Shown here piece by piece: positions 1-64,000 of a stretch of 64,000 bases of DNA. The translations under genes were made by a program, and so were the position numbers. Numbering within the stretch: the stretch's first letter is position 1; each line of letters begins with the position of its first letter. Origin of the DNA: a bacterium (GTDB lineage: Bacteria > Joyebacterota > Joyebacteria > Joyebacterales > Joyebacteraceae); contig JALGZK010000008.1 in NCBI GenBank assembly GCA_025774935.1, positions 17,576 to 81,575 of the forward strand. The letters are read 5' to 3'. The notes below the pieces were generated by a model. It made no database searches. It saw only the letters and a list, made by a program, of their open reading frames with translations, and was not told the origin of the DNA.

Positions 1-2
1 CG

Positions 3-182
3 TTCGGCATGGGGTTCATCCTCTTGATCGTCGTCGTCATCCCCTTCTGGAAGATCTTCCAGAAGGCGGGCTTCGCGCCGGCGTTGAGCCTCGTGATGCT
101 CATCCCGATCGTCAACATCGTAGCGCTCTACATGCTCGCGTTCTCGGAGTGGCGCGGCCCGTACGGCGGGTACCGGTCGTAG
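3..182 (+). CDS. C-terminal fragment of a small hydrophobic membrane protein (5' end lies outside the window)
   Basis: The frame is open from the window edge to TAG at 180-182. The translation FGMGFILLIVVVIPFWKIFQKAGFAPALSLVMLIPIVNIVALYMLAFSEW forms two hydrophobic helices. It carries a PFWKIF.KAG / IP.VN motif that I associate with DUF5684-type small membrane proteins. Confidence 0.45.
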   Translation, partial: FGMGFILLIVVVIPFWKIFQKAGFAPALSLVMLIPIVNIVALYMLAFSEWRGPYGGYRS

Positions 183-204
183 CGAGCGTACAGGGGCAGC
201 ATCC

Positions 205-1089
205 ATGTGGGAACAGATCACCGCGAACCAGGTGAAGTCCGGCTTCCTCGTCGGGTTCTTCGTCCTTTTCGTCATCTTCCTCGGCTGGATCTTCGGGGAG
301 TACACGGGCTGGGGCTGGGGCGGCGCCGTCTTCGCGGGCGTGATCGCGTGCGTGGGCGCGCTCACGAGCTGGTACAACAGCGACAAGATGGTGCTCGCCA
401 TCAGCCGCGCGCGTCCCGTCGAGCACACGGAGTACCCCCACCTCCACAACACCGTCCAGGGACTCGCGATCGCGGCCGGGATCCCCGAACCCAAGCTCTA
501 CATCATCGACGACACCGCGCCGAACGCATTCGCGACCGGCAGGGACCCCGAGCACTCGGCGATAGCCGTCACGACCGGACTCCTCCAGAAGCTCAACAGG
601 GTCGAGCTCGAGGGCGTCATCGGACACGAGATGTCGCACATCGCCGACCGCGACACGCTCCTTATGACGATTACGGTCATCCTCGTCGGGACCGTCGCGC
701 TCGTGAGCGACTGGATGTTCCGGAGCTTCATCTGGGGCCGCAGGTCCAGGAGCCGCGAGTCGGGACAGGCGGGGGCGATCATCCTCGTCGTCGCGCTCGT
801 GCTCGCGATCCTCTCCCCCCTGATCGCCCAAGTGATCAAGCTTGCGATCTCGCGGCGGCGGGAGTTTCTGGCCGACGCGAACGGGGCGCGGCTGACACGG
901 TACCCCGAGGGACTCGCGAGCGCACTTGAGAAGATCTCCGCTGACCCGGAGCCGCTCGAGGTCGCCAACAAGGCCACCGCGCACCTCTATATAGAGAACC
1001 CGCTCAAGGACGAGAAGCGCGCCATGAACAAGCTCTTCTCGACGCACCCGCCGGTCGAGGAGCGGATCGCGATCCTCCGGTCGATGTAG
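205..1089 (+). CDS. htpX: M48-family zinc metalloprotease HtpX
   Basis: 294-aa ORF with several hydrophobic segments. It has the HExxH motif GHEMSHIADRD and a C-terminal STHPPVEERI typical of HtpX. Confidence 0.9.
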   Translation: MWEQITANQVKSGFLVGFFVLFVIFLGWIFGEYTGWGWGGAVFAGVIACVGALTSWYNSDKMVLAISRARPVEHTEYPHLHNTVQGLAIAAGIPEPKLYIIDDTAPNAFATGRDPEHSAIAVTTGLLQKLNRVELEGVIGHEMSHIADRDTLLMTITVILVGTVALVSDWMFRSFIWGRRSRSRESGQAGAIILVVALVLAILSPLIAQVIKLAISRRREFLADANGARLTRYPEGLASALEKISADPEPLEVANKATAHLYIENPLKDEKRAMNKLFSTHPPVEERIAILRSM

Positions 1090-1124
1090 GTCGCGGGCCG
1101 CTCGTGAGGCGGGACACAGGAACG

Positions 1125-1156
1125 AAAAAGGGGACGCCGACCGGCGTCCCCTTTCT
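1125..1156. terminator. Bidirectional intrinsic terminator between convergent htpX and polX
   Basis: A 10-bp perfect stem AGGGGACGCC/GGCGTCCCCT (1129-1152) with loop GACC. It is flanked by an A-run on the 5' side and TTT on the 3' side. Confidence 0.6.
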
Positions 1157-1181
1157 CATACCCTCGCGGCATCGCGCCGCC

Positions 1182-2894
1182 CTAGCTCTGCCCGAGCCAC
1201 TTCCTGAGCGCCGCGAGCGTCAGGCAGTTCAGGACGTTCTTCTTCGTGAGCCAGCCGCGACGCGCCGTCCGTACGCCGAGCTCCATCATCCAGAGCTGGT
1301 CGACGTGGTGGGAGTCGGTCCCGATCGCGACCGCGACGCCCATCTCCGCCGCGCGGCGGGAGTTCACGTCGTTCAGGTCGAGCCGCTCGTGGTAGGCGTT
1401 GATCTCGAGCGCGGTCCCCGTCTCGGCGGCGACCTCCATCACCCGCTCCATGTCGACCTCGTACGCGGGCCGCGTGCCGAGAAGGCGACCGGTCGGATGG
1501 CCGATGATGTCGACGTGCGGGTTCTCCATCGCGGAGACGATCCTCCCGGTGATCCTGTCGCGCGTCTGCGTGAACCCGCTGTGGACCGACGCCACGACGA
1601 CGTCGAGCTTCTCGAGGACGCCGTCCGGGAAGTCGAGCGTCCCGTCCGACAGGATGTCGACCTCGGTCCCCGACAGCACCGTGATGCCCTTCACCTTCCT
1701 GTTGACAGCCGCGATCTCCCTGGCCTGCTTCCGGATGCGCTCGATCGACAGCCCGTGCGCGATGCCGAGCGAGCGGGTGTGGTCGTTGATCGAGACGTAC
1801 TTGTAGCCCTCGGCCTTCGCCGCGCGCGCGACCTCCTCGATCGTCGAGTAGCCGTCGCTCCAGTTCGAGTGGACGTGGAGGTCGCCCCTTATGTGCTTCG
1901 TCTCGACGAGGTCCGGGAGGTCCTTCTCGAGCGCGGCCTCGACCTCTCCCCTGTCCTCGCGAAGCTCGGGCGGGATGAACTGGAGCCCGAGCCTCTTCAT
2001 CACAGCCTCCTCCGAGCTCCCAGCGACTCGGCGATCTCCTTTGAAGAGCCCGTACTCGTTGAGCTTGAGGCCCTTCTCCTGCGCGAGCCCGCGGAGCCGG
2101 ACGTTGTGCGCCTTCGAGCCAGTGAAGTACATGAGCGCGGCGCCCGCGGAGTCCGGCGGCACGACGCGCAGGTCGACCTGCATCGCGCCTCCGACCCGGA
2201 CGCTCGCCTTCGTCGAGCCGGCGGCGAGCACCTCCTCGACGCCGGGAAGCGAGGTGAACGCCTCGATGACCGCCTTCGGTCTCTTGCTGAACGCGAGGAC
2301 GTCGATGTCGCCGATCGTCTCGCGGTAGCGCCGGACCGACCCGGCGAGGCTCACGTCCGCGACCCCGGTCGCCTCCTTGAGCGCCTCGACGATCTCCTCG
2401 GCGGTCGGGAGGATCGCGCCGAGCGTGAGGCGCCCCGAGCGCGACTCGTACGCGCGCACCCCGGCTTCGATCTTCTCGACCTTCTTCGCGCCCATCCCGG
2501 GGAGGTCGAGGATCTTCCGGCCGCGGAGCGCGCGCTTGAGGCCGTTCATCGACTTGACCTTGAGCTCCTTCCAGAGGAGCCCGATCGTCTTGGGCCCGAG
2601 GCCTGGGACCTGGAGGAGCTCGATGAGCCCCTTCGGAATGGTCTTCCTCTCCTCCTCGTACCGCTTGATCTTCCCGGTCCGGAGGTACTCCTCGATCTGC
2701 CCCGCCGTCCCCTTCCCGATCCCGGAGATGTCTAGGATCTCGCCGGACTCGACGAGGTCGGCGACATCGACCGCGAGGTCGCCGATGATGCGCGACGAGC
2801 GCCGGTACGAGCTCACTCGGAACGCGTTGTCGCCGCGGATCTCGAGGATGTCGGCGAGCGAGTCGAAGATGGCTGCGATCTCGCGGTTCTTCAT
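1182..2894 (-). CDS. polX: Family X DNA polymerase with C-terminal PHP phosphoesterase domain (PolX)
   Basis: 570 aa. The N-terminal region is Pol-beta-like HhH/nucleotidyltransferase (GIGKGTAGQI, GSVRRYRETIGDIDVL). The C-terminal region carries PHP motifs (GDLHVHSNWSDG, NDH, GTDSHH). Confidence 0.9.
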   Translation of the reverse strand: MKNREIAAIFDSLADILEIRGDNAFRVSSYRRSSRIIGDLAVDVADLVESGEILDISGIGKGTAGQIEEYLRTGKIKRYEEERKTIPKGLIELLQVPGLGPKTIGLLWKELKVKSMNGLKRALRGRKILDLPGMGAKKVEKIEAGVRAYESRSGRLTLGAILPTAEEIVEALKEATGVADVSLAGSVRRYRETIGDIDVLAFSKRPKAVIEAFTSLPGVEEVLAAGSTKASVRVGGAMQVDLRVVPPDSAGAALMYFTGSKAHNVRLRGLAQEKGLKLNEYGLFKGDRRVAGSSEEAVMKRLGLQFIPPELREDRGEVEAALEKDLPDLVETKHIRGDLHVHSNWSDGYSTIEEVARAAKAEGYKYVSINDHTRSLGIAHGLSIERIRKQAREIAAVNRKVKGITVLSGTEVDILSDGTLDFPDGVLEKLDVVVASVHSGFTQTRDRITGRIVSAMENPHVDIIGHPTGRLLGTRPAYEVDMERVMEVAAETGTALEINAYHERLDLNDVNSRRAAEMGVAVAIGTDSHHVDQLWMMELGVRTARRGWLTKKNVLNCLTLAALRKWLGQS

Positions 2895-2933
2895 CGTTGC
2901 TCCGTGCGGCGGTCAGCGCCCGGCCGCCGCGCG

Positions 2934-4412
2934 CTAGCCCTTCACCACGCCGAGCGGCCTCAGGCGGACGACCCTCTTCGCGATCCCCGCCCTCTCCATG
3001 ACGTCGACCACCTCGGTCACGTCCTTGTACGCCTCGGGCATCTCCTCGGCGAGCGTGCGCTTGCCCTCGGCCATGACGAAGACCCCGCGCTCGGACATCT
3101 CCTGCTCGAGGTTCCTCCCCGCCGCCGCTCTCTTCGCCTTTGCACGCGACATGACGCGGCCGGCGCCGTGGCACGTGCTCCCGAACGTCTCGCGCATCGC
3201 AGCACCCGTGCCCACGCAGACGTACGAGCACGTCCCCATGTCGCCGGGGACGAGCACCGGCTGCCCGACAGCGCGATACGCGTCGGGGACGTCCGCATGT
3301 CCCGCCGGGAATGCGCGCGTCGCCCCCTTCCGGTGGACGCAGAGCGTGACCTCGCGCCCCTCCCGGGTGTGCGTCTCGAGCTTCGCGATGTTGTGGCACA
3401 CGTCGTAGAGGAGCCGGAGGCCGAGAGCGCTCTCGCTCGACTTGAGCACCTTAGCGACCGCCCGCTTCGTGAGCGCCATCATGACCTGGCGGTTCGCCCA
3501 CGCGTAGTTCGCGGCGCACGCCATCGCCGCGAGGTAGCGCTTCCCCTCGGGCGACTCGACCGGGGCGCAGGCGAGCTGCCGGTCGGGAAGCTCGATCGCG
3601 TACTTCCGCACGGCCTTCTGCATCACCTCGAGGTAGTCGTCGCAGATCTGGTACCCGAACCCGCGCGAGCCCGAGTGGATCTGAAACGCGACGCCTCCCT
3701 TCTCGAGCCCGAACGCGCTCGCGGTGTAGTCGTCGTAGATCTCGTCGATGACGTCGATCTCGAGGAAGTGGTTCCCGGACCCGAGCGTCCCGACCTGGTC
3801 GAGCCCGCGCTGGATCGCGCGCTTCCCGACCTTCGAGGGGTCCGCCATCCGGAGCCTGCCGCCTTCCTCGGTGTGGTCGAGGTCGGCGTCGGTCCCGAAC
3901 CCCTTCTTCACGGCCCACGCCGCGCCCTCGACCATGAGGTCGTCGAGGTCCTTCCGCCCGAGCTTCCCGATGGCGCCGTGCGAGCCGAGCCCGCACGGGA
4001 CGTCGCGGTAGAGCTGCTTCACGAGAGCGGGGATCCTGTCGCGGACGTCCCCGTGCGTGAGCTTAGAGGCGACGACGCGGACGCCGCAGTTGATGTCGTA
4101 GCCGACGCCGCCCGGGGAGATGACGCCGCCCTTCGCTGGATCGGTCGCCGCGACGCCGCCGATCGGGAACCCGTACCCCCAGTGGATGTCGGGCATCGCG
4201 AGCGACGCGCCGACGATGCCCTGAAGGTGCGCGACATTCGCGACCTGGTCGACGGCCTTCTCCTTCGCGATGTGCCGCATCAGTCGGTCGTCGGCGTAGA
4301 CGCGGCCTGGTACGCGCATCCCTCGCGTCTTCGGGATCTCCCAGACGCAGTCGGAGACGCGACGCATCTCGTGGCTTCCGGCCATCCGGCTCTCTCCCGC
4401 CACCCGTCTCAC
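2934..4412 (-). CDS. rtcB: RNA 3'-phosphate/5'-OH ligase RtcB
   Basis: RtcB signature blocks are present: PDIHWGYGFPIGGVAA, GGVGYDINCG, GSGNHFLE, HSGSRGFG and CHGAGR. The true start may be the ATG at 4385, which has GGGAGAG upstream. Confidence 0.93.
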   Translation of the reverse strand: MRRVAGESRMAGSHEMRRVSDCVWEIPKTRGMRVPGRVYADDRLMRHIAKEKAVDQVANVAHLQGIVGASLAMPDIHWGYGFPIGGVAATDPAKGGVISPGGVGYDINCGVRVVASKLTHGDVRDRIPALVKQLYRDVPCGLGSHGAIGKLGRKDLDDLMVEGAAWAVKKGFGTDADLDHTEEGGRLRMADPSKVGKRAIQRGLDQVGTLGSGNHFLEIDVIDEIYDDYTASAFGLEKGGVAFQIHSGSRGFGYQICDDYLEVMQKAVRKYAIELPDRQLACAPVESPEGKRYLAAMACAANYAWANRQVMMALTKRAVAKVLKSSESALGLRLLYDVCHNIAKLETHTREGREVTLCVHRKGATRAFPAGHADVPDAYRAVGQPVLVPGDMGTCSYVCVGTGAAMRETFGSTCHGAGRVMSRAKAKRAAAGRNLEQEMSERGVFVMAEGKRTLAEEMPEAYKDVTEVVDVMERAGIAKRVVRLRPLGVVKG

Positions 4413-4445
4413 CCCCTCGGTCCCGCGCTCGTTCTGTGCGGCGCG

Positions 4446-4898
4446 CTACGTGTCGAAGATGACTCGCACGGACCAGACCGCGCCGTCCTCCTCGATCCTG
4501 AGGTCGTGGTAGGTCGGGGCCTTGAGCTCGGCCTTGACCGCGTGCCTCCCGGGATCGAACGCTTCGCCGGCGACGTGCGCGCGGATCACGCCCTCGTCCA
4601 TGCCGACGATGTCGAACGAAGACATGAGGACGCGCTCCGTCTCGAAGAGATAGAGGAGCTCCGAGAGCCATCGCACCATCATGTTCTGGAGGTCATCGGC
4701 GCGCGCCTCGACCCGGACCATTTCGCGCCACGTGTCGCCTACCGTGTCGAGGTCGCACACGAGGTCGAACATGCACGCGGCGGCCTTCTCGAACGCCGAG
4801 CGCTCGTCGCGGGCGGTGAGCTCCATCCCCACGTCCGCCGTGTGCTCGATCTCGGTGTACTCGGGTCGTTCGGCCATGTGTCTCGCCCGTCCCGCCAT
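4446..4898 (-). CDS. Archease (RtcB activator)
   Basis: 150 aa with an N-terminal EHTADVG motif and archease-like size. It sits immediately upstream of rtcB on the same strand. Confidence 0.85.
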   Translation of the reverse strand: MAGRARHMAERPEYTEIEHTADVGMELTARDERSAFEKAAACMFDLVCDLDTVGDTWREMVRVEARADDLQNMMVRWLSELLYLFETERVLMSSFDIVGMDEGVIRAHVAGEAFDPGRHAVKAELKAPTYHDLRIEEDGAVWSVRVIFDT

Positions 4899-4904
4899 CG
4901 CGGC

Positions 4905-6797
4905 CTAGCCGGCACCGCCTCCCCCACCGCCGCCCCCACCTCCACCTCCGCCAGTGCCGCCACCGCCGGTGCCGCTCGCCGTGCTCATCGTGCTCCCGGC
5001 GACCGCGACCATGCTCGTCATTCCCTCGGACAGCCCCGCGATGCCGCCGAGCCCCTCGCTCATCCGCGCGGCCGAGCCCGCGTACCATGCCGCCGCGAAC
5101 GGACGCCCGGCGGCGGCCTCCATCTGCGGAATGAACTTCTCGAGCTGCTTCAGGACCTCCTTGGCGACACCGAGCGTGACGGCGTACACCAGGAAGTGCT
5201 CCCAGAGGGCGAGCGCGCCGGGCGGCGCCTCCTCGAGTTGCGAGAAGTGGAGGAGGTACTTCTTGAGCGCCTTCCACTGCTTGAACTCGAGCGCGGCCTC
5301 CGGGCTCCGCCGCTTGATGAGCGACGAGAGGACGATGGTCAGGATCGAGACGCCGAACGCGCCTATTCCCCAGAGGCTCTGAGTGATGATGACCGTCGCG
5401 ATCGAGAGCCCCGCGAACAGGATCCCGACGACGAGCCCGACGATCGCCATCATCGAGCTCTTCTTCTCGAGAAGTCCCTCGGCTTCCGCCGAGCGCTTGA
5501 CGCGCTTCTTCCACTTCTCGAACCAGCGGCGGAACGCGCTCGAGTGCTTCTGCGCGTCCTTCTTGAACGCGTCGAGCGAGAGCGTGTCGCCGACGACGGC
5601 CTCCGACGAGAACATGAAGATGAGGAGGCTCGCCTCGTGCGGGTCCACGCCCTCCAGGTCCTTGTTCGTCCACTCGAGCAGGTAATCGTACTCGGGCTTG
5701 CCGCCGAGCTTGTCGAGGAGCCCGCGGTCCTCGTTGTGGACCTCCTGGATCTTGAGGTACCCGCGGCGCGCGAGGTCCATGAGCGTCGCCACCATGTCGT
5801 CGGCGTTCACGAACCCGGAGCGGACGAGGTAGCCGACCTCGGCGGGCGGGCGCTCGGACGGAAGCTCGCGGAAGTAGTCACCCTCGAACGGTGCGTCGTG
5901 CTCCTTCCCGAACCGCGAGAAGAGGAATGCCCACACGCCGAACGCGAGGACCGCGAGGACGCCGGCGAACCAGCCGCCGGCTCGCTTCCGCTGCTGCAGG
6001 CGCGCGTACTGCTGTCGGGCCTCCCTCCGCCTCCGGTTCGCGTCCTCGACCCACTCCGACTCCTCGCTGAACGCCCGGTCCCAGATCTCACCGCTCGCGC
6101 GGACGCCGGACGCCGGCACGAGCTCCGGCGGGAAGAGGACGCGCATCTCGACGAACTTGCGCGGCCTCAGGTTGTCGACGCGGAACGTGATCGTCTGAGC
6201 GTCGACGATCTCGTACTCGCTCGTGAGCTCCGTGTGGAGCCACGCGCGGACGGCGTCCCTGTCCGCGCCCGGCGGGAGGCGGATCGTACCGGTGACCTGC
6301 CGGACGCCTTTGTCCCAGTCGTCCCCGATGAGCTTCCAGTAGAGCTGGGCGTGGTCGTCGTACACCGTGACCGCGTCGTGGACGAAGTAGTGGATGACGA
6401 ACGTCCGCTCCTCGTCGTCGGCGCGGTAGAACCACTTCCCGTAGACGGAGTCCCCCTCGTAGTCGTAGTCGACCCAGTAGGTTCCGGGCGGCCTGTCGTC
6501 GTCCAGCTCGCGGCGGGTGCCGAGCCTGTACGGCGTGTCCCCCTCGCCGATGACGAAGTCCGTGATGTCGACCCTGCCGCCTCCGGCGACCCTCGCCTTC
6601 TCCACCTTGTAGAAGGCGAACGTGAAGTCCCCGTCGAAGTCGAACGTGCGCCTCTCCATGAAGTGGAGGCTCCCGTCCATCTGCACGTCGACGCTGAGGT
6701 CGACGCGGGGTATCGTGTAGTCCTTCGCGAGCGCTGAGCACGACGTCAGGAGCGCCGCGGCGATGACGAGCGCGAGCGCCGTGAGCGTTCTTCTCAT
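4905..6797 (-). CDS. DUF2207-type membrane protein with poly-Gly C-terminus
   Basis: I trimmed the start to ATG 6797, which has a GAGGAGGTC SD and gives the lipoprotein-like signal MRRTLTALALVIAAALLTSC. A DUF2207-like extracytoplasmic domain is followed by TM helices and a G-rich tail. Confidence 0.75.
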   Translation of the reverse strand: MRRTLTALALVIAAALLTSCSALAKDYTIPRVDLSVDVQMDGSLHFMERRTFDFDGDFTFAFYKVEKARVAGGGRVDITDFVIGEGDTPYRLGTRRELDDDRPPGTYWVDYDYEGDSVYGKWFYRADDEERTFVIHYFVHDAVTVYDDHAQLYWKLIGDDWDKGVRQVTGTIRLPPGADRDAVRAWLHTELTSEYEIVDAQTITFRVDNLRPRKFVEMRVLFPPELVPASGVRASGEIWDRAFSEESEWVEDANRRRREARQQYARLQQRKRAGGWFAGVLAVLAFGVWAFLFSRFGKEHDAPFEGDYFRELPSERPPAEVGYLVRSGFVNADDMVATLMDLARRGYLKIQEVHNEDRGLLDKLGGKPEYDYLLEWTNKDLEGVDPHEASLLIFMFSSEAVVGDTLSLDAFKKDAQKHSSAFRRWFEKWKKRVKRSAEAEGLLEKKSSMMAIVGLVVGILFAGLSIATVIITQSLWGIGAFGVSILTIVLSSLIKRRSPEAALEFKQWKALKKYLLHFSQLEEAPPGALALWEHFLVYAVTLGVAKEVLKQLEKFIPQMEAAAGRPFAAAWYAGSAARMSEGLGGIAGLSEGMTSMVAVAGSTMSTASGTGGGGTGGGGGGGGGGGGGAG

Positions 6798-7008
6798 CGT
6801 GACCTCCTCGTGGGTCTCCCGCAGTAACTGTTCGGTCGTTTCGCACCACGTTACCACTGTGCCGTCCGAGTTCAAGGGCGAGTTCGCGCCGCCTCGCATG
6901 CCGGCGCGGCCTCCGAGGACTCCGTCCACGCAAAAGGGGCCGCATCGGCACGAAGCGGCCCCTCGACTCGCTCTATCCTGCACCCCGCGCCGCCGCGGGG
7001 AACCTCGC

Positions 7009-8364
7009 TTACCCCTTCGTCGCGATCGGCACGTCCTTCATCAGGAGGTACGGGAAGTAGTGGCTCCCGAAGAACCCCAACCGCCCGACGAGCTCGACGT
7101 CGCTCGAGATCTCGAGGAGGTTGTCCCTGAGGAGCTTGTAGATGTTCCCCGAGACCATCGTGTCCTTCACGCGACCGGTGACCTTCCCGCCATCGACCTT
7201 GAGGCCGTACGCGACGTTCCCGGCGAAGTCGCCCGCGGTGAGGTTGCTCATGAGGATGCCCATGATGCGGTCGACGATGACGCCGTCGTGGATGCCCGCC
7301 ACGAGCTCCTCGTGCGGCTTCTCCCCTCCCGCCATGACCCAGTTCGTGACCTCGGGAGCCGGGACCTTGCCCAGGTCCTTCGTGAGGACGAGCCTCTTCG
7401 CGCGGAGCGCGTTGCCGGTCCTCGGGAGGTCGAGCTTCTTCGCCGTCCGGAGGTCGGTGAGGAAGTTCCTGAGGACGCCGTTCTCGACCACGACGGTCGT
7501 CTGCATCGGCACGCCCTCGTCGTCGAACGGCGCCGTCTCGTAGCCACTCGCGAGGAGGCCGTCGTCCATGATCGTCACGCGCTCGTCGAAGACGGTCTCG
7601 CCGATCTTGCCCTGGAGCGGCGAGATCCCCCGGTCGACGATCGAGCCGGAGACGCCGAGGTAGAGCGTCATGAACACGTCGGCCACGGCCCGCGGCGTGA
7701 ACATGACCGTCGTCGATCCCGTCTTCGTTTCGACGTTCTTGCGCCCGAGCTTGAACTGCTGGATGACGTCGTGGACCAGCGCCTCCGGCTTGGCGTCGAC
7801 GACCGTCGAACCGTAGTAGCCGCCGCCGTCGAGCATGTTCGTTCCCTCGATGAGCCGGCCGCCCAGGTAGTGCTTGTAGAGCGTGCGCTTGTACGTCGCG
7901 TCGAACCCCGCAGACGTCGCGACCCGGATCTCCTGAAGGTCGAGGAACGTGCCGCCCTCGGCGTTGATCTCGCCCTCGTAGTCGAGTATCTGCGCGATCT
8001 CGGCCTCGGTCTGCGAGATCGCGGTGTCGATGTCGAACTCCCTCACCTCTCCGCTCGCGGCGCAGACGTCCGGGAGCTCCGCCGCGCCCGCGAAGTCGAA
8101 CGCGGCCTTCTCGCCGTGCGCCGACGTCGCGATCGCGTCGTCGACGATGCGGTCGGTGTCCTCGAGCTTCGTGCTCGTCGCGAGCCCGACCTTCCCGTCC
8201 TTCACGAGCCTGAGCGCGGCCCCTCTCTCCTCCGTGCGCGAGACCCCCTTGAGCCTCCCGGTCTCGAAGTCGACCGACGTGCGGAGCGAGTTCAGGAAGA
8301 AGACCTCGCAGCCCGAGGCGCCCTTCGCCATCGCCTTCTCGATGATCTCCCTCACGTTACTCAC
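7009..8364 (-). CDS. pmbA: PmbA/TldE-family metalloprotease component
   Basis: 451 aa of the TldD/PmbA fold family, lacking HExxxH. It overlaps the upstream tldD by 8 nt. Confidence 0.85.
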   Translation of the reverse strand: MSNVREIIEKAMAKGASGCEVFFLNSLRTSVDFETGRLKGVSRTEERGAALRLVKDGKVGLATSTKLEDTDRIVDDAIATSAHGEKAAFDFAGAAELPDVCAASGEVREFDIDTAISQTEAEIAQILDYEGEINAEGGTFLDLQEIRVATSAGFDATYKRTLYKHYLGGRLIEGTNMLDGGGYYGSTVVDAKPEALVHDVIQQFKLGRKNVETKTGSTTVMFTPRAVADVFMTLYLGVSGSIVDRGISPLQGKIGETVFDERVTIMDDGLLASGYETAPFDDEGVPMQTTVVVENGVLRNFLTDLRTAKKLDLPRTGNALRAKRLVLTKDLGKVPAPEVTNWVMAGGEKPHEELVAGIHDGVIVDRIMGILMSNLTAGDFAGNVAYGLKVDGGKVTGRVKDTMVSGNIYKLLRDNLLEISSDVELVGRLGFFGSHYFPYLLMKDVPIATKG

Positions 8365-9727
8365 CTCCGATCACGACGTTCTGGATTCTGACGTGGGGCG
8401 ACTCGTGGCTCGTCTGGAGCGGGAACTGCCCCGCCTTGCCGCAGCCGCCCGGGCCGTCGTGCGGCCGCCGGTCATTCGCGATCATGTCGATGTTCTCCAG
8501 CGTGACGAAGACGTTCCCGGTGAGCGTCACGTCCCGAACCATCTCGGCGATCTTCCCGTCCCTGATCATGTAGGCGTTCGCCGCGGTGAACGTGAACATC
8601 TCGCCGTTCGTCTGTCCGCCCTGCGCGGAGATCGCGTAGACGCCGAGCTCGATGTCCGCGAGCATGTCCTCGAAGCTGCACGTCCCGTTCTCGATGCACG
8701 TGTTCCGCATGCGGCAGACCGGCTCGAACCGGTAGTCGATCGCGCGCGCGTTCCCGGTCGGCTGCTCCCCCATCTTCCCCGCGGTCTCGCGGGAGTGGAG
8801 ACGCCCCACGAGCGCGCCCTCGCGGATGAGGTAGGTCTTCTCCGTCGGGACGCCCTCGTCGTCGTAGACGAGGTAGCCGCGGAGCCCCTTGTCGAGTCCG
8901 GAGTCGTAGACGTTCAGGATCGGCCGCCCGAACTGGCGGCCGAGCGTCATGACCTCCTGGAGGTTCTTGTCCTCGTAGACGTTGTCGCCCTCCGAGAGGT
9001 GGCCGAAGGCCTCGTGGATGAACGTCCCGCCGAGCCTCGGGTCGAGGATGACGGTGTACTCGCCGCCCTTCACCTTCGGGGCGTCGAGCTTCCCGAGCGT
9101 GATCTCGGCGACCTCGTCGATCTTGCCCTCGAGGCCGAGGGCGACGCCGAAGTCGTCGCTCGACCCGAACGGAACACCGAAGTACTGAGAGTCGCCGTCC
9201 TTCGCGGCGATCGGCGCCACCACCCCTCCGAGGTCGATCCTCTCCTGGTAGACGAGGCTCCCCTCCGAGTTCGCGAACCAGAACTTGCGGTTCCGGTCGA
9301 AGTAACGGGTCGACGTGCTCACGATGCGCTCGTCGTACCCGAGCGCCTGCTCGTTGTAGGCCTTCAGGATCTCGACCTTCTTCTCGAGCGGAACCTCGCG
9401 CGGGTCGTTCTTGAGATCGAGGAGGACGTCGTCCCGCACGGGATCGACCGGCGCGAGCTCGCTCGTCTCCGCGCCCACGAGCTTCGCCTGGTCGATCGCG
9501 TTCTGCGCGAACTCCTCGATGCGGTCGAGGCTGTTGAACGACGCGAACCCCCATCCGCCCTTGTAGAGAGCCCGTACGTTCCCCCCGAAGTCGACCTTCC
9601 TCCCGAGGTCCTCGAGCCTGGGGCCGCTGAACGTGACCCTGGACTCCTCGGTCTCCTCGACGTGCGCCTCGAGGTAGTCGCACTGCGAGGCGAACTTCTT
9701 GACGACCTGTTCCAGTCGGTCCTTCAT
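8357..9727 (-). CDS. tldD: TldD-family metalloprotease
   Basis: 456 aa with the HEAFGH motif (GGTFIHEAFGHLSEGD) and a C-terminal GxC...GG region typical of TldD. Confidence 0.9.
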   Translation of the reverse strand: MKDRLEQVVKKFASQCDYLEAHVEETEESRVTFSGPRLEDLGRKVDFGGNVRALYKGGWGFASFNSLDRIEEFAQNAIDQAKLVGAETSELAPVDPVRDDVLLDLKNDPREVPLEKKVEILKAYNEQALGYDERIVSTSTRYFDRNRKFWFANSEGSLVYQERIDLGGVVAPIAAKDGDSQYFGVPFGSSDDFGVALGLEGKIDEVAEITLGKLDAPKVKGGEYTVILDPRLGGTFIHEAFGHLSEGDNVYEDKNLQEVMTLGRQFGRPILNVYDSGLDKGLRGYLVYDDEGVPTEKTYLIREGALVGRLHSRETAGKMGEQPTGNARAIDYRFEPVCRMRNTCIENGTCSFEDMLADIELGVYAISAQGGQTNGEMFTFTAANAYMIRDGKIAEMVRDVTLTGNVFVTLENIDMIANDRRPHDGPGGCGKAGQFPLQTSHESPHVRIQNVVIGGE

Positions 9728-9761
9728 GACGTCTCCCTGTGTGTGACGGCGCCCGAGCGCG

Positions 9762-10205
9762 CTACTCGTCGATGATCTTGATCTCGTGCGTGATCGTGGT
9801 CGCCTTCGAGAGGACGTTCCCGAGCGTGCAGTACTTCTCCTCCGAGAGCTTCGCGGCCTTCTCGGCCTTGCCGCGGTCGATGTTCTTCCCGGTGATGACG
9901 TACTCGATGTGGATGCCGTCGTACCCGGACGGCGTGTCCTTGATCGGCCTCGCCTCGGCGTTCACCTCGAACGCGAGCACCTCCTGCCGCATCTTCTGGA
10001 GGATCTCGATGACGTTCATTCCGGCGCAGGCCGCGAGCGCCACGATCGGGAGCTCGGCCGGCCGGTACCCCTTACCCTCGCCGCCCCCCTTGACGCTCGC
10101 GTCGAACTTGATCTCGCGTCCCTCGCCGTCCCACCCGTCGAACTCGAACCCCTTCAACCACTTCACCTTCCCGACGAACATGCTGCTCTCCTCTCTGTGA
10201 TTCAC
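9762..10205 (-). CDS. OsmC/Ohr-family peroxiredoxin-like protein
   Basis: 147 aa with OsmC-like layout and conserved Cys residues (LAACAGMN, KYCTLGN). Confidence 0.8.
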   Translation of the reverse strand: MNHREESSMFVGKVKWLKGFEFDGWDGEGREIKFDASVKGGGEGKGYRPAELPIVALAACAGMNVIEILQKMRQEVLAFEVNAEARPIKDTPSGYDGIHIEYVITGKNIDRGKAEKAAKLSEEKYCTLGNVLSKATTITHEIKIIDE

Positions 10206-10286
10206 CAGTGTGCCCGATGGTTGCGTCCGCGGTCGCGCCTGACGCAGTTCGGCCCGGGCGTCGCCCCGGGCCGGTCGTCCTTCTTC

Positions 10287-10955
10287 CTACAGCATCGGGA
10301 TGCGGTACGCGAAGCTCAGCGCTAGGGTCAGGACGCTCCCGTCGATCGAGTCCTCCAGATCGACGGCCGCGAGTCCGATGTTGGCCTCGTCGAACTTCAC
10401 CATCGCGTACTCGGCCCTGAACTCGATGACCCACCGGTTCGACAGTACGTAGTCGACGCCCCCGTAGAAGAAGGGGCCAATCCCGGAGAGCCTGACGAAG
10501 AGGTCCGAGTCGGTCGGATCGTCTGTCTCGAGGGAGAGCTTGGCCCCGCCGATCCCGATGTACGGCTGCCACCGGTCCTCGTGGAGGAAGATGAAGCGGC
10601 CCCCCGCCCAGAAGATGTCGGTGTCCCAGTCCGTCCCGCCGGCGGAGTGGTTGCTCTGCGCCATGTGGGCCTCGATCGCGATGTTGTCGGAGAACCCGAA
10701 CAGCACTCCGAACCCGAACCCCCACCCGGTGTCGATGCTCTTCGACGAACCCTCCGGCCACTCCGGCGGGTTGTCCTGGTCGGAGTACCCGCTGCCGATC
10801 GGGAACGTGAGACGCGGGAAGTCGCCCGACATCTCGGCCCCCGCCCTCCCGGTGCGCGGGGCGGCGTCCGCGTCCGGCGCGAAGGAGGCCGCGATCGCCA
10901 GCGCGGCGACCGCAACGGCGACTGCGCGCGCGTGTGTCCTATCCGCTCGCTTCAT
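10287..10955 (-). CDS. Small outer-membrane beta-barrel protein
   Basis: I trimmed the start to ATG 10955, giving the signal peptide MKRADRTHARAVAVAVAALAIAASFAPDADA. The sequence shows alternating aromatic/hydrophobic beta-strand patterns. It overlaps the cutA stop by 17 nt, so the start is uncertain. Confidence 0.65.
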   Translation of the reverse strand: MKRADRTHARAVAVAVAALAIAASFAPDADAAPRTGRAGAEMSGDFPRLTFPIGSGYSDQDNPPEWPEGSSKSIDTGWGFGFGVLFGFSDNIAIEAHMAQSNHSAGGTDWDTDIFWAGGRFIFLHEDRWQPYIGIGGAKLSLETDDPTDSDLFVRLSGIGPFFYGGVDYVLSNRWVIEFRAEYAMVKFDEANIGLAAVDLEDSIDGSVLTLALSFAYRIPML

Positions 10956-11262
10956 CCTCGATCCACTTCCCATATTCATCCGTTGTCCCCGCGATCTCGA
11001 GCACCACGATCTCCGGCACGTCGTAGGGGTGGTTCTCCACGAGGAAGTCCCTGAGCCTCTCCACGAGGTCGGTTCGCGTCTTGAACATGCAGAGCCACTC
11101 GACCGACGTGTCGATCGAGTCCTTCCACCAGTAGGTGCTCTCAATTGGCCCCGTGATCTGCCCGCAGGCGGCGAGCCTGGCCTCGACGGCGGCGCGGACG
11201 AGCTCGCGTGCCCTCTTGGGGCCGTCGATGGTCGTCTGGAGTTGAACGAGTGCGGCCGGCAC
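10939..11262 (-). CDS. cutA: Divalent-cation tolerance protein CutA
   Basis: 107 aa with CutA1 blocks (ACGQI.GPIESTYWWKD, HPYDVPEIVVL). Confidence 0.85.
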   Translation of the reverse strand: MPAALVQLQTTIDGPKRARELVRAAVEARLAACGQITGPIESTYWWKDSIDTSVEWLCMFKTRTDLVERLRDFLVENHPYDVPEIVVLEIAGTTDEYGKWIEDEASG

Positions 11263-11363
11263 GGTCGCGGCTCCCGGGCGTGTGTGGGGTCGATTCAGGG
11301 GGCTGGAACGATGCGCCCGTCCCCCCCGAAGGGCGGTGCGGGCGCGTCAGTGTCCGATTGCCT

Positions 11364-12710
11364 CTACAGGAAAATGTACCTCAGTACGAAGAGCCCTGCA
11401 AGGACATAGACCAGCCAGTGGACCGAGCGGGCCTTACCGGAGACGGCTTTGATGACCGCGTAGCCGATGAACCCGATCGCGAGCCCGTGGGCGATGCTGG
11501 AGGTGAGCGGCATCACGATGATCGTGAGGAACGCGGGGATCGCGTCCGAGTAGTCGTCCCAGTCGATCCTCGTCACGCACTTCATCATGAGGCAGCCGAC
11601 GACGATGAGCGCGGGCGCGGTGACCGGGTGGAGGAGCGCGCCCGTCGCGCTCGCGTGGCCCCCGCCGAACATCTCCGCCAGCGGCGAGAAGAAGAGCGCG
11701 ACCAGGAAGAGCGCGGCGGTCGCGAGGTTCGCGAGACCCGTCCGGCCTCCGGCCACGACGCCCGCGACGCTCTCGACGTAGCTCGTCGTCGTCGACGTCC
11801 CGACGGCGGCGCCGACCATCGTCCCGATCGAATCGGTCGCGAGCGCCTGGTTCACCCTGGGGAGCTTCCCTTCCTTCATGAACCCGGCGCGCTCGCCGAC
11901 CCCGATGAGCGTGCCCACCGTGTCGAACATGTCGAAGAACAGGAGCACGAAGATCGGCGCCAGATACTCGACCCTGAGAGCCGCGAGCGGCCGCATCTTC
12001 AGGAACGTGGGCTCCATGCTCGGGAGCGCCAGGACCCCTGTGAACCGGATGAGCCCGGTCGCGAGCCCGGCGGCCCCCGTGACGAGGATCCCCCAGAAGA
12101 TCGCGCCCCGCACCTTCGCCGCCATGAGCGCCGACGTCACGAGGAGGCCGAAGAGCGCCAGCAGGACCGGGGGCTCCCTCAGGTTCCCGAGCGCCAGGTA
12201 CGAGCCCGGATCCGCCTGGATGATCCCGGAGTCCTTGAGCCCGAGGAACGCGATGAAGACGCCGATCCCCGCAGCGGTCGCGTACTTCAGGGGCTGCGGG
12301 ATCGCCGTCACGATCATCTCCCGCACGCGCACGACCGTGAGGACGGTGAAGACGACCCCCGAGATGAACACGATCCCGAGCGCGACCTGCCACGGGACGC
12401 CCATCGCGCCGCAGATGGTGAAGCTGAAGTAGGCGTTCAGCCCCATCCCCGGAGCGAGCGCGATCGGGTAGTTCGCGAGGAACGCCATGAGTATGGTCGC
12501 GATCGCGGAGGCGACGCACGTCGCGGCCATGACGGAGCGGAAGTCCATCGCCGCGCCCCCTGGCGCCGACAGGAGTCCGGGGTTCACGAAGATGATGTAG
12601 GCCATCGCCATGAACGTCGTCGCGCCCGCGAGGAGTTCGGTCCGGACGGTCGTCCGGTTCTCGGTGAGCTTGAAGAGCCGTTCCAGCATGGCGTCCTCCG
12701 TCCTCAGCAT
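11364..12710 (-). CDS. NCS2-family purine (adenine/guanine/hypoxanthine) permease
   Basis: 448 aa and polytopic. The N-terminus MLERLFKLTENRTTVRTELLAGATTFMAMAYIIFVNP is typical of AzgA/PbuG-type permeases. The start could instead be the ATG at 12689. Confidence 0.9.
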   Translation of the reverse strand: MLRTEDAMLERLFKLTENRTTVRTELLAGATTFMAMAYIIFVNPGLLSAPGGAAMDFRSVMAATCVASAIATILMAFLANYPIALAPGMGLNAYFSFTICGAMGVPWQVALGIVFISGVVFTVLTVVRVREMIVTAIPQPLKYATAAGIGVFIAFLGLKDSGIIQADPGSYLALGNLREPPVLLALFGLLVTSALMAAKVRGAIFWGILVTGAAGLATGLIRFTGVLALPSMEPTFLKMRPLAALRVEYLAPIFVLLFFDMFDTVGTLIGVGERAGFMKEGKLPRVNQALATDSIGTMVGAAVGTSTTTSYVESVAGVVAGGRTGLANLATAALFLVALFFSPLAEMFGGGHASATGALLHPVTAPALIVVGCLMMKCVTRIDWDDYSDAIPAFLTIIVMPLTSSIAHGLAIGFIGYAVIKAVSGKARSVHWLVYVLAGLFVLRYIFL

Positions 12711-12946
12711 GACAGGTGTCGTGCCTGGCGGTCGCAGCGCCTGCCGCGACGGCGCCCGCGGCGTTCGCGGGCAGTATATGGAGGACGGTGGCGTTCCGAC
12801 AAGTGGAAAGCGGACGGCCCGCCGGTCGCTGGGCCGCCCGCCTACCGAGGGAGGGCGAATCGTCGTGATCCTGCTCGATCACCTCAAAGGGCGCCCGGAG
12901 TCACCGCGGTGCCAACGGCGGCTCCAGGCGCCAGGGGGTCCGATCC

Positions 12947-13708
12947 TTACATCGAATTCGGGTCGACGCCGGGGTGAATCTCGTGGATGTCGATGGAGCC
13001 GTGTTCCTCGTCGTCGTGGTCTTCTTCGTGATCCATGTCCATCTCATCGTCGATGTGCATCTCGATGATGTGCCTCGTGCCGGGCTCGCCCATCATGCCG
13101 CCCATGCCGCAGCCCATCTTGCCCATCATCCTGTGGCCCATCATGCCGCCGCCCATGCCGCAGCCGCCCTTGCCGCCGGTGCCGCAACCCATCCGGCCGC
13201 CCATCATGCCGCCGCAGCCGCCGTGTCCCTTGCCGTGGCCCTTGCCGCCAGCCACGAGATCGCAGAGCTTCATGCAGAGACCGGCGTCGAAGATGGTCTT
13301 CTGGTCCTTGTCGAGGAGCCCGCGGATCTCCTGGTGCTGCTTCAGGCGGAGTTTGACCCTGTCGGTGTGGACCTTCGCGAAGTCGTCGATCTTCTTCTCG
13401 ATGGCCTTGAAGTCGGGCTCGTCCGCGGTGAGGAGCTCCGTCATCTCGATGTTCATCGCCTTCGCTCTGTTCGCGAGGGCGACCCTCTGCGCTTCGTACT
13501 TCTCCTTGATGGCGCCGATCTGCTCCTTCTGCTCGGCCGTGAACTCGGGCATCATGCCCTTGCCGCAACCACCCTTGCCGTAACCGCCCTTGCCGTCGAC
13601 GACGCACATGCGCTTCTCGACGACGCGCTGGGCGACGGCAGGGGCCGCGACGAGCCCGGTGATCGCTACGGTCAGCACGACCGCGATGAGGATGCTCTTC
13701 GTTCTCAT
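12947..13708 (-). CDS. Periplasmic Spy/CpxP/ZraP-family protein with Gly/Met/Cys/His-rich metal-binding-like tail
   Basis: I trimmed the start to ATG 13708, giving the signal peptide MRTKSILIAVVLTVAITGLVAAPAVA. The helical LTxxQ-like core contains FTAEQKEQIGAIKEKYE and LLDKDQKTIF. It has GKGGCGKG and MGGMMGHRMMGKMGCGMGGMMG repeats and an acidic His-rich end (DHEEDHDDEEHGSIDIHEIH). Confidence 0.75.
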   Translation of the reverse strand: MRTKSILIAVVLTVAITGLVAAPAVAQRVVEKRMCVVDGKGGYGKGGCGKGMMPEFTAEQKEQIGAIKEKYEAQRVALANRAKAMNIEMTELLTADEPDFKAIEKKIDDFAKVHTDRVKLRLKQHQEIRGLLDKDQKTIFDAGLCMKLCDLVAGGKGHGKGHGGCGGMMGGRMGCGTGGKGGCGMGGGMMGHRMMGKMGCGMGGMMGEPGTRHIIEMHIDDEMDMDHEEDHDDEEHGSIDIHEIHPGVDPNSM

Positions 13709-13841
13709 GACCTTCTCCCTTACTGGTGGTCGGGTCCCCCGTCTCCCTACTCCTGCCCGACCCTTCTCACACTCTGTCTGATGGACGTCTTCTGTCTTCG
13801 ATTCGGTGAACTCGTTCCGTCGTTCGCACACCCCCCATTCG

Positions 13842-13857
13842 AGCAACCGGTATGCCA
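13842..13857 (-). promoter_or_regulatory. Sigma-54 (-24/-12) promoter for the ZraP-like gene
   Basis: The minus strand reads TGGCAT-ACCGG-TTGCT, with exact GG-N10-GC spacing. It lies ~134 nt upstream of the ATG at 13708 and just downstream of a sigma-54 activator gene. Confidence 0.7.
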
Positions 13858-13972
13858 GCTTCGGTCGCGCCCGTTCCGGTTTCTTGCGAGAGCGACAACG
13901 AGCGTCCGGACTTCACCTTACGCGAGCGTGCGGTGCCGCCGGGGGCCGCCGGTCGTCCTCGGACGCGGCCGC

Positions 13973-14013
13973 CGGTGCGCAGGTCGTTCCCAGAGACCAC
14001 CAGCGGTGCGCAG
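13973..14013 (-). promoter_or_regulatory. Candidate enhancer (UAS): 10-bp direct repeat CGGTGCGCAG x2
   Basis: Identical 10-mers occur at 13973-13982 and 14004-14013, 31 bp start to start. They lie ~120-155 bp upstream of the -24/-12 element. Confidence 0.25.
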
Positions 14014-14039
14014 ATTCTTCACACCCCGCGCTGGCCTCG

Positions 14040-15380
14040 CTAGAGATCGATCCCGTACTCCTTGATCTTGTTCTGGAGGGTCCGCCTGGCGATCCCGAGG
14101 ATCTCGGCCGCGCGCGTGCGGTTGCCTTCGGTCTGTTTGAGGGTCTTCACGATGATGTCGCGCTCGACCTCGCGGATGGTCTTGCCCTCCCCGATGCTGT
14201 CGGCGTCGCCCTCCCCTCCCGCCGCCCGAACCTTCGCAGGAAGATGCTCGGGGAAGACGGTCTCGCCGCGGGAGAGGACGATCGCGCGCTGGATGGCGTT
14301 CTCGAGCTCGCGGACGTTGCCCGGCCAGTCGTAGTTGAGGGCCAGGCGCATGGCCTTCGGTGACATCTTCTTGGGCTTCGTGCCCTGCGAGTGGAGCCTG
14401 AGGAAGTGCTCTACCAGAAGCGGGACGTCCTCGGAGCGGTCGCGGAGGGGCGGAATCGTTATCGACACGACGTTCAGCCTGAAGAACAGGTCCTCTCGGA
14501 ACCGGCCCTCGGCGACCTCAGCCTCGAGGTCCTTGTTGGTCGCGGCGACAACGCGGACGTCGACGGTGATGTCGTTCCCTCCGCCGACGTGCTGGAACGT
14601 GTGGTCCTGCAGGAACCGGAGGAGCTTCGCCTGGAGCGCCGACGACATGTCCCCGATCTCGTCGAGAAAGACCGTCCCGCCGGAGGCGAGCTCGAACCGT
14701 CCCTTCTTCTGGCGGACCGCGCCAGTGAACGCGCCGCGCTCGTGACCGAAGAGCTCGCTCTCGAGGAGCCCCTCGGGGATCGCGGAGCAGTTGACCGCGA
14801 CGAACGGCTTGCGCGCTCGGTTCCCGGAACGGTGGATCTCCTGCGCGACGACCTCCTTGCCCGTCCCGCTCTCGCCGAGAAGGAGGACGCTCGCGTCGCT
14901 GTCCGCGACGCGGTGCGCGACCTCGATGACCTCGCGGAACCCTTCGCTCGCGCCGATGACGCCCCTCGACGGCTCCGCTTCCTCCTCCGCGCTCTCGTCC
15001 GGGGCCGCCGACGCCTCGGCGAACCTCGCGATCACACGGCGCACCTCGTCGATGTCTATGGGCTTGGTGATGTAGTCGAACGCCCCGAGCTTGAGCGTCT
15101 TCACCGCCGTCTCGACCGACGCGTACGCCGTCATCATCACGACCCCGGTCTGGGGCGCGAGCTCGACCATCTGCTCGAGCGCCTGGACTCCGTCGATCCC
15201 GGGCATCCGGATGTCCATGATCACCAGGTCGTGGTAGCCGGACCTGAGCTTCTCGACCGCGGACTCGCCGTCGGGAGCCGTCTCGATCTCGTGCCCGTCC
15301 TCCTCGAGCACGGCCGTCAGGAGCTGGCGCACGCTCGACTGGTCGTCGACGACGAGTATCCGGAGCCGTCCGGCTTCCAT
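14040..15380 (-). CDS. NtrC-family sigma-54-dependent response regulator (ZraR/AtoC-like)
   Basis: Receiver domain (ILVVDDQ...DLVIMDIRMPG), AAA+ domain (GESGTGKEVVA, canonical GAFTGA, FLDEIGDM) and a C-terminal Fis-type HTH. Confidence 0.92.
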   Translation of the reverse strand: MEAGRLRILVVDDQSSVRQLLTAVLEEDGHEIETAPDGESAVEKLRSGYHDLVIMDIRMPGIDGVQALEQMVELAPQTGVVMMTAYASVETAVKTLKLGAFDYITKPIDIDEVRRVIARFAEASAAPDESAEEEAEPSRGVIGASEGFREVIEVAHRVADSDASVLLLGESGTGKEVVAQEIHRSGNRARKPFVAVNCSAIPEGLLESELFGHERGAFTGAVRQKKGRFELASGGTVFLDEIGDMSSALQAKLLRFLQDHTFQHVGGGNDITVDVRVVAATNKDLEAEVAEGRFREDLFFRLNVVSITIPPLRDRSEDVPLLVEHFLRLHSQGTKPKKMSPKAMRLALNYDWPGNVRELENAIQRAIVLSRGETVFPEHLPAKVRAAGGEGDADSIGEGKTIREVERDIIVKTLKQTEGNRTRAAEILGIARRTLQNKIKEYGIDL

Positions 15381-17164
15381 CAGGCCTCCTTCGGGGCTCC
15401 CGCGGAGGGGAGCCGGATCGTGAACGTCGTGCCCTCGCCCTTCGCGCTCGACACGGAGATGTGCCCCCCGTTCCTCTCGACGATCCTCGAGACGATCGTG
15501 AGACCGAGCCCCGTCCCTTCCGGCTTCGTCGTGAAGAACGGGTCGTACAGCTTGCCGAGCTCCTCGTCGGTCATCCCCGCGCCGGTGTCGGAGACGGAAA
15601 CCGCTACCTCGCCACCCGCGATCTTTGTCTCGACCGAGAGCCTGCCCCCGCCCGACATCGCCTCGATCGCGTTCAGGATGACGTTCAGGACCGCCTGCTT
15701 GATCTGCCCGGGGTCGACGAGGGCGTCGGGAAGCTCGCTCCCGAGCGCCGCGGCGAGTTCGACCTTCCGGAACTGCGCGTCCTCGGAGACGAGAGAGATC
15801 ACCTCCCCGACGACGTCGTTGACGTCGGATGGTCTCCGGTCGGGCGCGACGGGCTTCGCGAAGTCGAGGAGCTCTTGGACGACGCGGTCGAGGCGCTCGA
15901 CCTCCTCGATCATGATGTCGGCGTATCGCTCTTCCTGCGAGCCGGGCGTGAACTTGCTGCGCAGGAACTGCGCGAACCCCTTGAGGGAGCTCAGGGGGTT
16001 GCGGACCTCGTGCGCGACGCCGGCCGCCAGACGGCCGAGCGAGGCCAGGTGCCGCTCGCGCTCGACCTCCTCCTTCAGGGCCTCCATCTCCCGCAGGTCC
16101 TGGAAGAGGACGACGGTCCCCGACCTCTCACCGTCCTCGTCGGTGAGCGACGACGCGGCGAGCGCCACTGGGATCGCGTCGCCCCGGCCGCCGATCCTCG
16201 CCTCGGTCTCGAACGTGTCGTCGGCGCCGCCCATCACGCCGTGGACGCCGGCGCGGTCGCCGTCCGCGTCGAACGTCACGACCTCGTCGAACGCCTTCCC
16301 CTCGACGTCGTCGCGGGCGAGCCCGAGCAGGGACCTCGCTCGGGTGTTCACCGTCACTACGCGCGCGTCGGAGTCCACCGAGACGAGCCCGCTTCCCATG
16401 CTCTCGATCACGTTCGTCGTGTACGAGCGCATGTTCGCCAGCGCGGTCCGCACCGAACGGTAGTGCGCCATCAGGAACAGGAAATAGATCGCGATCCCGC
16501 CGACCAGAAGGAGGATGCCCGACATCATGAACGTGTGGTTCCTCGATGCGAGGAACGCGGCCTCGAGCTCGGACGCGTCGAGACCGACGACCATGAACAG
16601 GTCGACCGGGGCGCCAGGCGGGACCGGCGTGCTGAGGAGGCTCCTCAGACGCTCGTGGATGATCTCCTCGGCCTGGATCCGGAAGAGGGACGGCGGACGG
16701 AACCTCGGGCCGCGCCTCGGGAGAGCGCGGAGGAGGGACGCGTACTCGTGGACGTTTCGCCCGTCTTCCTCGGACACGATGCTCGCCATCCGCCGGTCCT
16801 CGGGCGCGGCCAGGAGGACCTCGCGACCCGCCCAGATGGTGCCGACCCGCTCGGGATCGCTGTGCGAGACGATCGTTCCGTCCACGTCGACGATGCCGAT
16901 GTGCGCGATCTCCTCGTGCTCCGCCGCCTGCTGGAGCATGAGGTCGAGCCGCGTGCGGTCCCAGTCGGGCGCCAGGAGGCTCGCCCGGAAGGCGCCCCCG
17001 AGCGACCCGATCGCGAGGCGCGCCTGCCGGCTGAGGACGTCCTCGACCTGCCGCCTCCCCCGCTCGATGTCGCGGAAGGACGTGAAGCCGACGACGAGGG
17101 CGACCATGATGATGCCAACGACGATGGAGGTGATCGGAAGGTAGCTCGACCTCTTCGCGGGCAT
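15380..17164 (-). CDS. Sensor histidine kinase (periplasmic sensor-HAMP-PAS-HisKA-HATPase)
   Basis: I trimmed the start to ATG 17164. It has two TM segments, an H-box (GVAHEVRNPLSS), and N/G boxes (NAIEAM, DTGAGM, GTGLGL). Its stop overlaps the regulator's start codon by 1 nt. Confidence 0.9.
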   Translation of the reverse strand: MPAKRSSYLPITSIVVGIIMVALVVGFTSFRDIERGRRQVEDVLSRQARLAIGSLGGAFRASLLAPDWDRTRLDLMLQQAAEHEEIAHIGIVDVDGTIVSHSDPERVGTIWAGREVLLAAPEDRRMASIVSEEDGRNVHEYASLLRALPRRGPRFRPPSLFRIQAEEIIHERLRSLLSTPVPPGAPVDLFMVVGLDASELEAAFLASRNHTFMMSGILLLVGGIAIYFLFLMAHYRSVRTALANMRSYTTNVIESMGSGLVSVDSDARVVTVNTRARSLLGLARDDVEGKAFDEVVTFDADGDRAGVHGVMGGADDTFETEARIGGRGDAIPVALAASSLTDEDGERSGTVVLFQDLREMEALKEEVERERHLASLGRLAAGVAHEVRNPLSSLKGFAQFLRSKFTPGSQEERYADIMIEEVERLDRVVQELLDFAKPVAPDRRPSDVNDVVGEVISLVSEDAQFRKVELAAALGSELPDALVDPGQIKQAVLNVILNAIEAMSGGGRLSVETKIAGGEVAVSVSDTGAGMTDEELGKLYDPFFTTKPEGTGLGLTIVSRIVERNGGHISVSSAKGEGTTFTIRLPSAGAPKEA

Positions 17165-17308
17165 GCACGCGGCTCCGTGGCGGCGGAGACCCGCGGCCGC
17201 GGGTCCCCTGACTGAACGGGCGTTCTCTTCATTAGACACCACGCGGCGAGCCGAGAGCAAGAGCAAAGCCGGAAGGAGGAGCGAAGCCGGGCGCGGGTGT
17301 CGCGGGCG

Positions 17309-18169
17309 TCAGTACTCGCCGAGCGTGCCCGCGCGCCTCGCGTGGCGATATCCCCACCCGAGCGTGAGGAGCCCGGCCACGAGCGCGGCCGATGCCGTGA
17401 GACCGAGGAGGACGAGCGGACGGACGAGGGACGCCGGGTCGTGGTATCCGGAGAGACCGGCGCGGGCGACGCGGAGGGCGTGCGTGGTGGGAATGAGGGC
17501 GGAGAGCCCCCGGAGCCACGGCGGGAGGATGTCGACTGGGAAGTAGACGCCGCCCAGGAGGCCGGCCGCCGCGCCGAACACCCACGAGACGGGCTCGCCT
17601 TCCTTGGAGACAAGGATGACTCCCGCTGAGACGAGCCCGAAGCCGCACATCGCCGCCGCGTAGAGCACGACGGCCGCCACCGCGGCCAGCGAGAGGCAGA
17701 GCCGAACATCGAGAACGGCCGAGGCGAGAGCCAGAAGCGCCGCTCCTCCCGCGCCTGCGATCGCGAGTTCGCCGAGCCCCGACAGAACCAGGAGCGCCGG
17801 GACCGGGACGCGCGACGTCACGAGGAGCTCGAGCGTACCCTGAAGCTGCTCCCTTCTCACGGTCGCGCGGAACGACGACAGCCCGGCGGCGGCGATGCCG
17901 TGGACGATGACGCCGACGATCACGAACGACGTGTAGCTCGTCCCGTACCGGTCGAGGAACCCGCTGCCGGCGGCGTCGACGACGCGGCCCACGAACGAGA
18001 AAGTGACGAGCGAGAGGACGAGCGACGCGAGCCCGAGCGAGAGCTTCGCCCGGTAGCTCGCGTAGGTCGCAGCGCTCCTGACGACGAACGCCCACGCGAC
18101 GCGGAGGACGGCCGCGAGGGTGGAACCTCTCCAGAGGGCGAGCGCGTCGCCGTGCCCGGCGGCGCTCAC
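17309..18169 (-). CDS. ABC-2-type transporter permease
   Basis: The GTG start at 18169 overlaps the ATPase stop (GTGA). The ~286-aa product has about six hydrophobic helices. Confidence 0.8.
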   Translation of the reverse strand: MSAAGHGDALALWRGSTLAAVLRVAWAFVVRSAATYASYRAKLSLGLASLVLSLVTFSFVGRVVDAAGSGFLDRYGTSYTSFVIVGVIVHGIAAAGLSSFRATVRREQLQGTLELLVTSRVPVPALLVLSGLGELAIAGAGGAALLALASAVLDVRLCLSLAAVAAVVLYAAAMCGFGLVSAGVILVSKEGEPVSWVFGAAAGLLGGVYFPVDILPPWLRGLSALIPTTHALRVARAGLSGYHDPASLVRPLVLLGLTASAALVAGLLTLGWGYRHARRAGTLGEY

Positions 18170-18831
18170 GACCGCATCCCGCTGCCGATGCGGACGACGC
18201 TGTCGCAGCTGGAAGCCTCGGCGAGATCGTGCGTCGCGAGGAGGACCGTGCCGCCGCGCGCTGCCCATCGTGCGAACGCGCGCCGGAGGAGCGTCCGGCC
18301 ATGCGCGTCGACCGACGCGAACGGTTCGTCGAGAACGAGGATCCGGGGCCGAGCGATCATCGCCCGCGCGACCGACAGCCGGGCGAGCGCTCCCCGCGAC
18401 AGCCTCCTCGTGGGCACGCCGAGGCACGCGACGAGTCCGAGCTCGTCGGCCACGCTCTCGATCGCGAGCGCGATCCTCTTTCTCGGGACGTTTTCGAGAG
18501 TCGCGAAGAAAGCGAGGTTGTGGCGCGCCGTGAGCCGCCAGTAGAACGACCGCTTGGTGCCGAGGGAGACGCCGATCATCCTGCGAACGTGCAGGGACTC
18601 CGAGACGACGTTGTGCCCCGCCACCATCGCGAGACCCTCGGTCGGCTCCACGAGCGTCGCGACGATTTTGAGCGCGGTGGTCTTACCGGCGCCGTTCGGT
18701 CCGACGAGCGCCGAGGTCTCACCCGCACCGACGGATAGAGAGAAGGGCGCCAGCGCTTCGGCGGGGCGCCCGCTCTTGCGGTAGACCTTGCGGACGTCCT
18801 CGAGCCTGACCGCGTCGGCGCTGCGGCTCAC
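18166..18831 (-). CDS. ABC transporter ATP-binding protein
   Basis: The GTG start at 18831 overlaps the FG-GAP stop (GTGA). It has Walker A GPNGAGKTT, signature LSRGALARL and Walker B ILVLDEP. Confidence 0.9.
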   Translation of the reverse strand: MSRSADAVRLEDVRKVYRKSGRPAEALAPFSLSVGAGETSALVGPNGAGKTTALKIVATLVEPTEGLAMVAGHNVVSESLHVRRMIGVSLGTKRSFYWRLTARHNLAFFATLENVPRKRIALAIESVADELGLVACLGVPTRRLSRGALARLSVARAMIARPRILVLDEPFASVDAHGRTLLRRAFARWAARGGTVLLATHDLAEASSCDSVVRIGSGMRS

Positions 18832-20249
18832 GAGCCCTCCCCGGCCGTGCGGACGGTCAACCCCGTCGACCAGACGCCCACCCGGCCCTCCCGGAGAGAC
18901 GCGACCACGATCTCCAACCGCCCGTCGCCGTCGAGATCGACGACCGCCACGCCGCCCGAGCCTCCCGCACCGGGCAGGCCCAGCACGTCGACCACGGTCC
19001 CGTCCGCGCCGTCGACCACGAAGACGCGGTCCTTCACGTACGCGACGAGCGCCGAGGCCGCCCCCCCGCCGCTCCCGTACCGCGGCAGTCCGACGGGAAC
19101 GCACCGCTCGACGATCTTGCCGTCCACGTCGAGCCGCCAGAGCTCGCTCCCGGTGCGCGGGTTCCACGCGTACAGGAACCCGTCGCTGCATCCGAAGACG
19201 AGCTCTCGCCCGGGCCCGTCCCGGAGGTCGGCGTCGGCCATGGCGATGACCGGCTCTCCCGTCCGCGCGAGCACCTCCTTCATGCCGCAGGGCACGTCGT
19301 TCCGGGCGACGTGCGCTGCGTGGGACTCCGCGCCGAACGGCACCGTGCGCGCGAGCATCTCCCCGGTCGCTCCATCGAGAAGCACGACCGCCCCTGCGAA
19401 GCACCCGACCGCCACTTCGCGAGCGCCGTCGCCGAGAAGATCGGCGACCACCGGATCGCTGCTCGCGGCGCCTTCGGGGACGAGCGTCCCCTTCTCGCCG
19501 AGGACCGTCCGCCAGAGCGGCTCGCCCGAGGGGGCGAAGCACGCGAGGACGTTCATGTTCTCGACGACGAGCACCTCGTCGAGACCGTCACCGTCGACGT
19601 CCTCGAGCACCGGGCGGCTGAAGCCGTTGTCGAACCGGCCCTCGGCGGCCGCCGCCTCGTTCGTCCAGAGCTCGAGAGACCCGATGACGCCGGCCCCGGC
19701 GCCGTCGCGCATCCCCGCGCCGGACAGCGCGACCAGCGTCTCGTTCCGCTCCTCCCCGACCGTACACACGACGTCCGGGACGCCGTCGCCGTCCAGGAGC
19801 CCGACGGCGATCTCGCCGGCGACCCCGGGCAACCGTTGCTCGGACATCACGTTCCCGCTCGCACCGTCGAGAACGAGGAGCTCGTCCCCGACCGCGGCCA
19901 GGATCTCCGCGCGCCCGTCCGCGTCGAGATCTGCGACGTCGACCACCGCGCGTGTTGCGAATTCCCTGCGCCAGATCTCGACGCCGTCCGCGCCCACGAG
20001 CACTAGATCGCTCGGTTCCTGCCTGCAGCGCCTGACGACGAGGAGATCGACGCCGTCCGAGGCGAACCGCCCCAGCGTGACGACGGTGACCCCGCGGGCG
20101 GGCAGCCCGAGGGGCGTCTCCCGCACGAGCTCGCACGGCGGGAGCCGTAAGGACGAGGCCGCCGCGGCACTCCCCACGGGCGCACCGCCCGCCGCCCCCG
20201 CGGCGACCGCGACCGCCAGGACCGCCTGAACCAGTCTCGCGCGTCTCAT
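18828..20249 (-). CDS. Secreted FG-GAP/VCBS-type beta-propeller repeat protein
   Basis: I trimmed the start to ATG 20249 (SD GGAGGAGGGAG), giving the signal MRRARLVQAVLAVAVAAGAAGGA. It has repeated Ca-binding-like DxDxDG motifs: DLDADGRAEIL, LLDGDGVPDVV, DVDGDGLDEVLV, DLLGDGAREVAV and DLDGDGRLEIVV. Confidence 0.8.
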   Translation of the reverse strand: MRRARLVQAVLAVAVAAGAAGGAPVGSAAAASSLRLPPCELVRETPLGLPARGVTVVTLGRFASDGVDLLVVRRCRQEPSDLVLVGADGVEIWRREFATRAVVDVADLDADGRAEILAAVGDELLVLDGASGNVMSEQRLPGVAGEIAVGLLDGDGVPDVVCTVGEERNETLVALSGAGMRDGAGAGVIGSLELWTNEAAAAEGRFDNGFSRPVLEDVDGDGLDEVLVVENMNVLACFAPSGEPLWRTVLGEKGTLVPEGAASSDPVVADLLGDGAREVAVGCFAGAVVLLDGATGEMLARTVPFGAESHAAHVARNDVPCGMKEVLARTGEPVIAMADADLRDGPGRELVFGCSDGFLYAWNPRTGSELWRLDVDGKIVERCVPVGLPRYGSGGGAASALVAYVKDRVFVVDGADGTVVDVLGLPGAGGSGGVAVVDLDGDGRLEIVVASLREGRVGVWSTGLTVRTAGEGS

Positions 20250-20284
20250 GGTTCTCCCTCCTCCGCCGGCGCCGAGGGGCGGAC

Positions 20285-20455
20285 TCAGTAGTCGAGGTGA
20301 CAGAGGTCGTCGGAAGCGCACCCGGTGACGTCGGACCCGCAGTAGTCGACCGCGCTGCATCCTCCCCAGTCGATGAAGACGCGGCAGATCTCCGTGCCCC
20401 CGGTCCGCCCGGCGCCGCGCCGCGCGACCCCGTTCACCTGCTCGAGATGTCTCAT
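20285..20455 (-). CDS. Putative RiPP precursor peptide P3 (56 aa, 5 Cys)
   Basis: ATG at 20455 is preceded by GGAGAGGGG. Translation: MRHLEQVNGVARRGAGRTGGTEICRVFIDWGGCSAVDYCGSDVTGCASDDLCHLDY. It is a paralogue of P1 and P2. Confidence 0.7.
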   Translation of the reverse strand: MRHLEQVNGVARRGAGRTGGTEICRVFIDWGGCSAVDYCGSDVTGCASDDLCHLDY

Positions 20456-20488
20456 GCGTCCCGCCCCTCTCCTGCCGTCCGTGCCGAC

Positions 20489-20662
20489 CTAGTAGTCGAT
20501 CAGACAGATGTCGTCGTGGCTGCAGTCCGCGAAGTCGAACGCGCACTGATCGATGCTGTCGCAGTCGCCCCAGTCGATGAAGATGTAGCAGGCGAACGGG
20601 ACGCTCGCCATCTGCGTCGTTCCCGTCTCCCGCCCCCCGTTCGCGAGCCTGAGATGCTTCAA
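20489..20662 (-). CDS. Putative RiPP precursor peptide P2 (57 aa, 5 Cys)
   Basis: TTG at 20662 lies 8 nt after GGAGG. Translation: MKHLRLANGGRETGTTQMASVPFACYIFIDWGDCDSIDQCAFDFADCSHDDICLIDY. In the track it is hidden in the tail of shadow ORF 20489..21118. Confidence 0.7.
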   Translation of the reverse strand: MKHLRLANGGRETGTTQMASVPFACYIFIDWGDCDSIDQCAFDFADCSHDDICLIDY

Positions 20663-20700
20663 CCGCACCACCTCCTTCCACTCATCGTCCCCCGCCGAAC

Positions 20701-20880
20701 TCACGTCGTGTCGACGATGCACCCGTCGTGACTGACGCAATCGCTCTCGAAGTCCAGCAACCAGCAGGTGTCCGACACCGCACATCCCGAGTAGTCGACC
20801 AGGCACAGGTCGCGCTTGGAGCGGCCGGCAGTCGGCCCGCCCCCCGGACCCCTGCCGTTCGCAAGCCTCAGGTGCTTCAC
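20701..20880 (-). CDS. Putative RiPP precursor peptide P1 (59 aa, 5 Cys)
   Basis: GTG at 20880 is preceded by GGAGGGGAGGTGG. Translation: MKHLRLANGRGPGGGPTAGRSKRDLCLVDYSGCAVSDTCWLLDFESDCVSHDGCIVDTT. In the track it is hidden in the tail of shadow ORF 20701..21204. Confidence 0.7.
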   Translation of the reverse strand: MKHLRLANGRGPGGGPTAGRSKRDLCLVDYSGCAVSDTCWLLDFESDCVSHDGCIVDTT

Positions 20881-20921
20881 GTTCCCCACCTCCCCTCCAC
20901 GTTCTCCACCCCGGTTCCCTG

Positions 20922-23426
20922 TCACCTCCGCGCACGTGACGTCCGCGACTCGCGCCCTGTCGCGATCTCCGGCCTGGCGCTTCCTCTGGCCGCCGCCGCG
21001 AGCGCGCTCCGCTGCTCGTCCGGAAGCGACGCGTAGATCCACATCGAGAGCTCGAAGATCCTCCGCTTGAGCCTGCACCGCGGGGAGTCCGGGCCGACCG
21101 CGTCCGGTCCGACGGCATCCGGCCCGGCGGCGTCCGCGCCGGCCGCCTCGAGGTCGTGCACGCAGGGGCCGCCGCAGAGGTGGACGGCCCAACAGCCGGC
21201 GCATACGTTCACTGCATCTCGGAACCTGCGGAGGATGTTGCCGACCCTCTCGCGGTCCAGACCGCGCTCCACGTCCCCCACCGCGAACCCCGGGTTTCCG
21301 GCGAACCGGTGGCAGAACGAGAGGGCGCCGGAGGGATCGACCGAGACGTACCTCGTCCCCGCGCCGCAGGGCGTCCGCCGGCGCGCACCGGTCTCGAGTG
21401 CGAGTACCGTCTCGGTGAAGTTGCCCGTCGACGGCCGGTCCCCACGCGCGACGGCAGCGAGCTCTCCCTCCGCGAGCTCCTCGAACTCCAGCGCGAGTCG
21501 GTCAGCGAACTCCCGGCTCATCGCGGCGCCGCTCACTGGAGCGAAGTGGACGACGTACAACCCGAGACCGCGAAGGTGCTCCGCGATCTCCGCGAGCGGC
21601 CGCGAGTCCGGCGTGACCGTCGCCCGGGCGCCGACTCTCATCCCTACAGGGAGCTCCCTCAGGTTGCGGACGATCGTGTCGTACGATCCGGTGCCGTCAC
21701 GGAAGACGCGATGGGCGTCGTGCTCCGCGGCACCCCCGTCGACGCTCACAAGAGCGCGCACGCCACTTCCGTGAAGGAACGAAGCGTTCTCCGGCGTAAG
21801 GAGCGTCCCGTTCGTCGTCATGTGGAAGGAGACGGAGCGGCCCTCGGCTCCCGCGCGCCGCCTCGCGTAGTCGACGATCTCTCCGATGAGCGCGGGCTCG
21901 AGGAGCGGCTCCCCGCCGAAGAACACGATCGAGACGCGGGCCTCGCCCGCCGACTCGGAGAGAAGGAGGTCGACGGCGCGGAACGCAGTCGTCCTAGACA
22001 TGCTCGAACCGTCGCGGGCTCCGGGCCTGCCCTCGCGCACGCGTCCCCCCGACGAGAGGTAGCAGTAGTCGCAGCTCAGGTTGCAGCTGTCGGTGAGGCC
22101 GAGGGCGACGGCGGTCAGACCGGACGAGGCTCCGGCCGCGGCCCAGGCGTCGCACGGAGACCTGAGGTCCCCCGGACCGCTCCCCTTCGGCCACGGCTCC
22201 GGGCGCGCGAGCGCCCGGAGCTCACCCAGGACCTCGCCCACGACGTTCTTCCCCGCGTTCATGTTGAGCACGCCGAGCCCGCCGGGATCAGAGCCGGCTC
22301 GGAGCCACTCGACAACGTCCAGGACCGCGGCGTCGGCCTCGAAGAAGAGCCCCGAGTCGACGTCCAGCACGAGACCCCGACTGCGGACCTCGAACGCGTG
22401 GACCTTCCGGGCGAGCTCGGGAGGAACGCGTGCGTCTCGGGTGGGCACGGCCGGCGCGGCGTTCCCCGAAGCGGCCGCGGTCACCGATACGCGTCGCGTG
22501 ACCCATCCGAGCCTCTCCCTCGACTCGTCCCGCCGACGCTCGAGGTGGGAGGCGAGCCCCTCGGCCCCGAAGGCCAGCGCCGCCTCGGCCGCCATCGCGT
22601 AGTGACGGTCGATCTCGCCGGCGACGAGCGCGAGCGTCGCCGCTCCCGCCTGCGAGAGGAGGACGTCCCCCACCCGGCTCGCGGGCGGCGGTTCTTCGAG
22701 GCGCGCCGCGGCGGCGAGCAGCCACGACGGTACGGACCACCGTCCCGCCTCCAGGTCGGCCTCGAGATCCTCGAGGTCGTCCGCGAGCTGGTAGGCGGTG
22801 TGGAACCTGTCGATCACGCTCTCCATCGCGGGAAGCGCGTCGTTCCTCCCGGACAGCGCGGCGACCGCAGCGGGGCACACCTTGAGCGGCGACATCCCAC
22901 GGCCGAGCATCTCGAGCGTCGCGGGAAGCGCGCCCCCCGAGACCGCGTCCCGCCCCTCCGGTGACTCGAGGACCTCCTTCCGCCACTCGAGGCTGGCGAA
23001 ATACTCGCGCAGATACCCCACGAGCGGCTCGACGAAGGAGAAGGCGAACGAGCCGTCCCCGCGGAAGAGCCTCCCGTACTCGAGCATGAAGAGGATCAGC
23101 GAGCGGTCGGAGAGACAGCAGTCCGACGGCGAGGGCCGAGCGTCGCCGTCCATCTCGTCGTCCTGCGCGAGGAAGTGGGCCGCGCCGAACGCGTTCCCGA
23201 GTGCCATGGTCCTCGCGGCGTCGAGAGCGCCCTCGAACGGAAGGGCCTCCGCGAGGAAGAACGGAAGCCTGAGAACGAAGTTGTCCCTCGTGATCCCGCG
23301 CTCGAACGCCGGCGCCCCGGCGGAACCGGAGAGCTCCGGCATGGCGGATCTGAAGCCGATCGCAACGCGGCGCAGTTCGGCGCGGTGGTCGATCGCCGAC
23401 GAGATCGCTTCCGTGGTCGAGCGCAT
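20922..23426 (-). CDS. Radical SAM/SPASM peptide maturase fused to an N-terminal isoprenoid-synthase-like (two DDxxD) domain
   Basis: 834 aa with CxxxCxxC (TDSCNLSCDYC, residues 448-455). The full SPASM pattern is present: CGAGTRYVSVDPSGALSFC, then CAGCWAVHLCGGPC, then a final C. The N-terminal ~330 aa carry FLAQDDEMDGD (res 85-95) and YQLADDLEDLEAD (res 212-224). The start codon is uncertain because no clear SD is present. Confidence 0.88.
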   Translation of the reverse strand: MRSTTEAISSAIDHRAELRRVAIGFRSAMPELSGSAGAPAFERGITRDNFVLRLPFFLAEALPFEGALDAARTMALGNAFGAAHFLAQDDEMDGDARPSPSDCCLSDRSLILFMLEYGRLFRGDGSFAFSFVEPLVGYLREYFASLEWRKEVLESPEGRDAVSGGALPATLEMLGRGMSPLKVCPAAVAALSGRNDALPAMESVIDRFHTAYQLADDLEDLEADLEAGRWSVPSWLLAAAARLEEPPPASRVGDVLLSQAGAATLALVAGEIDRHYAMAAEAALAFGAEGLASHLERRRDESRERLGWVTRRVSVTAAASGNAAPAVPTRDARVPPELARKVHAFEVRSRGLVLDVDSGLFFEADAAVLDVVEWLRAGSDPGGLGVLNMNAGKNVVGEVLGELRALARPEPWPKGSGPGDLRSPCDAWAAAGASSGLTAVALGLTDSCNLSCDYCYLSSGGRVREGRPGARDGSSMSRTTAFRAVDLLLSESAGEARVSIVFFGGEPLLEPALIGEIVDYARRRAGAEGRSVSFHMTTNGTLLTPENASFLHGSGVRALVSVDGGAAEHDAHRVFRDGTGSYDTIVRNLRELPVGMRVGARATVTPDSRPLAEIAEHLRGLGLYVVHFAPVSGAAMSREFADRLALEFEELAEGELAAVARGDRPSTGNFTETVLALETGARRRTPCGAGTRYVSVDPSGALSFCHRFAGNPGFAVGDVERGLDRERVGNILRRFRDAVNVCAGCWAVHLCGGPCVHDLEAAGADAAGPDAVGPDAVGPDSPRCRLKRRIFELSMWIYASLPDEQRSALAAAARGSARPEIATGRESRTSRARR

Positions 23427-23580
23427 GGATGTCCCGAAGGGGATCGTGCCGGGGCGTTCAGCTGGTGGGGACTGGGAAGTGTCGTTTCTGGATGAGGACC
23501 GGCCGGCAGGGCAGTTGCGGGAGAATCATCTGCGTTCCTGCCGGCCGTTGTGGGCCAGCTCCATCCCCAGAAAGGTGAGA

Positions 23581-23596
23581 AGCAAGACGCTGACCA
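23581..23596 (-). promoter_or_regulatory. Candidate sigma-54 promoter B for the rSAM operon
   Basis: The minus strand reads TGGTCA-GCGTC-TTGCT. GG/GC spacing is correct, the -12 element is good and the -24 element is weaker. It lies ~155 nt upstream of ATG 23426. Confidence 0.35.
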
Positions 23597-23978
23597 GAGT
23601 TGCTGCTTAGGATGGAGCCCGCGGAGAACCGCGTTGTGGTGCTGCTTGTGTGCGCGCCTTTCGGTGGGCGCTGACCGTATTCGAATCCTCTGTCTATGTT
23701 GGTTACAGCTCCGGTGCTGATCGAGCTGTGGAGTTCTCAGCCGAGCACGGGCGATGCGATACCGATGAGCAGGATCACGACCATTACCTTTATTCTCACT
23801 CTCGCCGCGCTCGGCATAACTGCTACCTCTATGTCATCTCCCCTGTACTGCTCGAGGAGCCCTAGAGTCCGGAAGAGAGAAGCGAACCAAAGAGCGACCG
23901 GACTCGCCCCCCCTGCTTTGTTAACACCCTGGCCGCCTCTCCCTTCCATATTTAGTTGTCAACTACACCCCCCTCTAC

Positions 23979-23994
23979 CGCATAGGTCGTGCCA
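23979..23994 (-). promoter_or_regulatory. Candidate sigma-54 promoter A
   Basis: The minus strand reads TGGCACG-ACCT-ATGCG. The -24 element is perfect and the -12 element has the conserved GC but flanking mismatches. It lies ~555 nt upstream of ATG 23426. Confidence 0.4.
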
Positions 23995-24288
23995 GAAACG
24001 GGTGAATGAGTCCTCAGCCACTCGAAAATCGCTCAGTTCTAACTGCCACACCTACAGCAGGTTACAGAGGTGGCCCGAGATTCACTCAGGTTCGTGACCG
24101 GGCCTCATGGCAAAGATTCGACGGTAATTGAGGTGCCCATGTGGACAGCCACCGTAACTTGCTCATGTATAGGGAGTTGTGGAACCGTCGAGATTTTGAC
24201 GCCTCGTCTGGTTTTGGACGCGCTGGAAGGCCTGACGAGGGGAGGGTCGGGGCGCCGCGGGGCTGCGCTGGAGGCGCCCCGCGGACAC

Positions 24289-24314
24289 GAAAACGCCCCG
24301 GTCAAGCCCGGGGC
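24289..24314 (-). terminator. Intrinsic terminator downstream of the TPR-sigma-54 activator gene
   Basis: The minus strand has stem GCCCCGG, loop GCTTGA and stem CCGGGGC, followed by GTTTTCG. It lies ~60 nt after the stop at 24374. Confidence 0.6.
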
Positions 24315-24373
24315 CGCGTGGTGGGATCTGGTGTGAACTCGGCGCAGCCGGCGCCGGGCCGGGGTCTCCGCCC

Positions 24374-27300
24374 CTACCCGAGACCGTACTTCTTCATCTT
24401 CGCGTGGAGGCCGGTCCTCGAGAGACCGAGGACGTCGGCCGCCGCCTGCTTGTTCCAGCCGGTCCGGGAGAGCGCTTCCAGGATGCGGCTCTTCTCGAGC
24501 GCCTCGACCTCGTTCTTGAGCGAGCGGCGGTGCGGCTCTTCGTCGCCCAGGGTGATCTCATAGCGGTTCCGGAGCTCCGGGCTGATCTTGTCGATCCCGA
24601 TCATCTCCCCGTCGGCGGCCAGCGCGACGCCGCGCCGCACTTCGTTCTCGAGCTCCCTCACGTTGTTCCCGCGCCAGTCGTACCGCTGGAAGATCTCGCG
24701 GACCTCGCGGCTGAACCCGGGGATGTGCTTCCCCTCGCGCTTCGCGTAGAGCTCGCGGAAGTGCTCCATGAGGACCGGGACGTCGTCCGGGCGGTCGCGG
24801 AGAGGCGGCACCTGGATCACGACCGCGCAGAGGCGGTAGAAGAGGTCGCGCCTGAACCGCCCGGCCTTGACCTCCTCCGCCAGGTCCTTGTTGCTCGCGG
24901 AGATGACGCGCGCGTCGCTCGTCCTCGTGACGCTCTCCCCCACCCGGCGGTACTCGCCGTTCTGGAGGAACCGGAGGAGCTTCACCTGGAGCTGCTGGCT
25001 CATCTCGCCGATCTCGTCGAGGAAGAGCGTTCCGCCGGCCGCGGCCTGCACGAGGCCCTCGCGGTCGCGGTCCGCGTCGGTGAACGCGCCCTTCACATGA
25101 CCGAAGAGCTCGCTCTCCTGCAGGTTCGGAGGGATCGCACCCGCGTTCAGCGCGACGAACTTCCCCGTCCGGCTGCGGCCGTCGACGTGGACGGCGCGCG
25201 CGATGAGTTCCTTACCGGTCCCGGACTCGCCGCGGATGACGATCGGGACGTGGCTGTCCTTTAGGCGGTCGATGCTCGAGAGGATGCGCAGCATCTCCGC
25301 GTCGCGGGTGATGAGGCCCGCGTGGTTCGGCGAGTCGCCGAGCTCCTGTGCGAGCTCCCCGTTCTCCCTCCACGCGACCGACTCGCCGACCCTGGAGAAC
25401 GCGAGGCCGAGCATCCGCGACGCTGCGGCGACGAACTCGACGTCACTCTGCGTGAACGGCGCGGGCCGCTCGGACTTCATCCGGTCGGCGTAGAGCAGAT
25501 AAGTCGTGCCGCGCGCACCGCTGATCTCGGCGGGAATGAGGGCCACGGCGCCGACGCCCGGCGCGAAGTAGGCGTCCGCGGAGCGCGGGTCGCTCACGAT
25601 GAGCGGCCTCGTGTGTCCGCGGTTCCCGACGGTCGTGCGCACGAAGCGGGTGACCTCGGCCACCCCGCGTCCCGTGCGGTCGACCGACGTGGCGACGGCG
25701 GGACCGGTCTCCTCCGTGAGCGAGTAGAGGACCAGGCGGTTGGCCGGGACCGACGCCGCGATCTCGTTCGCGAACTCGTTCAGGTCCTCCGGCTTCGGCT
25801 CGGTCGTCTCGAGGAACCGGTACCCCTCGGCGATCGTGGAGTAGCGTCCCTGGCGCGAGACGCCGGCCTCCTCGAGCTCCGCGTCGAGCTCCTTCAGGAT
25901 GGCGTCGATCTCGGCGAGGCCCTCGCTGTCGTGGCTCACCTCCATCTTGAGGCGCGCCCGGTCGAGCCACGTCCTCGCCCGGTCGAGCTGGCCGCCACGC
26001 TGGAGTGCCTTGCCGCGCTCGAGCTCGCAGCGAGCCACCCAGTCGCCGGCGCCGATCCTCGTGAAGATGGCCTCGGCGGCGGAGAACCGCGCCTCGATCC
26101 TGTCCACGGGGAGGTCGCCCGGAGGCGACGAGTCGCGCATGCCGACGGCGTCGGCGAACGCGGTCTTGGCGGTCTGGAACGACTCGCCGGTCCTGCGAAG
26201 CATGTCCTCGGCGCGGTTCACGAGGACCTCGGCGGCGGTCCGCTCGCCCTTGGCGTAGCAGATGCTCGCGAGGACCCTCAGGAACGCCCCCTCCTCGAGC
26301 CTGTCGCCCAGCTCGCGGGAGAGCTTCACGCCGTCCGAGCAGTCGCGCTCGGCGTCCTCGATCCTGCCGAGCGTGAGGAGCGCCTCGGCGCGCCTCCGGA
26401 GGACCTCCCCGACGACGTCGCCGTTCGAGGCGAGGCGGTACGCGCAGCCGAGCGCCCTGTCCAGCGTCGCGAGAGCCTGCTCGTACTCGCCCTGGTCCAT
26501 CTCCAGCTCGCCGATGTACTCGAGCGCGAGCGCCTCAGCCCTGAGATACCCCTTCTCCCTCGCCACGCGGAGCGCGTTCTCGAAGAGCTCGCGCGCCCGG
26601 CCCGTTTCGCGGCGTACGCGGTACACGTTCCCGAGCGCGGTCTTCGCGGCGACGAGTCCTCGGACGGCGCCGATCCGCGAGTACGTCTCCTTGGCCTCGG
26701 TGAGCATCTCCTCCGCTTCCGCCCATCGAGACAGGCGGTAGAGCGTGATGCCCACGTTCGTCAGGCGATCGGCGATCGCCATCGAACGCCCCTGCTTCCG
26801 GTCGAGCTCGAGCGCGCTCTCGAGGTACTCGAGGGCGCCGTTCAGGTCGCCGGTACGCTTGGCGAGAATGCCGAGGTTGTTGTAGGCCGCAGCGAGGCCT
26901 GACTCGCTCGCGAGCCTCTTCTGGGAGACGAGATAGTCGGTGAAGTAGTCCCTGGCGGCCTCGGTGTTCCCGATCTCGGCGTTCGCGATGCCGAGCATCT
27001 TGCCTGCCTCAGCCAGAAGATGGCTGTCGGGACTGGTCCTGAGTGCGTCGTACGCCTTCTGAGCCGCGCGCAGCGCTTCTTCGTAGCGCCCGCTCTCGAT
27101 CTCGATCCTCGCGAGGACGACGTTCGCCTCGGCCCACGACGTCGCTTCCTCGTCCTCGAGCTCCAGATCGTCGAGCTTCGCGCAGTGTGCTCTCGCCTTG
27201 ACGTAGTTGCCGAGCCCCAGGTGGCACTTCGCGATCCGGACGCAGAGCCCCGCTACCTCGTCGTCGGAGAGCGTGGAACCCAGCTCTTCGCCGGCGGCGC

Positions 27301-27466
27301 GGCTGAAGTACCCGAGCGCGTCCGTGTAGCTGTCGGACTCGAGATAGACGTCGCCGAGTCGGATCGCGGTCAGCGCGGCTTCCCGCGCGCTCCGCGACTC
27401 CATTGCTCGGCGAAACGCCTCGAGCATCTCGCGTTCGGGCTTATCGTCCGGTCGTCGTTCAGCCAC
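24374..27466 (-). CDS. TPR-repeat / GAF / sigma-54-interaction-domain transcriptional activator
   Basis: 1030 aa. The ~500-aa N-terminus is TPR-like repeats, followed by a GAF-like segment. The AAA+ domain has GESGTGKELIA, a variant GAFTDA loop and FLDEIGEM. The C-terminus has a Fis-type HTH (AADVLGLSRTGLHAKMKKYGL). Confidence 0.9.
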   Translation of the reverse strand: MAERRPDDKPEREMLEAFRRAMESRSAREAALTAIRLGDVYLESDSYTDALGYFSRAAGEELGSTLSDDEVAGLCVRIAKCHLGLGNYVKARAHCAKLDDLELEDEEATSWAEANVVLARIEIESGRYEEALRAAQKAYDALRTSPDSHLLAEAGKMLGIANAEIGNTEAARDYFTDYLVSQKRLASESGLAAAYNNLGILAKRTGDLNGALEYLESALELDRKQGRSMAIADRLTNVGITLYRLSRWAEAEEMLTEAKETYSRIGAVRGLVAAKTALGNVYRVRRETGRARELFENALRVAREKGYLRAEALALEYIGELEMDQGEYEQALATLDRALGCAYRLASNGDVVGEVLRRRAEALLTLGRIEDAERDCSDGVKLSRELGDRLEEGAFLRVLASICYAKGERTAAEVLVNRAEDMLRRTGESFQTAKTAFADAVGMRDSSPPGDLPVDRIEARFSAAEAIFTRIGAGDWVARCELERGKALQRGGQLDRARTWLDRARLKMEVSHDSEGLAEIDAILKELDAELEEAGVSRQGRYSTIAEGYRFLETTEPKPEDLNEFANEIAASVPANRLVLYSLTEETGPAVATSVDRTGRGVAEVTRFVRTTVGNRGHTRPLIVSDPRSADAYFAPGVGAVALIPAEISGARGTTYLLYADRMKSERPAPFTQSDVEFVAAASRMLGLAFSRVGESVAWRENGELAQELGDSPNHAGLITRDAEMLRILSSIDRLKDSHVPIVIRGESGTGKELIARAVHVDGRSRTGKFVALNAGAIPPNLQESELFGHVKGAFTDADRDREGLVQAAAGGTLFLDEIGEMSQQLQVKLLRFLQNGEYRRVGESVTRTSDARVISASNKDLAEEVKAGRFRRDLFYRLCAVVIQVPPLRDRPDDVPVLMEHFRELYAKREGKHIPGFSREVREIFQRYDWRGNNVRELENEVRRGVALAADGEMIGIDKISPELRNRYEITLGDEEPHRRSLKNEVEALEKSRILEALSRTGWNKQAAADVLGLSRTGLHAKMKKYGLG

Positions 27467-27526
27467 TTGTCGGCCTCGCGTAGCAGGGATGAAACGCTTC
27501 GGCTCCCGACGCCCCTGCGCCGGCTG

Positions 27527-27880
27527 CTAGTACAGAGTGGCGAGAATGTACTTCAGGTGCGTGAACGCGAAGCGGAGCTGCGCGTACATCGACGCGAGCC
27601 TCAGCTTCCGTCCCGTGACGTTCCCGTCTCCTTCGCCCTCGCCGTCTTCCTCGGGAGGCTCAGGGACGTCGCCTTCGTCCTCGTCGCCCCCAGGGTTGTT
27701 GTGGCCCCAGCGATCGTCGTCGCCTTCGTCACCGTCGTCCCTGAGCGCGACCTGGCCGCATGCGCCAGAGCCGTTCCAGGAATTCCGGTATGCGCTCCTC
27801 GCCGAACTCGTCGTTGCCGTCAGCAAGACCAAGCCCAGCACGAGGACCACAAGCAGAGCAAGGGTGCGCCTCTTCATCAT
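27527..27880 (-). CDS. Small secreted, highly acidic hypothetical protein
   Basis: ATGATG at 27880/27877 lies 7 nt after AGGAGG. It has the signal MMKRRTLALLVVLVLGLVLLTATTSSA, a D/E/G-rich middle and an amphipathic C-terminus LRLASMYAQLRFAFTHLKYILATLY. I recognised no family. Confidence 0.55.
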   Translation of the reverse strand: MMKRRTLALLVVLVLGLVLLTATTSSARSAYRNSWNGSGACGQVALRDDGDEGDDDRWGHNNPGGDEDEGDVPEPPEEDGEGEGDGNVTGRKLRLASMYAQLRFAFTHLKYILATLY

Positions 27881-28033
27881 CGGGGTCCCTCCTTGTGGCC
27901 TGCCCTCTCGGGTCATCCTCCACGATTCGAATCTGTGCCGCCGGGAGTTCGCGTCATAGATACTCGCCCGGCGGCGAGTGACGCTGGTACTAGGGGGGTA
28001 TCCGGTGGGAAGGCCGGGGAGCCTTCCAACGTC

Positions 28034-28062
28034 ATTCTACCATTCAGGGGCAAATCCGTCAA
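28034..28062 (-). promoter_or_regulatory. Near-consensus sigma-70 promoter (TTGACG-17-TAGAAT with TG extension)
   Basis: The minus strand reads TTGACG (28062-28057), a 17-nt spacer ending in TGG, then TAGAAT (28039-28034). It lies ~150 nt upstream of the small secreted protein and activator genes. Confidence 0.5.
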
Positions 28063-28103
28063 TATCCAACCCCGGGCGACTGAACTGCATAAATGATGCC
28101 CGG

Positions 28104-28880
28104 TCACGAACTGCCCTCCCCCATAGTACCCTTGACAAACCGCGTCATCGATTCCAGACACCGCTCGAAGATCGCGGCGCCCTTCGCGGCCGTGGCCGCC
28201 CCCGGATGCCCCTCTGCGCCGGTCCAGCCGTCTGCCGGCGGTCCCGTCCCCACACCCTCCGGATAGGCCCTGAACCGCTCTTCCTGCTCTTCCGCACCGC
28301 TCTCCGGAATCCGCTCCTTCCTCACTCGTTCGGGGAACAGATGCAGAGCGAGGGACGTTTCGACCTCGCCCGCGTGCTCTACCCCTGTCTGATGAGTGAG
28401 AAGGTCCCCCGTTTCCACCCAATATGGGAAGACGACGAAGACCTCGCAAACATTCGCTTCGAGGAGCGGGAGGGCGGCCTGCTTGATGGCCTCGTGGTGG
28501 GCGAACCCGTAGCCGTCTGTGGCGCACCCGTGTGCGGTCACGAGGAAGAACCGGCGGAACCCGTATCTCGACCAGTCGGCCAGTAGGGACCCTAGCCCCT
28601 CGCGCAGCCCGTCGAAGGAGAACCCGGCCGTGCCTGGAACGAACCGGTCGCACGGGAGGTTCACGCCGTACTCGAGGGTCGGGGCGAGCGGGATGCCGGT
28701 CTCCCTCGCGATTCCCGCTGCGAAGGCCTCGGCGATGAGCGTGTCCGTTGAGAGTGGAAGATGGGGGCCGTGCTGCTCGCAGGTCCCGATCGGCAAGATG
28801 AGGGCGTCCGAACCCTCGAGCCAGGTCCGGACCTCCTGCCACGTCATGTCGGCGAGCTTCCTCGTCCGGTCGGGCACCAC
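28104..28880 (-). CDS. Creatininase-family amidohydrolase
   Basis: 258 aa with ILPIGTCEQHGPHLPLSTD and HAGEVETS motifs typical of the creatinine amidohydrolase / MftE-like family. Confidence 0.85.
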   Translation of the reverse strand: MVPDRTRKLADMTWQEVRTWLEGSDALILPIGTCEQHGPHLPLSTDTLIAEAFAAGIARETGIPLAPTLEYGVNLPCDRFVPGTAGFSFDGLREGLGSLLADWSRYGFRRFFLVTAHGCATDGYGFAHHEAIKQAALPLLEANVCEVFVVFPYWVETGDLLTHQTGVEHAGEVETSLALHLFPERVRKERIPESGAEEQEERFRAYPEGVGTGPPADGWTGAEGHPGAATAAKGAAIFERCLESMTRFVKGTMGEGSS

Positions 28881-28900
28881 TCCCCCTAAGTCGCGTCCCG

Positions 28901-29365
28901 TCAGAGCAGGAAGTCGTCCATGTCATCGTCGGCCGGCGGCCGCTCGACGACCGGGCGCTCCTCTTCTTCTGACCCGCGAGGAGCGCGTGGGGTTGGTTTC
29001 CGCGAGGAAGGTGCGGGTGGCCCGGAGGCGGTCCCCGGGCGCCGCGAGGCTCCGGATGCCCTCGGCGGCATCTCCCGGGGCGTCACCACGAGCCCCGTCC
29101 AACGCGCGGTCAGGTCGAGGAGCTCCCGGACCGACGGGTCTTCCGTCTCCCAGTTCGCCTGGTAGTAGACCCAGCGGCCCTCCCTCTCCTCGACGGCGAG
29201 CCCGGCCTCGCGGAGCCTCCTCAGATGGTAGGAGACCTGCGGCTGCGAGAGCCCCAGCTGGGAGACGATCTCGGTGACGTTGCGCCGCCCGCCGAGAAGC
29301 ACGACGAAGACCTGGAGGCGAGTCGGATCTCCGAGTTCGCGGAAGGCCTCGATCGCCTGCGTCAT
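28901..29365 (-). CDS. ArsR-family transcriptional regulator with long Pro/Arg-rich, acidic-ended C-terminal tail
   Basis: I trimmed the start to ATG 29365. The wHTH core reads LGDPTRLQVFVVLLGGRRNVTEIVSQLGLSQPQVSYHLRRLREAGL. The tail ends in DDDMDDFLL. Confidence 0.8.
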   Translation of the reverse strand: MTQAIEAFRELGDPTRLQVFVVLLGGRRNVTEIVSQLGLSQPQVSYHLRRLREAGLAVEEREGRWVYYQANWETEDPSVRELLDLTARWTGLVVTPREMPPRASGASRRPGTASGPPAPSSRKPTPRAPRGSEEEERPVVERPPADDDMDDFLL

Positions 29366-29610
29366 GGTAGCGGTCCCGTCACGCGCGGCTCCCGGAGGTT
29401 CGATGGAGGGCCATTCTCCGAAGTTCGTTCGGTGGAGGGCCGTCCGAAAGAAGGTCCTTCGAACCACGACCCCTCACCCACCGACAGTGCTAGCACCGCG
29501 CCCTCCCGCAGTCAAGCCCGGAGGCTCGCGGAACGCGTCTTCCTCCGAGCGGTCCGACCGGCTACAATGGAACCGGACGCTCCGACGTCGTTCAGGATGG
29601 GAGAGCACGC

Positions 29611-30681
29611 GTGACGAAGCCTGCGAAGGACGCGCGACGCGACGGGCCGATCGATCTGCGGGGACTCACCCTCGACGAGATCGAAAAGGTCCTCGCGAAG
29701 CTCGGCGAGCCGAGGTACCGCGCCGACCAGGTGGCGGCGTGGGTCTTCCAGCGTGGCGTTCGGACGTTCGACGAGATGACCGACCTCCCGCTGACGCTCA
29801 GGGAGAAGCTCGCAGGGGACTTCAAGCTCGCCGGAGCGGAGGTCGTGCGCCGGGAGTCGTCCGCGATCGACGGCACCGAGAAGTTCCTGCTCGAGTACGG
29901 CGACGGCTCGGCCGTCGAGGCCGTCATCCTCAGGGACTCGGGCCGGACGACCGGGTGCATCTCGACCCAGATCGGGTGCCGATTCGGATGCAGCTTCTGC
30001 GCGACGGGCGCGATGGGGTTCGTCAGGAACCTGACCGCCGGAGAGATCGTCGAGCAGATCCTCGCCCTGCGGCGCAGCGTCGACCCCGAACGCGTGTCGA
30101 ACCTCGTGTTCATGGGCATGGGCGAGCCGCTCGACAACTACGACGAGACCCTGAAGGCGATCCGGATCGCCAACGCGCCGTGGGGGCTCGGGATCGGCGC
30201 GCGGAAGATGACCGTCTCGACGGCGGGGATCGTCCCCGGCATCCGCAGGCTGGCCCAGGAGGACCTCCAGCTCAACCTCGCGGTCTCCCTCAACTCCCCG
30301 AAGCAGCGCCTCCGCTCCCAGATCATGCCGATCGCCGAACGGTACTCCCTGAACGAGCTCATGGACGCCCTCGGCGACTACGCGCGCACCACGGGACGGC
30401 ACGTAACCCTCGAATACCTGCTCCTCAAGGACATCAACGATTCCCCCGAAATGGCCGGGATGCTGGCGGACCTTGCCCGCAAACTGCCTTGCAAGGTCAA
30501 CCTCATCTGCTATAATGAGACTGAGAAGTCAGCGTACGCACCCCCCTCTGATAAGACAGTTGAGCGGTTCCTCGCGCTCCTGAGGACTCGTTGCCCGACG
30601 GTGGTGAGGAGAGTCAGCCGCGGCAGCGACATCGCCGCCGGCTGCGGCCAGTTGGCCGTGCCGAAGAAGAGGTCGCGGTAG
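29611..30681 (+). CDS. rlmN: 23S rRNA/tRNA adenine-C2 methyltransferase RlmN (radical SAM)
   Basis: GTG start. It has the N-terminal RYRADQVAAWVF block, a CxxxCxxC motif (GCRFGCSFCATG) and the C-terminal GSDIAAGCGQL. Confidence 0.92.
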   Translation: MTKPAKDARRDGPIDLRGLTLDEIEKVLAKLGEPRYRADQVAAWVFQRGVRTFDEMTDLPLTLREKLAGDFKLAGAEVVRRESSAIDGTEKFLLEYGDGSAVEAVILRDSGRTTGCISTQIGCRFGCSFCATGAMGFVRNLTAGEIVEQILALRRSVDPERVSNLVFMGMGEPLDNYDETLKAIRIANAPWGLGIGARKMTVSTAGIVPGIRRLAQEDLQLNLAVSLNSPKQRLRSQIMPIAERYSLNELMDALGDYARTTGRHVTLEYLLLKDINDSPEMAGMLADLARKLPCKVNLICYNETEKSAYAPPSDKTVERFLALLRTRCPTVVRRVSRGSDIAAGCGQLAVPKKRSR

Positions 30682-30773
30682 GCGACCGTGAGGCGCGGAA
30701 GGCCGCGGGATCCGGCAGCGATCGAGAGCGACCGCGCGGGGGATGCTCAGTCCATCGATTGGCAGCAGGGGTT

Positions 30774-31568
30774 ATGGTCCTAACGAAATCAGCAGTCGTC
30801 ACCGCAACGGCAGTGATCCTCGCAGTTTCGGCAACGTGTCTTCTCGCGGAAGAGCCTCCCGTCAGCCAGGACGACATATTCTCGGACCTCTCGGCGTTCG
30901 TCGAGAAGGTGGAGGGCGCGCTCCCCGCCGGGTGGCACGTCGTAGAGACCGACACGGGCGGGACGCCGATCGGCTGGACGGGAGAGAGCGCGGGGTTCTA
31001 CGTGATGGTCGAGGACACCGCGACGCGGTTCTTCCACCCGAAGGGCTTCCACTATTTCTCGTTCTACCGTCTCTGGCTCATGCCGTCGGACTGGGAGGGC
31101 GAGATGAGGCGCACGCCGTACGTCTCCGATTCGAGCCCCGCCTACCTGCTCGGAGTCAGCGACAGCTTCCTCGCGCTCTACCACTCGGCCGGCGGAAACG
31201 TATGGGAGGACGGGCCGGGAGAGCTCTGCGAGGCGCTCGAACTCGACAGGATCTGCTACACCGACCTCACGAGACGGACCGTCGACCTCGAGATCGAGGA
31301 GAAGCTCAAGCAGAAGCTCGACGAACTCCCGGACGCATCCACGTCGATCTCCCCGCGCCGCATCATCGGCCTCACGGGTGACGGTGCGAACCTCTACATA
31401 GAGTACCTCTTCTCACCCGACGACGAGCGCACGCCCGGGGAGCAGCTCGCGGCTCTGACCGACGCGCTCGCTGGGGACGTCTTTCTGTCGCTCCCCGAGA
31501 TCGAGTCCCTCTATCTTCGGCGTTGCACGGCCGACACTTACACTGATACCATCGTCCATCGGAACTAG
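30774..31568 (+). CDS. Secreted hypothetical protein
   Basis: I trimmed the start to ATG 30774, giving the signal-like MVLTKSAVVTATAVILAVSATCLLA. GC3-rich codon usage is consistent with coding. I recognised no family. Confidence 0.55.
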   Translation: MVLTKSAVVTATAVILAVSATCLLAEEPPVSQDDIFSDLSAFVEKVEGALPAGWHVVETDTGGTPIGWTGESAGFYVMVEDTATRFFHPKGFHYFSFYRLWLMPSDWEGEMRRTPYVSDSSPAYLLGVSDSFLALYHSAGGNVWEDGPGELCEALELDRICYTDLTRRTVDLEIEEKLKQKLDELPDASTSISPRRIIGLTGDGANLYIEYLFSPDDERTPGEQLAALTDALAGDVFLSLPEIESLYLRRCTADTYTDTIVHRN

Positions 31569-31664
31569 GCGAAACCCGTCTCCCCTTCCCGGTCGTCCTA
31601 TTGGTGAGCTCTGCAACTGCGAGCGTCGCCGACGGCCGCTTCCTGCTGCTTGCGGAGGGTTTCC

Positions 31665-32855
31665 ATGTCTGCCCGGAGAGTCGCGCTTCTCGTCCTGATC
31701 GTCGTCACTGCAGCCTCCACCCACGTGTTCGCGCACGAGATCCCAGACGCGTTCCTCGAGGTCGACGCGTCCGACTTCACGAGCTTCTGCCTGGACGACG
31801 GGGGATGTATCGGCCCCGCCGGCAGGTACTACTACAACCGCGTCGACGGGATAAACTTCTACCTCGGCCTCCGCTACCGGTCCGACATGCACCTCCACCC
31901 CCGGGTCCTCGCGCTCTGGGGCTGGCCGTCGGCGCGGAGCGGCAGCATGTACCAGCTCGAGTTCGAGCAGCCCCTCATCGACCAGAACAGCCTGTCGTTC
32001 GGGGTCGGCTTCTACGACAAGACCAACACGTCGCGGCAGGACGCGGAGCGGGTCCAGGACCTCGACAACAACCTCCGCGCCATGTTCGCCCGCCGCGACC
32101 TTCGCGACTACTTCACGTCGGAGGGCGGGAACTTCTTCGTGAACTACGTCGTGACGCCCCAGCTCAGGTTCCGTCTCGAGTTCAAGAGCGAGAACCTCTC
32201 GTCGCTCGACACGGCGCAGAGCGTCTGGTCGCTCTTCCGGAACGACGAGGACTGGCGCGAGAACCCGCCTCTCACGGTGGGCATCGAGAACGGGCAGCGC
32301 GAGTTCGAGGGCAAGATGAAGAGCTGGGTCGGGTCGTTCGAGTACGACACGCGGGACGAGTTCGAGTACTCGGGGTGGCGCCTCCGCGGGTACTACACGT
32401 ACTCCGGCGAGAGGTCGGGCGGGGACTACGACTTCCGGAGGATCGACTTCGACGTCATGCCTTACTGGCGCATCACCGAGACCCAGACCCTGACGCTCAA
32501 GGCGTGGTGGGGACTCGGCAGCGGCACCGACTACCCGTCGCAGGAGATGTTCTACCTCGGCGGCATGGAGAACATGGCCGGATACGGTGACAAGGAGTTC
32601 TCCGGCAAGAACGTGTTCTGGGGTAGAGTCGAGTACGGCGTGCACGTCTGGGAGGAGTTCGAGGTCATCTACTACGGTGATCTCGGCGAAGCGTGGAACG
32701 GATCGACGGGTTTCGACTCGAGCGAGATCCTGTACGATCTCGGTATCGGGTTCAGGTGGGATTTCCCGGGACTCGGCGACTTCAGGATCGACGCGGCGCA
32801 CGCGCTCGAGGACGGGCGCGACCTCCAGGTCGACTTCAGGCTGTACGTCTACTAG
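31665..32855 (+). CDS. Omp85/BamA-family (surface antigen D15) outer-membrane beta-barrel without obvious POTRA repeats
   Basis: ATG at 31665 follows GGAGGG. It has a signal peptide and barrel motifs: YNRVDGINF, FYLGGMENMAGYG and DLGIGFRWDFPGLGDFRIDAA. Confidence 0.7.
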   Translation: MSARRVALLVLIVVTAASTHVFAHEIPDAFLEVDASDFTSFCLDDGGCIGPAGRYYYNRVDGINFYLGLRYRSDMHLHPRVLALWGWPSARSGSMYQLEFEQPLIDQNSLSFGVGFYDKTNTSRQDAERVQDLDNNLRAMFARRDLRDYFTSEGGNFFVNYVVTPQLRFRLEFKSENLSSLDTAQSVWSLFRNDEDWRENPPLTVGIENGQREFEGKMKSWVGSFEYDTRDEFEYSGWRLRGYYTYSGERSGGDYDFRRIDFDVMPYWRITETQTLTLKAWWGLGSGTDYPSQEMFYLGGMENMAGYGDKEFSGKNVFWGRVEYGVHVWEEFEVIYYGDLGEAWNGSTGFDSSEILYDLGIGFRWDFPGLGDFRIDAAHALEDGRDLQVDFRLYVY

Positions 32856-33023
32856 CTGAGGCGCCGACGAGGCGCGGAGAAACACATACATCCAGAGATG
32901 GCCGTCAGAGAACGGTCCCGTCGCGCGGGCGGACCGCGTCCCCTCTCGTGGGGATGCGTTCGTCCGCGTGAGTGTAGGAGGGGTCGCCCGGACGGTCGAC
33001 GGAAGGCAAAGGGGGCAGGTCTC

Positions 33024-35567
33024 ATGAGAGTGCTCGCGGCGATACTCACGGCGGCCGTGGCGACGGCGCTTCTTCTGCCGGGAACCGCGCAGGCGGACGT
33101 CCTCGGCAACACGTGGCTCCGGGGCGCGAGCTCGGTCGCGCTCAACGACGACGCGACGGCGATCTTCCTGAACCCGGCGGGGCTCGCTCTGTACGGGGAG
33201 ACCAGCGGCTACGGCTCGCTGTCGACGGCCGGCGGCAACAGCGAGGGCGCGGCGTTCGCGTTCAAGGGCGGCGGCTTCGGGTTCGCCTGGAACAGGCAGT
33301 ACATGTGGGAGCCGTACGGCGACTCGGAGAGCAACGGCTACCGTCTGACCGGCAAGATGGTCGACACCTACACGCTCGGGCTCGGGTTCGGAGAGGCCCG
33401 GAAGTGGGGACTCGGGTTCGACTACCGGTGGTTCCGCCAGCGATACGGAGACTACGCGAAGTCGGGCACGTGGGACGTCGGGTTCATGTACCGCCCGTTC
33501 AACGGCCTGTCGCTCGGGTTCGCCGCGAGGAACCTGTCCGAGCCGACGCTCCCGACCAGCATGACCGGTTCCGCCGGGGGCGTCCGCGGCTGCGAGTGCG
33601 AGACGACGACGTCCTACGTCTCAGGCATCGCCATCCGGCCCTTCGGGAACCGCCTCACGATCATGGCCGACATGAGCGTGCCCCGGGACAACGGGTTCGA
33701 CGACGCCGTCTACTCCGGCGGCATCGAGACCGAGATCATGAACGGCCTCGTCCTCAGGGCCTCGGTCCTCGACCACAAGATCGACGGCGAGCGCCAGGAC
33801 GACTGGAGCGTCGGGCTCTGGCTGAACGGTCTGCACTTCGGAGCCGGGTACAACAGCAAGAGCTTCACGGGCGCCACCGATCACATCAGCACCTACGAGG
33901 CGCTCGTCACGGCCGAGCGCATGCGAACCGTCATCAAGCCCACGGGCCAGATCGCGGAGATCAAGATCGCAGGCCAGCTCGCCGACGTCGCTCCTGGATG
34001 GAGTTTCTTCGGTGAGCCGAGGAGCAGCGCTCAGCGCATCGTCAGGAACATCAGGACGGCTGCCAACGAGAGCGGGGTGGAGTGCATCGTCGTCAGGATC
34101 GGGGACGTCGGGCGCCCGTTCCTCGGAGGACCCTCGGGACTCATCCAGGACATCCGCGATGAGCTCGAGTGGGCCCGCGACGTCAAGGGGAAGAAGATCG
34201 TCGCGTACTTCGAGTACTTCGTGGGCACGCAGGAGTACTACCTCGCCACCGTCGCCGATCAGATCGTCCTGAACCCGATCTCGGGACTCGAGGGTATCGG
34301 GAACTACGTGAACGTCCAGCGGTTCACCGAGTCGACCGGGAAGCTCGGGATCGACTGGGACTTCATGTCCGCGGGGAAGTACAAGAGCACCTTCCACTCG
34401 ATAGGGGCGGGTCCGCTGACCGACGAGCAGCGCGAGGAGGTCCAGTCGCTCGTCGACGCGAACTACGCGGTCGTCCTCTCGGGGCTCACCGAGGGACGGG
34501 GCATGAGCCTCACGGAGGCCGCCGGACTGAGCGACGGCCGCATGCTCACCGCGCCACAGGCGCTGGAGGCCGGGCTCGTCGACCGGCTGGGGCACTACGA
34601 GGACGCCAAGACCGCGGCGAGGGAGCTCATAGGCGGGGAGATCCCCGACGATCCCGAGAAGATCGACGTCGTCGACGTCGGGAAGTGGAAGCACAAGACG
34701 TACGACTGGAACTACGGCCCGGTGGTCGCGGTGATCGGCGCCTACGGCAGCATCCACACTGGCAAGGGCGGGACCGATCCGATGTCCGGCGACCAGTCGA
34801 TCGGCTCCCAGACGATGGTCAAGACGCTCCGGCGCGCGCGGAAGGACTCGCGCGTCAAGGCCGTGATCTTCAGGGTCGACAGCGGCGGGGGCGGCGGTCT
34901 CGCGACCGACGAGATCCGACGGGAGACGAAGAAGCTCGCCGAGAAGAAGCCGTTCATCGTCTCCATGGCAGACGTCGCCGGTTCGGGCGGCTACGGAATC
35001 TCCGTCGAGGGCGACAGGATCTTCGCCCAGCCGCCGACGATCACGGGGAGCATCGGCGTCGTCGCGATGAAGCCGATCCTCGAGGAGCTCTACAACAAGA
35101 TCGACGCGACGAGCGAGACCTTCAAGCGCGGCGAGCACTCGGACCAGTGGTCACTCATGCGGGGAATGACGGAGGAAGAGCTCGAGATGGCGCGCGAGGT
35201 CATCGACTGGTTCTACGAGGACTTCCTCAAGAGCGTCGCCGAGGGTCGGGGCATGGAGGTGGACGAGCTTCGCGAGCTCGCGGAGGGCAGGGTCTACACC
35301 GGCACCCAGGCGCTCGAGGTCGGTCTCATCGACGAGCTCGGCGGGCTCTCGGCCGCGATCGACTACGCCTGCGAGACGATCGACGTCGAGAGGGAGAAGG
35401 CGGCGATCGTCTTCTACAGGAAGAAGAGCTCCTTCTGCGACATGATGATGTCTCAGGCAACGAGAACTCTGGGCCTGCACCGCTTTATCAGCATCGACGA
35501 GGGCGGGCTCGAGGACCTCTACCAGCTGGAGATGACGAACGACGTGCTGGACGCTCTGGTGGAGTAG
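33024..35567 (+). CDS. sppA: Signal peptide peptidase SppA (tandem S49 domains) with ~330-aa beta-barrel-like N-terminal extension
   Basis: I trimmed the start to ATG 33024, giving the signal MRVLAAILTAAVATALLLPGTAQA. The C-terminal two-thirds carry two ClpP/S49 modules (SAGKYKS..., GSGGYGIS...). The N-terminal region begins ...ALNDDATAIFLNPAGLA, which resembles FadL/PorV-type barrels. Confidence 0.8.
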   Translation: MRVLAAILTAAVATALLLPGTAQADVLGNTWLRGASSVALNDDATAIFLNPAGLALYGETSGYGSLSTAGGNSEGAAFAFKGGGFGFAWNRQYMWEPYGDSESNGYRLTGKMVDTYTLGLGFGEARKWGLGFDYRWFRQRYGDYAKSGTWDVGFMYRPFNGLSLGFAARNLSEPTLPTSMTGSAGGVRGCECETTTSYVSGIAIRPFGNRLTIMADMSVPRDNGFDDAVYSGGIETEIMNGLVLRASVLDHKIDGERQDDWSVGLWLNGLHFGAGYNSKSFTGATDHISTYEALVTAERMRTVIKPTGQIAEIKIAGQLADVAPGWSFFGEPRSSAQRIVRNIRTAANESGVECIVVRIGDVGRPFLGGPSGLIQDIRDELEWARDVKGKKIVAYFEYFVGTQEYYLATVADQIVLNPISGLEGIGNYVNVQRFTESTGKLGIDWDFMSAGKYKSTFHSIGAGPLTDEQREEVQSLVDANYAVVLSGLTEGRGMSLTEAAGLSDGRMLTAPQALEAGLVDRLGHYEDAKTAARELIGGEIPDDPEKIDVVDVGKWKHKTYDWNYGPVVAVIGAYGSIHTGKGGTDPMSGDQSIGSQTMVKTLRRARKDSRVKAVIFRVDSGGGGGLATDEIRRETKKLAEKKPFIVSMADVAGSGGYGISVEGDRIFAQPPTITGSIGVVAMKPILEELYNKIDATSETFKRGEHSDQWSLMRGMTEEELEMAREVIDWFYEDFLKSVAEGRGMEVDELRELAEGRVYTGTQALEVGLIDELGGLSAAIDYACETIDVEREKAAIVFYRKKSSFCDMMMSQATRTLGLHRFISIDEGGLEDLYQLEMTNDVLDALVE

Positions 35568-35622
35568 ACGGGGCGTTCGATGGGGCGTCCCGCGACGAGT
35601 CGGGCGCGACGTGTGAGACGCG

Positions 35623-35654
35623 AGAGGGCCGTGGCGATGATGCCGCGGCCCTCT
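35623..35654. terminator. Bidirectional hairpin between convergent sppA and the beta-helix gene
   Basis: A 13-bp stem AGAGGGCCGTGGC / GCCGCGGCCCTCT with one mismatch and loop GATGAT, followed by TT. Confidence 0.45.
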
Positions 35655-35708
35655 TCATGTGTCGTGCGACTGTCGCCGGCAAGCGAGCCCGACCTCGAGC
35701 ACCGTCGG

Positions 35709-36974
35709 TTACCGGTACATGGACTTGATCACTCCCCACGAGGAGTCCGTCGCGATCCAGGTCGTGGCGCAGCCGAAGCCGCGCGCACCGATAAGCTCGC
35801 CCCATATGTTGTTCTCGGGGAGGCACTGCGACGCGCCGTCTACAGTCACGTCCCCCATCGGGAGGCTGCAGAACATCGGGTCGACGAAGAGATTGTCGTA
35901 GTAGACACCGCACAGATCATCGCCGCCGGCGTTTCCGAAGATGTCCGAGCGCGTGATCGTCGGGATTCCAGCAGAAGCGGCGCAGTGGACTCCCTTCCCT
36001 TCGGTGCTGAAGGCGACGATCGTGTTCGTGATCTCGGCGCTCCCCGACGGCCCGCGGATGAAGAGGCCGCCTCCGAGCAGAGCGGCGTTCCTCACGAACG
36101 TGCAGTTCTGGAACACCGCCGGGGTCCCGTTGTCGCACCCGCCTCCCGCGTGATCCGCCGTGTTCCCGAAGAACGTGCAGTGCGAGAACGTAGGCGAGGC
36201 GCCGACGTCGGTGCTGACGCCGCCGCCCAGCTCCGTCGCGTGGTTCCTCAGGAAGAGCGTGCTCTCGAGCTCAGCGGCGCCACCATCGAAGAGGATACCG
36301 GCGCCCATCTCGGCGGTGTTGTCATCGAACACGCAGTCGGTGAGCGTCGGGTCGCAGCCGGTCCCGGAGATCATCCCGCCACCGTAGTAGCTCTCGTTCC
36401 CGAAGAAGATGACCCGCGTCAGTTCCGGGGACGAGTCGTAGGCGACGCGGAGGCCGCCGCCCAGGTACTCAGACCAGCAGTTGGTGATGACGCAGTCCTC
36501 GAAAACCGGGAACGAAGAATCTACGATGTTGACACCTCCCCCGGCGTGCGCCTCGCACGAGGAGATGCGGCAGTTCCTGACCGTCGGGGACGACCCGATG
36601 CACGTGATGCCTCCCCCTTCCGATCTGAACCCGTTCACGATGTCGAAGCCGTCTGCGACCGTGCCCGGCCCCTCGCCGTTCGAGAAGTCGAAGCCTCGCC
36701 CGGAGATCTCGCAGTCGATGACGACGGCACCGCCTTCGGACATGGCCCGGAGGAGGAGCTCCTTTCCCCCGAATGTGAGGTTGCGGTTCTCGCCGCCTGT
36801 GTAGGTGCCCGGCGCTACGAGGATGGTGTCCCCCGGCGCCGCGGCATCGAGCCCGGCCTGAATGGTGAGGTAGTCGCCCCCGCCCGACCAGTCGACGGTG
36901 TGCGTCGTCGCGGGCGAGGTGGCGGGAAGCGCAAGACAGAAGGCGCCGAGGAGCACAGCGGTAGCGGCTCGCAT
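35709..36974 (-). CDS. Secreted right-handed parallel beta-helix repeat protein
   Basis: I trimmed the start to ATG 36974 (SD GGGAGGGAGG) with a signal peptide. It has repeated ~22-aa units of the form GGG...C...F..N.A..GGG. The C-terminal motif is SSWGVIKSMYR. Confidence 0.8.
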   Translation of the reverse strand: MRAATAVLLGAFCLALPATSPATTHTVDWSGGGDYLTIQAGLDAAAPGDTILVAPGTYTGGENRNLTFGGKELLLRAMSEGGAVVIDCEISGRGFDFSNGEGPGTVADGFDIVNGFRSEGGGITCIGSSPTVRNCRISSCEAHAGGGVNIVDSSFPVFEDCVITNCWSEYLGGGLRVAYDSSPELTRVIFFGNESYYGGGMISGTGCDPTLTDCVFDDNTAEMGAGILFDGGAAELESTLFLRNHATELGGGVSTDVGASPTFSHCTFFGNTADHAGGGCDNGTPAVFQNCTFVRNAALLGGGLFIRGPSGSAEITNTIVAFSTEGKGVHCAASAGIPTITRSDIFGNAGGDDLCGVYYDNLFVDPMFCSLPMGDVTVDGASQCLPENNIWGELIGARGFGCATTWIATDSSWGVIKSMYR

Positions 36975-37171
36975 AGTGCCTCCCTCCCGCGGACACGGCA
37001 TCCCGCCGTCCGCCGCGGCTGCGCCGAGAGACGGGTGTCGGCGGAGTTTCTGACCGCAGTTCATTGTACTCCCTGTGGCGGTCATTCGTCAAGAAGGGAG
37101 AGCCGAGATCGGGCTCTGATCCCTCCTGCGGCCCTCCTGATACCGGAGGAGAGCCGCCTCCCGGCCGCCGC

Positions 37172-37200
37172 TTGACTTGCCGCACACGCGCGCCTATCCT
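37172..37200 (+). promoter_or_regulatory. Candidate sigma-70 promoter for the hdr supercluster (TTGACT-17-TATCCT)
   Basis: TTGACT at 37172-37177, a 17-nt spacer, then TATCCT at 37195-37200. It would give a ~370-nt leader. Confidence 0.35.
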
Positions 37201-37580
37201 GTAGTCTACGGAAGGTAGCTGTCCTTCCTCAGGGGTGTTGCGCGCCTCCCGAAGCCACGCGCGCCTGCACGTTGAGCAGAAACCGGAGCTCCCCGCCGCT
37301 CTCGCCCCGACCAAGCCAGAGACACGGAAGTGCAGATGGGACCGTCGTTCCCGGAAGGTGAGCGGCGGCGCCCTTGCGTATTTCCCGTTCGGCGTCTCAC
37401 GACGGATCCACTCACAGCCGGCATCCTGTCGGCACGACCCCGACCGCAGCGTGACCGACTCACGAGCGGGCAGAGCGTCGTGTCGAGACGTTCTGTTCCG
37501 GGCGGACCCCACTTCCGCGGCAACCGCCGCCCCGCGGGAGCATCTTAAGGCATCGGAAGGACCCGCTCACCGGAGACCTC

Positions 37581-38513
37581 ATGGAGACCGACAGCCCTCA
37601 TCCCGATCCGTATGTCCCCGAGAGGAACGAACCGCTCGTCGCGGGCGTGAGCAACAAGATCGGCTCCGTCCTCGTCGTCGGCTCCGGCATCTCCGGCATG
37701 CAGGCGGCGCTGGATCTCGCCGATGGCGGCTACTACGTCTACCTTCTCGACAGCGAGCCCGCGATCGGCGGCCTCATGTCGAAGCTCGACAAGACCTTCC
37801 CCACCAACGACTGCGCGATGTGCGTCATGAGCCCCAAGCTCGTGGACTGCGGTCGCCACCTCAACATCGAGCTCGTCACCTACGCTGATGTGAAGAACAT
37901 CGACGGCGTTCCCGGCAACTACAACGTCGAGATCGTCCGGAAGGCGAAGTCGGTCGACGAGGAGAAGTGCACCGGGTGCGGTGACTGCGTGACGGGCTGC
38001 CCGTCGCGGTACGTGGTCCGTCCCCCCGCCGAGGGCGCCCTCTACGAGCCGGAGACCACGGCGGACGAGAGAGATTTCATCGACCGGCTCCTCCGTGAGG
38101 AGGAGGACGTCGAGGGCAACCTCCTCTCGGTCCTCCAGGACGTGAGCGAGTACTCCCGCTACCTTCCCGAGCACGTCCTCAAGTACCTCTCGGACAAGAC
38201 CGGGATCCCCCTGGCGAGGATGATCTCGGTCGCGACGTTCTACGACGCGTTCTCGCTGGAGCCCAGGGGCGAGCACACGATCTCGGTCTGCATGGGAACC
38301 GCATGTCACGTGAAGGGCTCGGGCCTCCTCCAGTCGAGGCTCGAGGACATCCTCCAGATCCAGAGCGGCGAGACCACGGCCGATGGCAAGTTCACACTCC
38401 AGACCGTGAGGTGCATCGGCTGCTGCGCTCTCGCGCCGGCCGTCCGCATCGACGAAGAGACCTTCGGGTTCGTGATGGTGCGCGGGCTCGAGAAGATACT
38501 CAACAGGTTCTAG
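37581..38513 (+). CDS. Fusion protein: HdrA N-terminal FAD-binding fragment + NuoE-like thioredoxin-fold [2Fe-2S] domain
   Basis: Residues ~27-150 align by eye to HdrA (49354) residues ~143-265: VLVVGSGISGMQAALDLA..., TFPTNDCAMCVMSPK and CTGCGDCVTGCP. The C-terminal half has the NuoE/HoxE pattern (VCMGTACHVKG...CIGCCALAP). Confidence 0.85.
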   Translation: METDSPHPDPYVPERNEPLVAGVSNKIGSVLVVGSGISGMQAALDLADGGYYVYLLDSEPAIGGLMSKLDKTFPTNDCAMCVMSPKLVDCGRHLNIELVTYADVKNIDGVPGNYNVEIVRKAKSVDEEKCTGCGDCVTGCPSRYVVRPPAEGALYEPETTADERDFIDRLLREEEDVEGNLLSVLQDVSEYSRYLPEHVLKYLSDKTGIPLARMISVATFYDAFSLEPRGEHTISVCMGTACHVKGSGLLQSRLEDILQIQSGETTADGKFTLQTVRCIGCCALAPAVRIDEETFGFVMVRGLEKILNRF

Positions 38514-38516
38514 CGC

Positions 38517-40424
38517 ATGGCACGCATCAACACACAGGCGGAGTTCGAGCGCGTCGCGAGGGAGGCCGCGGAGCGGTACTGGGGCCGAGGGCTCACGATC
38601 CGGATCGGCATGGCCTCGTGCGGGCTCGCGGCGGGGGCGGGCGCCCTCTACGACGTTGCCGCCGAGCGCGTGAAGGCGAACGGGAACGGTCTCGCCCTGA
38701 CGAGGCTGGGATGCCGGGGAAGCTGCGTCACCGAGCCGATGGTCGACGTGGTCTCCCCGGACTTCCACCTGACCTTCGGGAACGTCACGAAGGCTGGGCT
38801 CGAGGCCATCATGGACGCCGCGGTGGCCGACGACTTCAGTTCGTTCGAGGACGCGGACGCCGTCTGGCAGGAGCGCGAGGAGCTCCGAACCGACGGGACG
38901 GTCTACCGCACCCGGCGAGGCACGCCGTCGCGAATCCCGGACATATCGGAAGTCCCTTTCTACACGCCTCAGCGGAAGATCATCACTCGGAACTGCGGCC
39001 TCATCGACCCCTTCAGCATCGAAGAGGCCCTGGCGAGGGACGGCTACGCCGCGCTCGTCAAGGTGCTCACGGAGAACGACCCGGCGGGTGTCATCAAGAC
39101 CGTGACCGACTCGGGCCTCAGGGGACGAGGCGGCGCCGGGTTCCCGACGGGCCGGAAGTGGGCGTTCGCGAGAGAGGCGGCCGGGGACGAGAAATACGTC
39201 TTCGTGAACGCGGACGAGGGCGACCCCGGTGCGTTCATGGACCGGTCGGTCCTCGAGAGCGATCCCCACGCCGTCCTCGAGGGCCTGGCCATCGGCGCGT
39301 TCGCCGTCGGGGCCTCCAAGGGCATCATCTACGTCAGGGCCGAGTACCCGCTCGCGGTGCAGACCCTGAGGAACGCGATCGTCCAGGCCCGCGAGTACGG
39401 GTTCCTGGGAGAGAACATCCTCGGCTCGGACTTCAGCTTCGACGTCTCGCTCCGCATCGGAGCGGGCGCGTTCGTCTGCGGCGAGGAGACCGCGCTCATC
39501 GCCTCCGCCGAGGGCAGGGTCGGAGAGCCGAGGCCGCGTCCCCCCTACCCCGCGCAGTGCGGGTACAAGGGAGCGCCGACGGTCATCAACAACGTGAAGA
39601 CCTGGTCGGCCGTCGCTCCGATCATCCTGAACGGGGCGGAGTGGTTCGCCGAGGTCGGCTCGGAGAACAGCAAGGGCACGGCTGTCTTCTGCGTCACGGG
39701 CACGATCAAGAACACGGGGCTGGTCGAGGTCCCGATGGGCATGAGCCTGAACGACATCATCCACGACATCGGAGGAGGACCCGAGCGCGAGGGGGCCGAG
39801 CTCAAGGCCGTGCAGACCGGCGGGCCGTCCGGCGGCTGCCTGCCGAAGGAACAGTTCGACCTCAGGGTCGACTACGAGCAGCTCACCGAGGCCGGGTCGA
39901 TGATGGGCTCGGGCGGGATGATCGTCGTCGACGACAGAACGTGCATGGTCAACCTCGCGAAGTTCTTCCTGAACTTCACGATGGACGAGTCGTGCGGGAA
40001 GTGCACGCCGTGTCGGGAGGGAACGCGGAGGATGTACGACCTCCTTGAGAAGATCACGTCGGGGAAAGGCACGGAGGAGGACGTCAGGCTCCTCGAGGAG
40101 CTCGCGGTCTACGTGAAGGACACGTCGCTCTGCGGTCTCGGGGCGACGGCGCCCAACCCCGTGCTCTCGACGCTGAGGTACTTCCAAGACGAGTACGACG
40201 CGCACATCAAGGAGCACCGGTGCCCCGCCGGGGAGTGCGAGGCCCTGATCAGCTTCCACGTGGTCCCCGACAAGTGCACGGTCTGCGGGGCGTGCGCGAA
40301 GGTCTGTCCGGTGAACGCGGTCCTCGAGGCCGGCGAGGCTCCCCCGACGATCGAGCAGGACGCGTGCACCAGGTGCCGCACGTGCTTCGAGGTGTGTCCT
40401 TCGGACGCCATCCGAATCGACTAG
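38517..40424 (+). CDS. NuoF-like NAD(P)H-binding flavoprotein with N-terminal thioredoxin-like domain and C-terminal 2x[4Fe-4S] ferredoxin domain
   Basis: It has the GLRGRGGAGFPTGRKW and ADEGDPGAF motifs, the N3 cluster motif ESCGKCTPCREG, and C-terminal CTVCGACAKVCP / CTRCRTCFEVCP. The architecture resembles the beta subunits of bifurcating hydrogenases and formate dehydrogenases. Confidence 0.9.
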   Translation: MARINTQAEFERVAREAAERYWGRGLTIRIGMASCGLAAGAGALYDVAAERVKANGNGLALTRLGCRGSCVTEPMVDVVSPDFHLTFGNVTKAGLEAIMDAAVADDFSSFEDADAVWQEREELRTDGTVYRTRRGTPSRIPDISEVPFYTPQRKIITRNCGLIDPFSIEEALARDGYAALVKVLTENDPAGVIKTVTDSGLRGRGGAGFPTGRKWAFAREAAGDEKYVFVNADEGDPGAFMDRSVLESDPHAVLEGLAIGAFAVGASKGIIYVRAEYPLAVQTLRNAIVQAREYGFLGENILGSDFSFDVSLRIGAGAFVCGEETALIASAEGRVGEPRPRPPYPAQCGYKGAPTVINNVKTWSAVAPIILNGAEWFAEVGSENSKGTAVFCVTGTIKNTGLVEVPMGMSLNDIIHDIGGGPEREGAELKAVQTGGPSGGCLPKEQFDLRVDYEQLTEAGSMMGSGGMIVVDDRTCMVNLAKFFLNFTMDESCGKCTPCREGTRRMYDLLEKITSGKGTEEDVRLLEELAVYVKDTSLCGLGATAPNPVLSTLRYFQDEYDAHIKEHRCPAGECEALISFHVVPDKCTVCGACAKVCPVNAVLEAGEAPPTIEQDACTRCRTCFEVCPSDAIRID

Positions 40425-40442
40425 CAGGAGCGACCGAGCGAC

Positions 40443-43400
40443 GTGAAGGAACACGAAGAAACCAGATGCTCAGAGCATGACGTGTGCGTGAACGCGGTGC
40501 GGATCACGCTCGACGGCGTGCCCATGGAGGTGGAGCTCGGGACGACGATCCTCGCGGCGGCCACGTCGGCCGGCGTGACGATCCCCACGCTCTGCCACTA
40601 CGGCGGGCTCGAGCCGGCGGGCGCCTGCCGCATCTGCGTCGTGGAGCTCAAGACCGAGCGGGGCAGCAGGCTCGTGCCGGCGTGCCACTACGCCATCGAG
40701 GCCCCCGCCGACATCTCCACGAGCTCTGAGCGCGTCGTCTCGTCGAGGAAGATGACGATCGAGCTCCTCCTCGCCCGCTGCCCGGAAGTGCCGGCACTCC
40801 AGGAGCTCGCCGCGGAGTACGGCGTCGAGACCACGCGCCTCCCGTCGGACGACGACGACTGCATTCTCTGCGGGCTCTGCGTGCGGACCTGCCGCGACCT
40901 CATGGACACCGAGGCGCTCTCGATGGTCGGGCGCGGGCACGGCCGCCGGGTCGCCCCGCCGTACGACAAGAAGTCGCTCGTCTGCATGAGCTGCGGCGCC
41001 TGCGCGTTCGTCTGTCCGACGAACAAGATCAAGATCGCCGATCTGTACGCCGGCAGGACCAGCGAGAACCTCTCGACCTACGACGAGAGGCTCGTTCCCG
41101 TCGGGAACATCCGCCTGAACTACTCGCAGCAGATCCCGAAGGTCCCGGTGATCGACCGCGAGAACTGCGTCCACTTCGTGACAGGCGCGTGCGGCGCGTG
41201 CGAGAAGATCTGCAACGTCGGCGCGATCGACTACGACCAGGAGGACCGCGAGGAGACCCTGAACGTCGGCGCGGTAATCGTGACGCCGGGGTACGACTCG
41301 TACGACGCGTCCCAGAAGGGCGCGCTCGGCTACGGGCGCTACGAGAACGTCCTCACGAACCTCCAGTTCGAGCGGATCCTGAGCGCATCGGGTCCGTGCG
41401 AGGGCGAGATCCGGCGCCCCTCGGACGGCGCGCATCCGAGGAAGGTCGCGTTCCTCCAGTGCGTCGGCTCGCGCGACACGAACGAGGAAGGGAAGCCGTA
41501 CTGCTCGTCGATCTGCTGCATGGCCTCCATCAAGGAGGCGGTCATCGCGCGCGAGCACGACTCGAACGTCGAGCCCACCATCTTCTACATAGACATGCGA
41601 ACGCAGGGCAAGGAGTTCGAGCGGTACTTCGAGGGCGCCAGGAACGACCACGGCATCGTCTTCAAGAGGAGCAGCGTAGCGAAGCTCTACGAGAAGCCGG
41701 CCACGAAGAACCTCGTGGTCCGGCACGTGGACGAGGAGACCGGCGAGATCGCTGAGGAGGAGTTCGACCTCGTCGTCCTCGCCGCTGGCCTCGTCGCGCA
41801 CGAGAGCAACGCCGGTCTCGCCGAGAGCCTCAACATCACGCTCAACGAGCACGGGTTCTGCGAGGGACACACGTACCAGGTGCCGGGAAGCGGTGGTGGG
41901 AACGGCGGTGGGAACGGCGACGGGACGGCCGGGCAGGGCGCCGGGGCGACCGCCGGGTCGGCCGCCGGCATCTTCACGGGCGGCGCCTTCACCGAGCCCC
42001 GATACATCCCGGAGGCCGTCGTCGAGGGGAGCTGCGCCGCCTCGGGCGCCGCGAGGCTACTCGCGGAGGCGCGCGGGACGCTCGCCAGGAAGAAGAAGTA
42101 CCCGAAGCAGCTCGACGTCGCGAAGGCCGTGCCGCGCATCGGCGTGTTCATCTGCCGCTGCGGGATCAACATCGCGGGAACGGTCAACGTCCCGGACGTG
42201 GTCGCCTACTCCGCGACCCTCGGGAACGTCGTCCACGCGTCCGAGTTCGTCTACTCGTGCTCGCAGGACTCGCTCGAGGTCATCAAGGAGACCGTCGCCG
42301 AGCACAAGCTGAACCGCGTGGTGGTCGCGTCGTGCACGCCGAGGACTCACGAGTACCTCTTCGCCGACACCATCCGCGAAGCGGGTCTCAACCGCTACTA
42401 CTTCGAGCTCGCTTCGATCCGGGAACACTGCTCCTGGGTCCACATGCAGGAGCCCGAGCTGGCGACGCAGAAGGCGAAGGAACTCGTGGAGATGATGGTG
42501 AGCAAGGTCCGGGGCGCGCGCCCCGTGAGCCTCGAATACTCGCCGGTCGTCCACCGCGGGCTCGTCATCGGGGGCGGCGTGAGCGGGATGAACGCCGCGC
42601 TGAGCCTCGCCGAGCAGGGCTACGAGGTCGACCTCGTCGAGAAGGAAGGGAAGCTCGGAGGTAACTACCTCAAGCACCGACGCCCGGTCTGGAACCTCTA
42701 CTCCCCGACATACCTCGAGGACCTCGAGGCCGCCGTGCGGGCCAACTCGAACGTCACGCTCCACCTGAACTCGGAGGTGATCCTCTTCTCCGGGGTCGTC
42801 GGGAACTTCTACGCCGAGGTCTGCAACCGCGAGACGGGAGAGGAGCACGAGATTAGCTGCGGCGCGGCCGTCGTCGCGACCGGCGCCGTCGAACGCGAGC
42901 CCGTGGAGTACGGATACGGCACCGACGAGCGGATCATGACGCAGCTCGAGTTCGAGAGCCTGCTGGGCGGCGAGGACGAGCCCGCGCCGGACATCAAGAG
43001 CGTCGCCATGATCCAGTGCGTCGGCTCCCGCGAGGAACCGAACCTCTACTGCAGCAGGATCTGCTGCACGCAGGCCATCCAGAACGCGATGGAGCTCAAG
43101 CGGAGGAACCCCGACGCCACCGTCCACATCATCTACCGCGACATCAGGACGTACGGGGTCCGCGAGGAGCTCTACCGCGAAGCCAGGGAGGCAGGCGTCC
43201 TCTTTCTGCGGTACGACGTCGACCGGAAGCCGGAGGTGACGACAGGCCCGGACGGTCTCAAGCTCAAGGTCTACGACCGGATATCCCGGCGCGAGGTCGA
43301 GCTCGGCCCGGACGCGGTCGTCCTCTCCACCGGCCTCGCCCCGAGACCCGACAGCGAGGAGCTCAGCAAGGTCCTCCGCGTACCGCTCACGCGGGACGGG

Positions 43401-43832
43401 TTCTTCCTCGAGGCGCACGCGAAGATCCGCCCCGTCGACTTCACGTCCGAGGGGCTCTTCCTCGCGGGTCTCGCCCACTCGCCTCGCTTCACGAACGAGT
43501 GTGTGACGCAGAGCCTCGGCGCCTCGGCGCGGGCCGCGACGATCCTCTCGAAGGACAAGGTCGAGTCGAAGGCCGAGATCGTCGAGGTCAACCTCGCCCG
43601 CTGCTCAGGCTGTGCGCTCTGCGTCGGGATGTGCCCGTACGAGGCGAGGCAGCTCGACCCCGAGAGCGGGAAGGCCACCGTGAACGACATCCTGTGCCAG
43701 GGCTGCGGCGCCTGCGCGGGCATCTGCCCGAACAAGGCGACCGTCCAGCACCTGTACAGACAGACACAGATCATGCACATGCTTGAACCCGTCGGCGCGC
43801 AGGCGGGAACGGAGGCGGAGGCGTCGGAGTAA
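40443..43832 (+). CDS. Giant fusion: NuoG-N-terminal-like [2Fe-2S]/[4Fe-4S] module + C-terminal remainder of a split HdrA + a second HdrA/QmoB-like unit
   Basis: 1129 aa. The N-terminus reads ITLDGVPMEVELGTTILAAA...CHY...GACRICVVE, followed by CILCGLCVRTC and CMSCGACAFVCP. Residues ~235-540 align to HdrA residues ~280-570 (QCVGSRD, CSSICCM). Residues ~560-1110 form another HdrA-like unit (GVFICRCGINIAG, GGGVSGMNAAL, QCVGSRE, CSRICC, CSGCALCVGMCP, CQGCGACAGICP). GTG start; the exact start is uncertain. Confidence 0.85.
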   Translation: MKEHEETRCSEHDVCVNAVRITLDGVPMEVELGTTILAAATSAGVTIPTLCHYGGLEPAGACRICVVELKTERGSRLVPACHYAIEAPADISTSSERVVSSRKMTIELLLARCPEVPALQELAAEYGVETTRLPSDDDDCILCGLCVRTCRDLMDTEALSMVGRGHGRRVAPPYDKKSLVCMSCGACAFVCPTNKIKIADLYAGRTSENLSTYDERLVPVGNIRLNYSQQIPKVPVIDRENCVHFVTGACGACEKICNVGAIDYDQEDREETLNVGAVIVTPGYDSYDASQKGALGYGRYENVLTNLQFERILSASGPCEGEIRRPSDGAHPRKVAFLQCVGSRDTNEEGKPYCSSICCMASIKEAVIAREHDSNVEPTIFYIDMRTQGKEFERYFEGARNDHGIVFKRSSVAKLYEKPATKNLVVRHVDEETGEIAEEEFDLVVLAAGLVAHESNAGLAESLNITLNEHGFCEGHTYQVPGSGGGNGGGNGDGTAGQGAGATAGSAAGIFTGGAFTEPRYIPEAVVEGSCAASGAARLLAEARGTLARKKKYPKQLDVAKAVPRIGVFICRCGINIAGTVNVPDVVAYSATLGNVVHASEFVYSCSQDSLEVIKETVAEHKLNRVVVASCTPRTHEYLFADTIREAGLNRYYFELASIREHCSWVHMQEPELATQKAKELVEMMVSKVRGARPVSLEYSPVVHRGLVIGGGVSGMNAALSLAEQGYEVDLVEKEGKLGGNYLKHRRPVWNLYSPTYLEDLEAAVRANSNVTLHLNSEVILFSGVVGNFYAEVCNRETGEEHEISCGAAVVATGAVEREPVEYGYGTDERIMTQLEFESLLGGEDEPAPDIKSVAMIQCVGSREEPNLYCSRICCTQAIQNAMELKRRNPDATVHIIYRDIRTYGVREELYREAREAGVLFLRYDVDRKPEVTTGPDGLKLKVYDRISRREVELGPDAVVLSTGLAPRPDSEELSKVLRVPLTRDGFFLEAHAKIRPVDFTSEGLFLAGLAHSPRFTNECVTQSLGASARAATILSKDKVESKAEIVEVNLARCSGCALCVGMCPYEARQLDPESGKATVNDILCQGCGACAGICPNKATVQHLYRQTQIMHMLEPVGAQAGTEAEASE

Positions 43833-43866
43833 CGCGGCGCCACTCCCCTCCCCGAAAGGAGCAGAG

Positions 43867-44352
43867 GTGGAAGCGACGGTAGAAGGGAAGACACCGACGG
43901 AAGACGGCACCCCGACCACGAGCCAGGGCGCAGGGCCCTTCGAGCCCAAGATCATTGCGTTCGTGTGCAACTGGTGCACGTACGCCGCCGCGGACCTGGC
44001 GGGGACCTCGAGGATCCAGTACCCGCCGAACGTGAAGATCGTGCGGCTCATGTGCAGCGGCGCGATCGATCCGATCTACGTGCTCCGCGCGATCACGGGC
44101 GGGTTCGACGGGGTCCTGATCGGCGGATGCCATCCCGGCGACTGCCACTACCAGACTGGGAACTACAAGGCGCGCAGGCGCGTCACGATCCTGAAGGAGA
44201 TCCTGAAGTCGGTCGGGTACGACGAAGAGAGGGTGTGGCTCCGCTGGATCTCCGCGAGCGAGGGAGGCGCGTTCGCCGCCACGGTGAGCGAGATGGTCGA
44301 GGCACTCAAGTCGCACGGCCCCAACGTTCTCACGACCAACTGGAACAAGTAG
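43867..44352 (+). CDS. mvhD: MvhD-like (methyl-viologen-reducing hydrogenase delta subunit family) [2Fe-2S] protein
   Basis: I chose the GTG start at 43867 after AAAGGAG. It has the blocks IIAFVCNWCTYAAADLAG, VRLMCSG and GGCHPGDCHY. Confidence 0.85.
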   Translation: MEATVEGKTPTEDGTPTTSQGAGPFEPKIIAFVCNWCTYAAADLAGTSRIQYPPNVKIVRLMCSGAIDPIYVLRAITGGFDGVLIGGCHPGDCHYQTGNYKARRRVTILKEILKSVGYDEERVWLRWISASEGGAFAATVSEMVEALKSHGPNVLTTNWNK

Positions 44353-44358
44353 AGACCA

Positions 44359-45480
44359 ATGAAGAAGAGACTGAAGCTGGATTCGAACGGGCACGGGATG
44401 GAGGAGGCGCTGGGGCGCCTCGCGAGGCTCATGATCTCGACGGGAGGGGTGGACCGGGTCTTCATCCCGCAGCACGACGAGACGGGCGAGGCGGTCTACG
44501 CGACGCTCGTCGCCGACGTGGACGCCCTCAAGGACCCCGCGCCGCTCGTGCCGTACATCAACGGCAACAAGGGACGGGAGGCGGGTCTCTCCACGCCGAA
44601 GAACGGCGAGAACAAGACCGCCGTCTTCGTGCGTCCGTGCGAGGCCCGGGCGATCATCGAGCTCTCGAAGCTCATGCAGGCGCATCGGGAGAGCATGCTC
44701 CTGATCACGTCCGACTGCCCGGGGACCCTCACGCTCGAGGACTACAAGCGCCTCCGCGAGGAGCACCCGGACCACCGCGAGGAGGTCGCGGCGTTCTACG
44801 CGCCGTTCCACGGAGGAGAGCGCCTCGAAGGACACGAGGTCCGCGAGTGCTGCACGTTCTGCGAGTCGCTCGCGCATCCCATGAGCGACATCCGCCTTCT
44901 CCTCGTCGGAGCGCCGGAAGGAACGGTCGTCGTCGAGGCCACGTCGGAGGCCGGCGAGCGGGTGCTCTCGAAGCTCGAGATGGAGGAAGCGGCGGAGGTC
45001 GACGAAGCCGTGCGGGAGAAGTTCACCGAGGGTCAGAAGTCGCGCCACGCCGAGATGGAGGCACACTGGGACGAGGTGGTCCACTCGGTCGAGGACTTCA
45101 TGCACCTCGTCCAGCACTGCCGCAGGTGCTACAACTGCCGGGCCGAGTGCCCGATCTGCTACTGCCGCGAGTGCGTGTTCCAGACGGCCACGTTCGAGGT
45201 GACGCCCGACGCGTTCGGGAGGCGAGCCGACCAGTACGGCGTCGTCAAGATGCCGCCCGACACGCTGGTCTTCCACCTGACGAGGATGAACCACATGGTG
45301 ACGTCCTGCGTCTCCTGCGGTCAGTGCACCGAGGCCTGCCCTCAGAAGATCCCCGTGGGGAAGATCTTCTCCGCGGTGGGCAGGAGGGTTCAGGACGTCT
45401 TCGACTACAGGGCCGGCGCCGATACGGCCGACGAACTGCCGCATGCAGTCTTCCGTGAGGACGAGCTCGAGCCGCGCTAG
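44359..45480 (+). CDS. Iron-sulfur protein, FrhB/FdhB-like N-terminal region + 2x[4Fe-4S] dicluster domain
   Basis: 373 aa with VFVRPCEARAIIEL (FrhB-like) and the cluster motifs CRRCYNCRAECPIC and CVSCGQCTEACP. The family assignment is tentative. Confidence 0.65.
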   Translation: MKKRLKLDSNGHGMEEALGRLARLMISTGGVDRVFIPQHDETGEAVYATLVADVDALKDPAPLVPYINGNKGREAGLSTPKNGENKTAVFVRPCEARAIIELSKLMQAHRESMLLITSDCPGTLTLEDYKRLREEHPDHREEVAAFYAPFHGGERLEGHEVRECCTFCESLAHPMSDIRLLLVGAPEGTVVVEATSEAGERVLSKLEMEEAAEVDEAVREKFTEGQKSRHAEMEAHWDEVVHSVEDFMHLVQHCRRCYNCRAECPICYCRECVFQTATFEVTPDAFGRRADQYGVVKMPPDTLVFHLTRMNHMVTSCVSCGQCTEACPQKIPVGKIFSAVGRRVQDVFDYRAGADTADELPHAVFREDELEPR

Positions 45481-45509
45481 GCGCGCCGGGCTTCTCCTGG
45501 AGAATCGCG

Positions 45510-46229
45510 ATGGCAACAGAACTGAAAGAGAAGGACGTCACAGAGGCCGGCGACGACGGCATGGTCAGCATCTTCGTGATGGGCAAGGAGTACCGGGTGC
45601 CCGACGCGCTGACCATCATGAAGGCGACCGAGTACGCGGGCTACCGGTTCATCCGCGGCTGCGGGTGCCGGGGCGGCGCGTGCGGGGCGTGCGCGACCGT
45701 CTACCGGACGGGCGACGACTACCGGATCAAGGTGGGGCTCGCGTGCCAGACGCTGATCGAGCCGGGGATGCACCTCACGCAGATCCCGTTCTATCCGGCG
45801 AACAAGGCGATCTACGACCTCGATCTGGCCGAGCCGACGGTCGAAGAGGTACTCAAGCACTACCCCGAGATCGCCAGGTGCCTCTGCTGCGAGGTCTGCA
45901 CGCGGGCGTGCCCGCAGGACCTCGAGGTCATGTACTACATCCAAGCGGCGCTCCGGGGAGACGTGAAGGAAGTGTCCCGGCTCTCGTTCGAGTGCATCAT
46001 GTGCGGGCTCTGTGTGTCTCGGTGTCCCGCCGAGCTCATGCACTACAACGTGGCCATCCTCTGCCGGAGGCTCTACGCGAGGTACGGCATGAAGAGGGCC
46101 GAGCACGTCGCTGAGCGCGTCCGCGAGATCGAGGAAGGGAAATACGACTCGGAACTCGACGAGCTGGTCGGGATGGACGAGAAGGACCTCGTGAAGGCCT
46201 ACGAGGGCCGTGACTTCGAGGAAGCATAA
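45510..46229 (+). CDS. Succinate dehydrogenase/fumarate reductase iron-sulfur subunit-like protein
   Basis: 239 aa with an N-terminal 2Fe-2S-like GCGCRGGACGACA, followed by CLCCEVCTRACP and CIMCGLCVSRCP. Confidence 0.75.
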   Translation: MATELKEKDVTEAGDDGMVSIFVMGKEYRVPDALTIMKATEYAGYRFIRGCGCRGGACGACATVYRTGDDYRIKVGLACQTLIEPGMHLTQIPFYPANKAIYDLDLAEPTVEEVLKHYPEIARCLCCEVCTRACPQDLEVMYYIQAALRGDVKEVSRLSFECIMCGLCVSRCPAELMHYNVAILCRRLYARYGMKRAEHVAERVREIEEGKYDSELDELVGMDEKDLVKAYEGRDFEEA

Positions 46230-46240
46230 GGAGACGTGAC

Positions 46241-47869
46241 GTGCCGTATTCCAGGGAGATGATGGAGTCGGTCAGGAAGGTCGTGGAGACGCGCCCGGCC
46301 AGGATCGCCGAGGCGAAGGAGGGGAAGCACTTCCCCCGTCTCGGCCAGGACGACATCGAGGCCATCCTGAAGAAGTACCACCCGGACTACAGGGACGGGA
46401 CGAAGCGGGAGGTCAGGGTCGGGGCCGGGAAGGGCACGATCGTCCCGAACGAGCTCGCGGATCTCCTCGAGGCGCGACCGATGATCCGGCCCGAGGACGT
46501 GGAGCTCGGCACCGTCGACGTCGACACCGACGTCCTCGTGATCGGAGGCGGTGGGGCGGGCGCCGCGGCGGCTCTCACGGCGGCCGCGGAGGGGGTGAAC
46601 GTCACGGTCGCCACGAAGCTCAGGCTCGGGGACGCGAACACGATGATGGCCGAGGGAGGCATCCAGGCGGCCGACAAGGCGAGCGACTCGCCGGTGCTGC
46701 ACTTCCTCGACATCCTCGGCGGAGGGCACTTCACGAACGACCGCGAGCTGGTACGCACGCTCGTCAGCGACGCGCCGTCGATCATCGGGTGGCTCGAGGA
46801 TCTCGGCGTCCTCTTCGACAAGGAGGAAGAGGACGGCACGATGCAGACGCTGCACGGCGGCGGGACGTCGCGCAAGCGCATGCACTCGGCGGGCGACATG
46901 ACCGGAGCCGAGATCATGCGGACGCTCCGGGACGAGGTCAAGAACCACCCGGACGAGATCCGCGTGCTCGAGTTCTCCCCGGCGGTCGAGCTCATCCTGG
47001 GCGACGCAGGCGGAGTGGCGGGAGCGGTGCTCTACAACATGGAGACCGAGCAGTACATCGTCGTGCGCGCGAAGACCACCATCATCGCGACAGGCGGGTT
47101 CGGCAGGCTCCACATCCAGGGATTCCCCACGACGAACCACTACGGCGCCACGGCCGACGGCATCGTCCTCGCCTACCGCGCGGGAGCGGCGCTCAAGTTC
47201 CTGGAGGCGACGCAGTTCCATCCCACGGGAGCGGTCTTCCCGGAACAGAACGTCGGCCTCCTCATCACGGAGAAGGTGCGGGGCGCCGGCGCGCAGGTCG
47301 TCAACGTCGAGGGTGAGCAGTTCGTCTATCCGCTCGAGACGCGCGACGTGGAGTCGGCGGCGATCATCCGCGAGTGCGAGGAACGCGGGAAGGGCGTCGT
47401 GACGCCCACGGGGCGCAAGGGGTGCTGGCTCGACTCTCCGATGGTCGAGGTCCTGCGAGGCGCGGGGACCATGCAGAACGATTTCCCCGCCAAGTACAGG
47501 CAGTTCATGCGGCACGACATCGACATCAGCAAGCTCCCGATGCTCATCTACCCGACGCTCCACTACCAGAACGGCGGCGTCGCGATCAACGCGGAAGCCG
47601 AGGCCGAGAGGGAGAACCTCTACCTCGCCGGAGAGGTCACCGGGGGCATCCACGGCACCAACCGGCTGATGGGGAACTCGCTCCTGGACATCCTGGTCTA
47701 CGGACGCCGCGCCGGACTGAACGCGGCAAGGAAGAGCAAGGAGACGCAGCCGGGCAGGCTGACGCTCGAGCATCTGAGCGAGTACGCAGCCGAGCTCGAG
47801 AAGGCGGGGATCGGGAGCGAGGCAGTCTCTCCCATGCTCCTCCCCGACTACGCCGGCAAGCTCGGATAG
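46241..47869 (+). CDS. FAD-dependent flavoprotein of the SdhA/FrdA/NadB/AprA superfamily
   Basis: GTG start, 542 aa. It has the dinucleotide fold DVLVIGGGGAGAAAAL plus the blocks AEGGIQAA, TQFHPTG and GTNRLMGNSLLD. Confidence 0.85.
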   Translation: MPYSREMMESVRKVVETRPARIAEAKEGKHFPRLGQDDIEAILKKYHPDYRDGTKREVRVGAGKGTIVPNELADLLEARPMIRPEDVELGTVDVDTDVLVIGGGGAGAAAALTAAAEGVNVTVATKLRLGDANTMMAEGGIQAADKASDSPVLHFLDILGGGHFTNDRELVRTLVSDAPSIIGWLEDLGVLFDKEEEDGTMQTLHGGGTSRKRMHSAGDMTGAEIMRTLRDEVKNHPDEIRVLEFSPAVELILGDAGGVAGAVLYNMETEQYIVVRAKTTIIATGGFGRLHIQGFPTTNHYGATADGIVLAYRAGAALKFLEATQFHPTGAVFPEQNVGLLITEKVRGAGAQVVNVEGEQFVYPLETRDVESAAIIRECEERGKGVVTPTGRKGCWLDSPMVEVLRGAGTMQNDFPAKYRQFMRHDIDISKLPMLIYPTLHYQNGGVAINAEAEAERENLYLAGEVTGGIHGTNRLMGNSLLDILVYGRRAGLNAARKSKETQPGRLTLEHLSEYAAELEKAGIGSEAVSPMLLPDYAGKLG

Positions 47870-47905
47870 CCGAAGGCCATCCGGCGAGCGGCCGAGAGGA
47901 ATGCG

Positions 47906-48319
47906 ATGAAACTGGTTCTTGAACGCGGGGACTTCACGAGGACCTTCCACGAGAGGCTGAAGGAGCTCTCGGGGCAGGACCTCTTCACCTGCTATCAGTG
48001 CGGGAAGTGCTCGGCAGGCTGTCCGAGCGCCGCCGTGATGGACGCTCCCCCGCACGCCATTGTCCGGCTCGCGTGGTTCGGCCAGGAGGATGACCTCATG
48101 AAGCTCAACTCCTACTGGCTCTGCGCGGCGTGCCTGACGTGCGACCTCCGTTGCCCCAAGGGCATCGACATATCGCGGATCATGGAGGCGCTGCGCGTGA
48201 TGTTCCTGCGCCCGAGAGAAGAGCCCGACATGGTGCCGCCCGAGTCCCTTCCGAAAGACATGCTCTCGAGGATCCCGCAGCAGGCGCTCGTGGCGGGAAT
48301 GAGGAAGTACACGAAATGA
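47906..48319 (+). CDS. hdrC: Heterodisulfide reductase subunit C-like (copy 1)
   Basis: 137 aa with CYQCGKCSAGCP and CAACLTCDLRCP. Its stop overlaps the hdrB start (ATGA). Confidence 0.85.
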   Translation: MKLVLERGDFTRTFHERLKELSGQDLFTCYQCGKCSAGCPSAAVMDAPPHAIVRLAWFGQEDDLMKLNSYWLCAACLTCDLRCPKGIDISRIMEALRVMFLRPREEPDMVPPESLPKDMLSRIPQQALVAGMRKYTK

Positions 48320-49329
48320 GGACCTTCTACTACCCCGGCTGCACACTGCCAGACAAGGCGCGCGACTTCGACACGTCCGCGCGCACGACCTGCGACCTCC
48401 TCGGCATCGAGCTCGAGGAGATGGAGAGGTGGGTCTGCTGCGGCTCCGCGTTCAAGCTCGACCGCACGAACGTGATGCAGCACCTGGCGCCGATCAGGAA
48501 CCTCGCGGAGGTGCACAAGGAGGGCGGGAGGCTCATGACCCTGTGCGTCTTCTGCTACAACTCCCTGAAGCGGGCGAACTACGCGTTCAACGCCGCGTCC
48601 GACCGACAGGAGATCCTGAACGACTTCATCGAGTCCGACTACGACGGCAAGGTCCAGGTGGTCCACCTCCTGGAGATGCTCAAGGACGACGTGAGCTTCG
48701 AGGCGCTCGCCGAGCAGGTGAAGCGTCCGCTTACGGGTCTCAAGGTCGCGGTGTTCTACGGCTGCCTCCTCATGCGCCCGTTCAAAGAAGTCGGGTTCGA
48801 GGATCCGGAGAACCCCTCCGTCCTCGAGAGGCTGTTCGAGGCACTCGGCGCCGAGGTCGTCCCGTACCCCCACCACCTCGAGTGCTGCGGGTCGTACCTC
48901 TCGCTCAAAGACCCCGAGCACACGACAACGTGCGTCACGAAGATCCTCGGGTCGGCCGTCGCCGAAGGCGCCAACGCGATCGTCACGAGCTGCCCGATGT
49001 GCAACTTCAACTTCGAGTTCTTCGGCGGAGACCTCGTCTCGAGAAACCAGATCCACACGTTCTACTTCACGGAACTCCTGGCGCTCGCGCTGGGCGCCGA
49101 CAAGGAGCTGTGCGGGCTCGAGCAGCACGAGACCGACGTCGATGGCTTCCTCCAGGACCTCTTCGCCGGACGCGCGGCAACCGAGCCAGTGGCCCCAGAG
49201 CCGGCGACGGAGGAACCGCCCGCCGAGGAGCCCGAGGCCGCCGCGCCCGAGGCGCCCGAGCGACCGGCGGCGAAAGAAGTGCCGGCTGAGAAGGAAGGAG
49301 TCGCCGGGGAGCGCGATCCGAGCGAGTGA
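48316..49329 (+). CDS. hdrB: Heterodisulfide reductase subunit B-like (copy 1) with Pro/Glu/Ala-rich C-terminal tail
   Basis: I trimmed the start to ATG 48316. It has two CCG domains (VCCGSAF, LECCGSYL) and the N-terminal YYPGCTL. The tail reads AATEPVAPEPATEEPPAEEPEAAAPEAPERPAAKE. Confidence 0.85.
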   Translation: MRTFYYPGCTLPDKARDFDTSARTTCDLLGIELEEMERWVCCGSAFKLDRTNVMQHLAPIRNLAEVHKEGGRLMTLCVFCYNSLKRANYAFNAASDRQEILNDFIESDYDGKVQVVHLLEMLKDDVSFEALAEQVKRPLTGLKVAVFYGCLLMRPFKEVGFEDPENPSVLERLFEALGAEVVPYPHHLECCGSYLSLKDPEHTTTCVTKILGSAVAEGANAIVTSCPMCNFNFEFFGGDLVSRNQIHTFYFTELLALALGADKELCGLEQHETDVDGFLQDLFAGRAATEPVAPEPATEEPPAEEPEAAAPEAPERPAAKEVPAEKEGVAGERDPSE

Positions 49330-49353
49330 CGCCGCCCCTGGCGCGCTGAACGG

Positions 49354-51309
49354 ATGACGAGAATCGGAGTGTTCTGTTGCTGGTGCGGGTCGAACATCGG
49401 CGGGGTCGTGGATCTCGACCGGGTGAACGAAGCTGCTTCGAAGATGCCCGGGGTCGTCCACGCGGAGTGCTACCGCTACTTCTGCTCGCAGCCCGGCCAG
49501 AATATGATCGAGGACGCCATCCGGGAGCACGAGCTCACGGGAGTGGTCATCGCGGCCTGTTCTCCGAGCATGCACGAGGGTACGTTCCGGAAGGCGGCGG
49601 AGCGGGCCGGGCTCAATCGGTATCAGGTGGAGATCGTCAACACGCGCGAGCAGGTCGCGTGGGTGCACCAGGACGAACACGAGGCGGCGACCGAGAAGGC
49701 GATCGCGCTCATCGCCGCCATGGTCGAGAAGACGCGGCAGGACAAGCCCCTCTCCCCCGGCCGCGCTCCGGTCGTAAAGCGGGCACTCGTCATCGGGGCC
49801 GGGATCAGCGGCGTCCAGACCGCGCTCGACATCGCCAACGGGGGCTGCGAGGTGATCCTCGTTGAGAAGGAACCGTCGATCGGCGGACACATGGCGCAGC
49901 TGTCGGAGACGTTCCCGACCCTCGACTGCTCGCAGTGCATCATGACGCCGAAGATGGTCGACGTCGCGCAGCACGAGCGCATCAACCTCCTCACGTACTC
50001 GAACGTGGAGGAGATGTCGGGGAGCGTCGGGAACTTCCACGTGAAGATCAGGCGATTGGCCGCGTACGTGGACCGCGACAAGTGCACGAGCTGCGGCGTC
50101 TGCATCGAGAAGTGCCCAGTCAAGGTGTCTTCGGAGTTCGAGATGAACCTCGTCGAGAGGAAGGCCATCTACGTGAACTCGCCGCAGGCCGTTCCGAGCA
50201 CGCCGGTCATCGACGCGGGGAACTGCCTGTTCCTCACGGAGGGGAAGTGCGGCGTCTGCAAGAAGGTCTGCGAGATCGAGGCTGTCGACTACGAGCAGAC
50301 GGACGAGGTCCTCGAGTTCGACGTCGGGGCCGCGGTCGTGGCGACGGGGTTCGACGAGTTCGACCCGAACCTGAAGCCCGAGCTCGGCTACGGGCGCTAC
50401 GAGAACGTCATCACCGGGCTCGAGATGGAGCGGCTGTGCTCGTCGTCTGGTCCGACGGGCGGCGAGATCCTGCTCAACGGGAAGAGCCCGAAGGACGTCG
50501 TCTTCCTCCAGTGCGTGGGCTCGCGCGACGAGTCGGTCGGGAACGAGCACTGCTCGAGGATCTGCTGCATGTCGACCGCGAAGCAGGCGTTCCTGGTCAA
50601 GGAGAAGATCCCGGGAGCGACGGCGACCGTCTTCTACATGGACATCCGCGCGTTCGGGAAGGGCTACGAGGAGTTCTACGACCGCGTCCGGAAGATGGGC
50701 GTCGACTACCGGCGCGGGAGCGCCTCGGAGATCTACCGGCGGAAAGACAGGCTCGTCGTCCGGGCGGAGGACACGCTCGCGGGCGAGCCGGTCGAGGTCG
50801 AGGCGGATCTCGTCGTCCTCGCCGCGGGGCTCGTTCCGCGACGGGACGCAGACGAGATCGCGCAGACGATGAAGCTGTCGCGCTCGACCGACGGGTTCAT
50901 CAGGGAGTCGCACCCGAAGCTCCACCCCGTCGAGACCACGACGGCGGGCATCTTCCTCGCCGGCTGCAGCCAGGGCCCGAAGGACATCCCCGATGCGGTC
51001 GCGCAGGCGGGATGCGCGGCGGCCAAGGTGTTGAGCCTCCTCGCCGCAGGCGAGCTCACCTCCGAGGCAGCGATCGCGGAGGTGAACGAGGAGCGGTGCG
51101 CGGCGTGCGGGATGTGCGAGACGGCGTGCCCGTACGACGCGAGGACGCTCGACGAGGAGAGGAGCGTCGCCGAGGTCGACGAGCTCCTCTGCCAGGGATG
51201 CGGCGCGTGCGTGGCGGCGTGCATGAACAAGGCGTGCGAGCTCAAGAACCTGACGACGCGGCAGATCGGCTCGATGGTGTCGCAGCTTGGCGAGAGAGGA
51301 CGGCACTGA
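49354..51309 (+). CDS. hdrA: Heterodisulfide reductase subunit A (full-length, copy 1)
   Basis: 651 aa. It has the N-terminal Cys domain GVFCCWCGSNIGG, the FAD fold VIGAGISGVQ, an inserted ferredoxin (CTSCGVCIEKCP, CGVCKKVC), the blocks QCVGSRD and CSRICC, and a C-terminal ferredoxin (CAACGMCETACP, CQGCGACVAAC). Confidence 0.92.
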   Translation: MTRIGVFCCWCGSNIGGVVDLDRVNEAASKMPGVVHAECYRYFCSQPGQNMIEDAIREHELTGVVIAACSPSMHEGTFRKAAERAGLNRYQVEIVNTREQVAWVHQDEHEAATEKAIALIAAMVEKTRQDKPLSPGRAPVVKRALVIGAGISGVQTALDIANGGCEVILVEKEPSIGGHMAQLSETFPTLDCSQCIMTPKMVDVAQHERINLLTYSNVEEMSGSVGNFHVKIRRLAAYVDRDKCTSCGVCIEKCPVKVSSEFEMNLVERKAIYVNSPQAVPSTPVIDAGNCLFLTEGKCGVCKKVCEIEAVDYEQTDEVLEFDVGAAVVATGFDEFDPNLKPELGYGRYENVITGLEMERLCSSSGPTGGEILLNGKSPKDVVFLQCVGSRDESVGNEHCSRICCMSTAKQAFLVKEKIPGATATVFYMDIRAFGKGYEEFYDRVRKMGVDYRRGSASEIYRRKDRLVVRAEDTLAGEPVEVEADLVVLAAGLVPRRDADEIAQTMKLSRSTDGFIRESHPKLHPVETTTAGIFLAGCSQGPKDIPDAVAQAGCAAAKVLSLLAAGELTSEAAIAEVNEERCAACGMCETACPYDARTLDEERSVAEVDELLCQGCGACVAACMNKACELKNLTTRQIGSMVSQLGERGRH

Positions 51310-51351
51310 CGAGGTGAGGTTCCGAGAGACGACATCGGACGGGAAGGCTCG

Positions 51352-53298
51352 ATGAATCGCATAGGGGTATTCTGCTGCTGGTGCGGCTCCAACATCGCGG
51401 GGGTCCTCGACCTCGACCGGGTCCTCGAGGAGACCGCTAAGATACCCGGCGTGGCGCACACGGAGTACTACAAGTACTTCTGTTCGCAGCCGGGCCAGGA
51501 GATGGTCATCAACGCCATCCGCGAGCACGAGCTCGACGGCGTGGTCATGGCCGCCTGCTCCCCCAGCATGCACGAGGGCACCTTCAGGAAGGCCGCCCAG
51601 CGCGCCGGGCTGAACGAGTACCAGCTCGAGATCGTGAACGTCCGCGAGCAGTGCTCGTGGGTCCACCAGCTCGAGAAGGACGCCGCGACGGACAAGGCTA
51701 TCAAGCTCATTGCCGCGATGGTCGAGAAGACGAAGCAGAACGAGCCGCTCACGGCCGGGACGGCGCCGGTCGTCCAGCGGGCTCTCGTGATCGGCGCCGG
51801 CATCAGCGGGATGCAGGCCGCGCTCGACATCGCCAACGGCGGGTGCGAGGTTGTCCTCGTCGAGAAGGAGCCCTCGATCGGCGGACACATGGCGCAGCTC
51901 TCCGAGACGTTCCCGACACTCGACTGCTCGCAGTGCATCATGACGCCTAGGATGGTCGAGGTCGCCCAACACGAGAACATCAGGCTCATGACCTACTCGA
52001 ACGTCGACGAGGTGACCGGCAACGTCGGCAACTTCCACGTCAAGGTCCGGACGAAGGCGGCGTTCGTCGACCGCGACACGTGCACGGGCTGCGGGCTCTG
52101 CATCGAGAAGTGCCCCGCGAAGACGAGCTCGGAGTTCAGCCGGGGGCTCGAGAACAGGAAGGCGATCTACGTCAACTCGCCTCAGGCCGTTCCGAACCAG
52201 CCCGTGATCGACGCCGAGCACTGCATGTACCTCCTGAACGGGAAGTGCGGGGTCTGCAAGAAGGTCTGCGAGATCGGCGCGATCGACTACGAGCAGGAGG
52301 ACCGCTTCGAGGAGATCGACGTCGGGGCGATCGTCGTCGCGACGGGGTACGACCTCTACGACCAGAAGGAGTTCCCCGAGTTCGGCGGCGGCGAGATACC
52401 GGACGTCATCGACGGGCTCCAGTTCGAGCGCCTGAACTCCGCCAGCGGTCCGACCCTCGGCGAGATCCGACGCCCCTCGGACGGGAAGATCCCGAAGCAG
52501 ATCGTCTTCATCCAGTGCTGCGGGTCGCGGGACCCGGAGAACGGGGTACCGTACTGCTCGCGCATCTGCTGCATGTACACGGGCAAGCAGGCGATGCTCT
52601 ACAAGCACAAGGTCCACGACGGCCAGGCCTACGTCTTCTACATGGACATCCGCGCGGGCGGAAAGGGCTACGAGGAGTTCATCCAGCGGGGCATCGAGGA
52701 GACGAACACGATCTACTTCCGGGGACGCGTGTCGCGTCTCTACCGGCAGAACGGGAAGGTGATGGTCTCCGGTGTCGACACGCTGTCCGGACAGACCATC
52801 GAGATACCGGCGGACATGGTGGTCCTCGCGACGGCCATCGTGCCGAGCGAGGGCGCCGCGCAGGTCGCCGAGACTCTCAACGTCGCCACGAGCGAGAGCG
52901 GGTTCTTCGCCGAGGCGCACGTGAAGCTCCGCCCCGTCGAGACGCAGCGGCGCGGCATCTTCCTGGCGGGCTGCGCGCAGGCGCCGAAAGACATCCCGGA
53001 CGCGGTGTCGCAGGCGGGATGCGCCGCCTCGAAGGCGCTTGCCCTCCTCGCGTCGCGGCAGCTCAAGTCCGAGGCGCAGGTCGCGATCGTCGACGAGGAA
53101 CGGTGCGCCGCGTGCGGCATGTGCGTCGCGGCGTGCCCCTACGGAGCGAGAACCCTCGACGAGGAGCGGAACGTTGCCGAGGTCGACGAGAGCCTGTGCG
53201 AGGGATGCGGAGCGTGCGTGGCGACGTGTCTCAACAAGGCGTGTGAGCTCAAGAACCTGACGTCTCGACAGATCAGCACGATGGTCGGGGAACTGTAA
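51352..53298 (+). CDS. hdrA: Heterodisulfide reductase subunit A (full-length, copy 2; tandem paralogue)
   Basis: 648 aa, collinear with copy 1 and highly similar by eye (MNRIGVFCCWCGSNIAG..., CTGCGLCIEKCP, QCCGSRD, CSRICC, CAACGMCVAACP, CEGCGACVATC). Confidence 0.92.
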   Translation: MNRIGVFCCWCGSNIAGVLDLDRVLEETAKIPGVAHTEYYKYFCSQPGQEMVINAIREHELDGVVMAACSPSMHEGTFRKAAQRAGLNEYQLEIVNVREQCSWVHQLEKDAATDKAIKLIAAMVEKTKQNEPLTAGTAPVVQRALVIGAGISGMQAALDIANGGCEVVLVEKEPSIGGHMAQLSETFPTLDCSQCIMTPRMVEVAQHENIRLMTYSNVDEVTGNVGNFHVKVRTKAAFVDRDTCTGCGLCIEKCPAKTSSEFSRGLENRKAIYVNSPQAVPNQPVIDAEHCMYLLNGKCGVCKKVCEIGAIDYEQEDRFEEIDVGAIVVATGYDLYDQKEFPEFGGGEIPDVIDGLQFERLNSASGPTLGEIRRPSDGKIPKQIVFIQCCGSRDPENGVPYCSRICCMYTGKQAMLYKHKVHDGQAYVFYMDIRAGGKGYEEFIQRGIEETNTIYFRGRVSRLYRQNGKVMVSGVDTLSGQTIEIPADMVVLATAIVPSEGAAQVAETLNVATSESGFFAEAHVKLRPVETQRRGIFLAGCAQAPKDIPDAVSQAGCAASKALALLASRQLKSEAQVAIVDEERCAACGMCVAACPYGARTLDEERNVAEVDESLCEGCGACVATCLNKACELKNLTSRQISTMVGEL

Positions 53299-53900
53299 TG
53301 GCGACGAAGACGACGGCGACCATCATAGACACGACACAGGCCGGAACCGCTGGCGGCGAGCTCTGCTCCGCCGTGATCGAGTCGAGCGGCCAGCCGGTTC
53401 TCTCCTGCTACCAGTGCCAGCGGTGCGGTGGCGGGTGCCCCGTGGCCGTCGCGAGCGGGACCACTCCCAGCGACTTCCTCCGGCTCCTGTCCCTCGGCCT
53501 CGCCGACGAGGCGCGGAAGAGCCCACTCCTCTGGCTGTGCGCCGGGTGCGGGACCTGCGGCGCGCGATGCCCGAACAAGATCTCGACGAACGAGGTCATC
53601 GACGAGCTGAGGGCGGTGACGGCAGGGCGCGGGAGCGCTGCCGAGGGAACTGGCGACATCCCGGTGTTCCACCGGCTGTTCCTCAAGCAGATCCAGTACC
53701 TCGGCCGCCAGCACGAGCTCTTCCTGATCGGCGCGCTCAAGATGCGTACGCGGAAGTTCCTCAAGGACATCGATCTCGGCTATCAGATGTTCCGGAAGGG
53801 GAAGCTGCCGCTCCTGCCCCACAGGGCGTCCGGCATCCCGGAGGTGCGGTCGATCTTCAAGGCGAGGGCGAACGCGAGGAAGGGGGCCGGCGAGCGATGA
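53298..53900 (+). CDS. hdrC: Heterodisulfide reductase subunit C-like (copy 2)
   Basis: 200 aa with CYQCQRCGGGCP and CAGCGTCGARCP. Its start overlaps the hdrA stop and its stop overlaps the hdrB start (ATGA). Confidence 0.8.
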   Translation: MATKTTATIIDTTQAGTAGGELCSAVIESSGQPVLSCYQCQRCGGGCPVAVASGTTPSDFLRLLSLGLADEARKSPLLWLCAGCGTCGARCPNKISTNEVIDELRAVTAGRGSAAEGTGDIPVFHRLFLKQIQYLGRQHELFLIGALKMRTRKFLKDIDLGYQMFRKGKLPLLPHRASGIPEVRSIFKARANARKGAGER

Positions 53901-54760
53901 ACCGATACTGCTATTACCCCGGCTGCTCCCTCACCTCCTCGGCCGTCGAGTACGACCGGTCGTGCCGGTCGGTCTGCGAGGCGCTCGGGATCAGGCTCGA
54001 CGAGCCCGCCGACTGGAACTGCTGCGGCGCGTCATCAGCGCACGCGCTCGACCGTGACGTCGACCTGGCGCTCTCGGCGAGAAACATCTCACTCGCGCAC
54101 CGCGAGGGGCTCGAGATGGCGATCCCGTGCGCCGCGTGCTACTCGCGCACCGCGCACGCGTGGCAGGTGCTCAGAGACGACCCGGACGAGAGACGGAAGC
54201 TCGAGAGCGAACTCGGCTTCGAGTTCCGCGAGGACCTCCCGGTCCATCATCTCCTGCAGATCGTCGATGAGGTGACGGCGGTCCGAGGCCTGGCCAGGCC
54301 CGCCGACGATGGGGCCGAGCCCGGCGACGGGTCCGGTGACGTGACCCGGATCGTCCCCGGCGTCTCGAAGGTCGCGTGCTACTACGGCTGCCTCATCAAC
54401 CGGCCGCGGAACATCAACCCAGGCGACGACATGGAGAACCCGCAGGCGATGGAGAGGATTCTCGCCCGCGCAGGATACGAGTCCGTGCCGTGGTCGTTCG
54501 CGACGGAGTGCTGCGGTGCCTCGCTCTCGTTGACGCGCGACGACGTGGTCCGTGATCTCGTCGGGCGCATCGTCGACGCAGCGCGGGAGGCGGGCGCCGA
54601 CGCGATCGTGACCGGCTGCCCGCTCTGCCAGGTGAACCTCGAGTCGCGGCAGGACGGGGGGTTCCCCGTGTTCTACTTCACTGAGCTTCTCGGCGTAGCG
54701 CTGGGGCTTCCCGAAGCGAAGGACTGGCTCAGGATGCACCTCGTGGACACGGGCGCCTGA
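53897..54760 (+). CDS. hdrB: Heterodisulfide reductase subunit B-like (copy 2)
   Basis: I trimmed the start to ATG 53897. It has the N-terminal YYPGCSL and two CCG domains (NCCGASSAH, TECCGASLSL). Confidence 0.85.
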   Translation: MNRYCYYPGCSLTSSAVEYDRSCRSVCEALGIRLDEPADWNCCGASSAHALDRDVDLALSARNISLAHREGLEMAIPCAACYSRTAHAWQVLRDDPDERRKLESELGFEFREDLPVHHLLQIVDEVTAVRGLARPADDGAEPGDGSGDVTRIVPGVSKVACYYGCLINRPRNINPGDDMENPQAMERILARAGYESVPWSFATECCGASLSLTRDDVVRDLVGRIVDAAREAGADAIVTGCPLCQVNLESRQDGGFPVFYFTELLGVALGLPEAKDWLRMHLVDTGA

Positions 54761-54796
54761 CCCGAAGGTAGACGCCCGTGGGAATCGCGAGCAATC

Positions 54797-54818
54797 GGCT
54801 CCTCCGAAAGGGGGAGCC
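54797..54818. terminator. GNRA-loop hairpin between convergent hdrB2 and the FMN-binding gene
   Basis: Stem GGCTCCTCC, loop GAAA, stem GGGGGAGCC. It has no clear U-tract. A paralogous hairpin sits at 55708-55733. Confidence 0.35.
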
Positions 54819-54837
54819 GTCGTACGTCCGGGAGCTG

Positions 54838-55572
54838 CTACTCCGCGGTGTCCTCGACCGGAGGCTCGGTGTCGACGGGAGCATCGGTCTCCGCCGGCGT
54901 CTCTTCCGCCGGCTCCACCTCCTCCATGGGAGCGTCCTTCAGGCAGAACTCCTTGCACAGAACGACCGCCTTCGTCACTGCCGCACACGCGCTCCGGGAC
55001 GAGACCGTCGCGCCGCTCACCGCGGTGACGTTCTCCCCGATCTCGACCTCGGTCTCAGCCGTCATCCCTTCGAACTGGGTGAGGAACGTCTGGCGTTCGA
55101 TCCCCTTGCCACGTCGCTCGCCGTGCTTGAGAATCTCCACGTGCGTGACCGCGCCTTCGGAATCCAAGCCGACCAGGTAGTCGACCATGCCCCACTTCCC
55201 GGGGGCGTCGACGACGACCGCGGTCCCCAGGTCCTCGCCGTCCTTCGAGGCGTGGAAGAACAGGAAGACAGTGGTCGGTTGGTACTCGGCCGCCTCAAGC
55301 GCGACCATCGTCTCCTCGTAGTCCTCGGCCAGGGGGCAGCCCCACGCTTCCTTCTCGGCCGTCGTGAGGAGGACGTGCCTGTGCTCCTCCTCGAGCCTGA
55401 GAAGAGTCTCGGCCGAGAGCTCGTACTCCTTGGGTGTGATCGTCACGCCCTCCCCGAACGTGAGCGCCAGGGCTTCCTCGACCGTGGCGACGGTCTTCGC
55501 GTGAGAGACGCCCGAAGCCACGACCACTGCGAAGGCGAGCGCGGCAGCTGCAACGATTCCTCGCTTCGTCAT
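54838..55572 (-). CDS. Secreted FMN-binding-domain protein (ApbE substrate-like), paralogue A
   Basis: I trimmed the start to ATG 55572 (SD GGAGGTG), giving the signal MTKRGIVAAAALAFAVVVASGVSHA. It has the flavinylation-type motif TAVSGATVSS and an acidic Pro/Glu/Thr tail. Confidence 0.8.
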   Translation of the reverse strand: MTKRGIVAAAALAFAVVVASGVSHAKTVATVEEALALTFGEGVTITPKEYELSAETLLRLEEEHRHVLLTTAEKEAWGCPLAEDYEETMVALEAAEYQPTTVFLFFHASKDGEDLGTAVVVDAPGKWGMVDYLVGLDSEGAVTHVEILKHGERRGKGIERQTFLTQFEGMTAETEVEIGENVTAVSGATVSSRSACAAVTKAVVLCKEFCLKDAPMEEVEPAEETPAETDAPVDTEPPVEDTAE

Positions 55573-55585
55573 CCTGCAGCACCTC

Positions 55586-55685
55586 CTGGTGGTTTCCCGG
55601 CGGGGACCTGGCTCGGCCCCCACCCCGCTCGTGTAGAGCACATCATCTGAACCGTCGCCATTGTAGCATCGAGGTCGGCCGTCTA
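55586..55685 (-). pseudogene. Remnant of an apbE 3' end left by a tandem duplication
   Basis: The sequence is collinear with 56514-56615, the end of apbE. The encoded MLYTSGVGAEPGP matches the ApbE C-terminus VLHTSGMGTELKSP. The stop TAG (cta at 56514-56516) is CAG here. Confidence 0.55.
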
Positions 55686-55707
55686 CTCGGTGAATCTAAG
55701 AACATCA

Positions 55708-55733
55708 GCGGCTCCGCCGGAAGGGGGAGCCGC
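55708..55733 (-). terminator. Hairpin downstream of FMN-binding paralogue B
   Basis: An 8-bp stem GCGGCTCC/GGAGCCGC. It is paralogous to the hairpin at 54797-54818. Confidence 0.35.
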
Positions 55734-55750
55734 CGTGTGTCACGGACCGG

Positions 55751-56500
55751 CTACTCGCCGGTGCTCTCGGCCGGCGGCTGAGACTCCTCCGCGGCGCCTG
55801 TCTGCGACGGAGCGTCCGCCTCCGGTGGCGGCGCTGTCTCCGTGGGAGCCTCGGTCTCTTCCGGAGTGTCCTTGAGACAGAACTCCTCGCACAGGACGAC
55901 CGCTTTCGTCACGGCCGCACACGCGCTTCGAGACGAGATCGTCGCGCCGCTGACGGCGGTGATGTTCTCCATGACCTCGATCGAGGAGGTCATCCCCTCG
56001 AACTGAGTCAGGAAGGCGCGACGCTCGATTCCCTTGCCGCGTCGCTCATCATGCGCGAGGATCTCCACGCGCGTGACCGCGCCCTCGAGGTCGACCCCGA
56101 CCAGGTAGTCGACCATTCCCCACTTCCCGGGGGCGTCGACGATCACTGCGCTGCCGAGATTCTCGCCGTCCTTCGAGGCGTGGAAGAATTCGAAGCTCGT
56201 GGTCGGCTGGTACTCGAGTTCCTTGAGCTCCGCCATCGCCTCCTCGTAGTCCTCAGCGAGAGGGCACCCCCACGACTTCTTCTCGTCTGCAGTGAGGAGG
56301 GTGTGCTTGTGCTGCTCCTCCAGACTGATGAGCATTTCGGCCGTGAGTTCGTACACTTCCGGCGTGATGGTCACTCCTTCGCCGAACGTCAACGCCAGTG
56401 CCTCCTCGACGGTGGCGACGGATTTCGCGTGGGCAAAGCCCGACAGCGCGACAGCCGCGATCGTGAACGCGATGGCGGCAGCGGTTCCTCGCTTCGTCAT
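55751..56500 (-). CDS. Secreted FMN-binding-domain protein (ApbE substrate-like), paralogue B
   Basis: 249 aa with the signal MTKRGTAAAIAFTIAAVALSGFAHA, the motif TAVSGATISS and an acidic tail. By eye it is roughly three-quarters identical to paralogue A. Confidence 0.8.
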   Translation of the reverse strand: MTKRGTAAAIAFTIAAVALSGFAHAKSVATVEEALALTFGEGVTITPEVYELTAEMLISLEEQHKHTLLTADEKKSWGCPLAEDYEEAMAELKELEYQPTTSFEFFHASKDGENLGSAVIVDAPGKWGMVDYLVGVDLEGAVTRVEILAHDERRGKGIERRAFLTQFEGMTSSIEVMENITAVSGATISSRSACAAVTKAVVLCEEFCLKDTPEETEAPTETAPPPEADAPSQTGAAEESQPPAESTGE

Positions 56501-56513
56501 CCTGCTGCACCTC

Positions 56514-57626
56514 CTAGTGGTCTCCGGGCGGGGACTTGAGTTCGGTCCCCATCCCGCTCGTGTGGAGCACCTCGCCAGATACCGTCACCATTATAACCTC
56601 TAGATCAGCAAGCTGCTCGGCGAATTGCAGGCCCCTCTGAGGTCCCATCACGAACAACGCCGTGGCCCAGGCGTCGGCCATCGTCGGGTCGGGAGATATG
56701 ACGGTGATGCCGGACAGCTCTTCAGCCGGGTACCCCGTCCTGGGATCGAAGATGTGATGGTAGCGCTTCCCCTCGTGGATGAAGAACCGCTCGTAATCGC
56801 CGGAGCCCATCACTGCCGTGTCCTCGACCTCGAGGTATCCGAGAAGGCCCTCCCCCCGCGTGGCCCTGATGCCGACCTTCCAGGGGCCCCCGTCGCGCAC
56901 CCCCAGGGCGTAGATGTCGCCCCCGGCATCGATGAGAGCCTCGGTCACCCCCATCTCCTCGAGCACCCGCACACCCTCGCCGACCGCGTAGCCCTTGGCG
57001 ATCCCGCCGAGGTCGATCCTGACATCTTCCCGGGTCTTCGTGAGCGAGCCTTCTTCGAGAGTCAGGTACTCGTACCCGACTCTTTCCAGACACTCCTCGA
57101 CCTCCTGGCGCTCGGGGAGCTCCGGGGCCTCATCGTAGAAACCCCACAGCTCGATCAGGGGTGAGATGCTTACGTCGAACGCCCCGTCGGTCGAGCGAGA
57201 CATCTCGAGCGCAGGACCGACGATGCCGAGAATCTCCGTGTCGGTCACGGGGATTCCATTGTGGTTGAACGCGTGGAGGGGGCTCTCGGGGTTCAGGATG
57301 TTGAACTTGTCGTCGACCTCCTCCATCCGGTCGAGCGCGGCGTTGAGGGCGGCGACCGCGCTCTCCTCCGGACCTCGCGCGTGGATTGTGACGTAGGTCC
57401 CCATCATGAAGCGGGTCTTCTCGAATACTTCCGCCGGGGCTCCCTCGCCAACGCCTGACGTGCACGACGTGAGCACCGTGACACTCAGGGGAGCAAGCAC
57501 TATCGCGGCAACAGCGGCTCGGGCTGGTCGTCTCACGGGGATTCCCCGGCTTTGGGCCTTGTCGTGGTTGAGCGGTACCGGCGGGAACCGGATCGCGTGA
57601 CACATTCTAGCAGACTCGCACATCAA
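56514..57626 (-). CDS. apbE: FAD:protein FMN transferase ApbE (lipoprotein)
   Basis: 370 aa with lipobox-like VLTSC and ApbE blocks (FMMGTYVTI, DLGGIAKGYAV, IDAGGDIY, SGDYERF, HIFDPRTG). The start may be an internal ATG. Confidence 0.9.
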   Translation of the reverse strand: MMCESARMCHAIRFPPVPLNHDKAQSRGIPVRRPARAAVAAIVLAPLSVTVLTSCTSGVGEGAPAEVFEKTRFMMGTYVTIHARGPEESAVAALNAALDRMEEVDDKFNILNPESPLHAFNHNGIPVTDTEILGIVGPALEMSRSTDGAFDVSISPLIELWGFYDEAPELPERQEVEECLERVGYEYLTLEEGSLTKTREDVRIDLGGIAKGYAVGEGVRVLEEMGVTEALIDAGGDIYALGVRDGGPWKVGIRATRGEGLLGYLEVEDTAVMGSGDYERFFIHEGKRYHHIFDPRTGYPAEELSGITVISPDPTMADAWATALFVMGPQRGLQFAEQLADLEVIMVTVSGEVLHTSGMGTELKSPPGDH

Positions 57627-57704
57627 GGCAAATCAAAGGCCCCGAGTCCAGAGGACCCGGGGCCTTCGGTCTTCGTACATCTGTCGGCGACATCACACTA
57701 GTCG

Positions 57705-58823
57705 CTAGAACGTCGCCCTCACACCGACGTTGATGCGGCCGTACTTGAGGGCGGTCTCGTCTCCGGGCGGGTATCTGTCGCCGCTCGGATCCGTCCGCTC
57801 GGCGTCGATGGAGTCGTAGGCGAACATCACGCTGACGCCGTCCGCCGGTCGCCAGTTCGCGCCCAGCGTCCACTGCGTGTAGTTCTCGTCCATCTCGGCG
57901 CCGGCAAAGAAAAACCCGGCCCAGTTCATGTCGGTAACCGAATAGCCGCCCATCAGCTCCCACGTCGGCGTGACATCGTAGAACGCCTTCACGTACCAGC
58001 CCGAAGGCTCCCCGTCCACGTCGTCGCTGACCAGCTTCTCGTAGGTCCCGCCCAGGTACTCGCCGCGGACGTTGAACGCCGCCATGGTGTAGTCCACACC
58101 GAGGGCGTAACGGGTCATGTTGTTGCCGTCGTCGTCGTACTCCCCGTAGCCGAACGAGCCCAGGAACTTCAGGTTGCCGTTCATCAGCTCCGGCGCCGTG
58201 TGGAACATGAAGGTCCACGCGTCGTCCGTCTGACCGCTGACATCGGACGTGGGGCCGTTCGTAAGGTAGAGATACGCCGGGATCGCGTAGCCCTCGCCCT
58301 CGAAGTTCTTGTAGAACTCCACTCCCACATCGTGCCAGGAGCCGAGCCACGAGTTAGCCGAAACGACGTACGCGTTGTACTGCTCGTCCCAGAAGAGCTC
58401 GTAGCCGTAGTCCCAGCAGAACAGCGGCTTCAGGTAGCCCGCCTTCATCTCGTAGTCCGCCGGCATGTACCAGATCACCGCGGCCCTGAGAATCTCGACG
58501 TGCGCCTCGCTCGACGGGCTCCTCGTGATCTCCTCGGAGCCGAGTCTCGGCGTAGCGCCTGCCGAGAACCGGATCTCCGGCTGCGCCTCGACGGCCCAGT
58601 CGTCGGCGATCTCCCTGTAGAAGTTGAGGATCACCTGGCTCAGACCGGCCGACGCGCCGTTCTTGGAACTCGTCGTCTCGTCGTCGTACGTGATCTCACC
58701 GTCGCTCGAGTCGTAGAGGAAGAACTTGACAGTTCCGCCGACGGTCGTCTCCTGAGCGTTCACAAGCCCTGCACACATGAATACGAACATGCAGGCAGTG
58801 ACCAGGATCAGGATTGGCCTCAT
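57705..58823 (-). CDS. Outer-membrane porin-like beta-barrel protein
   Basis: I trimmed the start to ATG 58823 (SD GGGAGG), giving the signal MRPILILVTACMFVFMCAGLVNA. It has abundant alternating aromatic strands and the C-terminal INVGVRATF. Confidence 0.7.
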   Translation of the reverse strand: MRPILILVTACMFVFMCAGLVNAQETTVGGTVKFFLYDSSDGEITYDDETTSSKNGASAGLSQVILNFYREIADDWAVEAQPEIRFSAGATPRLGSEEITRSPSSEAHVEILRAAVIWYMPADYEMKAGYLKPLFCWDYGYELFWDEQYNAYVVSANSWLGSWHDVGVEFYKNFEGEGYAIPAYLYLTNGPTSDVSGQTDDAWTFMFHTAPELMNGNLKFLGSFGYGEYDDDGNNMTRYALGVDYTMAAFNVRGEYLGGTYEKLVSDDVDGEPSGWYVKAFYDVTPTWELMGGYSVTDMNWAGFFFAGAEMDENYTQWTLGANWRPADGVSVMFAYDSIDAERTDPSGDRYPPGDETALKYGRINVGVRATF

Positions 58824-58923
58824 ACCTTTACCTCCCTGCTGTGTCCGTCTTGGTCGAAACAATCGATCCGCACTGCTTCCGGTCCGATCCACCTCCTTCC
58901 CCGGCTGAAAGCCGTGCTCCAGT

Positions 58924-60165
58924 TCACTTGTGCTGCGTTGAGCGATCCGCGCTACCGCCGCCCCCGGCTACCCGGGCATCCGCCCCGGCAGACTCGAGGT
59001 ACAGCGCGGCGATGAGGTCCGTGAGAAGGGGAACGAAGTCACGGACGCCCCGGAGCTTCTTCAGGTTCCGCACACGAAACGTGTCAACAACGGTCTCCCA
59101 GAATGTCGGAATCGCGAGCCACGCCTCTGAGAGGACCGCCGCTACATCGTGGACGGGAATACCAAAAACCCTCAGCGGTGACAAGAGTTTTGTTACTCCA
59201 TGTGTCATGTCCGCCGGAGAGGTCGTTCGCACCCAGAGCGCACTTGCCATCATGAGCAAGAGTATCCTCGTGGCATAGAGCGCTCCCGTGAGGATCCCTT
59301 CCCGCGTGATCCGGACAGCACCAATTCTGACAATCACCTCCGCGCCGTCGTTGAAGAGGACCGGCAGGAGAAACGCGACCGCGAGCAGGAAGAGGTACCG
59401 CCTCATCCTTGACAGTAAGTACACGGGGGACGCGCCGGAGACGGCACCCAGGGCGAGGAGTGCGATGAGGATCCCGATGTAGAGGCGGGTCTCCGTGAAG
59501 ACGAGGACCACGATCGCGAGGACGACGATAGCGGCGACCTTGACGACGGACGGCGTGCGGTGCAGGACGGACTCGCCCGGCGCGTAGTCCCTCGGGGAGA
59601 AGGACCCGATGTCTCCGGTCGCGTGGACCGTCCCCGCCTCCTCCGCGTGGGCGTCCCGGATCCGAAGGCAGACGTTACCCGCGACGATGCCGGTCACCCA
59701 GCCCGTGACGACGGCGCCGATCACGAGCCACGGGTAGAAGATGAAGATGCCCGGATGTCTCACGAGAAGGATGTAGGCCAGGAGGAGCTGGACGGTGTTG
59801 TGGGCGATCGCCCCGACGACGCTCACGCTCACGATCGACAGCCGGGTCCGGGGAAGGGAGAGGACGACCCAGTAGACCGCGCCCATCACGAGTGTGCTCG
59901 CGATCCCGGCAGAGAAGCTCAGGATGAACCCGGGCGCCATGAACGTCCCGATGATGAACGAGCTCAGGATGGTCCGGAGGATCGTGATCTGGAGAGCGTA
60001 GCCGAACCCGTACGTGACGAGTGCGATCAACGTGAGCGTGTTGGCGAGACCCAGCCGCAAGCCGGGGATGGGATGCGGGAGAAGCGACTCCGCGATCTGG
60101 AGCACGCACGCCACGGCCACCAGGAGCGCGAGCCTGCGTGTCTTCGTGTCGGTGTGCTGTTCCAT
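58924..60165 (-). CDS. Fusion membrane protein: Gx-transporter (heptaprenyl-diphosphate-synthase-component-I-like) domain + EcfT/CbiQ-like domain
   Basis: 413 aa. The N-terminal half, LLVAVACVLQIAESLLPHPIPGLRLGLANTLTLIAL..., resembles the PF07456-type Gx family. The C-terminal half has EcfT-like helices and an Arg-rich coupling region. This is recognised by eye only. Confidence 0.65.
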   Translation of the reverse strand: MEQHTDTKTRRLALLVAVACVLQIAESLLPHPIPGLRLGLANTLTLIALVTYGFGYALQITILRTILSSFIIGTFMAPGFILSFSAGIASTLVMGAVYWVVLSLPRTRLSIVSVSVVGAIAHNTVQLLLAYILLVRHPGIFIFYPWLVIGAVVTGWVTGIVAGNVCLRIRDAHAEEAGTVHATGDIGSFSPRDYAPGESVLHRTPSVVKVAAIVVLAIVVLVFTETRLYIGILIALLALGAVSGASPVYLLSRMRRYLFLLAVAFLLPVLFNDGAEVIVRIGAVRITREGILTGALYATRILLLMMASALWVRTTSPADMTHGVTKLLSPLRVFGIPVHDVAAVLSEAWLAIPTFWETVVDTFRVRNLKKLRGVRDFVPLLTDLIAALYLESAGADARVAGGGGSADRSTQHK

Positions 60166-60190
60166 CCCACTCCCGCGCCGGGGCCCGTCC

Positions 60191-60643
60191 TCACCGCACG
60201 ATGGCGTCGAGGAACGGGGGTTCCTCCGACTCGATCGTGACCAGGGTCTTGTTGGGAACGCAGGCGATCACCTGCCTGGGACGCCGGATCCACCCGCCGT
60301 TGACGCAGATCTGCTGGGGGCAGTCCGAGGCGAGAACCCGGATCGCGCCCTCTTTGACCTCGAGCCTCACTGATGAGCCCGGCAGCTCGACGACGCGGTC
60401 GACATCGAGACCGATGGTCTCTACGAGAGCCTCGCCCTCGTAGACCTTCGCTACGGCGGGACCGGCGGCCTCCCTGCTCTGGGCCCGTCCGACCCGGATG
60501 ATCGCCGCCGTGGCCAGGACGAGCACCACGGCGATGAGGACCACGTCGGCCACCGAAGGCCGGAAGAACCGGGGATTGTCGAAGGGATCACGCCTCATGG
60601 CGGGAGGGTCCTCGCGGCCCGTGCGGGTCAGTGCCGCTCTCAT
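60191..60643 (-). CDS. NusG domain II-containing membrane-anchored protein
   Basis: 150 aa with one TM helix, followed by VYEGEALVETIGLD...LEVKEGAIRVLASDCPQQICVNGGWI...ACVPNK, typical of the NusG_II family. The start may be the ATG at 60598. Confidence 0.75.
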   Translation of the reverse strand: MRAALTRTGREDPPAMRRDPFDNPRFFRPSVADVVLIAVVLVLATAAIIRVGRAQSREAAGPAVAKVYEGEALVETIGLDVDRVVELPGSSVRLEVKEGAIRVLASDCPQQICVNGGWIRRPRQVIACVPNKTLVTIESEEPPFLDAIVR

Positions 60644-60665
60644 CGGGCCTGAGGCCGCGGGGCCG

Positions 60666-61673
60666 CTACGTCAGCCCGGACGTCGCGAAGCCTCTCTCGA
60701 GCACGAAGTCCGCGAGCCCGAGGAGGCTCACCTTGTACTGCGACTCCGCGAGCACGTCCAGGCTCTTCTTCGCGGACTCCACGTAGGCTATGGCGGTGTC
60801 CTGCGTCTTCCGGGCGGCGCCCGAGGAGAGGAGCTTCTCCCGGATGACCCCGAGCGCATCCTCTCCGGACCGCGAGTCCAAGAGGGCCGCGAGCGCCTGT
60901 CGCTCGTCCTCAGGGACGAACTCCCAGAGAACGAGGATCGGCAGGGTCGCCTCTCCTGCCGCGATGTCCTGCCCGGGCTCCTTCCCCATCCGCACCTCGT
61001 CGCCGATGAGATCGAGGTAGTCGTCGACGATCTGGAATGAGACCCCGAGGCTCAACCCGTAGTCGCCGAGGCCACCGCGGAACTGCTCGTCCTCGCTTCC
61101 GAGCGACGCGCCAACCTGCGCGGACGCGGCGAAGAGCGCGGCCGTCTTCTTTTCGACGATGTGGACGTAGCGCTCCATCGAGAGCTCGAGGTTCTTTCGC
61201 TCCCAGATCTGCAGGAGCTGTCCCTCGCACATCGACTTGGTCGCCGCGCTCATGCAGCGGACAATGCTCGAATCGTCACACCGGGAGATGAGCTCGAACG
61301 CGACGGAGTAAAGGTAGTCGCCGAGCGCGATCGAGACGTCGTCCCCCCACTTCATGTTGATCGTTGGGTTGTGGTGGCGGAGGCGGGCGTTGTCGACGAC
61401 GTCGTCGTGGAGGAGCGACGCCATGTGGATGAGCTCGACGGCGCACGCGAGGTCGACCATGTGCTCGCCGCAGGACGCCGGGCTCGCACCGCCCGACGCC
61501 TTCGCAGAGAGGAGCACGAGCGCCGGCCGGACCCGCTTGCCGCCCGACTCGAGTACGTAGCGTCCGACCTCGCTCATCGATGTGTCGGCGGTGGCAGTCA
61601 GGCACTCGTGGAGAACCGACTCCACCGTGTCGAGGTCCTCGCGCACGGGTGCGTAGATCCGCTCGAGCTCCAT
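60666..61673 (-). CDS. Long-chain trans-polyprenyl diphosphate synthase (IspB/HepT-like)
   Basis: 335 aa with FARM LLHDDVVDNARLR, SARM FQIVDDYLDL and KEPGQDI. Confidence 0.9.
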   Translation of the reverse strand: MELERIYAPVREDLDTVESVLHECLTATADTSMSEVGRYVLESGGKRVRPALVLLSAKASGGASPASCGEHMVDLACAVELIHMASLLHDDVVDNARLRHHNPTINMKWGDDVSIALGDYLYSVAFELISRCDDSSIVRCMSAATKSMCEGQLLQIWERKNLELSMERYVHIVEKKTAALFAASAQVGASLGSEDEQFRGGLGDYGLSLGVSFQIVDDYLDLIGDEVRMGKEPGQDIAAGEATLPILVLWEFVPEDERQALAALLDSRSGEDALGVIREKLLSSGAARKTQDTAIAYVESAKKSLDVLAESQYKVSLLGLADFVLERGFATSGLT

Positions 61674-61694
61674 TCCCTCCCCTTCCGCCCGGGA

Positions 61695-62147
61695 TCAGAA
61701 GTAGTCCAGCGCCTTGATCTTCTTGAGCTGGATCTCGTCGCGCTCTTCCATGCGAACGAGACTGTCGAAGAGATCCTTCACGTCGGGATCGATGTCCTGC
61801 TGCGCCACCTGCTTGTAGATCGAGATCAGGCACTCGTCGAGCTCGATCGCGATGTCGAGCACGTCCTCTGCCGTGGCGTCGGGATCGAGCGTCCGTCCCG
61901 CGAAGCGATCGCACTCCGAGGAGACCGGCTCGTATCGGATGGGGAGCACCGAGATTCGCTTGTACGTGTCGCCGGGGAACCTCGACAGCGCCTGCTGCAG
62001 GCGCCGCCGGTGCCGCGCCATGTAGTCCGTGAGGAGCCTGACTCCCTCGCGGTGCGTCTGCTCCGCGAGGCTCAGGTAGTAGTCCATCAGCAGGCACTCG
62101 AAGTCGGACGCTCGCCTCAGGACGCAGGCAACGGTCGTGACCGACAT
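61695..62147 (-). CDS. Hypothetical helical protein
   Basis: 150-aa ORF with host-like GC3 bias, packed between nqrF and the polyprenyl synthase gene. I recognised no family. Confidence 0.5.
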   Translation of the reverse strand: MSVTTVACVLRRASDFECLLMDYYLSLAEQTHREGVRLLTDYMARHRRRLQQALSRFPGDTYKRISVLPIRYEPVSSECDRFAGRTLDPDATAEDVLDIAIELDECLISIYKQVAQQDIDPDVKDLFDSLVRMEERDEIQLKKIKALDYF

Positions 62148-62158
62148 CAGACCCTCCT

Positions 62159-63253
62159 CTAGAACTCGTCGTAGAAGATGTCTTTGCCCTTGAGACCCTT
62201 GTCATCGAGGACCTTCATCACGGCCTCGATCATCGGAGGAGGTCCGCACAGGAACGCCTGCCGGTTCTCCCCGTTCTTGTCGATGTGCTTGTCGACCGAC
62301 AGGTGGATGAACCCGGTCTCCCCGTCCCACTCCTCGTCCTCGCCCAGGGGGTCGGAGAGCGCGTAGATGACCTTGAAGTTCGGGTGCTTACCAGCGAGCT
62401 CCTTGAACTCGTCGAGGTAGAAGACGTCCTGCGTCGTCCGCGCGCCGAAGAAGAGCCACAGCTTCCTGTCGGGCCAGCGGTCGTAGACGGTGTAGATGAT
62501 GTTCTTCATCGGCGCCATGCCGCAGCCGCCGCCGACGCAGATGATCTCGACCTCCGGGTCCTCGTTCAGTCGGAACTCGCCGTACGGGCCGGTGAAGATC
62601 ACGGGGTCATCGACCGAGAGGTTGTGGCAGTACGTCGAGCCGATGCCGCCCGGGACGAGCCTCACGATGAGCTCGACGTCGTTCATCTCGTACGAGGGCG
62701 AGCTGATCGAGTACGCGCGGTAGACCGGTCCCTCGGGAGAGGGAGCCTGAAGCTGGACGTACTGGCCGGGGCGCTGCTCGATCTCGGCGGGCTCGTTCAG
62801 TCTGAAGTTGACCTCGACGATGTCGTGCGTGAGCGCCTGCGTTCTCGAGACGTTCGCAGAGAACATCTTGACGTTCAGGATCTCTTCCGGGACCTTGATC
62901 CTGATGTCCTCGCGGATCTTCACCTGACACGCGAGGCGCACGCCCTGCCGCACCTGAACGCGCGTGAGGAACGGGGTCTCGGTCGGGAGGACCGGTCCGC
63001 CGCCCGCGAGAACCGTGACCTTACAGTGCCCGCACGACCCTCGCCCACCGCACGCCGAGGGTATGAAGACCTTGACCTCGTTCAGTGCCGACAGCAGCGT
63101 CTGCCCGCCGTCGACCTCGAACTCACGGTCGCCGGCGTTGATGTCGAGCTTGCAGACGCCGTAGTTGATGAGGACGCGCTCCGCCACTGTCAGGGCGATC
63201 GTGAGCCCGACCAGGAGTCCGCCGAAGACGAGTATCGGAAGAAGGAAGACCAT
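62159..63253 (-). CDS. nqrF: Na+-translocating NADH:quinone oxidoreductase subunit F
   Basis: 364 aa with an N-terminal TM helix, a 2Fe-2S ferredoxin motif (CGGRGSCGHCKV...LACQ), an FAD motif (RAYSISS) and an NAD-binding motif (GGGCGMAPM). Confidence 0.9.
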   Translation of the reverse strand: MVFLLPILVFGGLLVGLTIALTVAERVLINYGVCKLDINAGDREFEVDGGQTLLSALNEVKVFIPSACGGRGSCGHCKVTVLAGGGPVLPTETPFLTRVQVRQGVRLACQVKIREDIRIKVPEEILNVKMFSANVSRTQALTHDIVEVNFRLNEPAEIEQRPGQYVQLQAPSPEGPVYRAYSISSPSYEMNDVELIVRLVPGGIGSTYCHNLSVDDPVIFTGPYGEFRLNEDPEVEIICVGGGCGMAPMKNIIYTVYDRWPDRKLWLFFGARTTQDVFYLDEFKELAGKHPNFKVIYALSDPLGEDEEWDGETGFIHLSVDKHIDKNGENRQAFLCGPPPMIEAVMKVLDDKGLKGKDIFYDEF

Positions 63254-63260
63254 CGTTCCC

Positions 63261-63851
63261 CTACTGGATCCTCACCATTCCTGCGAAGCCCATGAAAGCC
63301 ATCGCCATCACGCCCGTGATGATCATCGCGATCGCGACGCCCCGGAACGGAACGGGCACGTCTGAGTAGCGCATCTTCTGCCTGAGCCCCGCGATCAGGA
63401 CGATTGCGAGCGTCCACCCTATTCCGCCGCCGAAGCCGAACGCAATCGACTGCCAGAACGTGTACTCGCGAATGATCATGAAGAGCGAAACACCCAGAAT
63501 CGCGCAGTTCACCGTGATGAGCGGGAGGAAGATGCCGAGAGCGTGGTAGAGCCCGAGGCTGAACCGCTCGACGAACATCTCCACGAACTGTACGAACGCG
63601 GCGATGACCGCGATGAAGACGATGAACGAGAGATACGTGAGCCCGAACGGAACGAGCACGTGGTGGTAGATGCCGTAGTTGATCGCCGTCGTGGCCGTCA
63701 TGACGAAGATGACGGCAGCGCCCAGCCCGGCCGCGGTCTCGATCTGCTTCGAGACGGCGAGAAACGAACACATCCCCAGGAAGTTCGCGAGCAGGATGTT
63801 GTTCGTGAATATGGCCGCGATCAGGATGACGAACGGCGAGAGCTCGCTCAT
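63261..63851 (-). CDS. nqrE: Na+-translocating NADH:quinone oxidoreductase subunit E
   Basis: 196 aa and polytopic, with NqrE/RnfA-type blocks NNILLANFLGMC and ITVNCAILG. It lies adjacent to nqrF. Confidence 0.88.
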   Translation of the reverse strand: MSELSPFVILIAAIFTNNILLANFLGMCSFLAVSKQIETAAGLGAAVIFVMTATTAINYGIYHHVLVPFGLTYLSFIVFIAVIAAFVQFVEMFVERFSLGLYHALGIFLPLITVNCAILGVSLFMIIREYTFWQSIAFGFGGGIGWTLAIVLIAGLRQKMRYSDVPVPFRGVAIAMIITGVMAMAFMGFAGMVRIQ

Positions 63852-64000
63852 GGCTGAGTCCCCTCATCCTCCTCGTTCGCGCCGGAGAGTGCGTTGAAGA
63901 GCGCGATCAGGAACCCGAGAGCGACGAACGCGCCGGGCGCCAGGATCGCGAGCTGGTTCGGAACGTACCACTCGGGCATGACGACGTGCCCGAAGACCGT
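63848..64000 (-). CDS. nqrD: NqrD C-terminal fragment (5' end lies outside the window)
   Basis: The frame is open to the window edge. The translation ends ...LAILAPGAFVALGFLIALFNALSGANEEDEGTQP. The stop TGA overlaps the nqrE ATG (ATGA). Confidence 0.75.
   Translation of the reverse strand, partial: TVFGHVVMPEWYVPNQLAILAPGAFVALGFLIALFNALSGANEEDEGTQP

Follow-up and report, generated by a model that had tools for sequence, protein, structure and literature searches.

Paired Cys/Asp-rich peptides encoded beside a fused radical SAM maturase as candidate ranthipeptide-type precursors in Candidatus Eisenbacteria

The gene cluster and its conserved peptides

The window, a 64,000-nt stretch of bacterial DNA, carries on its minus strand a cluster in which the gene for an 834-aa radical SAM (rSAM) maturase is followed by three small peptide genes (P1–P3), an exported beta-propeller and an ABC transporter. 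This order (rSAM, type-A peptide, type-B peptide, rarely a type-C peptide, exported beta-propeller, ABC exporter) is found at 22 syntenic loci, which come from Candidatus Eisenbacteria MAGs where named. From high to low coordinates, the features are as follows.

24374..27466, minus strand: TPR-domain sigma-54 enhancer-binding protein without a receiver domain (Pfam TPR, Sigma54_activat, HTH_8)
23980..23994, minus strand: sigma-54-type promoter TGGCACGACCTATGC (GG-N10-GC), some 555 nt 5′ of the maturase start
23470..23955, minus strand: conserved 5′ leader, putatively structured (long hairpin and further stems)
23737..23817, minus strand: 26-aa ORF in the operon leader, MPSAARVRIKVMVVILLIGIASPVLG, with one predicted hydrophobic helix
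22407..23426, minus strand: N-terminal all-alpha domain of the maturase, residues 1–340 (AF2, Foldseek, conserved Asp-rich motifs)
22119..22406, minus strand: RRE-like, putatively leader-binding region of the maturase, residues ~341–436 (alignment to CteB, QhpD and SCIFF-maturase models)
20922..22118, minus strand: radical SAM core and SPASM domain of the maturase, residues ~437–834 (Pfam, NCBIfam, CteB alignment)
20701..20880, minus strand: P1, type-A peptide, 59 aa, GTG start, orthologues at 19 of 19 loci
20489..20662, minus strand: P2, type-B peptide, 57 aa, TTG start, orthologues at 18 of 19 loci
20285..20455, minus strand: P3, type-C peptide, 56 aa, ATG start, all five C..D pairs kept
18828..20249, minus strand: exported beta-propeller (FG-GAP/PQQ-like repeats, N-terminal signal peptide; Pfam, AF2)
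18166..18834, minus strand: ABC transporter ATPase, Walker A GPNGAGKT; position conserved, start codon approximate
17309..18170, minus strand: ABC-2 type permease (Pfam ABC2_membrane); position conserved

A preliminary description had placed three minus-strand ORFs between the rSAM stop (20922) and the start of the FG-GAP gene (ATG 20249), and our re-analysis confirmed this arrangement and returned identical translations. Each peptide contains exactly five Cys at the spacings claimed, and every Cys is followed by an Asp 2–4 residues later. The GTG, TTG and ATG starts and their GGAGG-type SDs also stood, with a measured SD spacing of 8–9 nt in place of the 5–9 nt first given. The description of the ORFs as uncalled was wrong: all three are among the NCBI and JGI/IMG gene calls of a 104,401-bp contig, P1 and P3 as exact entries and P2 as a 71-aa version with a longer start, and none of these entries carries a name. 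Plus-strand ORFs that overlap P1–P3 are GC-rich artefacts, as is a 617-aa ORF at 18828..20681; homologue alignments and the signal peptide set the propeller start at ATG 20249.

The layout of P1 runs from the leader MKHLRLANG through a variable linker to a core of the form C-x2-D-Y..C-x3-D.C-W-x2-D....C-x3-D.C-x2-D-T-T, and the P2 core reads C-Y-I-F-I-D-W-G.C-x3-D-Q-C-x-F-D-F..C-x3-D.C-L-x-D-Y-COOH. The motif series is CX2D, CX3D, CX3D, CX3D, CX2D in type A and CX4D, CX3D, CX2D, CX3D, CX2D in type B; CX3D accounts for three of the five motifs in the former and two of five in the latter, the others being CX2D or CX4D. P3 is a rarer paralogue of type B, with a cluster of six members. Type C occurs at three of 20 places (the window, L006 and L079, among the window and the 19 loci with sequence 3′ of the maturase) and in close relatives. 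The leader M(K/R)HL(R/K)xANG is conserved in every peptide type, and its Asn at position 8 occurs in P1, P2 and P3; among 32 aligned peptides a majority, but not every one, has it.

Conservation was followed across the 19 related loci with sequence downstream of the maturase, all of which have such peptide ORFs at the equivalent position, and in a 5.8-billion-protein collection, which yielded 142 peptide clusters. The five C..D pairs are intact in 120 of 120 clusters among the matches listed (142 in total), and in the ~150 unique peptides the five Cys never vary, nor does the Asp of each C-x2-4-D pair. When 32 unique peptides of the three types are aligned, no column is invariant apart from Met1, the five Cys and the five Asp. 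All 78 unique type-A sequences keep the five Cys, the five Asp and the Tyr of DY, and 77 of them keep the core Trp, which is missing from two of three type-C peptides; type B is represented by 72 unique sequences. The cores are under purifying selection, with dN/dS values (NG86, synonymous sites near saturation) of 0.29 for type A and 0.22 for type B. The peptides always occur with homologues of the 834-aa maturase, and the family was found solely in metagenomes and MAGs, those named being Candidatus Eisenbacteria. P1–P3 are real, conserved genes.

The peptides have no match in Pfam, or in the NCBIfam library (SCIFF families included) at E up to 1. A search of PDB sequences with their profile was likewise empty at E up to 10, in a set that would include QhpC if its chain has been deposited. 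These searches detect no homology to QhpC, CteA or SCIFF. In degree of conservation the peptide cores equal or exceed the maturase, a pattern uncommon among antimicrobial RiPPs that suggests a fixed partner and not a weapon.

The maturase and its N-terminal domain

The radical SAM part of the maturase (Pfam Radical_SAM, E 1.8e-15) carries the cluster motif C448-NLS-C452-DY-C455 (CX3CX2C), which is invariant in 27 homologues, as are all seven SPASM Cys (C687, C705, C742, C745, C751, C755 and C784). The spacing of the latter agrees with that of CteB C344/C362/C400/C403/C409/C413/C432, the ligands of auxiliary clusters AC1 (three Cys) and AC2 (four Cys) (PMC10177961). CteB is also the best solved relative (5wgg, E 2.9e-42), in an alignment spanning residues 341–757. 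The RRE-like region aligns with CteB residues 6 to ~100 and with the QhpD and SCIFF-maturase models from position 2 on, and by analogy with CteB and QhpD a leader-binding role is predicted for residues 341–436.

Among NCBIfam models the maturase scores best against PapB (257 bits, E 2.5e-76) and QhpD (251.8 bits, E 1.1e-74). These scores fall short of the equivalog cut-off of 340 bits for the PapB family (NF047865) and of 453 bits for QhpD (TIGR03906), and its 166.9 bits against the SCIFF maturase model (TIGR03974) fall short of 425 bits. On these scores the system forms a separate family, and for the same reason its chemistry could differ from that of PapB and QhpD, in the carbon joined or in the acceptor. 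The nearest genomic out-group loci are QhpD-like. Further afield, a distant fusion (P0200) scores 275 bits against the PapB model, another (L159) is followed by a similar peptide, and more distant PapB/QhpD-like rSAM genes at L014 and L037 adjoin C-x3-D repeat proteins.

The N-terminal domain has no match in Pfam or NCBIfam, polyprenyl_synt included. Its AF2 model is all-alpha (pLDDT 82, pTM 0.83), and its best 50 Foldseek matches in the PDB are all prenyl diphosphate synthases or prenyltransferases, among them OPPS, IspB-like proteins, MoeN5 and Ord1 (TM 0.5–0.7, up to 0.62/0.70; probability 1.00; best E 3.4e-4), at 14–18% identity to prenyl diphosphate synthases. A profile of the domain gives weak PDB matches to polyprenyl synthases (E 0.1–1.6), located at the SARM. 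As modelled, the domain has a trans-isoprenyl diphosphate synthase fold with both Asp-rich motifs at the C-terminal ends of long helices. The SARM, Y212-Q-L-A-D216-D217-L-E-D220, is invariant and canonical, and K182 is invariant. In the FARM-like motif, Q-D89-(D/R)-x-x-D93-G-D, D89 and D93 are invariant, most members carry Arg in place of the second Asp, and the window reads DDEMD.

The domain family has 774 representatives, often fused to thioether-type rSAM maturases. A few remote relatives match polyprenyl_synt or Terpene_syn_C_2, and some carry squalene-hopene-cyclase-like domains. Matches to TIGR04119 ('CXXX repeat peptide maturase') among these relatives map to the SPASM region and not to the N-domain. 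The predicted fold suggests a second, possibly prenylating, activity of the maturase. The case for prenylation is weakened by the lack of a polyprenyl_synt match and by the Arg that mostly replaces the second FARM Asp. Trp, in addition, is missing from one type-A and two of three type-C peptides.

Control region and partner genes

The promoter element, TGGCAC-N5-(A/T)TGC, was found by regular-expression search at the equivalent spot in nine related loci, and an alignment of 11 sequences, L002 and L004 among them, shows TGGCAC and the downstream TGC without a single change. The TPR-type enhancer-binding protein, which is adjacent in all loci with upstream sequence (67–82% identity), likely activates the promoter at 23994. 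The 26-aa leader ORF is present in 11 sequences (the window and 10 loci) with an AGAGG-type SD, and its differences lie mainly at third codon positions. The predicted long hairpin occupies 23955..23862 and includes a block of 100% conservation (23916..23887), and additional stems lie at ~23618..23558 and 23546..23500; compensatory changes are few, so that an RNA structure can at most be suggested. An Rfam scan of the leader gave sub-threshold chance matches and no known RNA family.

Downstream of the peptides, the propeller is specific to the maturase gene cluster, being present at all 16 loci with enough sequence and having ~36 homologues, several of them on maturase-family contigs. Its AF2 model (pLDDT 87) has a BamB/YxaL-like fold. 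Specific kinship with QhpB was rejected: the 136 QhpD-type loci gave one marginal tblastn match, and PDB sequence and Foldseek searches returned just generic BamB, YxaL or designed propellers. The permease ORF extends to 18427, with the true start probably near 18170. No leader peptidase gene was found within the cluster, and the nearest peptidase candidate is a TldD/PmbA pair ~9 kb off.

The cluster is flanked by ArsR-type and ZraPSR-like (LTXXQ, sigma-54 two-component) genes. A histidine kinase and a sigma-54 response regulator encoded downstream were considered as cluster regulators and dropped, because an LTXXQ/Metal_resist gene and a sigma-54-like site (13843..13857) come right after them, which fits a separate ZraPSR-like envelope-stress module. 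The N-domain and the conserved propeller and ABC partners had been overlooked in the preliminary description and may change the final product.

Proposed pathway and comparison with known systems

We consider it probable that P1–P3 are precursors of an undescribed ranthipeptide-type RiPP family. In support of this idea, which extends the earlier proposal of multi-thioether precursors, all computational checks put forward with that proposal gave favourable results, and the peptides are conserved and co-occur with a maturase that has an RRE-like region, a CX3CX2C motif and a SPASM domain and that scores best against PapB and QhpD. The evidence supports a new family, outside the PapB, QhpD and SCIFF families. 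The reality, conservation and synteny of the genes and the domain content and fold of their products are established here. We infer the chemistry, in which the five Cys–Asp pairs of each peptide are probably linked as sulfur bridges, as well as the ring topology, export, A/B pairing and regulation.

In the proposed pathway, the sigma-54 promoter, with the neighbouring TPR-type protein as its probable activator, would produce a transcript with a long, putatively structured leader containing the 26-aa ORF, followed by the maturase, peptides, propeller and ABC exporter. The peptide leader, M-(K/R)-H-L-(R/K)-x-A-N-G, would dock on the maturase at its RRE-like region, and the rSAM/SPASM part would then join the five Cys sulfurs to a carbon, most likely C-beta, of the Asp 3–5 positions downstream. 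The route would be that of PapB and QhpD, with hydrogen abstraction by a 5′-deoxyadenosyl radical and binding of the Cys thiolate to auxiliary cluster 1, and would leave up to five small in-line rings per peptide. Types A and B would be produced together at about 1:1 and so probably act as a pair. Through its Asp-rich motifs the N-domain is likely to bind a prenyl diphosphate, and it may introduce a second modification, perhaps a ComQ- or PalQ-like prenylation of the conserved Trp or Tyr. The ABC-2 transporter would export the product to the compartment of the cluster-specific beta-propeller.

In its boldest form, this pathway would involve a bifunctional maturase that installs five Cys–Asp thioethers and an isoprenoid on the same peptide, yielding a lipidated, penta-cyclic, two-component (A plus B) ranthipeptide which, once exported, acts jointly with a dedicated beta-propeller in the periplasm; the N-domain family would then mark a large hidden class of terpenoid–RiPP hybrids fused to thioether-forming rSAM enzymes. 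We offer this as a speculative extension that has perhaps a modest chance of being right in full.

A different fate for crosslinked peptides is illustrated by quinohemoprotein amine dehydrogenase (QHNDH), for which QhpD introduces the crosslinks into QhpC, the ABC transporter QhpF exports it and the propeller subunit QhpB is its partner in assembly (PMC7876137). By analogy, P1–P3 would not be free natural products but small thioether-stapled subunits or ligands which, after export, assemble with the periplasmic propeller. The combination of an rSAM gene, small Cys/Asp/Trp peptides, an exported propeller and an ABC exporter parallels qhpD/C/B/F (PMC7876137), QhpD and PapB are tied as the nearest characterised families, the closest genomic out-group loci are QhpD-like, the propeller and maturase families are equally small and share contigs, and the cores are unusually conserved. 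We nevertheless regard this as unlikely, given that no dihaem cytochrome (QhpA), flavoprotein (QhpG) or subtilisin (QhpE) was found among the window genes scanned, that the propeller is generically BamB/YxaL-type with its single marginal match in QhpD-type loci, that the peptide profile matches no PDB chain even at E up to 10 and that Trp is not invariant.

The peptides could instead bind metal or be disulfide-rich, with the rSAM enzyme making some other modification (a sactionine to C-alpha or a non-thioether crosslink) or ignoring them. Five Cys and many acidic residues could chelate a metal, ArsR-type and ZraPSR-like genes lie on either flank, and the maturase is below every curated family cut-off. 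Against this, fixed short Cys-then-Asp spacing is the substrate logic of PapB and QhpD (PMC9413430) and not a metal-site pattern, the peptides are inseparable from the maturase across 19 loci, the leader with its conserved Asn fits RRE recognition and the metal-related genes look like a separate module, and we judge such a role very improbable. That P1–P3 are untranslated chance frames of GC-rich intergenic DNA, which yields many spurious ORFs (several overlap P1–P3 on both strands), is already effectively refuted by the conservation of ORF, start, SD and order between loci whose maturases are just 40–57% identical, by dN/dS of 0.2–0.3 with invariant Cys/Asp columns and by 142 independently called clusters.

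For the ranthipeptide-type family that we favour, the unusual conservation of the cores, together with an exported propeller dedicated to the cluster, suggests a partner-dependent physiological role (a signal, a cofactor-like subunit or an envelope function) and not that of a classical bacteriocin; the question of physiological role is shared with SCIFF-type peptides. The maturase architecture has no match in curated protein-family models or in the literature searched, and the papers available without subscription gave no description of this system. To our knowledge, only a few ranthipeptide chemistries have been characterised so far, and PapB is now a tool for making thioether-stapled peptides. 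The family adds naturally paired precursors with five invariant Cys–Asp pairs, putative staples of mixed ring size, and an uncultured source phylum. Were the N-domain catalytic, radical thioether formation and isoprenoid chemistry would be joined in one polypeptide, with hundreds of related, unexplored fusions indicated.

Among known systems, PapA/PapB (freyrasin, Paenibacillus polymyxa) likewise pairs an RRE-containing rSAM/SPASM maturase with a precursor of repeated Cys-Xn-Asp motifs, Cys before Asp, and S-to-C-beta(Asp) thioethers would be expected by comparison (PMC9413430, PMC10177961). PapB requires Cys N-terminal to Asp and tolerates CXnD with n = 0–6, a range that covers the invariant C-x2-4-D pairs; it also makes use of a conserved Asn of the leader (PMC9413430), and the leader here likewise has a conserved Asn. 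In PapB the substrate chalcogen binds an auxiliary cluster (PMC10177961). However, PapA has six CX3D motifs, whereas the peptides here have five with mixed x2/x3/x4 spacing and come as two or three distinct precursors per locus, the maturase carries an extra 340-aa domain of predicted isoprenoid-synthase fold and has propeller and ABC-2 partners, and the host is Candidatus Eisenbacteria and not a member of the Firmicutes.

QhpD, the second-best scoring family with a match that covers the RRE, is also an rSAM/SPASM enzyme and forms several Cys-to-Asp/Glu thioethers in one small leader-held polypeptide, and the QHNDH operon likewise includes ABC transporter export and a beta-propeller partner (PMC7876137). 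By contrast, QhpA, QhpE and QhpG have no counterpart among the window genes scanned, the propeller lacks sequence kinship with QhpB, and QhpC is a ~80-aa subunit with a CTQ cofactor, compared with ~35-aa cores of short C-x2-4-D spacing. The SCIFF (six-Cys-in-45) system (CteA/CteB, thermocellin-type ranthipeptides) shares a highly conserved core, and CteB is the closest solved structure over RRE, rSAM and SPASM with the same seven-Cys pattern; yet CteB and Tte1186 join Cys to Thr, not Asp, the maturase reaches 167 bits against a cut-off of 425 and the peptides lack an NCBIfam match. Finally, ComQ and PalQ are isoprene-synthase-fold peptide prenyltransferases that act on Trp (PMC10853753). The N-domain resembles them at the level of predicted fold alone, with Asp-rich motif(s) and a conserved Trp in type-A and type-B cores but no family HMM match; unlike them, it is fused to an rSAM maturase and, whereas ComQ has no SARM, it keeps a canonical one.

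Conserved Cys/Asp peptides behind the maturase gene

Translation of the window reproduced, with the sequences quoted in the preliminary description, three small minus-strand ORFs between 20922 and 20249, downstream of the gene (20922..23426, minus strand) for an 834-aa radical SAM/SPASM protein, here called the maturase.

Peptide ORFs of the window
20701..20880, minus strand: P1, GTG start, 59 aa
20489..20662, minus strand: P2, TTG start, 57 aa
20285..20455, minus strand: P3, ATG start, 56 aa

Each ORF has a GGAGG-type Shine–Dalgarno sequence 8–9 nt upstream of its start and encodes exactly five Cys, at the spacings already reported and each followed 2–4 residues later by an Asp. The ORFs had been considered uncalled, which proved wrong: all three are exact NCBI and JGI/IMG gene-call entries (on a 104,401-bp contig), without any name, the public call of P2 starting earlier to give 71 aa. 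Neither Pfam nor NCBIfam has a model for the peptides.

Because the window has a GC content of about 67% and spurious ORFs are abundant on both strands, the presence of an ORF is weak evidence in itself and conservation is the needed test. Searching genome and metagenome collections with a maturase alignment retrieved 22 loci of the family (L001–L008 and L079–L092). All 19 that include sequence downstream of the maturase stop have small ORFs of matching architecture there, bearing out the suggested co-occurrence. A type A (P1-like) peptide comes first in 19 of 19, a type B (P2-like) peptide second in 18, and a type C (P3-like) peptide follows type B in L006 and L079; across loci each ORF has its own Shine–Dalgarno sequence and start codon. 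Type B is absent from the divergent L083, whose type A peptide (5968..6147, plus strand) has the near-invariant Trp replaced (CILVD) and is followed by the propeller gene with no type B gene before it.

A peptide profile search of 5.8 billion proteins yielded 142 clusters; the 120 listed all keep five C..D pairs (about 63 type A and 57 type B). When 32 unique peptides covering the three types are aligned, only Met1, the five Cys and the five Asp are invariant. Type A follows the pattern C-x2-D-Y, C-x3-D, C-W-x2-D, C-x3-D, C-x2-D-x-x, and type B the pattern C-Y-I-F-I-D-W-G, C-x3-D-(Q/E), C-x-F-D-F, C-x3-D and a C-terminal C-L-x-D-Y. Trp is kept in 77 of 78 type A peptides and, if four sequences are allowed a register shift of one residue, in all of type B; a conserved Tyr is also present in both cores. 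Type B cores are 48–61% identical across loci, compared with 40–57% for the maturase, and core dN/dS (pairwise Nei–Gojobori) is 0.29 for type A and 0.22 for type B, with synonymous sites near saturation. The ORFs are genuine genes, maintained by purifying selection that acts on the Cys-then-Asp pair; a chance origin, the concern raised by the many spurious ORFs, is excluded by this conservation.

A radical SAM/SPASM enzyme joined to an isoprenoid-synthase-like domain

In the collection of 5.8 billion proteins the maturase has about 30 full-length relatives, and those with names come from Candidatus Eisenbacteria MAGs; the next-best loci carry QhpD-like genes, 29–40% identical over the C-terminal half only. 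Residues 437–790 contain C448-x3-C452-x2-C455, and the spacing of the seven invariant SPASM Cys (C687, C705, C742, C745, C751, C755 and C784) matches that of the three Cys ligands of auxiliary cluster AC1 and the four of AC2 in CteB (PMC10177961). CteB is also the best solved relative (5wgg, E 2.9e-42), and as this alignment begins at residue 341, residues 341–436 would correspond to the leader-binding RiPP recognition element (RRE).

NCBIfam models matching the maturase
PapB: E 2.5e-76, 257 bits, curated cut-off 340
QhpD: E 1.1e-74, 252 bits, curated cut-off 453
nif11-type maturase: E 6.4e-62, 210 bits, curated cut-off 518.7
SCIFF maturase: E 6.8e-49, 167 bits, curated cut-off 425

The two closest characterized enzymes both perform the chemistry predicted by the peptide invariants. 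In six CX3D motifs, PapB bonds the Cys sulfur to the C-beta of Asp; it accepts CXnD (n = 0–6) provided that Cys precedes Asp in the chain, and probably relies on a conserved Asn of the leader (PMC9413430). QhpD introduces three thioethers into QhpC, each from Cys to Asp or Glu (PMC7876137). The maturase is predicted to act in a PapB/QhpD-like fashion, yet it is not a member of either family, as neither curated cut-off is reached.

Cys/Asp-rich products also adjoin other radical SAM genes. Long proteins with many tandem C-x3-D repeats lie next to PapB/QhpD-like genes in Brocadiaceae and Acidobacteriota MAGs (L014 2039..2893 and L037 8307..8999, both plus strand), that of L014 having a twin-arginine-like N terminus; they look like a further kind of substrate, as yet unexplored, for enzymes of this clade. 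In a lower-GC organism, a 61-aa peptide (L159 2895..3080, plus strand) follows P0200, a distant member of the fusion family; the peptide's leader, RHVRLVN, is similar to those of the window peptides and its Cys/Asp core, CNCETSDTCSIVDFGSGCGEIDSCGVDYT, ends in CGVDYT, so the peptide logic reaches beyond the Eisenbacteria clade. The repeat proteins and this peptide agree with the PapB/QhpD-like reading of the maturase. A PapB-like gene of Lysinibacillus boronitolerans has just upstream of it the ORF for a 56-aa peptide with abundant C-x2-3-D motifs (L012 5465..5635, plus strand; …WCVFCDAKDYCNKCDAMDWGC…), probably a Firmicutes freyrasin-type ranthipeptide.

The N-domain of the maturase (residues 1–340) has no match in Pfam or NCBIfam and is conserved in all family members, its invariant residues including R72, D89, D93, K182, Y212, Q213, D216, D217, D220, D224 and R229. 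Its AlphaFold2 model is all-alpha (pLDDT 82, pTM 0.83), and the top 50 Foldseek matches in the PDB are all trans-prenyl diphosphate synthases or prenyltransferases of that fold, among them E. coli octaprenyl diphosphate synthase, IspB-like enzymes, MoeN5 and Ord1 (probability 1.00, TM up to 0.62/0.70, best E 3.4e-4). Profile matches to the PDB are weak (E 0.1–1.6); polyprenyl synthases account for 10 of 11, and the best-scoring align at the second Asp-rich motif, Y-Q-L-A-D-D-L-E-D, which reproduces the canonical FQxxDDxxD. The first motif, Q-D-(D/R)-x-x-D-G-D, reads DDEMD in the window and is degenerate in most members; as in prenyl synthases, both Asp motifs are modelled at the C-terminal ends of long helices.

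An exhaustive HMMER search found 774 representatives related to the N-domain at E up to 1e-3, a large unannotated family (proteins P0200–P0333; L160 173..3526). Many are stand-alone proteins of about 320 aa; others are fusions of about 750–850 aa or proteins of about 1,100 aa, and further radical SAM/SPASM fusions occur in the family. Among 44 sampled for domain content, 13 have thioether-type radical SAM/SPASM domains, five squalene-hopene-cyclase-like domains, three a Terpene_syn_C_2 match and two a polyprenyl_synt match. The cyclase-like domain is carried by the triple fusions of about 1,100 aa; next after one of them, P0208, come an Rce1-like CPBP protease and a PKS.

ComQ and PalQ, enzymes of the isoprene-synthase fold, can prenylate Trp in ribosomal peptides (PMC10853753). 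Given this precedent and the Trp and Tyr kept in type A and B cores, a second, isoprenoid-dependent modification is plausible, although we rate it less likely than not: the N-domain matches no family model, its first motif is degenerate in most members, and Trp is missing from the L083 type A peptide and from two of three type C peptides. The fused domain and its large family are the surprising element here, with the isoprenoid-synthase assignment suggested by fold and motifs only.

Operon leader, gene order and neighbours

Gene order is kept in every locus with enough sequence. A TPR-type sigma-54 activator comes first, then an intergenic leader and the maturase; peptides A and B, in some loci joined by C, follow, and after them an exported beta-propeller of the FG-GAP/PQQ-like kind, the ABC ATPase and the ABC-2 permease. 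The leader spans 1–1.2 kb across loci (about 950 nt upstream of the maturase in the window).

Conserved features of the leader
23980..23994, minus strand: sigma-54-type promoter TGGCAC-N5-(A/T)TGC, with TGGCAC and the downstream TGC invariant in 11 of 11 aligned sequences
23862..23955, minus strand: conserved long hairpin (predicted)
23887..23916, minus strand: 30-nt block within this hairpin, 100% conserved in 11 sequences (window and 10 loci)
23737..23817, minus strand: tiny hydrophobic ORF MPSAARVRIKVMVVILLIGIASPVLG, 24–26 aa, one hydrophobic helix, own Shine–Dalgarno sequence
23500..23618, minus strand: two further conserved GC-rich stems (predicted)

An Rfam scan of the leader returned no family, and the region may be an undescribed cis-regulatory leader RNA. 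The tiny ORF, between promoter and maturase, is found in the window and 10 loci, with substitutions mostly at third codon positions. Of the 11 sequences, 9 conserve a possible extra sigma-54-like site, TGGTCAGCGTCTTGC (23582..23596, minus strand), which keeps the GG-N10-GC spacing; it lies upstream of the maturase start by about 155 nt and is the weaker one compared with the 23980..23994 promoter.

About 36 proteins make up the propeller family, several of them sharing contigs with the maturase family, and the propeller model (pLDDT 87) shows a generic likeness to BamB/YxaL-type propellers. A 617-aa version of the propeller ORF (18828..20681, minus strand) was rejected as an artefact of the high GC content, one liable to mislead automated annotation: the frame stays open for 432 nt upstream of the real ATG at 20249, crossing P2 and P3 in another frame.

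No leader peptidase is encoded in the cluster. TldD/PmbA pairs process some RiPP leaders, which makes such a metallopeptidase pair about 9 kb away on the same strand (7009..8370 and 8357..9961, minus strand) a candidate for the missing enzyme. Downstream, between 12947 and 17266 (minus strand), lie genes for a histidine kinase, a sigma-54 response regulator of the NtrC type and a periplasmic LTXXQ/Metal_resist protein, the last preceded by a second sigma-54-like site, TGGCATACCGGTTGC (13843..13857, minus strand). Together they look like a module of the ZraPSR type for envelope or metal stress, which is syntenic with the peptide cluster though probably independent of it.

Proposed pathway and comparison with known systems

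We consider it probable that the cluster specifies a new ranthipeptide-type family, in which the maturase RRE would recognize the precursor leader, five radical-SAM-dependent Cys-to-Asp thioethers would form per peptide, types A and B would be produced together and the ABC-2 transporter would export the product. Cores at least as conserved as the enzyme, together with a dedicated exported propeller, argue for a fixed molecular partner. The main rival is a QHNDH-like arrangement with the stapled peptides as subunits or ligands of the propeller; the chemistry would be common to both models, which differ in the fate of the product. This arrangement is unlikely: QhpA, QhpE and QhpG are missing here, there is no sequence link to QhpB or QhpC, and the propeller showed no relationship to anything in QhpD loci. 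A metal-binding or differently modified peptide finds poor support and is very improbable.

No description of the peptide/maturase system was found in the searched literature. For the favoured ranthipeptide-type family, five thioethers are what a specialist would expect beside a PapB/QhpD-like enzyme, and that thioether logic is already known; what is new is the precursor family and the maturase architecture, in an uncultured phylum.

Follow-up and report, generated by a model that had tools for sequence, protein, structure and literature searches.

The radical SAM maturase gene in the 64,000-nucleotide stretch of bacterial DNA analysed here (the window) probably encodes a bifunctional RiPP maturase that produces prenylated ranthipeptides, as far as its sequence and structural models can tell. 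Its N-terminal domain (residues ~14-319) appears by fold and homology to be a PalQ/ComQ-type, 'trans-IDS-like' peptide prenyltransferase, an assignment that largely holds, and is followed by a leader-peptide recognition element (RRE), a radical SAM core and a SPASM auxiliary-cluster domain (Table 1). Both kinds of component, the prenyltransferase family and the thioether-forming radical SAM maturases, are known; what appears to be new is their combination in one protein, and our literature search found no paper on a fusion of a PalQ-like prenyltransferase with a radical SAM maturase. Alignments of CteB and of the QhpD and SCIFF-maturase HMMs to the maturase begin at about residue 341, and in the full-length model the RRE is formed by three strands (342-364) followed by three helices (366-406), in agreement with the initial annotation, which had placed residues 1-330 ahead of the peptide-binding and radical SAM parts; its domain boundary at base 22436 is off by one, as residue 330 ends at base 22437. 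The full-length model has a pTM of 0.89, which implies a fixed arrangement of the domains. The N-terminal domain and the RRE are conserved to 44% and 45%, respectively, and the linker to 16%, which, like the fixed arrangement, speaks for a functional coupling of the domain to peptide maturation. In public annotations the protein begins at M29 (806 aa, P0003), but orthologue conservation already begins at residues ~14-17 of the 834-aa protein, i.e. before M29. The CX3CX2C motif occurs once in the maturase (residues 448-455, bases 22062-22085) and is invariant among orthologues, and the SPASM region is covered by the NCBIfam PapB, QhpD and SCIFF maturase models.

Table 1. Features of the maturase gene and its neighbours, in window coordinates
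Feature	Position	Strand	Details
ABC-2 permease	17309-18169	-	Pfam
ABC transporter ATPase	18166-18831	-	Pfam
FG-GAP/PQQ-like beta-propeller protein	18828..20249	-	Pfam; start estimated; N-terminal hydrophobic stretch, possible signal sequence
Precursor P3 (type C), MRHLEQVNG...CRVFIDWGGCSAVDYCGSDVTGCASDDLCHLDY	20285..20455	-	ORF and leader-pattern scan
Precursor P2 (type B), LKHLRLANG...CYIFIDWGDCDSIDQCAFDFADCSHDDICLIDY	20489..20662	-	DWG in 27/27 type B/C peptides
Precursor P1 (type A), VKHLRLANG...CLVDYSGCAVSDTCWLLDFESDCVSHDGCIVDTT	20701..20880	-	Type in 24 loci, all with CW
Whole maturase gene	20922..23426	-	834 aa; PalQ-like prenyltransferase domain (putative), RRE, radical SAM, SPASM (ORF, domain searches)
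SPASM auxiliary-cluster domain	21147..21368	-	Residues ~687-760; Pfam SPASM match weak
Radical SAM core	21651..22097	-	Residues 444-592; Pfam PF04055, E 1.8e-15
RRE, leader-peptide recognition element	22209..22406	-	Residues 341-406
N-terminal trans-IPPS-fold (PalQ/ComQ-like) domain	22437..23426	-	Residues 1-330; folded core ~14-319
Q213-L-A-D216-D217-L-E-D220-L-E-A-D224, Gln and second Asp motif, SARM equivalent	22755..22790	-	Aligns with FQxxDDxxD of PDB IPPSs
K182 in S-P-L-K motif, putative diphosphate-binding lysine	22881..22883	-	Invariant in fused orthologues
First Asp motif, D89-D-E-M-D93-G-D95, FARM equivalent	23142..23162	-	Conserved part, D89 and D93
TPR, sigma-54 AAA+ activator and Fis HTH	24374..27466	-	Directly upstream of maturase; Pfam; syntenic in L001, L043

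The AF2 model of residues 1-330 (pLDDT 91, pTM 0.90) is all-helical and predicts a trans-IPPS fold. The best 50 Foldseek matches to it in the PDB are all IPPS-fold proteins, comprising IspB (TM 0.62-0.68 to the domain model), polyprenyl synthases, and MoeN5 and Ord1, which are non-elongating prenyltransferases; the comparison that the initial annotation had called for hence returned a terpenoid-synthase-type fold and not a generic helical repeat. The top-scoring PDB matches of the family profile are likewise mostly trans-IPPSs (best 3oyr, E 1.3e-4), and in GGPPS matches (6sxl) the Lys and the second Asp motif are in register with the profile. With IspB and GGPPS (PF00348) the domain has in common the fold (TM ~0.6-0.68), the placement of each Asp motif where a long helix ends, and the allylic-site Lys and Gln. 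Such fold and motif similarity to trans-IPPSs, together with the name 'class 1 isoprenoid biosynthesis enzyme' that one source gives to related proteins, could be taken to indicate an ordinary chain-elongating polyprenyl diphosphate synthase or free-terpene synthase, fused by chance or through an assembly or annotation artefact, but we consider this highly improbable. The PF00348 score is far below the gathering threshold (10.9 bits, cut-off 27; E 0.26; residues 186-225 only). Over the four residues preceding the conserved P55, which probably corresponds to the Pro of GKxxRP, Lys and Arg together make up only 0-1% in the family alignment, so that a GKxxR-type IPP site is missing family-wide, and the RRG after the first Asp motif is absent throughout the family; with these IPP-binding basic residues lost, chain elongation is not expected. 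In addition, the fusion recurs in independent assemblies as one open frame (27 genome loci, ~95 protein clusters), and members of the family are consistently associated with RiPP clusters, the genomic context in the window being peptide maturation and not isoprenoid metabolism. The Terpene_syn models of Pfam do not match the window domain, and cyclases are absent from the Foldseek top 50. The sole likeness of the domain to class I terpene cyclases is a D-x3-D-x3-D spacing that resembles their NSE/DTE triad.

A phmmer search with the domain against 1.84 billion proteins found 186 matches; these relatives, labelled 'radical SAM protein' or 'hypothetical', are covered by no Pfam or NCBIfam model and constitute an annotation gap. 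Among the matches are Paenibacillus proteins of 310-318 aa (P0042, E 1.2e-10; P0062, E 7.6e-8), named 'class 1 isoprenoid biosynthesis enzyme' or hypothetical by their sources. They closely match PalQ of Paenibacillus alvei, a trans-IDS-like C-terminal Trp prenyltransferase acting on an NHLP-type RiPP (Miyata et al. 2024, PMC10853753). A PalQ sequence rebuilt from a machine-read figure in the supplement of that paper, and therefore containing errors, scores 137-160 bits with the Paenibacillus matches and 127 bits with the family profile over positions 1-249, pointing to a significant relationship of the window domain to this characterised enzyme. Direct pairwise similarity is weak (at most 24 bits between the window domain and PalQ-type sequences, against noisy OCR sequences, with identity of only ~20-30%), and the link to PalQ thus rests on intermediates and profiles. 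Common to both proteins are LP(F/Y)W, D-x3-D at 89/93, (A/S)P(L/V)K and Q-x2-D-D-x2-D, and neither is covered by a Pfam or InterPro model. PalQ differs in being a standalone protein of ~310 aa, with radical SAM enzymes unmentioned in PMC10853753, whereas the window domain is fused to an RRE and a radical SAM/SPASM part; moreover, PalQ requires a terminal Trp, whereas the Trp in the window is internal to a Cys/Asp-rich core. The class-I isoprenoid-synthase or ComQ-type domain proposed initially is therefore borne out by the confident model, the Foldseek matches, the profile register and the PalQ-like matches.

The DDxxD pattern occurs exactly twice in the maturase, at residues 89-93 (GAAHFLAQDDEMDGD) and 216-220 (HTAYQLADDLEDLEAD), 127 residues apart as noted in the initial annotation. 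Shuffling the 330 residues yields two copies in 0.14% of cases, and conservation is the stronger argument for the motifs. Nine residues, viz., D89, D93, K182, Q213, D216, D217, D220, D224 and R229, are invariant in 56/56 fused orthologues (42-77% identity to the window protein), and their near-invariance persists across 155 family members, K182 being present in 87 of the 99 standalone ones. The two motifs fare differently in this comparison: the first is conserved only as D89-x3-D93, with R, G, D or K at position 90 among the fused orthologues, while the second, for which an FQxxDDxxD-like context had been suggested, aligns with that motif in PDB IPPSs and extends to D216-D217-x2-D220-x3-D224, all invariant. 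At the sequence level the catalytic residues correspond to D85/D89/K174/Q212 of StheQ and D89/D93/Q197/D200/D204 of PalQ. D89 and D93 of the maturase have Mg-binding counterparts in StheQ D85/D89 and PalQ D89/D93 (bioRxiv 10.64898/2026.08.29.745113; PMC10853753) and would match the Mg2+/prenyl-diphosphate-binding first and fifth Asp of trans-IDS-like peptide prenyltransferases. Similarly, K182, which the family profile places opposite the 'KT'-region Lys of IPPSs and whose StheQ equivalent is K174, and Q213 would represent the diphosphate-contacting Lys and the Gln that precedes the (pseudo-)SARM by three residues; in PalQ and Ord1 this Gln has been implicated in indole recognition.

ComQ and StheQ, Trp geranyl- or farnesyltransferases of the ComX pheromone, the latter with a crystal structure (bioRxiv 10.64898/2026.08.29.745113), are similar to the window domain in their described features, namely an all-helical trans-IPPS fold and a first Asp motif that, with a Lys and with a Gln lying one turn ahead of the second motif, binds Mg and prenyl diphosphate; the Trp that they modify is internal or near-terminal in a ribosomal peptide, as is predicted for the window domain. 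They possess a pseudo-SARM (NDxxx) where the window domain has a full DDxxDxxxD, and ComQ serves quorum sensing and is not part of a cross-linking maturase. The second-motif region of ComQ, StheQ and PalQ already serves to position the peptide and not to bind metal, and the D200A/D204A mutant of PalQ stays active (PMC10853753). This feature, the loss of D90 of the canonical DDxxD in most fused orthologues, and a confident fixed packing on the radical SAM half that would suit a structural role as well are all consistent with a degenerate, non-catalytic relic of a prenyltransferase, which would serve as a scaffold or second peptide-binding module without prenyl transfer, for example by holding the core or the cross-linked intermediate for the radical SAM site. 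We consider such a relic unlikely, as a pure scaffold is expected to lose its acidic clusters, whereas the nine Mg/diphosphate-site residues are invariant in the orthologues and conserved in standalone relatives. The dedicated RRE at residues 341-406 likewise speaks against a relic, and it makes a leader-binding role for the N-terminal domain, considered in the initial annotation, less needed.

PapB, the maturase of the ranthipeptide freyrasin, QhpD and CteB are thioether-forming radical SAM/SPASM enzymes. The C-terminal 500 residues of the window maturase match the PapB model with 257 bits and the QhpD model with 252 bits (residues 341-766), and CteB is similar both in sequence (E 1e-42) and in structure (TM 0.82-0.85). 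With its CX3CX2C motif, SPASM region and RRE, the C-terminal half seems to fit the PapB-type ranthipeptide maturases. The PapB score is below the NCBIfam equivalog cut-off of 340 (NF047865), as are all maturase scores with the PapB, QhpD and SCIFF-type models with respect to their own cut-offs, and the protein is hence related to PapB but not an equivalog. None of PapB, QhpD and CteB has an N-terminal domain of isoprenoid-synthase fold.

In the fused clade, two to three precursor genes always follow the maturase gene, and three lie directly downstream of it in the window, so that a cognate, Trp-bearing ribosomal precursor is encoded beside the enzyme. Each core has five C-x2-4-D motifs, repeats that are also found in freyrasin and the QhpC gamma subunit and on which S-to-C-beta thioethers are predicted. 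All three cores contain Trp as had been pointed out (CW in P1, IDW in P2 and P3), and Trp is kept in 51/51 precursors found by the leader-pattern scan (24/24 type A, 27/27 type B/C). Tyr is conserved too, as VDYS in type A and as CY and a terminal DY in type B, and the one visible precursor of L037, a distant fused homologue, has Tyr and Phe but no Trp, suggesting that Trp may not be the universal acceptor. The L037 precursor is in keeping with a relic as well. Together with the conserved core Tyr, it would also accord with an active prenyl-diphosphate-ionising enzyme that has a target other than Trp, such as Tyr, a carboxylate or the peptide terminus, or that acts like a class-I cyclase on an attached isoprenoid. 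The i, i+4, i+8 spacing of D216, D220 and D224 is that of the class-I terpene cyclase metal triad, and some distant relatives, fused or adjacent to squalene-hopene-cyclase-like domains, weakly match Terpene_syn_C_2. Nevertheless, we regard a non-Trp target as quite improbable. The characterised trans-IDS-like peptide prenyltransferases are all Trp-specific according to a 2026 review, Q213, the Gln linked to indole recognition, does not vary among the fused orthologues, each of the 51 clade precursors carries Trp, and Foldseek ranks IPPS-type proteins first.

Based on these similarities, we hypothesize that the bifunctional maturase works as follows. The RRE would bind the conserved leader M-K-H-L-R-x-A-N-G, and the radical SAM/SPASM half, in the manner of PapB and QhpD, would link Cys to Asp at the C-x2-4-D motifs, giving at most five thioether bridges. 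The N-terminal domain plausibly ionises DMAPP, GPP or FPP by means of D89, D93, K182, Q213, D216 and R229, which are kept and whose counterparts in StheQ, PalQ and Ord1 bind Mg2+ and the allylic donor's diphosphate, and the prenyl cation would pass to a side chain in that core which is rich in electrons. The likeliest acceptor would be the conserved Trp, found as C-W in type A and as I-D-W-G in types B and C, and the adjacent ABC transporter would export the lipidated, cross-linked peptide. Prenyl transfer, donor, acceptor residue, step order and export are what we infer here, and counting against the proposal are the lack of a donor-supply gene in the cluster, the internal position of Trp between residues destined for cross-links, and the unconserved D90. 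Neither the cluster in the window nor the 27 Eisenbacteria-type loci have an isoprenoid-supply gene or idi, which a relic would also explain; however, every bacterium has prenyl diphosphates, and a dedicated supply gene is not required. In L037 an IPP isomerase gene (idi) overlaps the maturase start, a single case on a short metagenome contig, and this coupling also speaks against a relic.

The ABC ATPase and ABC-2 permease, the genes of which have overlapping start and stop codons across 17309..18831 and are syntenic in L043, are likely the exporter of the cluster, and the TPR/sigma-54 AAA+/Fis protein is likely its regulator. The beta-propeller gene, a conserved cluster member, keeps its place in L037, L038 and L043.

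A precedent is ChrPC (Hubrich et al. 2024, Chem), compared here by its description in a review (PMC13290415), in which a prenyltransferase domain is fused to another tailoring domain and both modify one RiPP. There the partner of the trans-IDS-like domain is a class II terpene cyclase domain, whereas in the window it is an RRE with a radical SAM/SPASM thioether synthase. The fusion in the window belongs to a clade of ~95 protein clusters, and all of its 27 genome loci, in which every complete gene is fused, are in MAGs of uncultured bacteria, many labelled Candidatus Eisenbacteria. Homologues of the radical SAM half with at least 43% identity are all fused (~775-870 aa) where the contig is long enough for the whole gene, the shorter ones being on short contigs or in frameshift-ridden assemblies, whereas those with at most 39% identity are unfused, and the one that was looked up is in a QhpD-type operon.

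To our knowledge, peptide prenylation by the isoprenoid-synthase fold is limited to ComQ, PalQ, StheQ and ChrPC, and we know of thioether ranthipeptides only in unlipidated form. Both chemistries in one polypeptide would give a lipidated, multiply cross-linked peptide from a conserved specialised-metabolite locus, possibly sigma-54-controlled, in a phylum without cultured members. Prenylation of an internal Trp within a constrained peptide, a reaction that is beyond PalQ and is wanted for peptide engineering, may be possible with this enzyme, and one gene with a 57-aa precursor makes for a compact co-expression system. That the enzyme performs both chemistries, that its products form a new RiPP subclass of prenylated (lipidated) ranthipeptides widespread in Candidatus Eisenbacteria, and that PalQ-like modules recur in radical SAM pathways is, taken together, a proposal that we regard as evenly balanced. 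If true, PalQ-like modules would be combinable parts, present on genes of their own, in two-domain fusions or in three-domain proteins that include a squalene-hopene-cyclase-like domain, and peptide-terpenoid hybrids would reach well past the few ComX, PalX and ChrPC cases. Distant relatives of the domain are also found in radical SAM/SPASM RiPP clusters, some as separate genes adjoining NHLP-like precursors with ...SWP ends and others as three-domain fusions with a squalene-hopene-cyclase-like domain.

The maturase contains exactly two DDxxD motifs, at residues 89-93 (FLAQDDEMDGD) and 216-220 (YQLADDLEDLEAD), both within residues 1-330 (hereafter the N-domain), where the initial annotation had placed them; shuffling this region yields two such motifs in 0.14% of cases. 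A single CX3CX2C motif is found at residues 448-455. Pfam matches to the protein are limited to Radical_SAM (444-592), Fer4_12 and a weak SPASM; the top NCBIfam model, that of the PapB ranthipeptide maturase, scores 257 bits, under its cut-off of 340, and the QhpD model scores 252 bits over residues 341-766. Among solved structures, CteB, a SCIFF maturase that forms thioethers, comes nearest to residues 331-834 (E 1e-42), and its own N-terminal leader-peptide recognition element (RRE) falls within the aligned region. Since these matches are confined to the C-terminal part, the N-domain is an additional N-terminal module, as initially proposed, with its end shifted from 22436 to 22437, the last base of codon 330. 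Public gene calls begin at Met29 (806 aa, P0003). However, orthologues keep residues from about 14-17 on (E17, R19, V21) and the model of the maturase has a helix at 14-28, so that the ATG at 23426 is more likely the true start.

Features of the maturase cluster and its surroundings in the window
Feature	Position	Strand	Remarks
Maturase ORF	20922-23426	-	834 residues
Maturase codons preceding Met29	23343-23426	-	upstream of the publicly called start
Three precursor genes	20701-20880, 20489-20662, 20285-20455	-	same strand, directly downstream of maturase
FG-GAP/PQQ-type beta-propeller, secreted-looking	18828-20249	-	further downstream
ABC ATPase and ABC-2 permease			further downstream of precursors
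TPR/sigma-54 activator	24374-27466	-	upstream of maturase
Sigma-54-like -24/-12 element TGGCACGACCTATGCG	23979-23994	-	about 550 nt upstream of maturase ATG
129-aa ORF, no Pfam match	27527-27916	-	between ArsR-type regulator/creatininase genes and sigma-54 activator
PmbA/TldD metalloprotease pair	7009-9727	-	about 11 kb from cluster

The N-domain falls outside every curated family in scans of Pfam and NCBIfam. Its sole Pfam match, PF00348, is sub-threshold (residues 186-225, E 0.26), and neither NCBIfam nor a phmmer search of PDB sequences returned anything. A word-indexed homologue search was nearly blind to the family (2, then 7 matches); exhaustive phmmer against 1.84 billion representative proteins (E <= 1e-3) gave 186 matches, which form four groups. 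The first comprises about 16 proteins of roughly 800 aa with 40-48% identity, all carrying CX3CX2C, and the second more distant radical SAM/SPASM fusions of about 760 aa, several of which are without this motif. Members of the third (1075-1117 aa; P0025, P0031 and P0036, locus L036) have three domains in the order squalene-hopene-cyclase-like, PalQ-like and radical SAM/SPASM, and about a hundred standalone proteins, 300-335 aa long, make up the fourth. Among the distant long homologues, P0021, P0027, P0028, P0030, P0032, P0033 and P0035 lack CX3CX2C and may be pseudo-radical-SAM partners; the C-terminal part of P0021 and P0027 still matches radical SAM/SPASM models.

An AlphaFold2 model of the N-domain, built from an alignment of 59 family sequences, is all-helical (pLDDT 91, pTM 0.90), and every one of the top 50 PDB entries matched by Foldseek has the trans-isoprenyl diphosphate synthase (trans-IPPS) fold. 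Among them are polyprenyl synthases, E. coli IspB (TM 0.62-0.68) being one, and two prenyltransferases that do not elongate chains, MoeN5 and Ord1. A generic helical repeat or TPR-like domain is ruled out, as Foldseek gave IPPS folds alone. When the profile of the same alignment was run against PDB sequences, the best matches were mostly trans-IPPSs (top 3oyr, E 1.3e-4), and alignments with a GGPPS (6sxl) place the lysine of S-P-L-K opposite the IPPS 'KT' and Q-L-x-D-D-x-x-D opposite FQxxDDxxD.

PalQ (K4ZRG6) and three homologues were rebuilt from the machine-read, noisy text of an alignment in the PalQ supplement, and the PalQ mutagenesis primers provided an independent reading of LQMNDDWADWQT around the second Asp-rich motif (SARM). 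Despite sequence errors, the rebuilt PalQ matches the 59-sequence profile with 127 bits (E 4e-35 at Z = 1e6) over profile positions 1-249. It also scores 137-160 bits against P0062, P0115, P0134 and P0042, four proteins of 310-318 aa from Paenibacillus that are annotated as 'class 1 isoprenoid biosynthesis enzyme' or as hypothetical, of which the N-domain itself finds P0042 (E 1.2e-10) and P0062 (E 7.6e-8) in the 1.84-billion-protein library. Direct phmmer comparison of the N-domain with the noisy OCR-derived PalQ-type sequences is weak (at most 24 bits), so the link is carried by intermediates and profiles. A profile restricted to fused proteins gives 26-35 bits against these sequences, and on such scores the N-domain is placed as a distant member of the PalQ-containing family and not as a close orthologue. 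The proposal of a class-I isoprenoid synthase or ComQ-type domain is thus borne out by the fold and, at the profile level, by the PalQ family, and we hold the assignment to a PalQ/ComQ-type domain of trans-IPPS fold with high confidence. PalQ itself, like ChrPC, is without an InterPro entry (2026 review, PMC13290415).

GKxxR and RRG are the IPP-binding motifs of IPPSs. In the family alignment Lys and Arg are essentially absent at the four positions preceding Pro55 and no RRG follows the first Asp motif; hence, if Pro55 maps to the IPPS motif as we infer, the N-domain is probably not built for chain elongation. That it is an ordinary IPPS, as the fold matches might suggest, or an artefact is scarcely credible. 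D93, D220 and D224 show virtually no variation among 155 family members, and D89, D216, K182 and P55 are each more than 90% conserved in this set. D217 and Q213 are invariant among the long, fused members, in which D90 varies between R, G, D and K. In 56 full-length fused orthologues (42-77% identity to the window maturase) D89, D93, K182, Q213, D216, D217, D220, D224 and R229 are invariant, as are the radical SAM cysteines. This pattern identifies the real motifs as D-x3-D and D-D-x2-D-x3-D: the second Asp motif is kept among homologues, and of the first D89 and D93 are kept but D90 is not.

The functional residues described for the ComQ-type enzymes StheQ and PalQ are the same set that is conserved in the N-domain. 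In crystal structures of StheQ, D85 and D89 (with D91), K174 and Q212 hold Mg2+ and diphosphate, and a pseudo-SARM begins three residues past Q212 (bioRxiv 10.64898/2026.08.29.745113). In PalQ, the first Asp-rich motif comprises D89/D93 and the SARM D200/D204, and Q197 lies close to the indole NH (PMC10853753). A Gln just upstream of the SARM is common to the trans-IDS-like peptide prenyltransferases (ComQ, PalQ and the P domain of ChrPC), which so far modify only Trp (2026 review, PMC13290415).

A full-length AlphaFold model of the maturase (pLDDT 87, pTM 0.89) indicates three parts in a defined arrangement, with a predicted canonical RRE at residues 342-406; Foldseek relates its C-terminal half to CteB (TM 0.82-0.85) and its N-domain to IspB. 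Across 55 orthologues, identity to the window maturase is 44% in the N-domain, 45% in the RRE, 57% in the radical SAM core, 54% in the SPASM part and 16% in the linker. A genome scan found 27 loci, all in metagenome-assembled genomes of uncultured bacteria, many labelled Candidatus Eisenbacteria, the nearest at 79% identity. All complete genes among them are fused, encode 800-970 aa and have CX3CX2C; an assembly chimera is ruled out by this recurrence in 27 independent genome loci. At >=43% identity, homologues of the radical SAM half form about 95 clusters, about 775-870 aa long on contigs that can hold the whole gene; homologues at <=39% identity are unfused (about 470-490 aa). The single unfused homologue examined is encoded in an operon for quinohemoprotein amine dehydrogenase (Qhp), adjoining the gene of the gamma-subunit QhpC. 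The fusion is old, fixed and tied to a conserved substrate set. In L001 and L043, syntenic copies from other assemblies, the maturase and the sigma-54 activator are broken into several ORFs, probably by frameshift errors of long-read assembly and not as real pseudogenes.

The three precursors share the leader (M/V/L)-K/R-H-L-R/E-x-A/V-N-G, and every core has five C-x2-4-D motifs. In orthologous loci with enough sequence, the maturase is followed by a type A precursor (...CLVDYSxCxxxDxCWLxDxxxxCxxxDxCIIDT.) and a type B precursor (...CYIFIDWGxCxxVDQCGFDFGxCxxxDVCLVDY), and in some by a third. All 24 type A peptides and all 27 type B/C peptides contain Trp. The best-supported reading is that of a bifunctional maturase, in which the RRE would anchor the common leader, the PapB/QhpD-like radical SAM/SPASM domain would put in Cys-Asp thioethers, and the PalQ/ComQ-type domain would lipidate the core, with the conserved Trp as the likeliest site. 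Judged from sequence and predicted structure, we consider an active peptide prenyltransferase rather probable. Against it speak the indirect link to PalQ, the internal position of Trp in the window precursors, whereas PalQ needs a terminal Trp, the lack of donor-supply genes in the window cluster and orthologous loci, and one precursor without Trp. No isoprenoid genes were found by Pfam among the scanned window neighbours, nor an IPP isomerase gene (idi) near orthologous loci, with the sole exception of L037. There, a type 1 isomerase gene (1-483, +; NF002995, 124.7 bits, E 3e-36, with its product truncated) and the start of the gene for the fused maturase P0018 share 19 nt, which directly hints that DMAPP is needed. 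This short contig shows a single precursor, the one without Trp (...CSIVDFGSGCGEIDSCGVDYT); those of the sister locus L038 have C-W. A non-catalytic scaffold is unlikely for a domain with this set of invariant residues, and it appears improbable that the enzyme is active but uses a different acceptor or acts in a cyclase-like way.

Each half of the maturase, taken alone, is of a familiar type; the novelty appears to lie in joining them and in the class of product that is predicted, prenylated ranthipeptides. A literature search, which did not take in the primary ChrPC paper (PMC11484575) and the 2026 Hubrich review, found no fusion of a ranthipeptide or radical SAM enzyme with a ComQ- or PalQ-type prenyltransferase. 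Among the wider family, standalone relatives from a Chloroflexota MAG and other metagenome contigs (L029-L033) lie in clusters of fixed composition: an M50-like peptidase gene (first in most loci), the IPPS-like protein itself, one or two precursors of the NHLP-like 'Frankia_peptide' kind with the C-terminus ...AVVGVSVSWP, a radical SAM/SPASM protein, a squalene-hopene-cyclase-like protein, a B12-radical SAM protein and an ABC transporter. By analogy with ChrPC, such clusters may be a route to a cyclised prenyl-Trp peptide. Another standalone relative follows the end of a thioether-type radical SAM/SPASM gene. The fused P0031 and P0040 each adjoin an Rce1-like intramembrane CPBP protease and a large PKS, these P0031-like neighbours standing beside the two-domain P0040 in L040 and L041; the P0040 locus also has a second radical SAM gene and a 53-aa peptide ending ...CDSDWCLYG.

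The beta-propeller, whose N-terminal hydrophobic stretch is a possible signal sequence, follows the precursors in the window and in three other loci (L037, L038 and L043). The window cluster shows no obvious gene for a dedicated leader protease. TldD/E process some RiPP leaders, and the window's PmbA/TldD pair may be housekeeping. The -24/-12 element lies in the 947 bp that separate the maturase from the sigma-54 activator; the count of sigma-54 promoter motifs over the whole window is not above chance, and the three closest loci (L002-L004) have near-identical elements at -642 to -666. The position of the 129-aa ORF is taken by a 115-aa gene in both L001 and L043.
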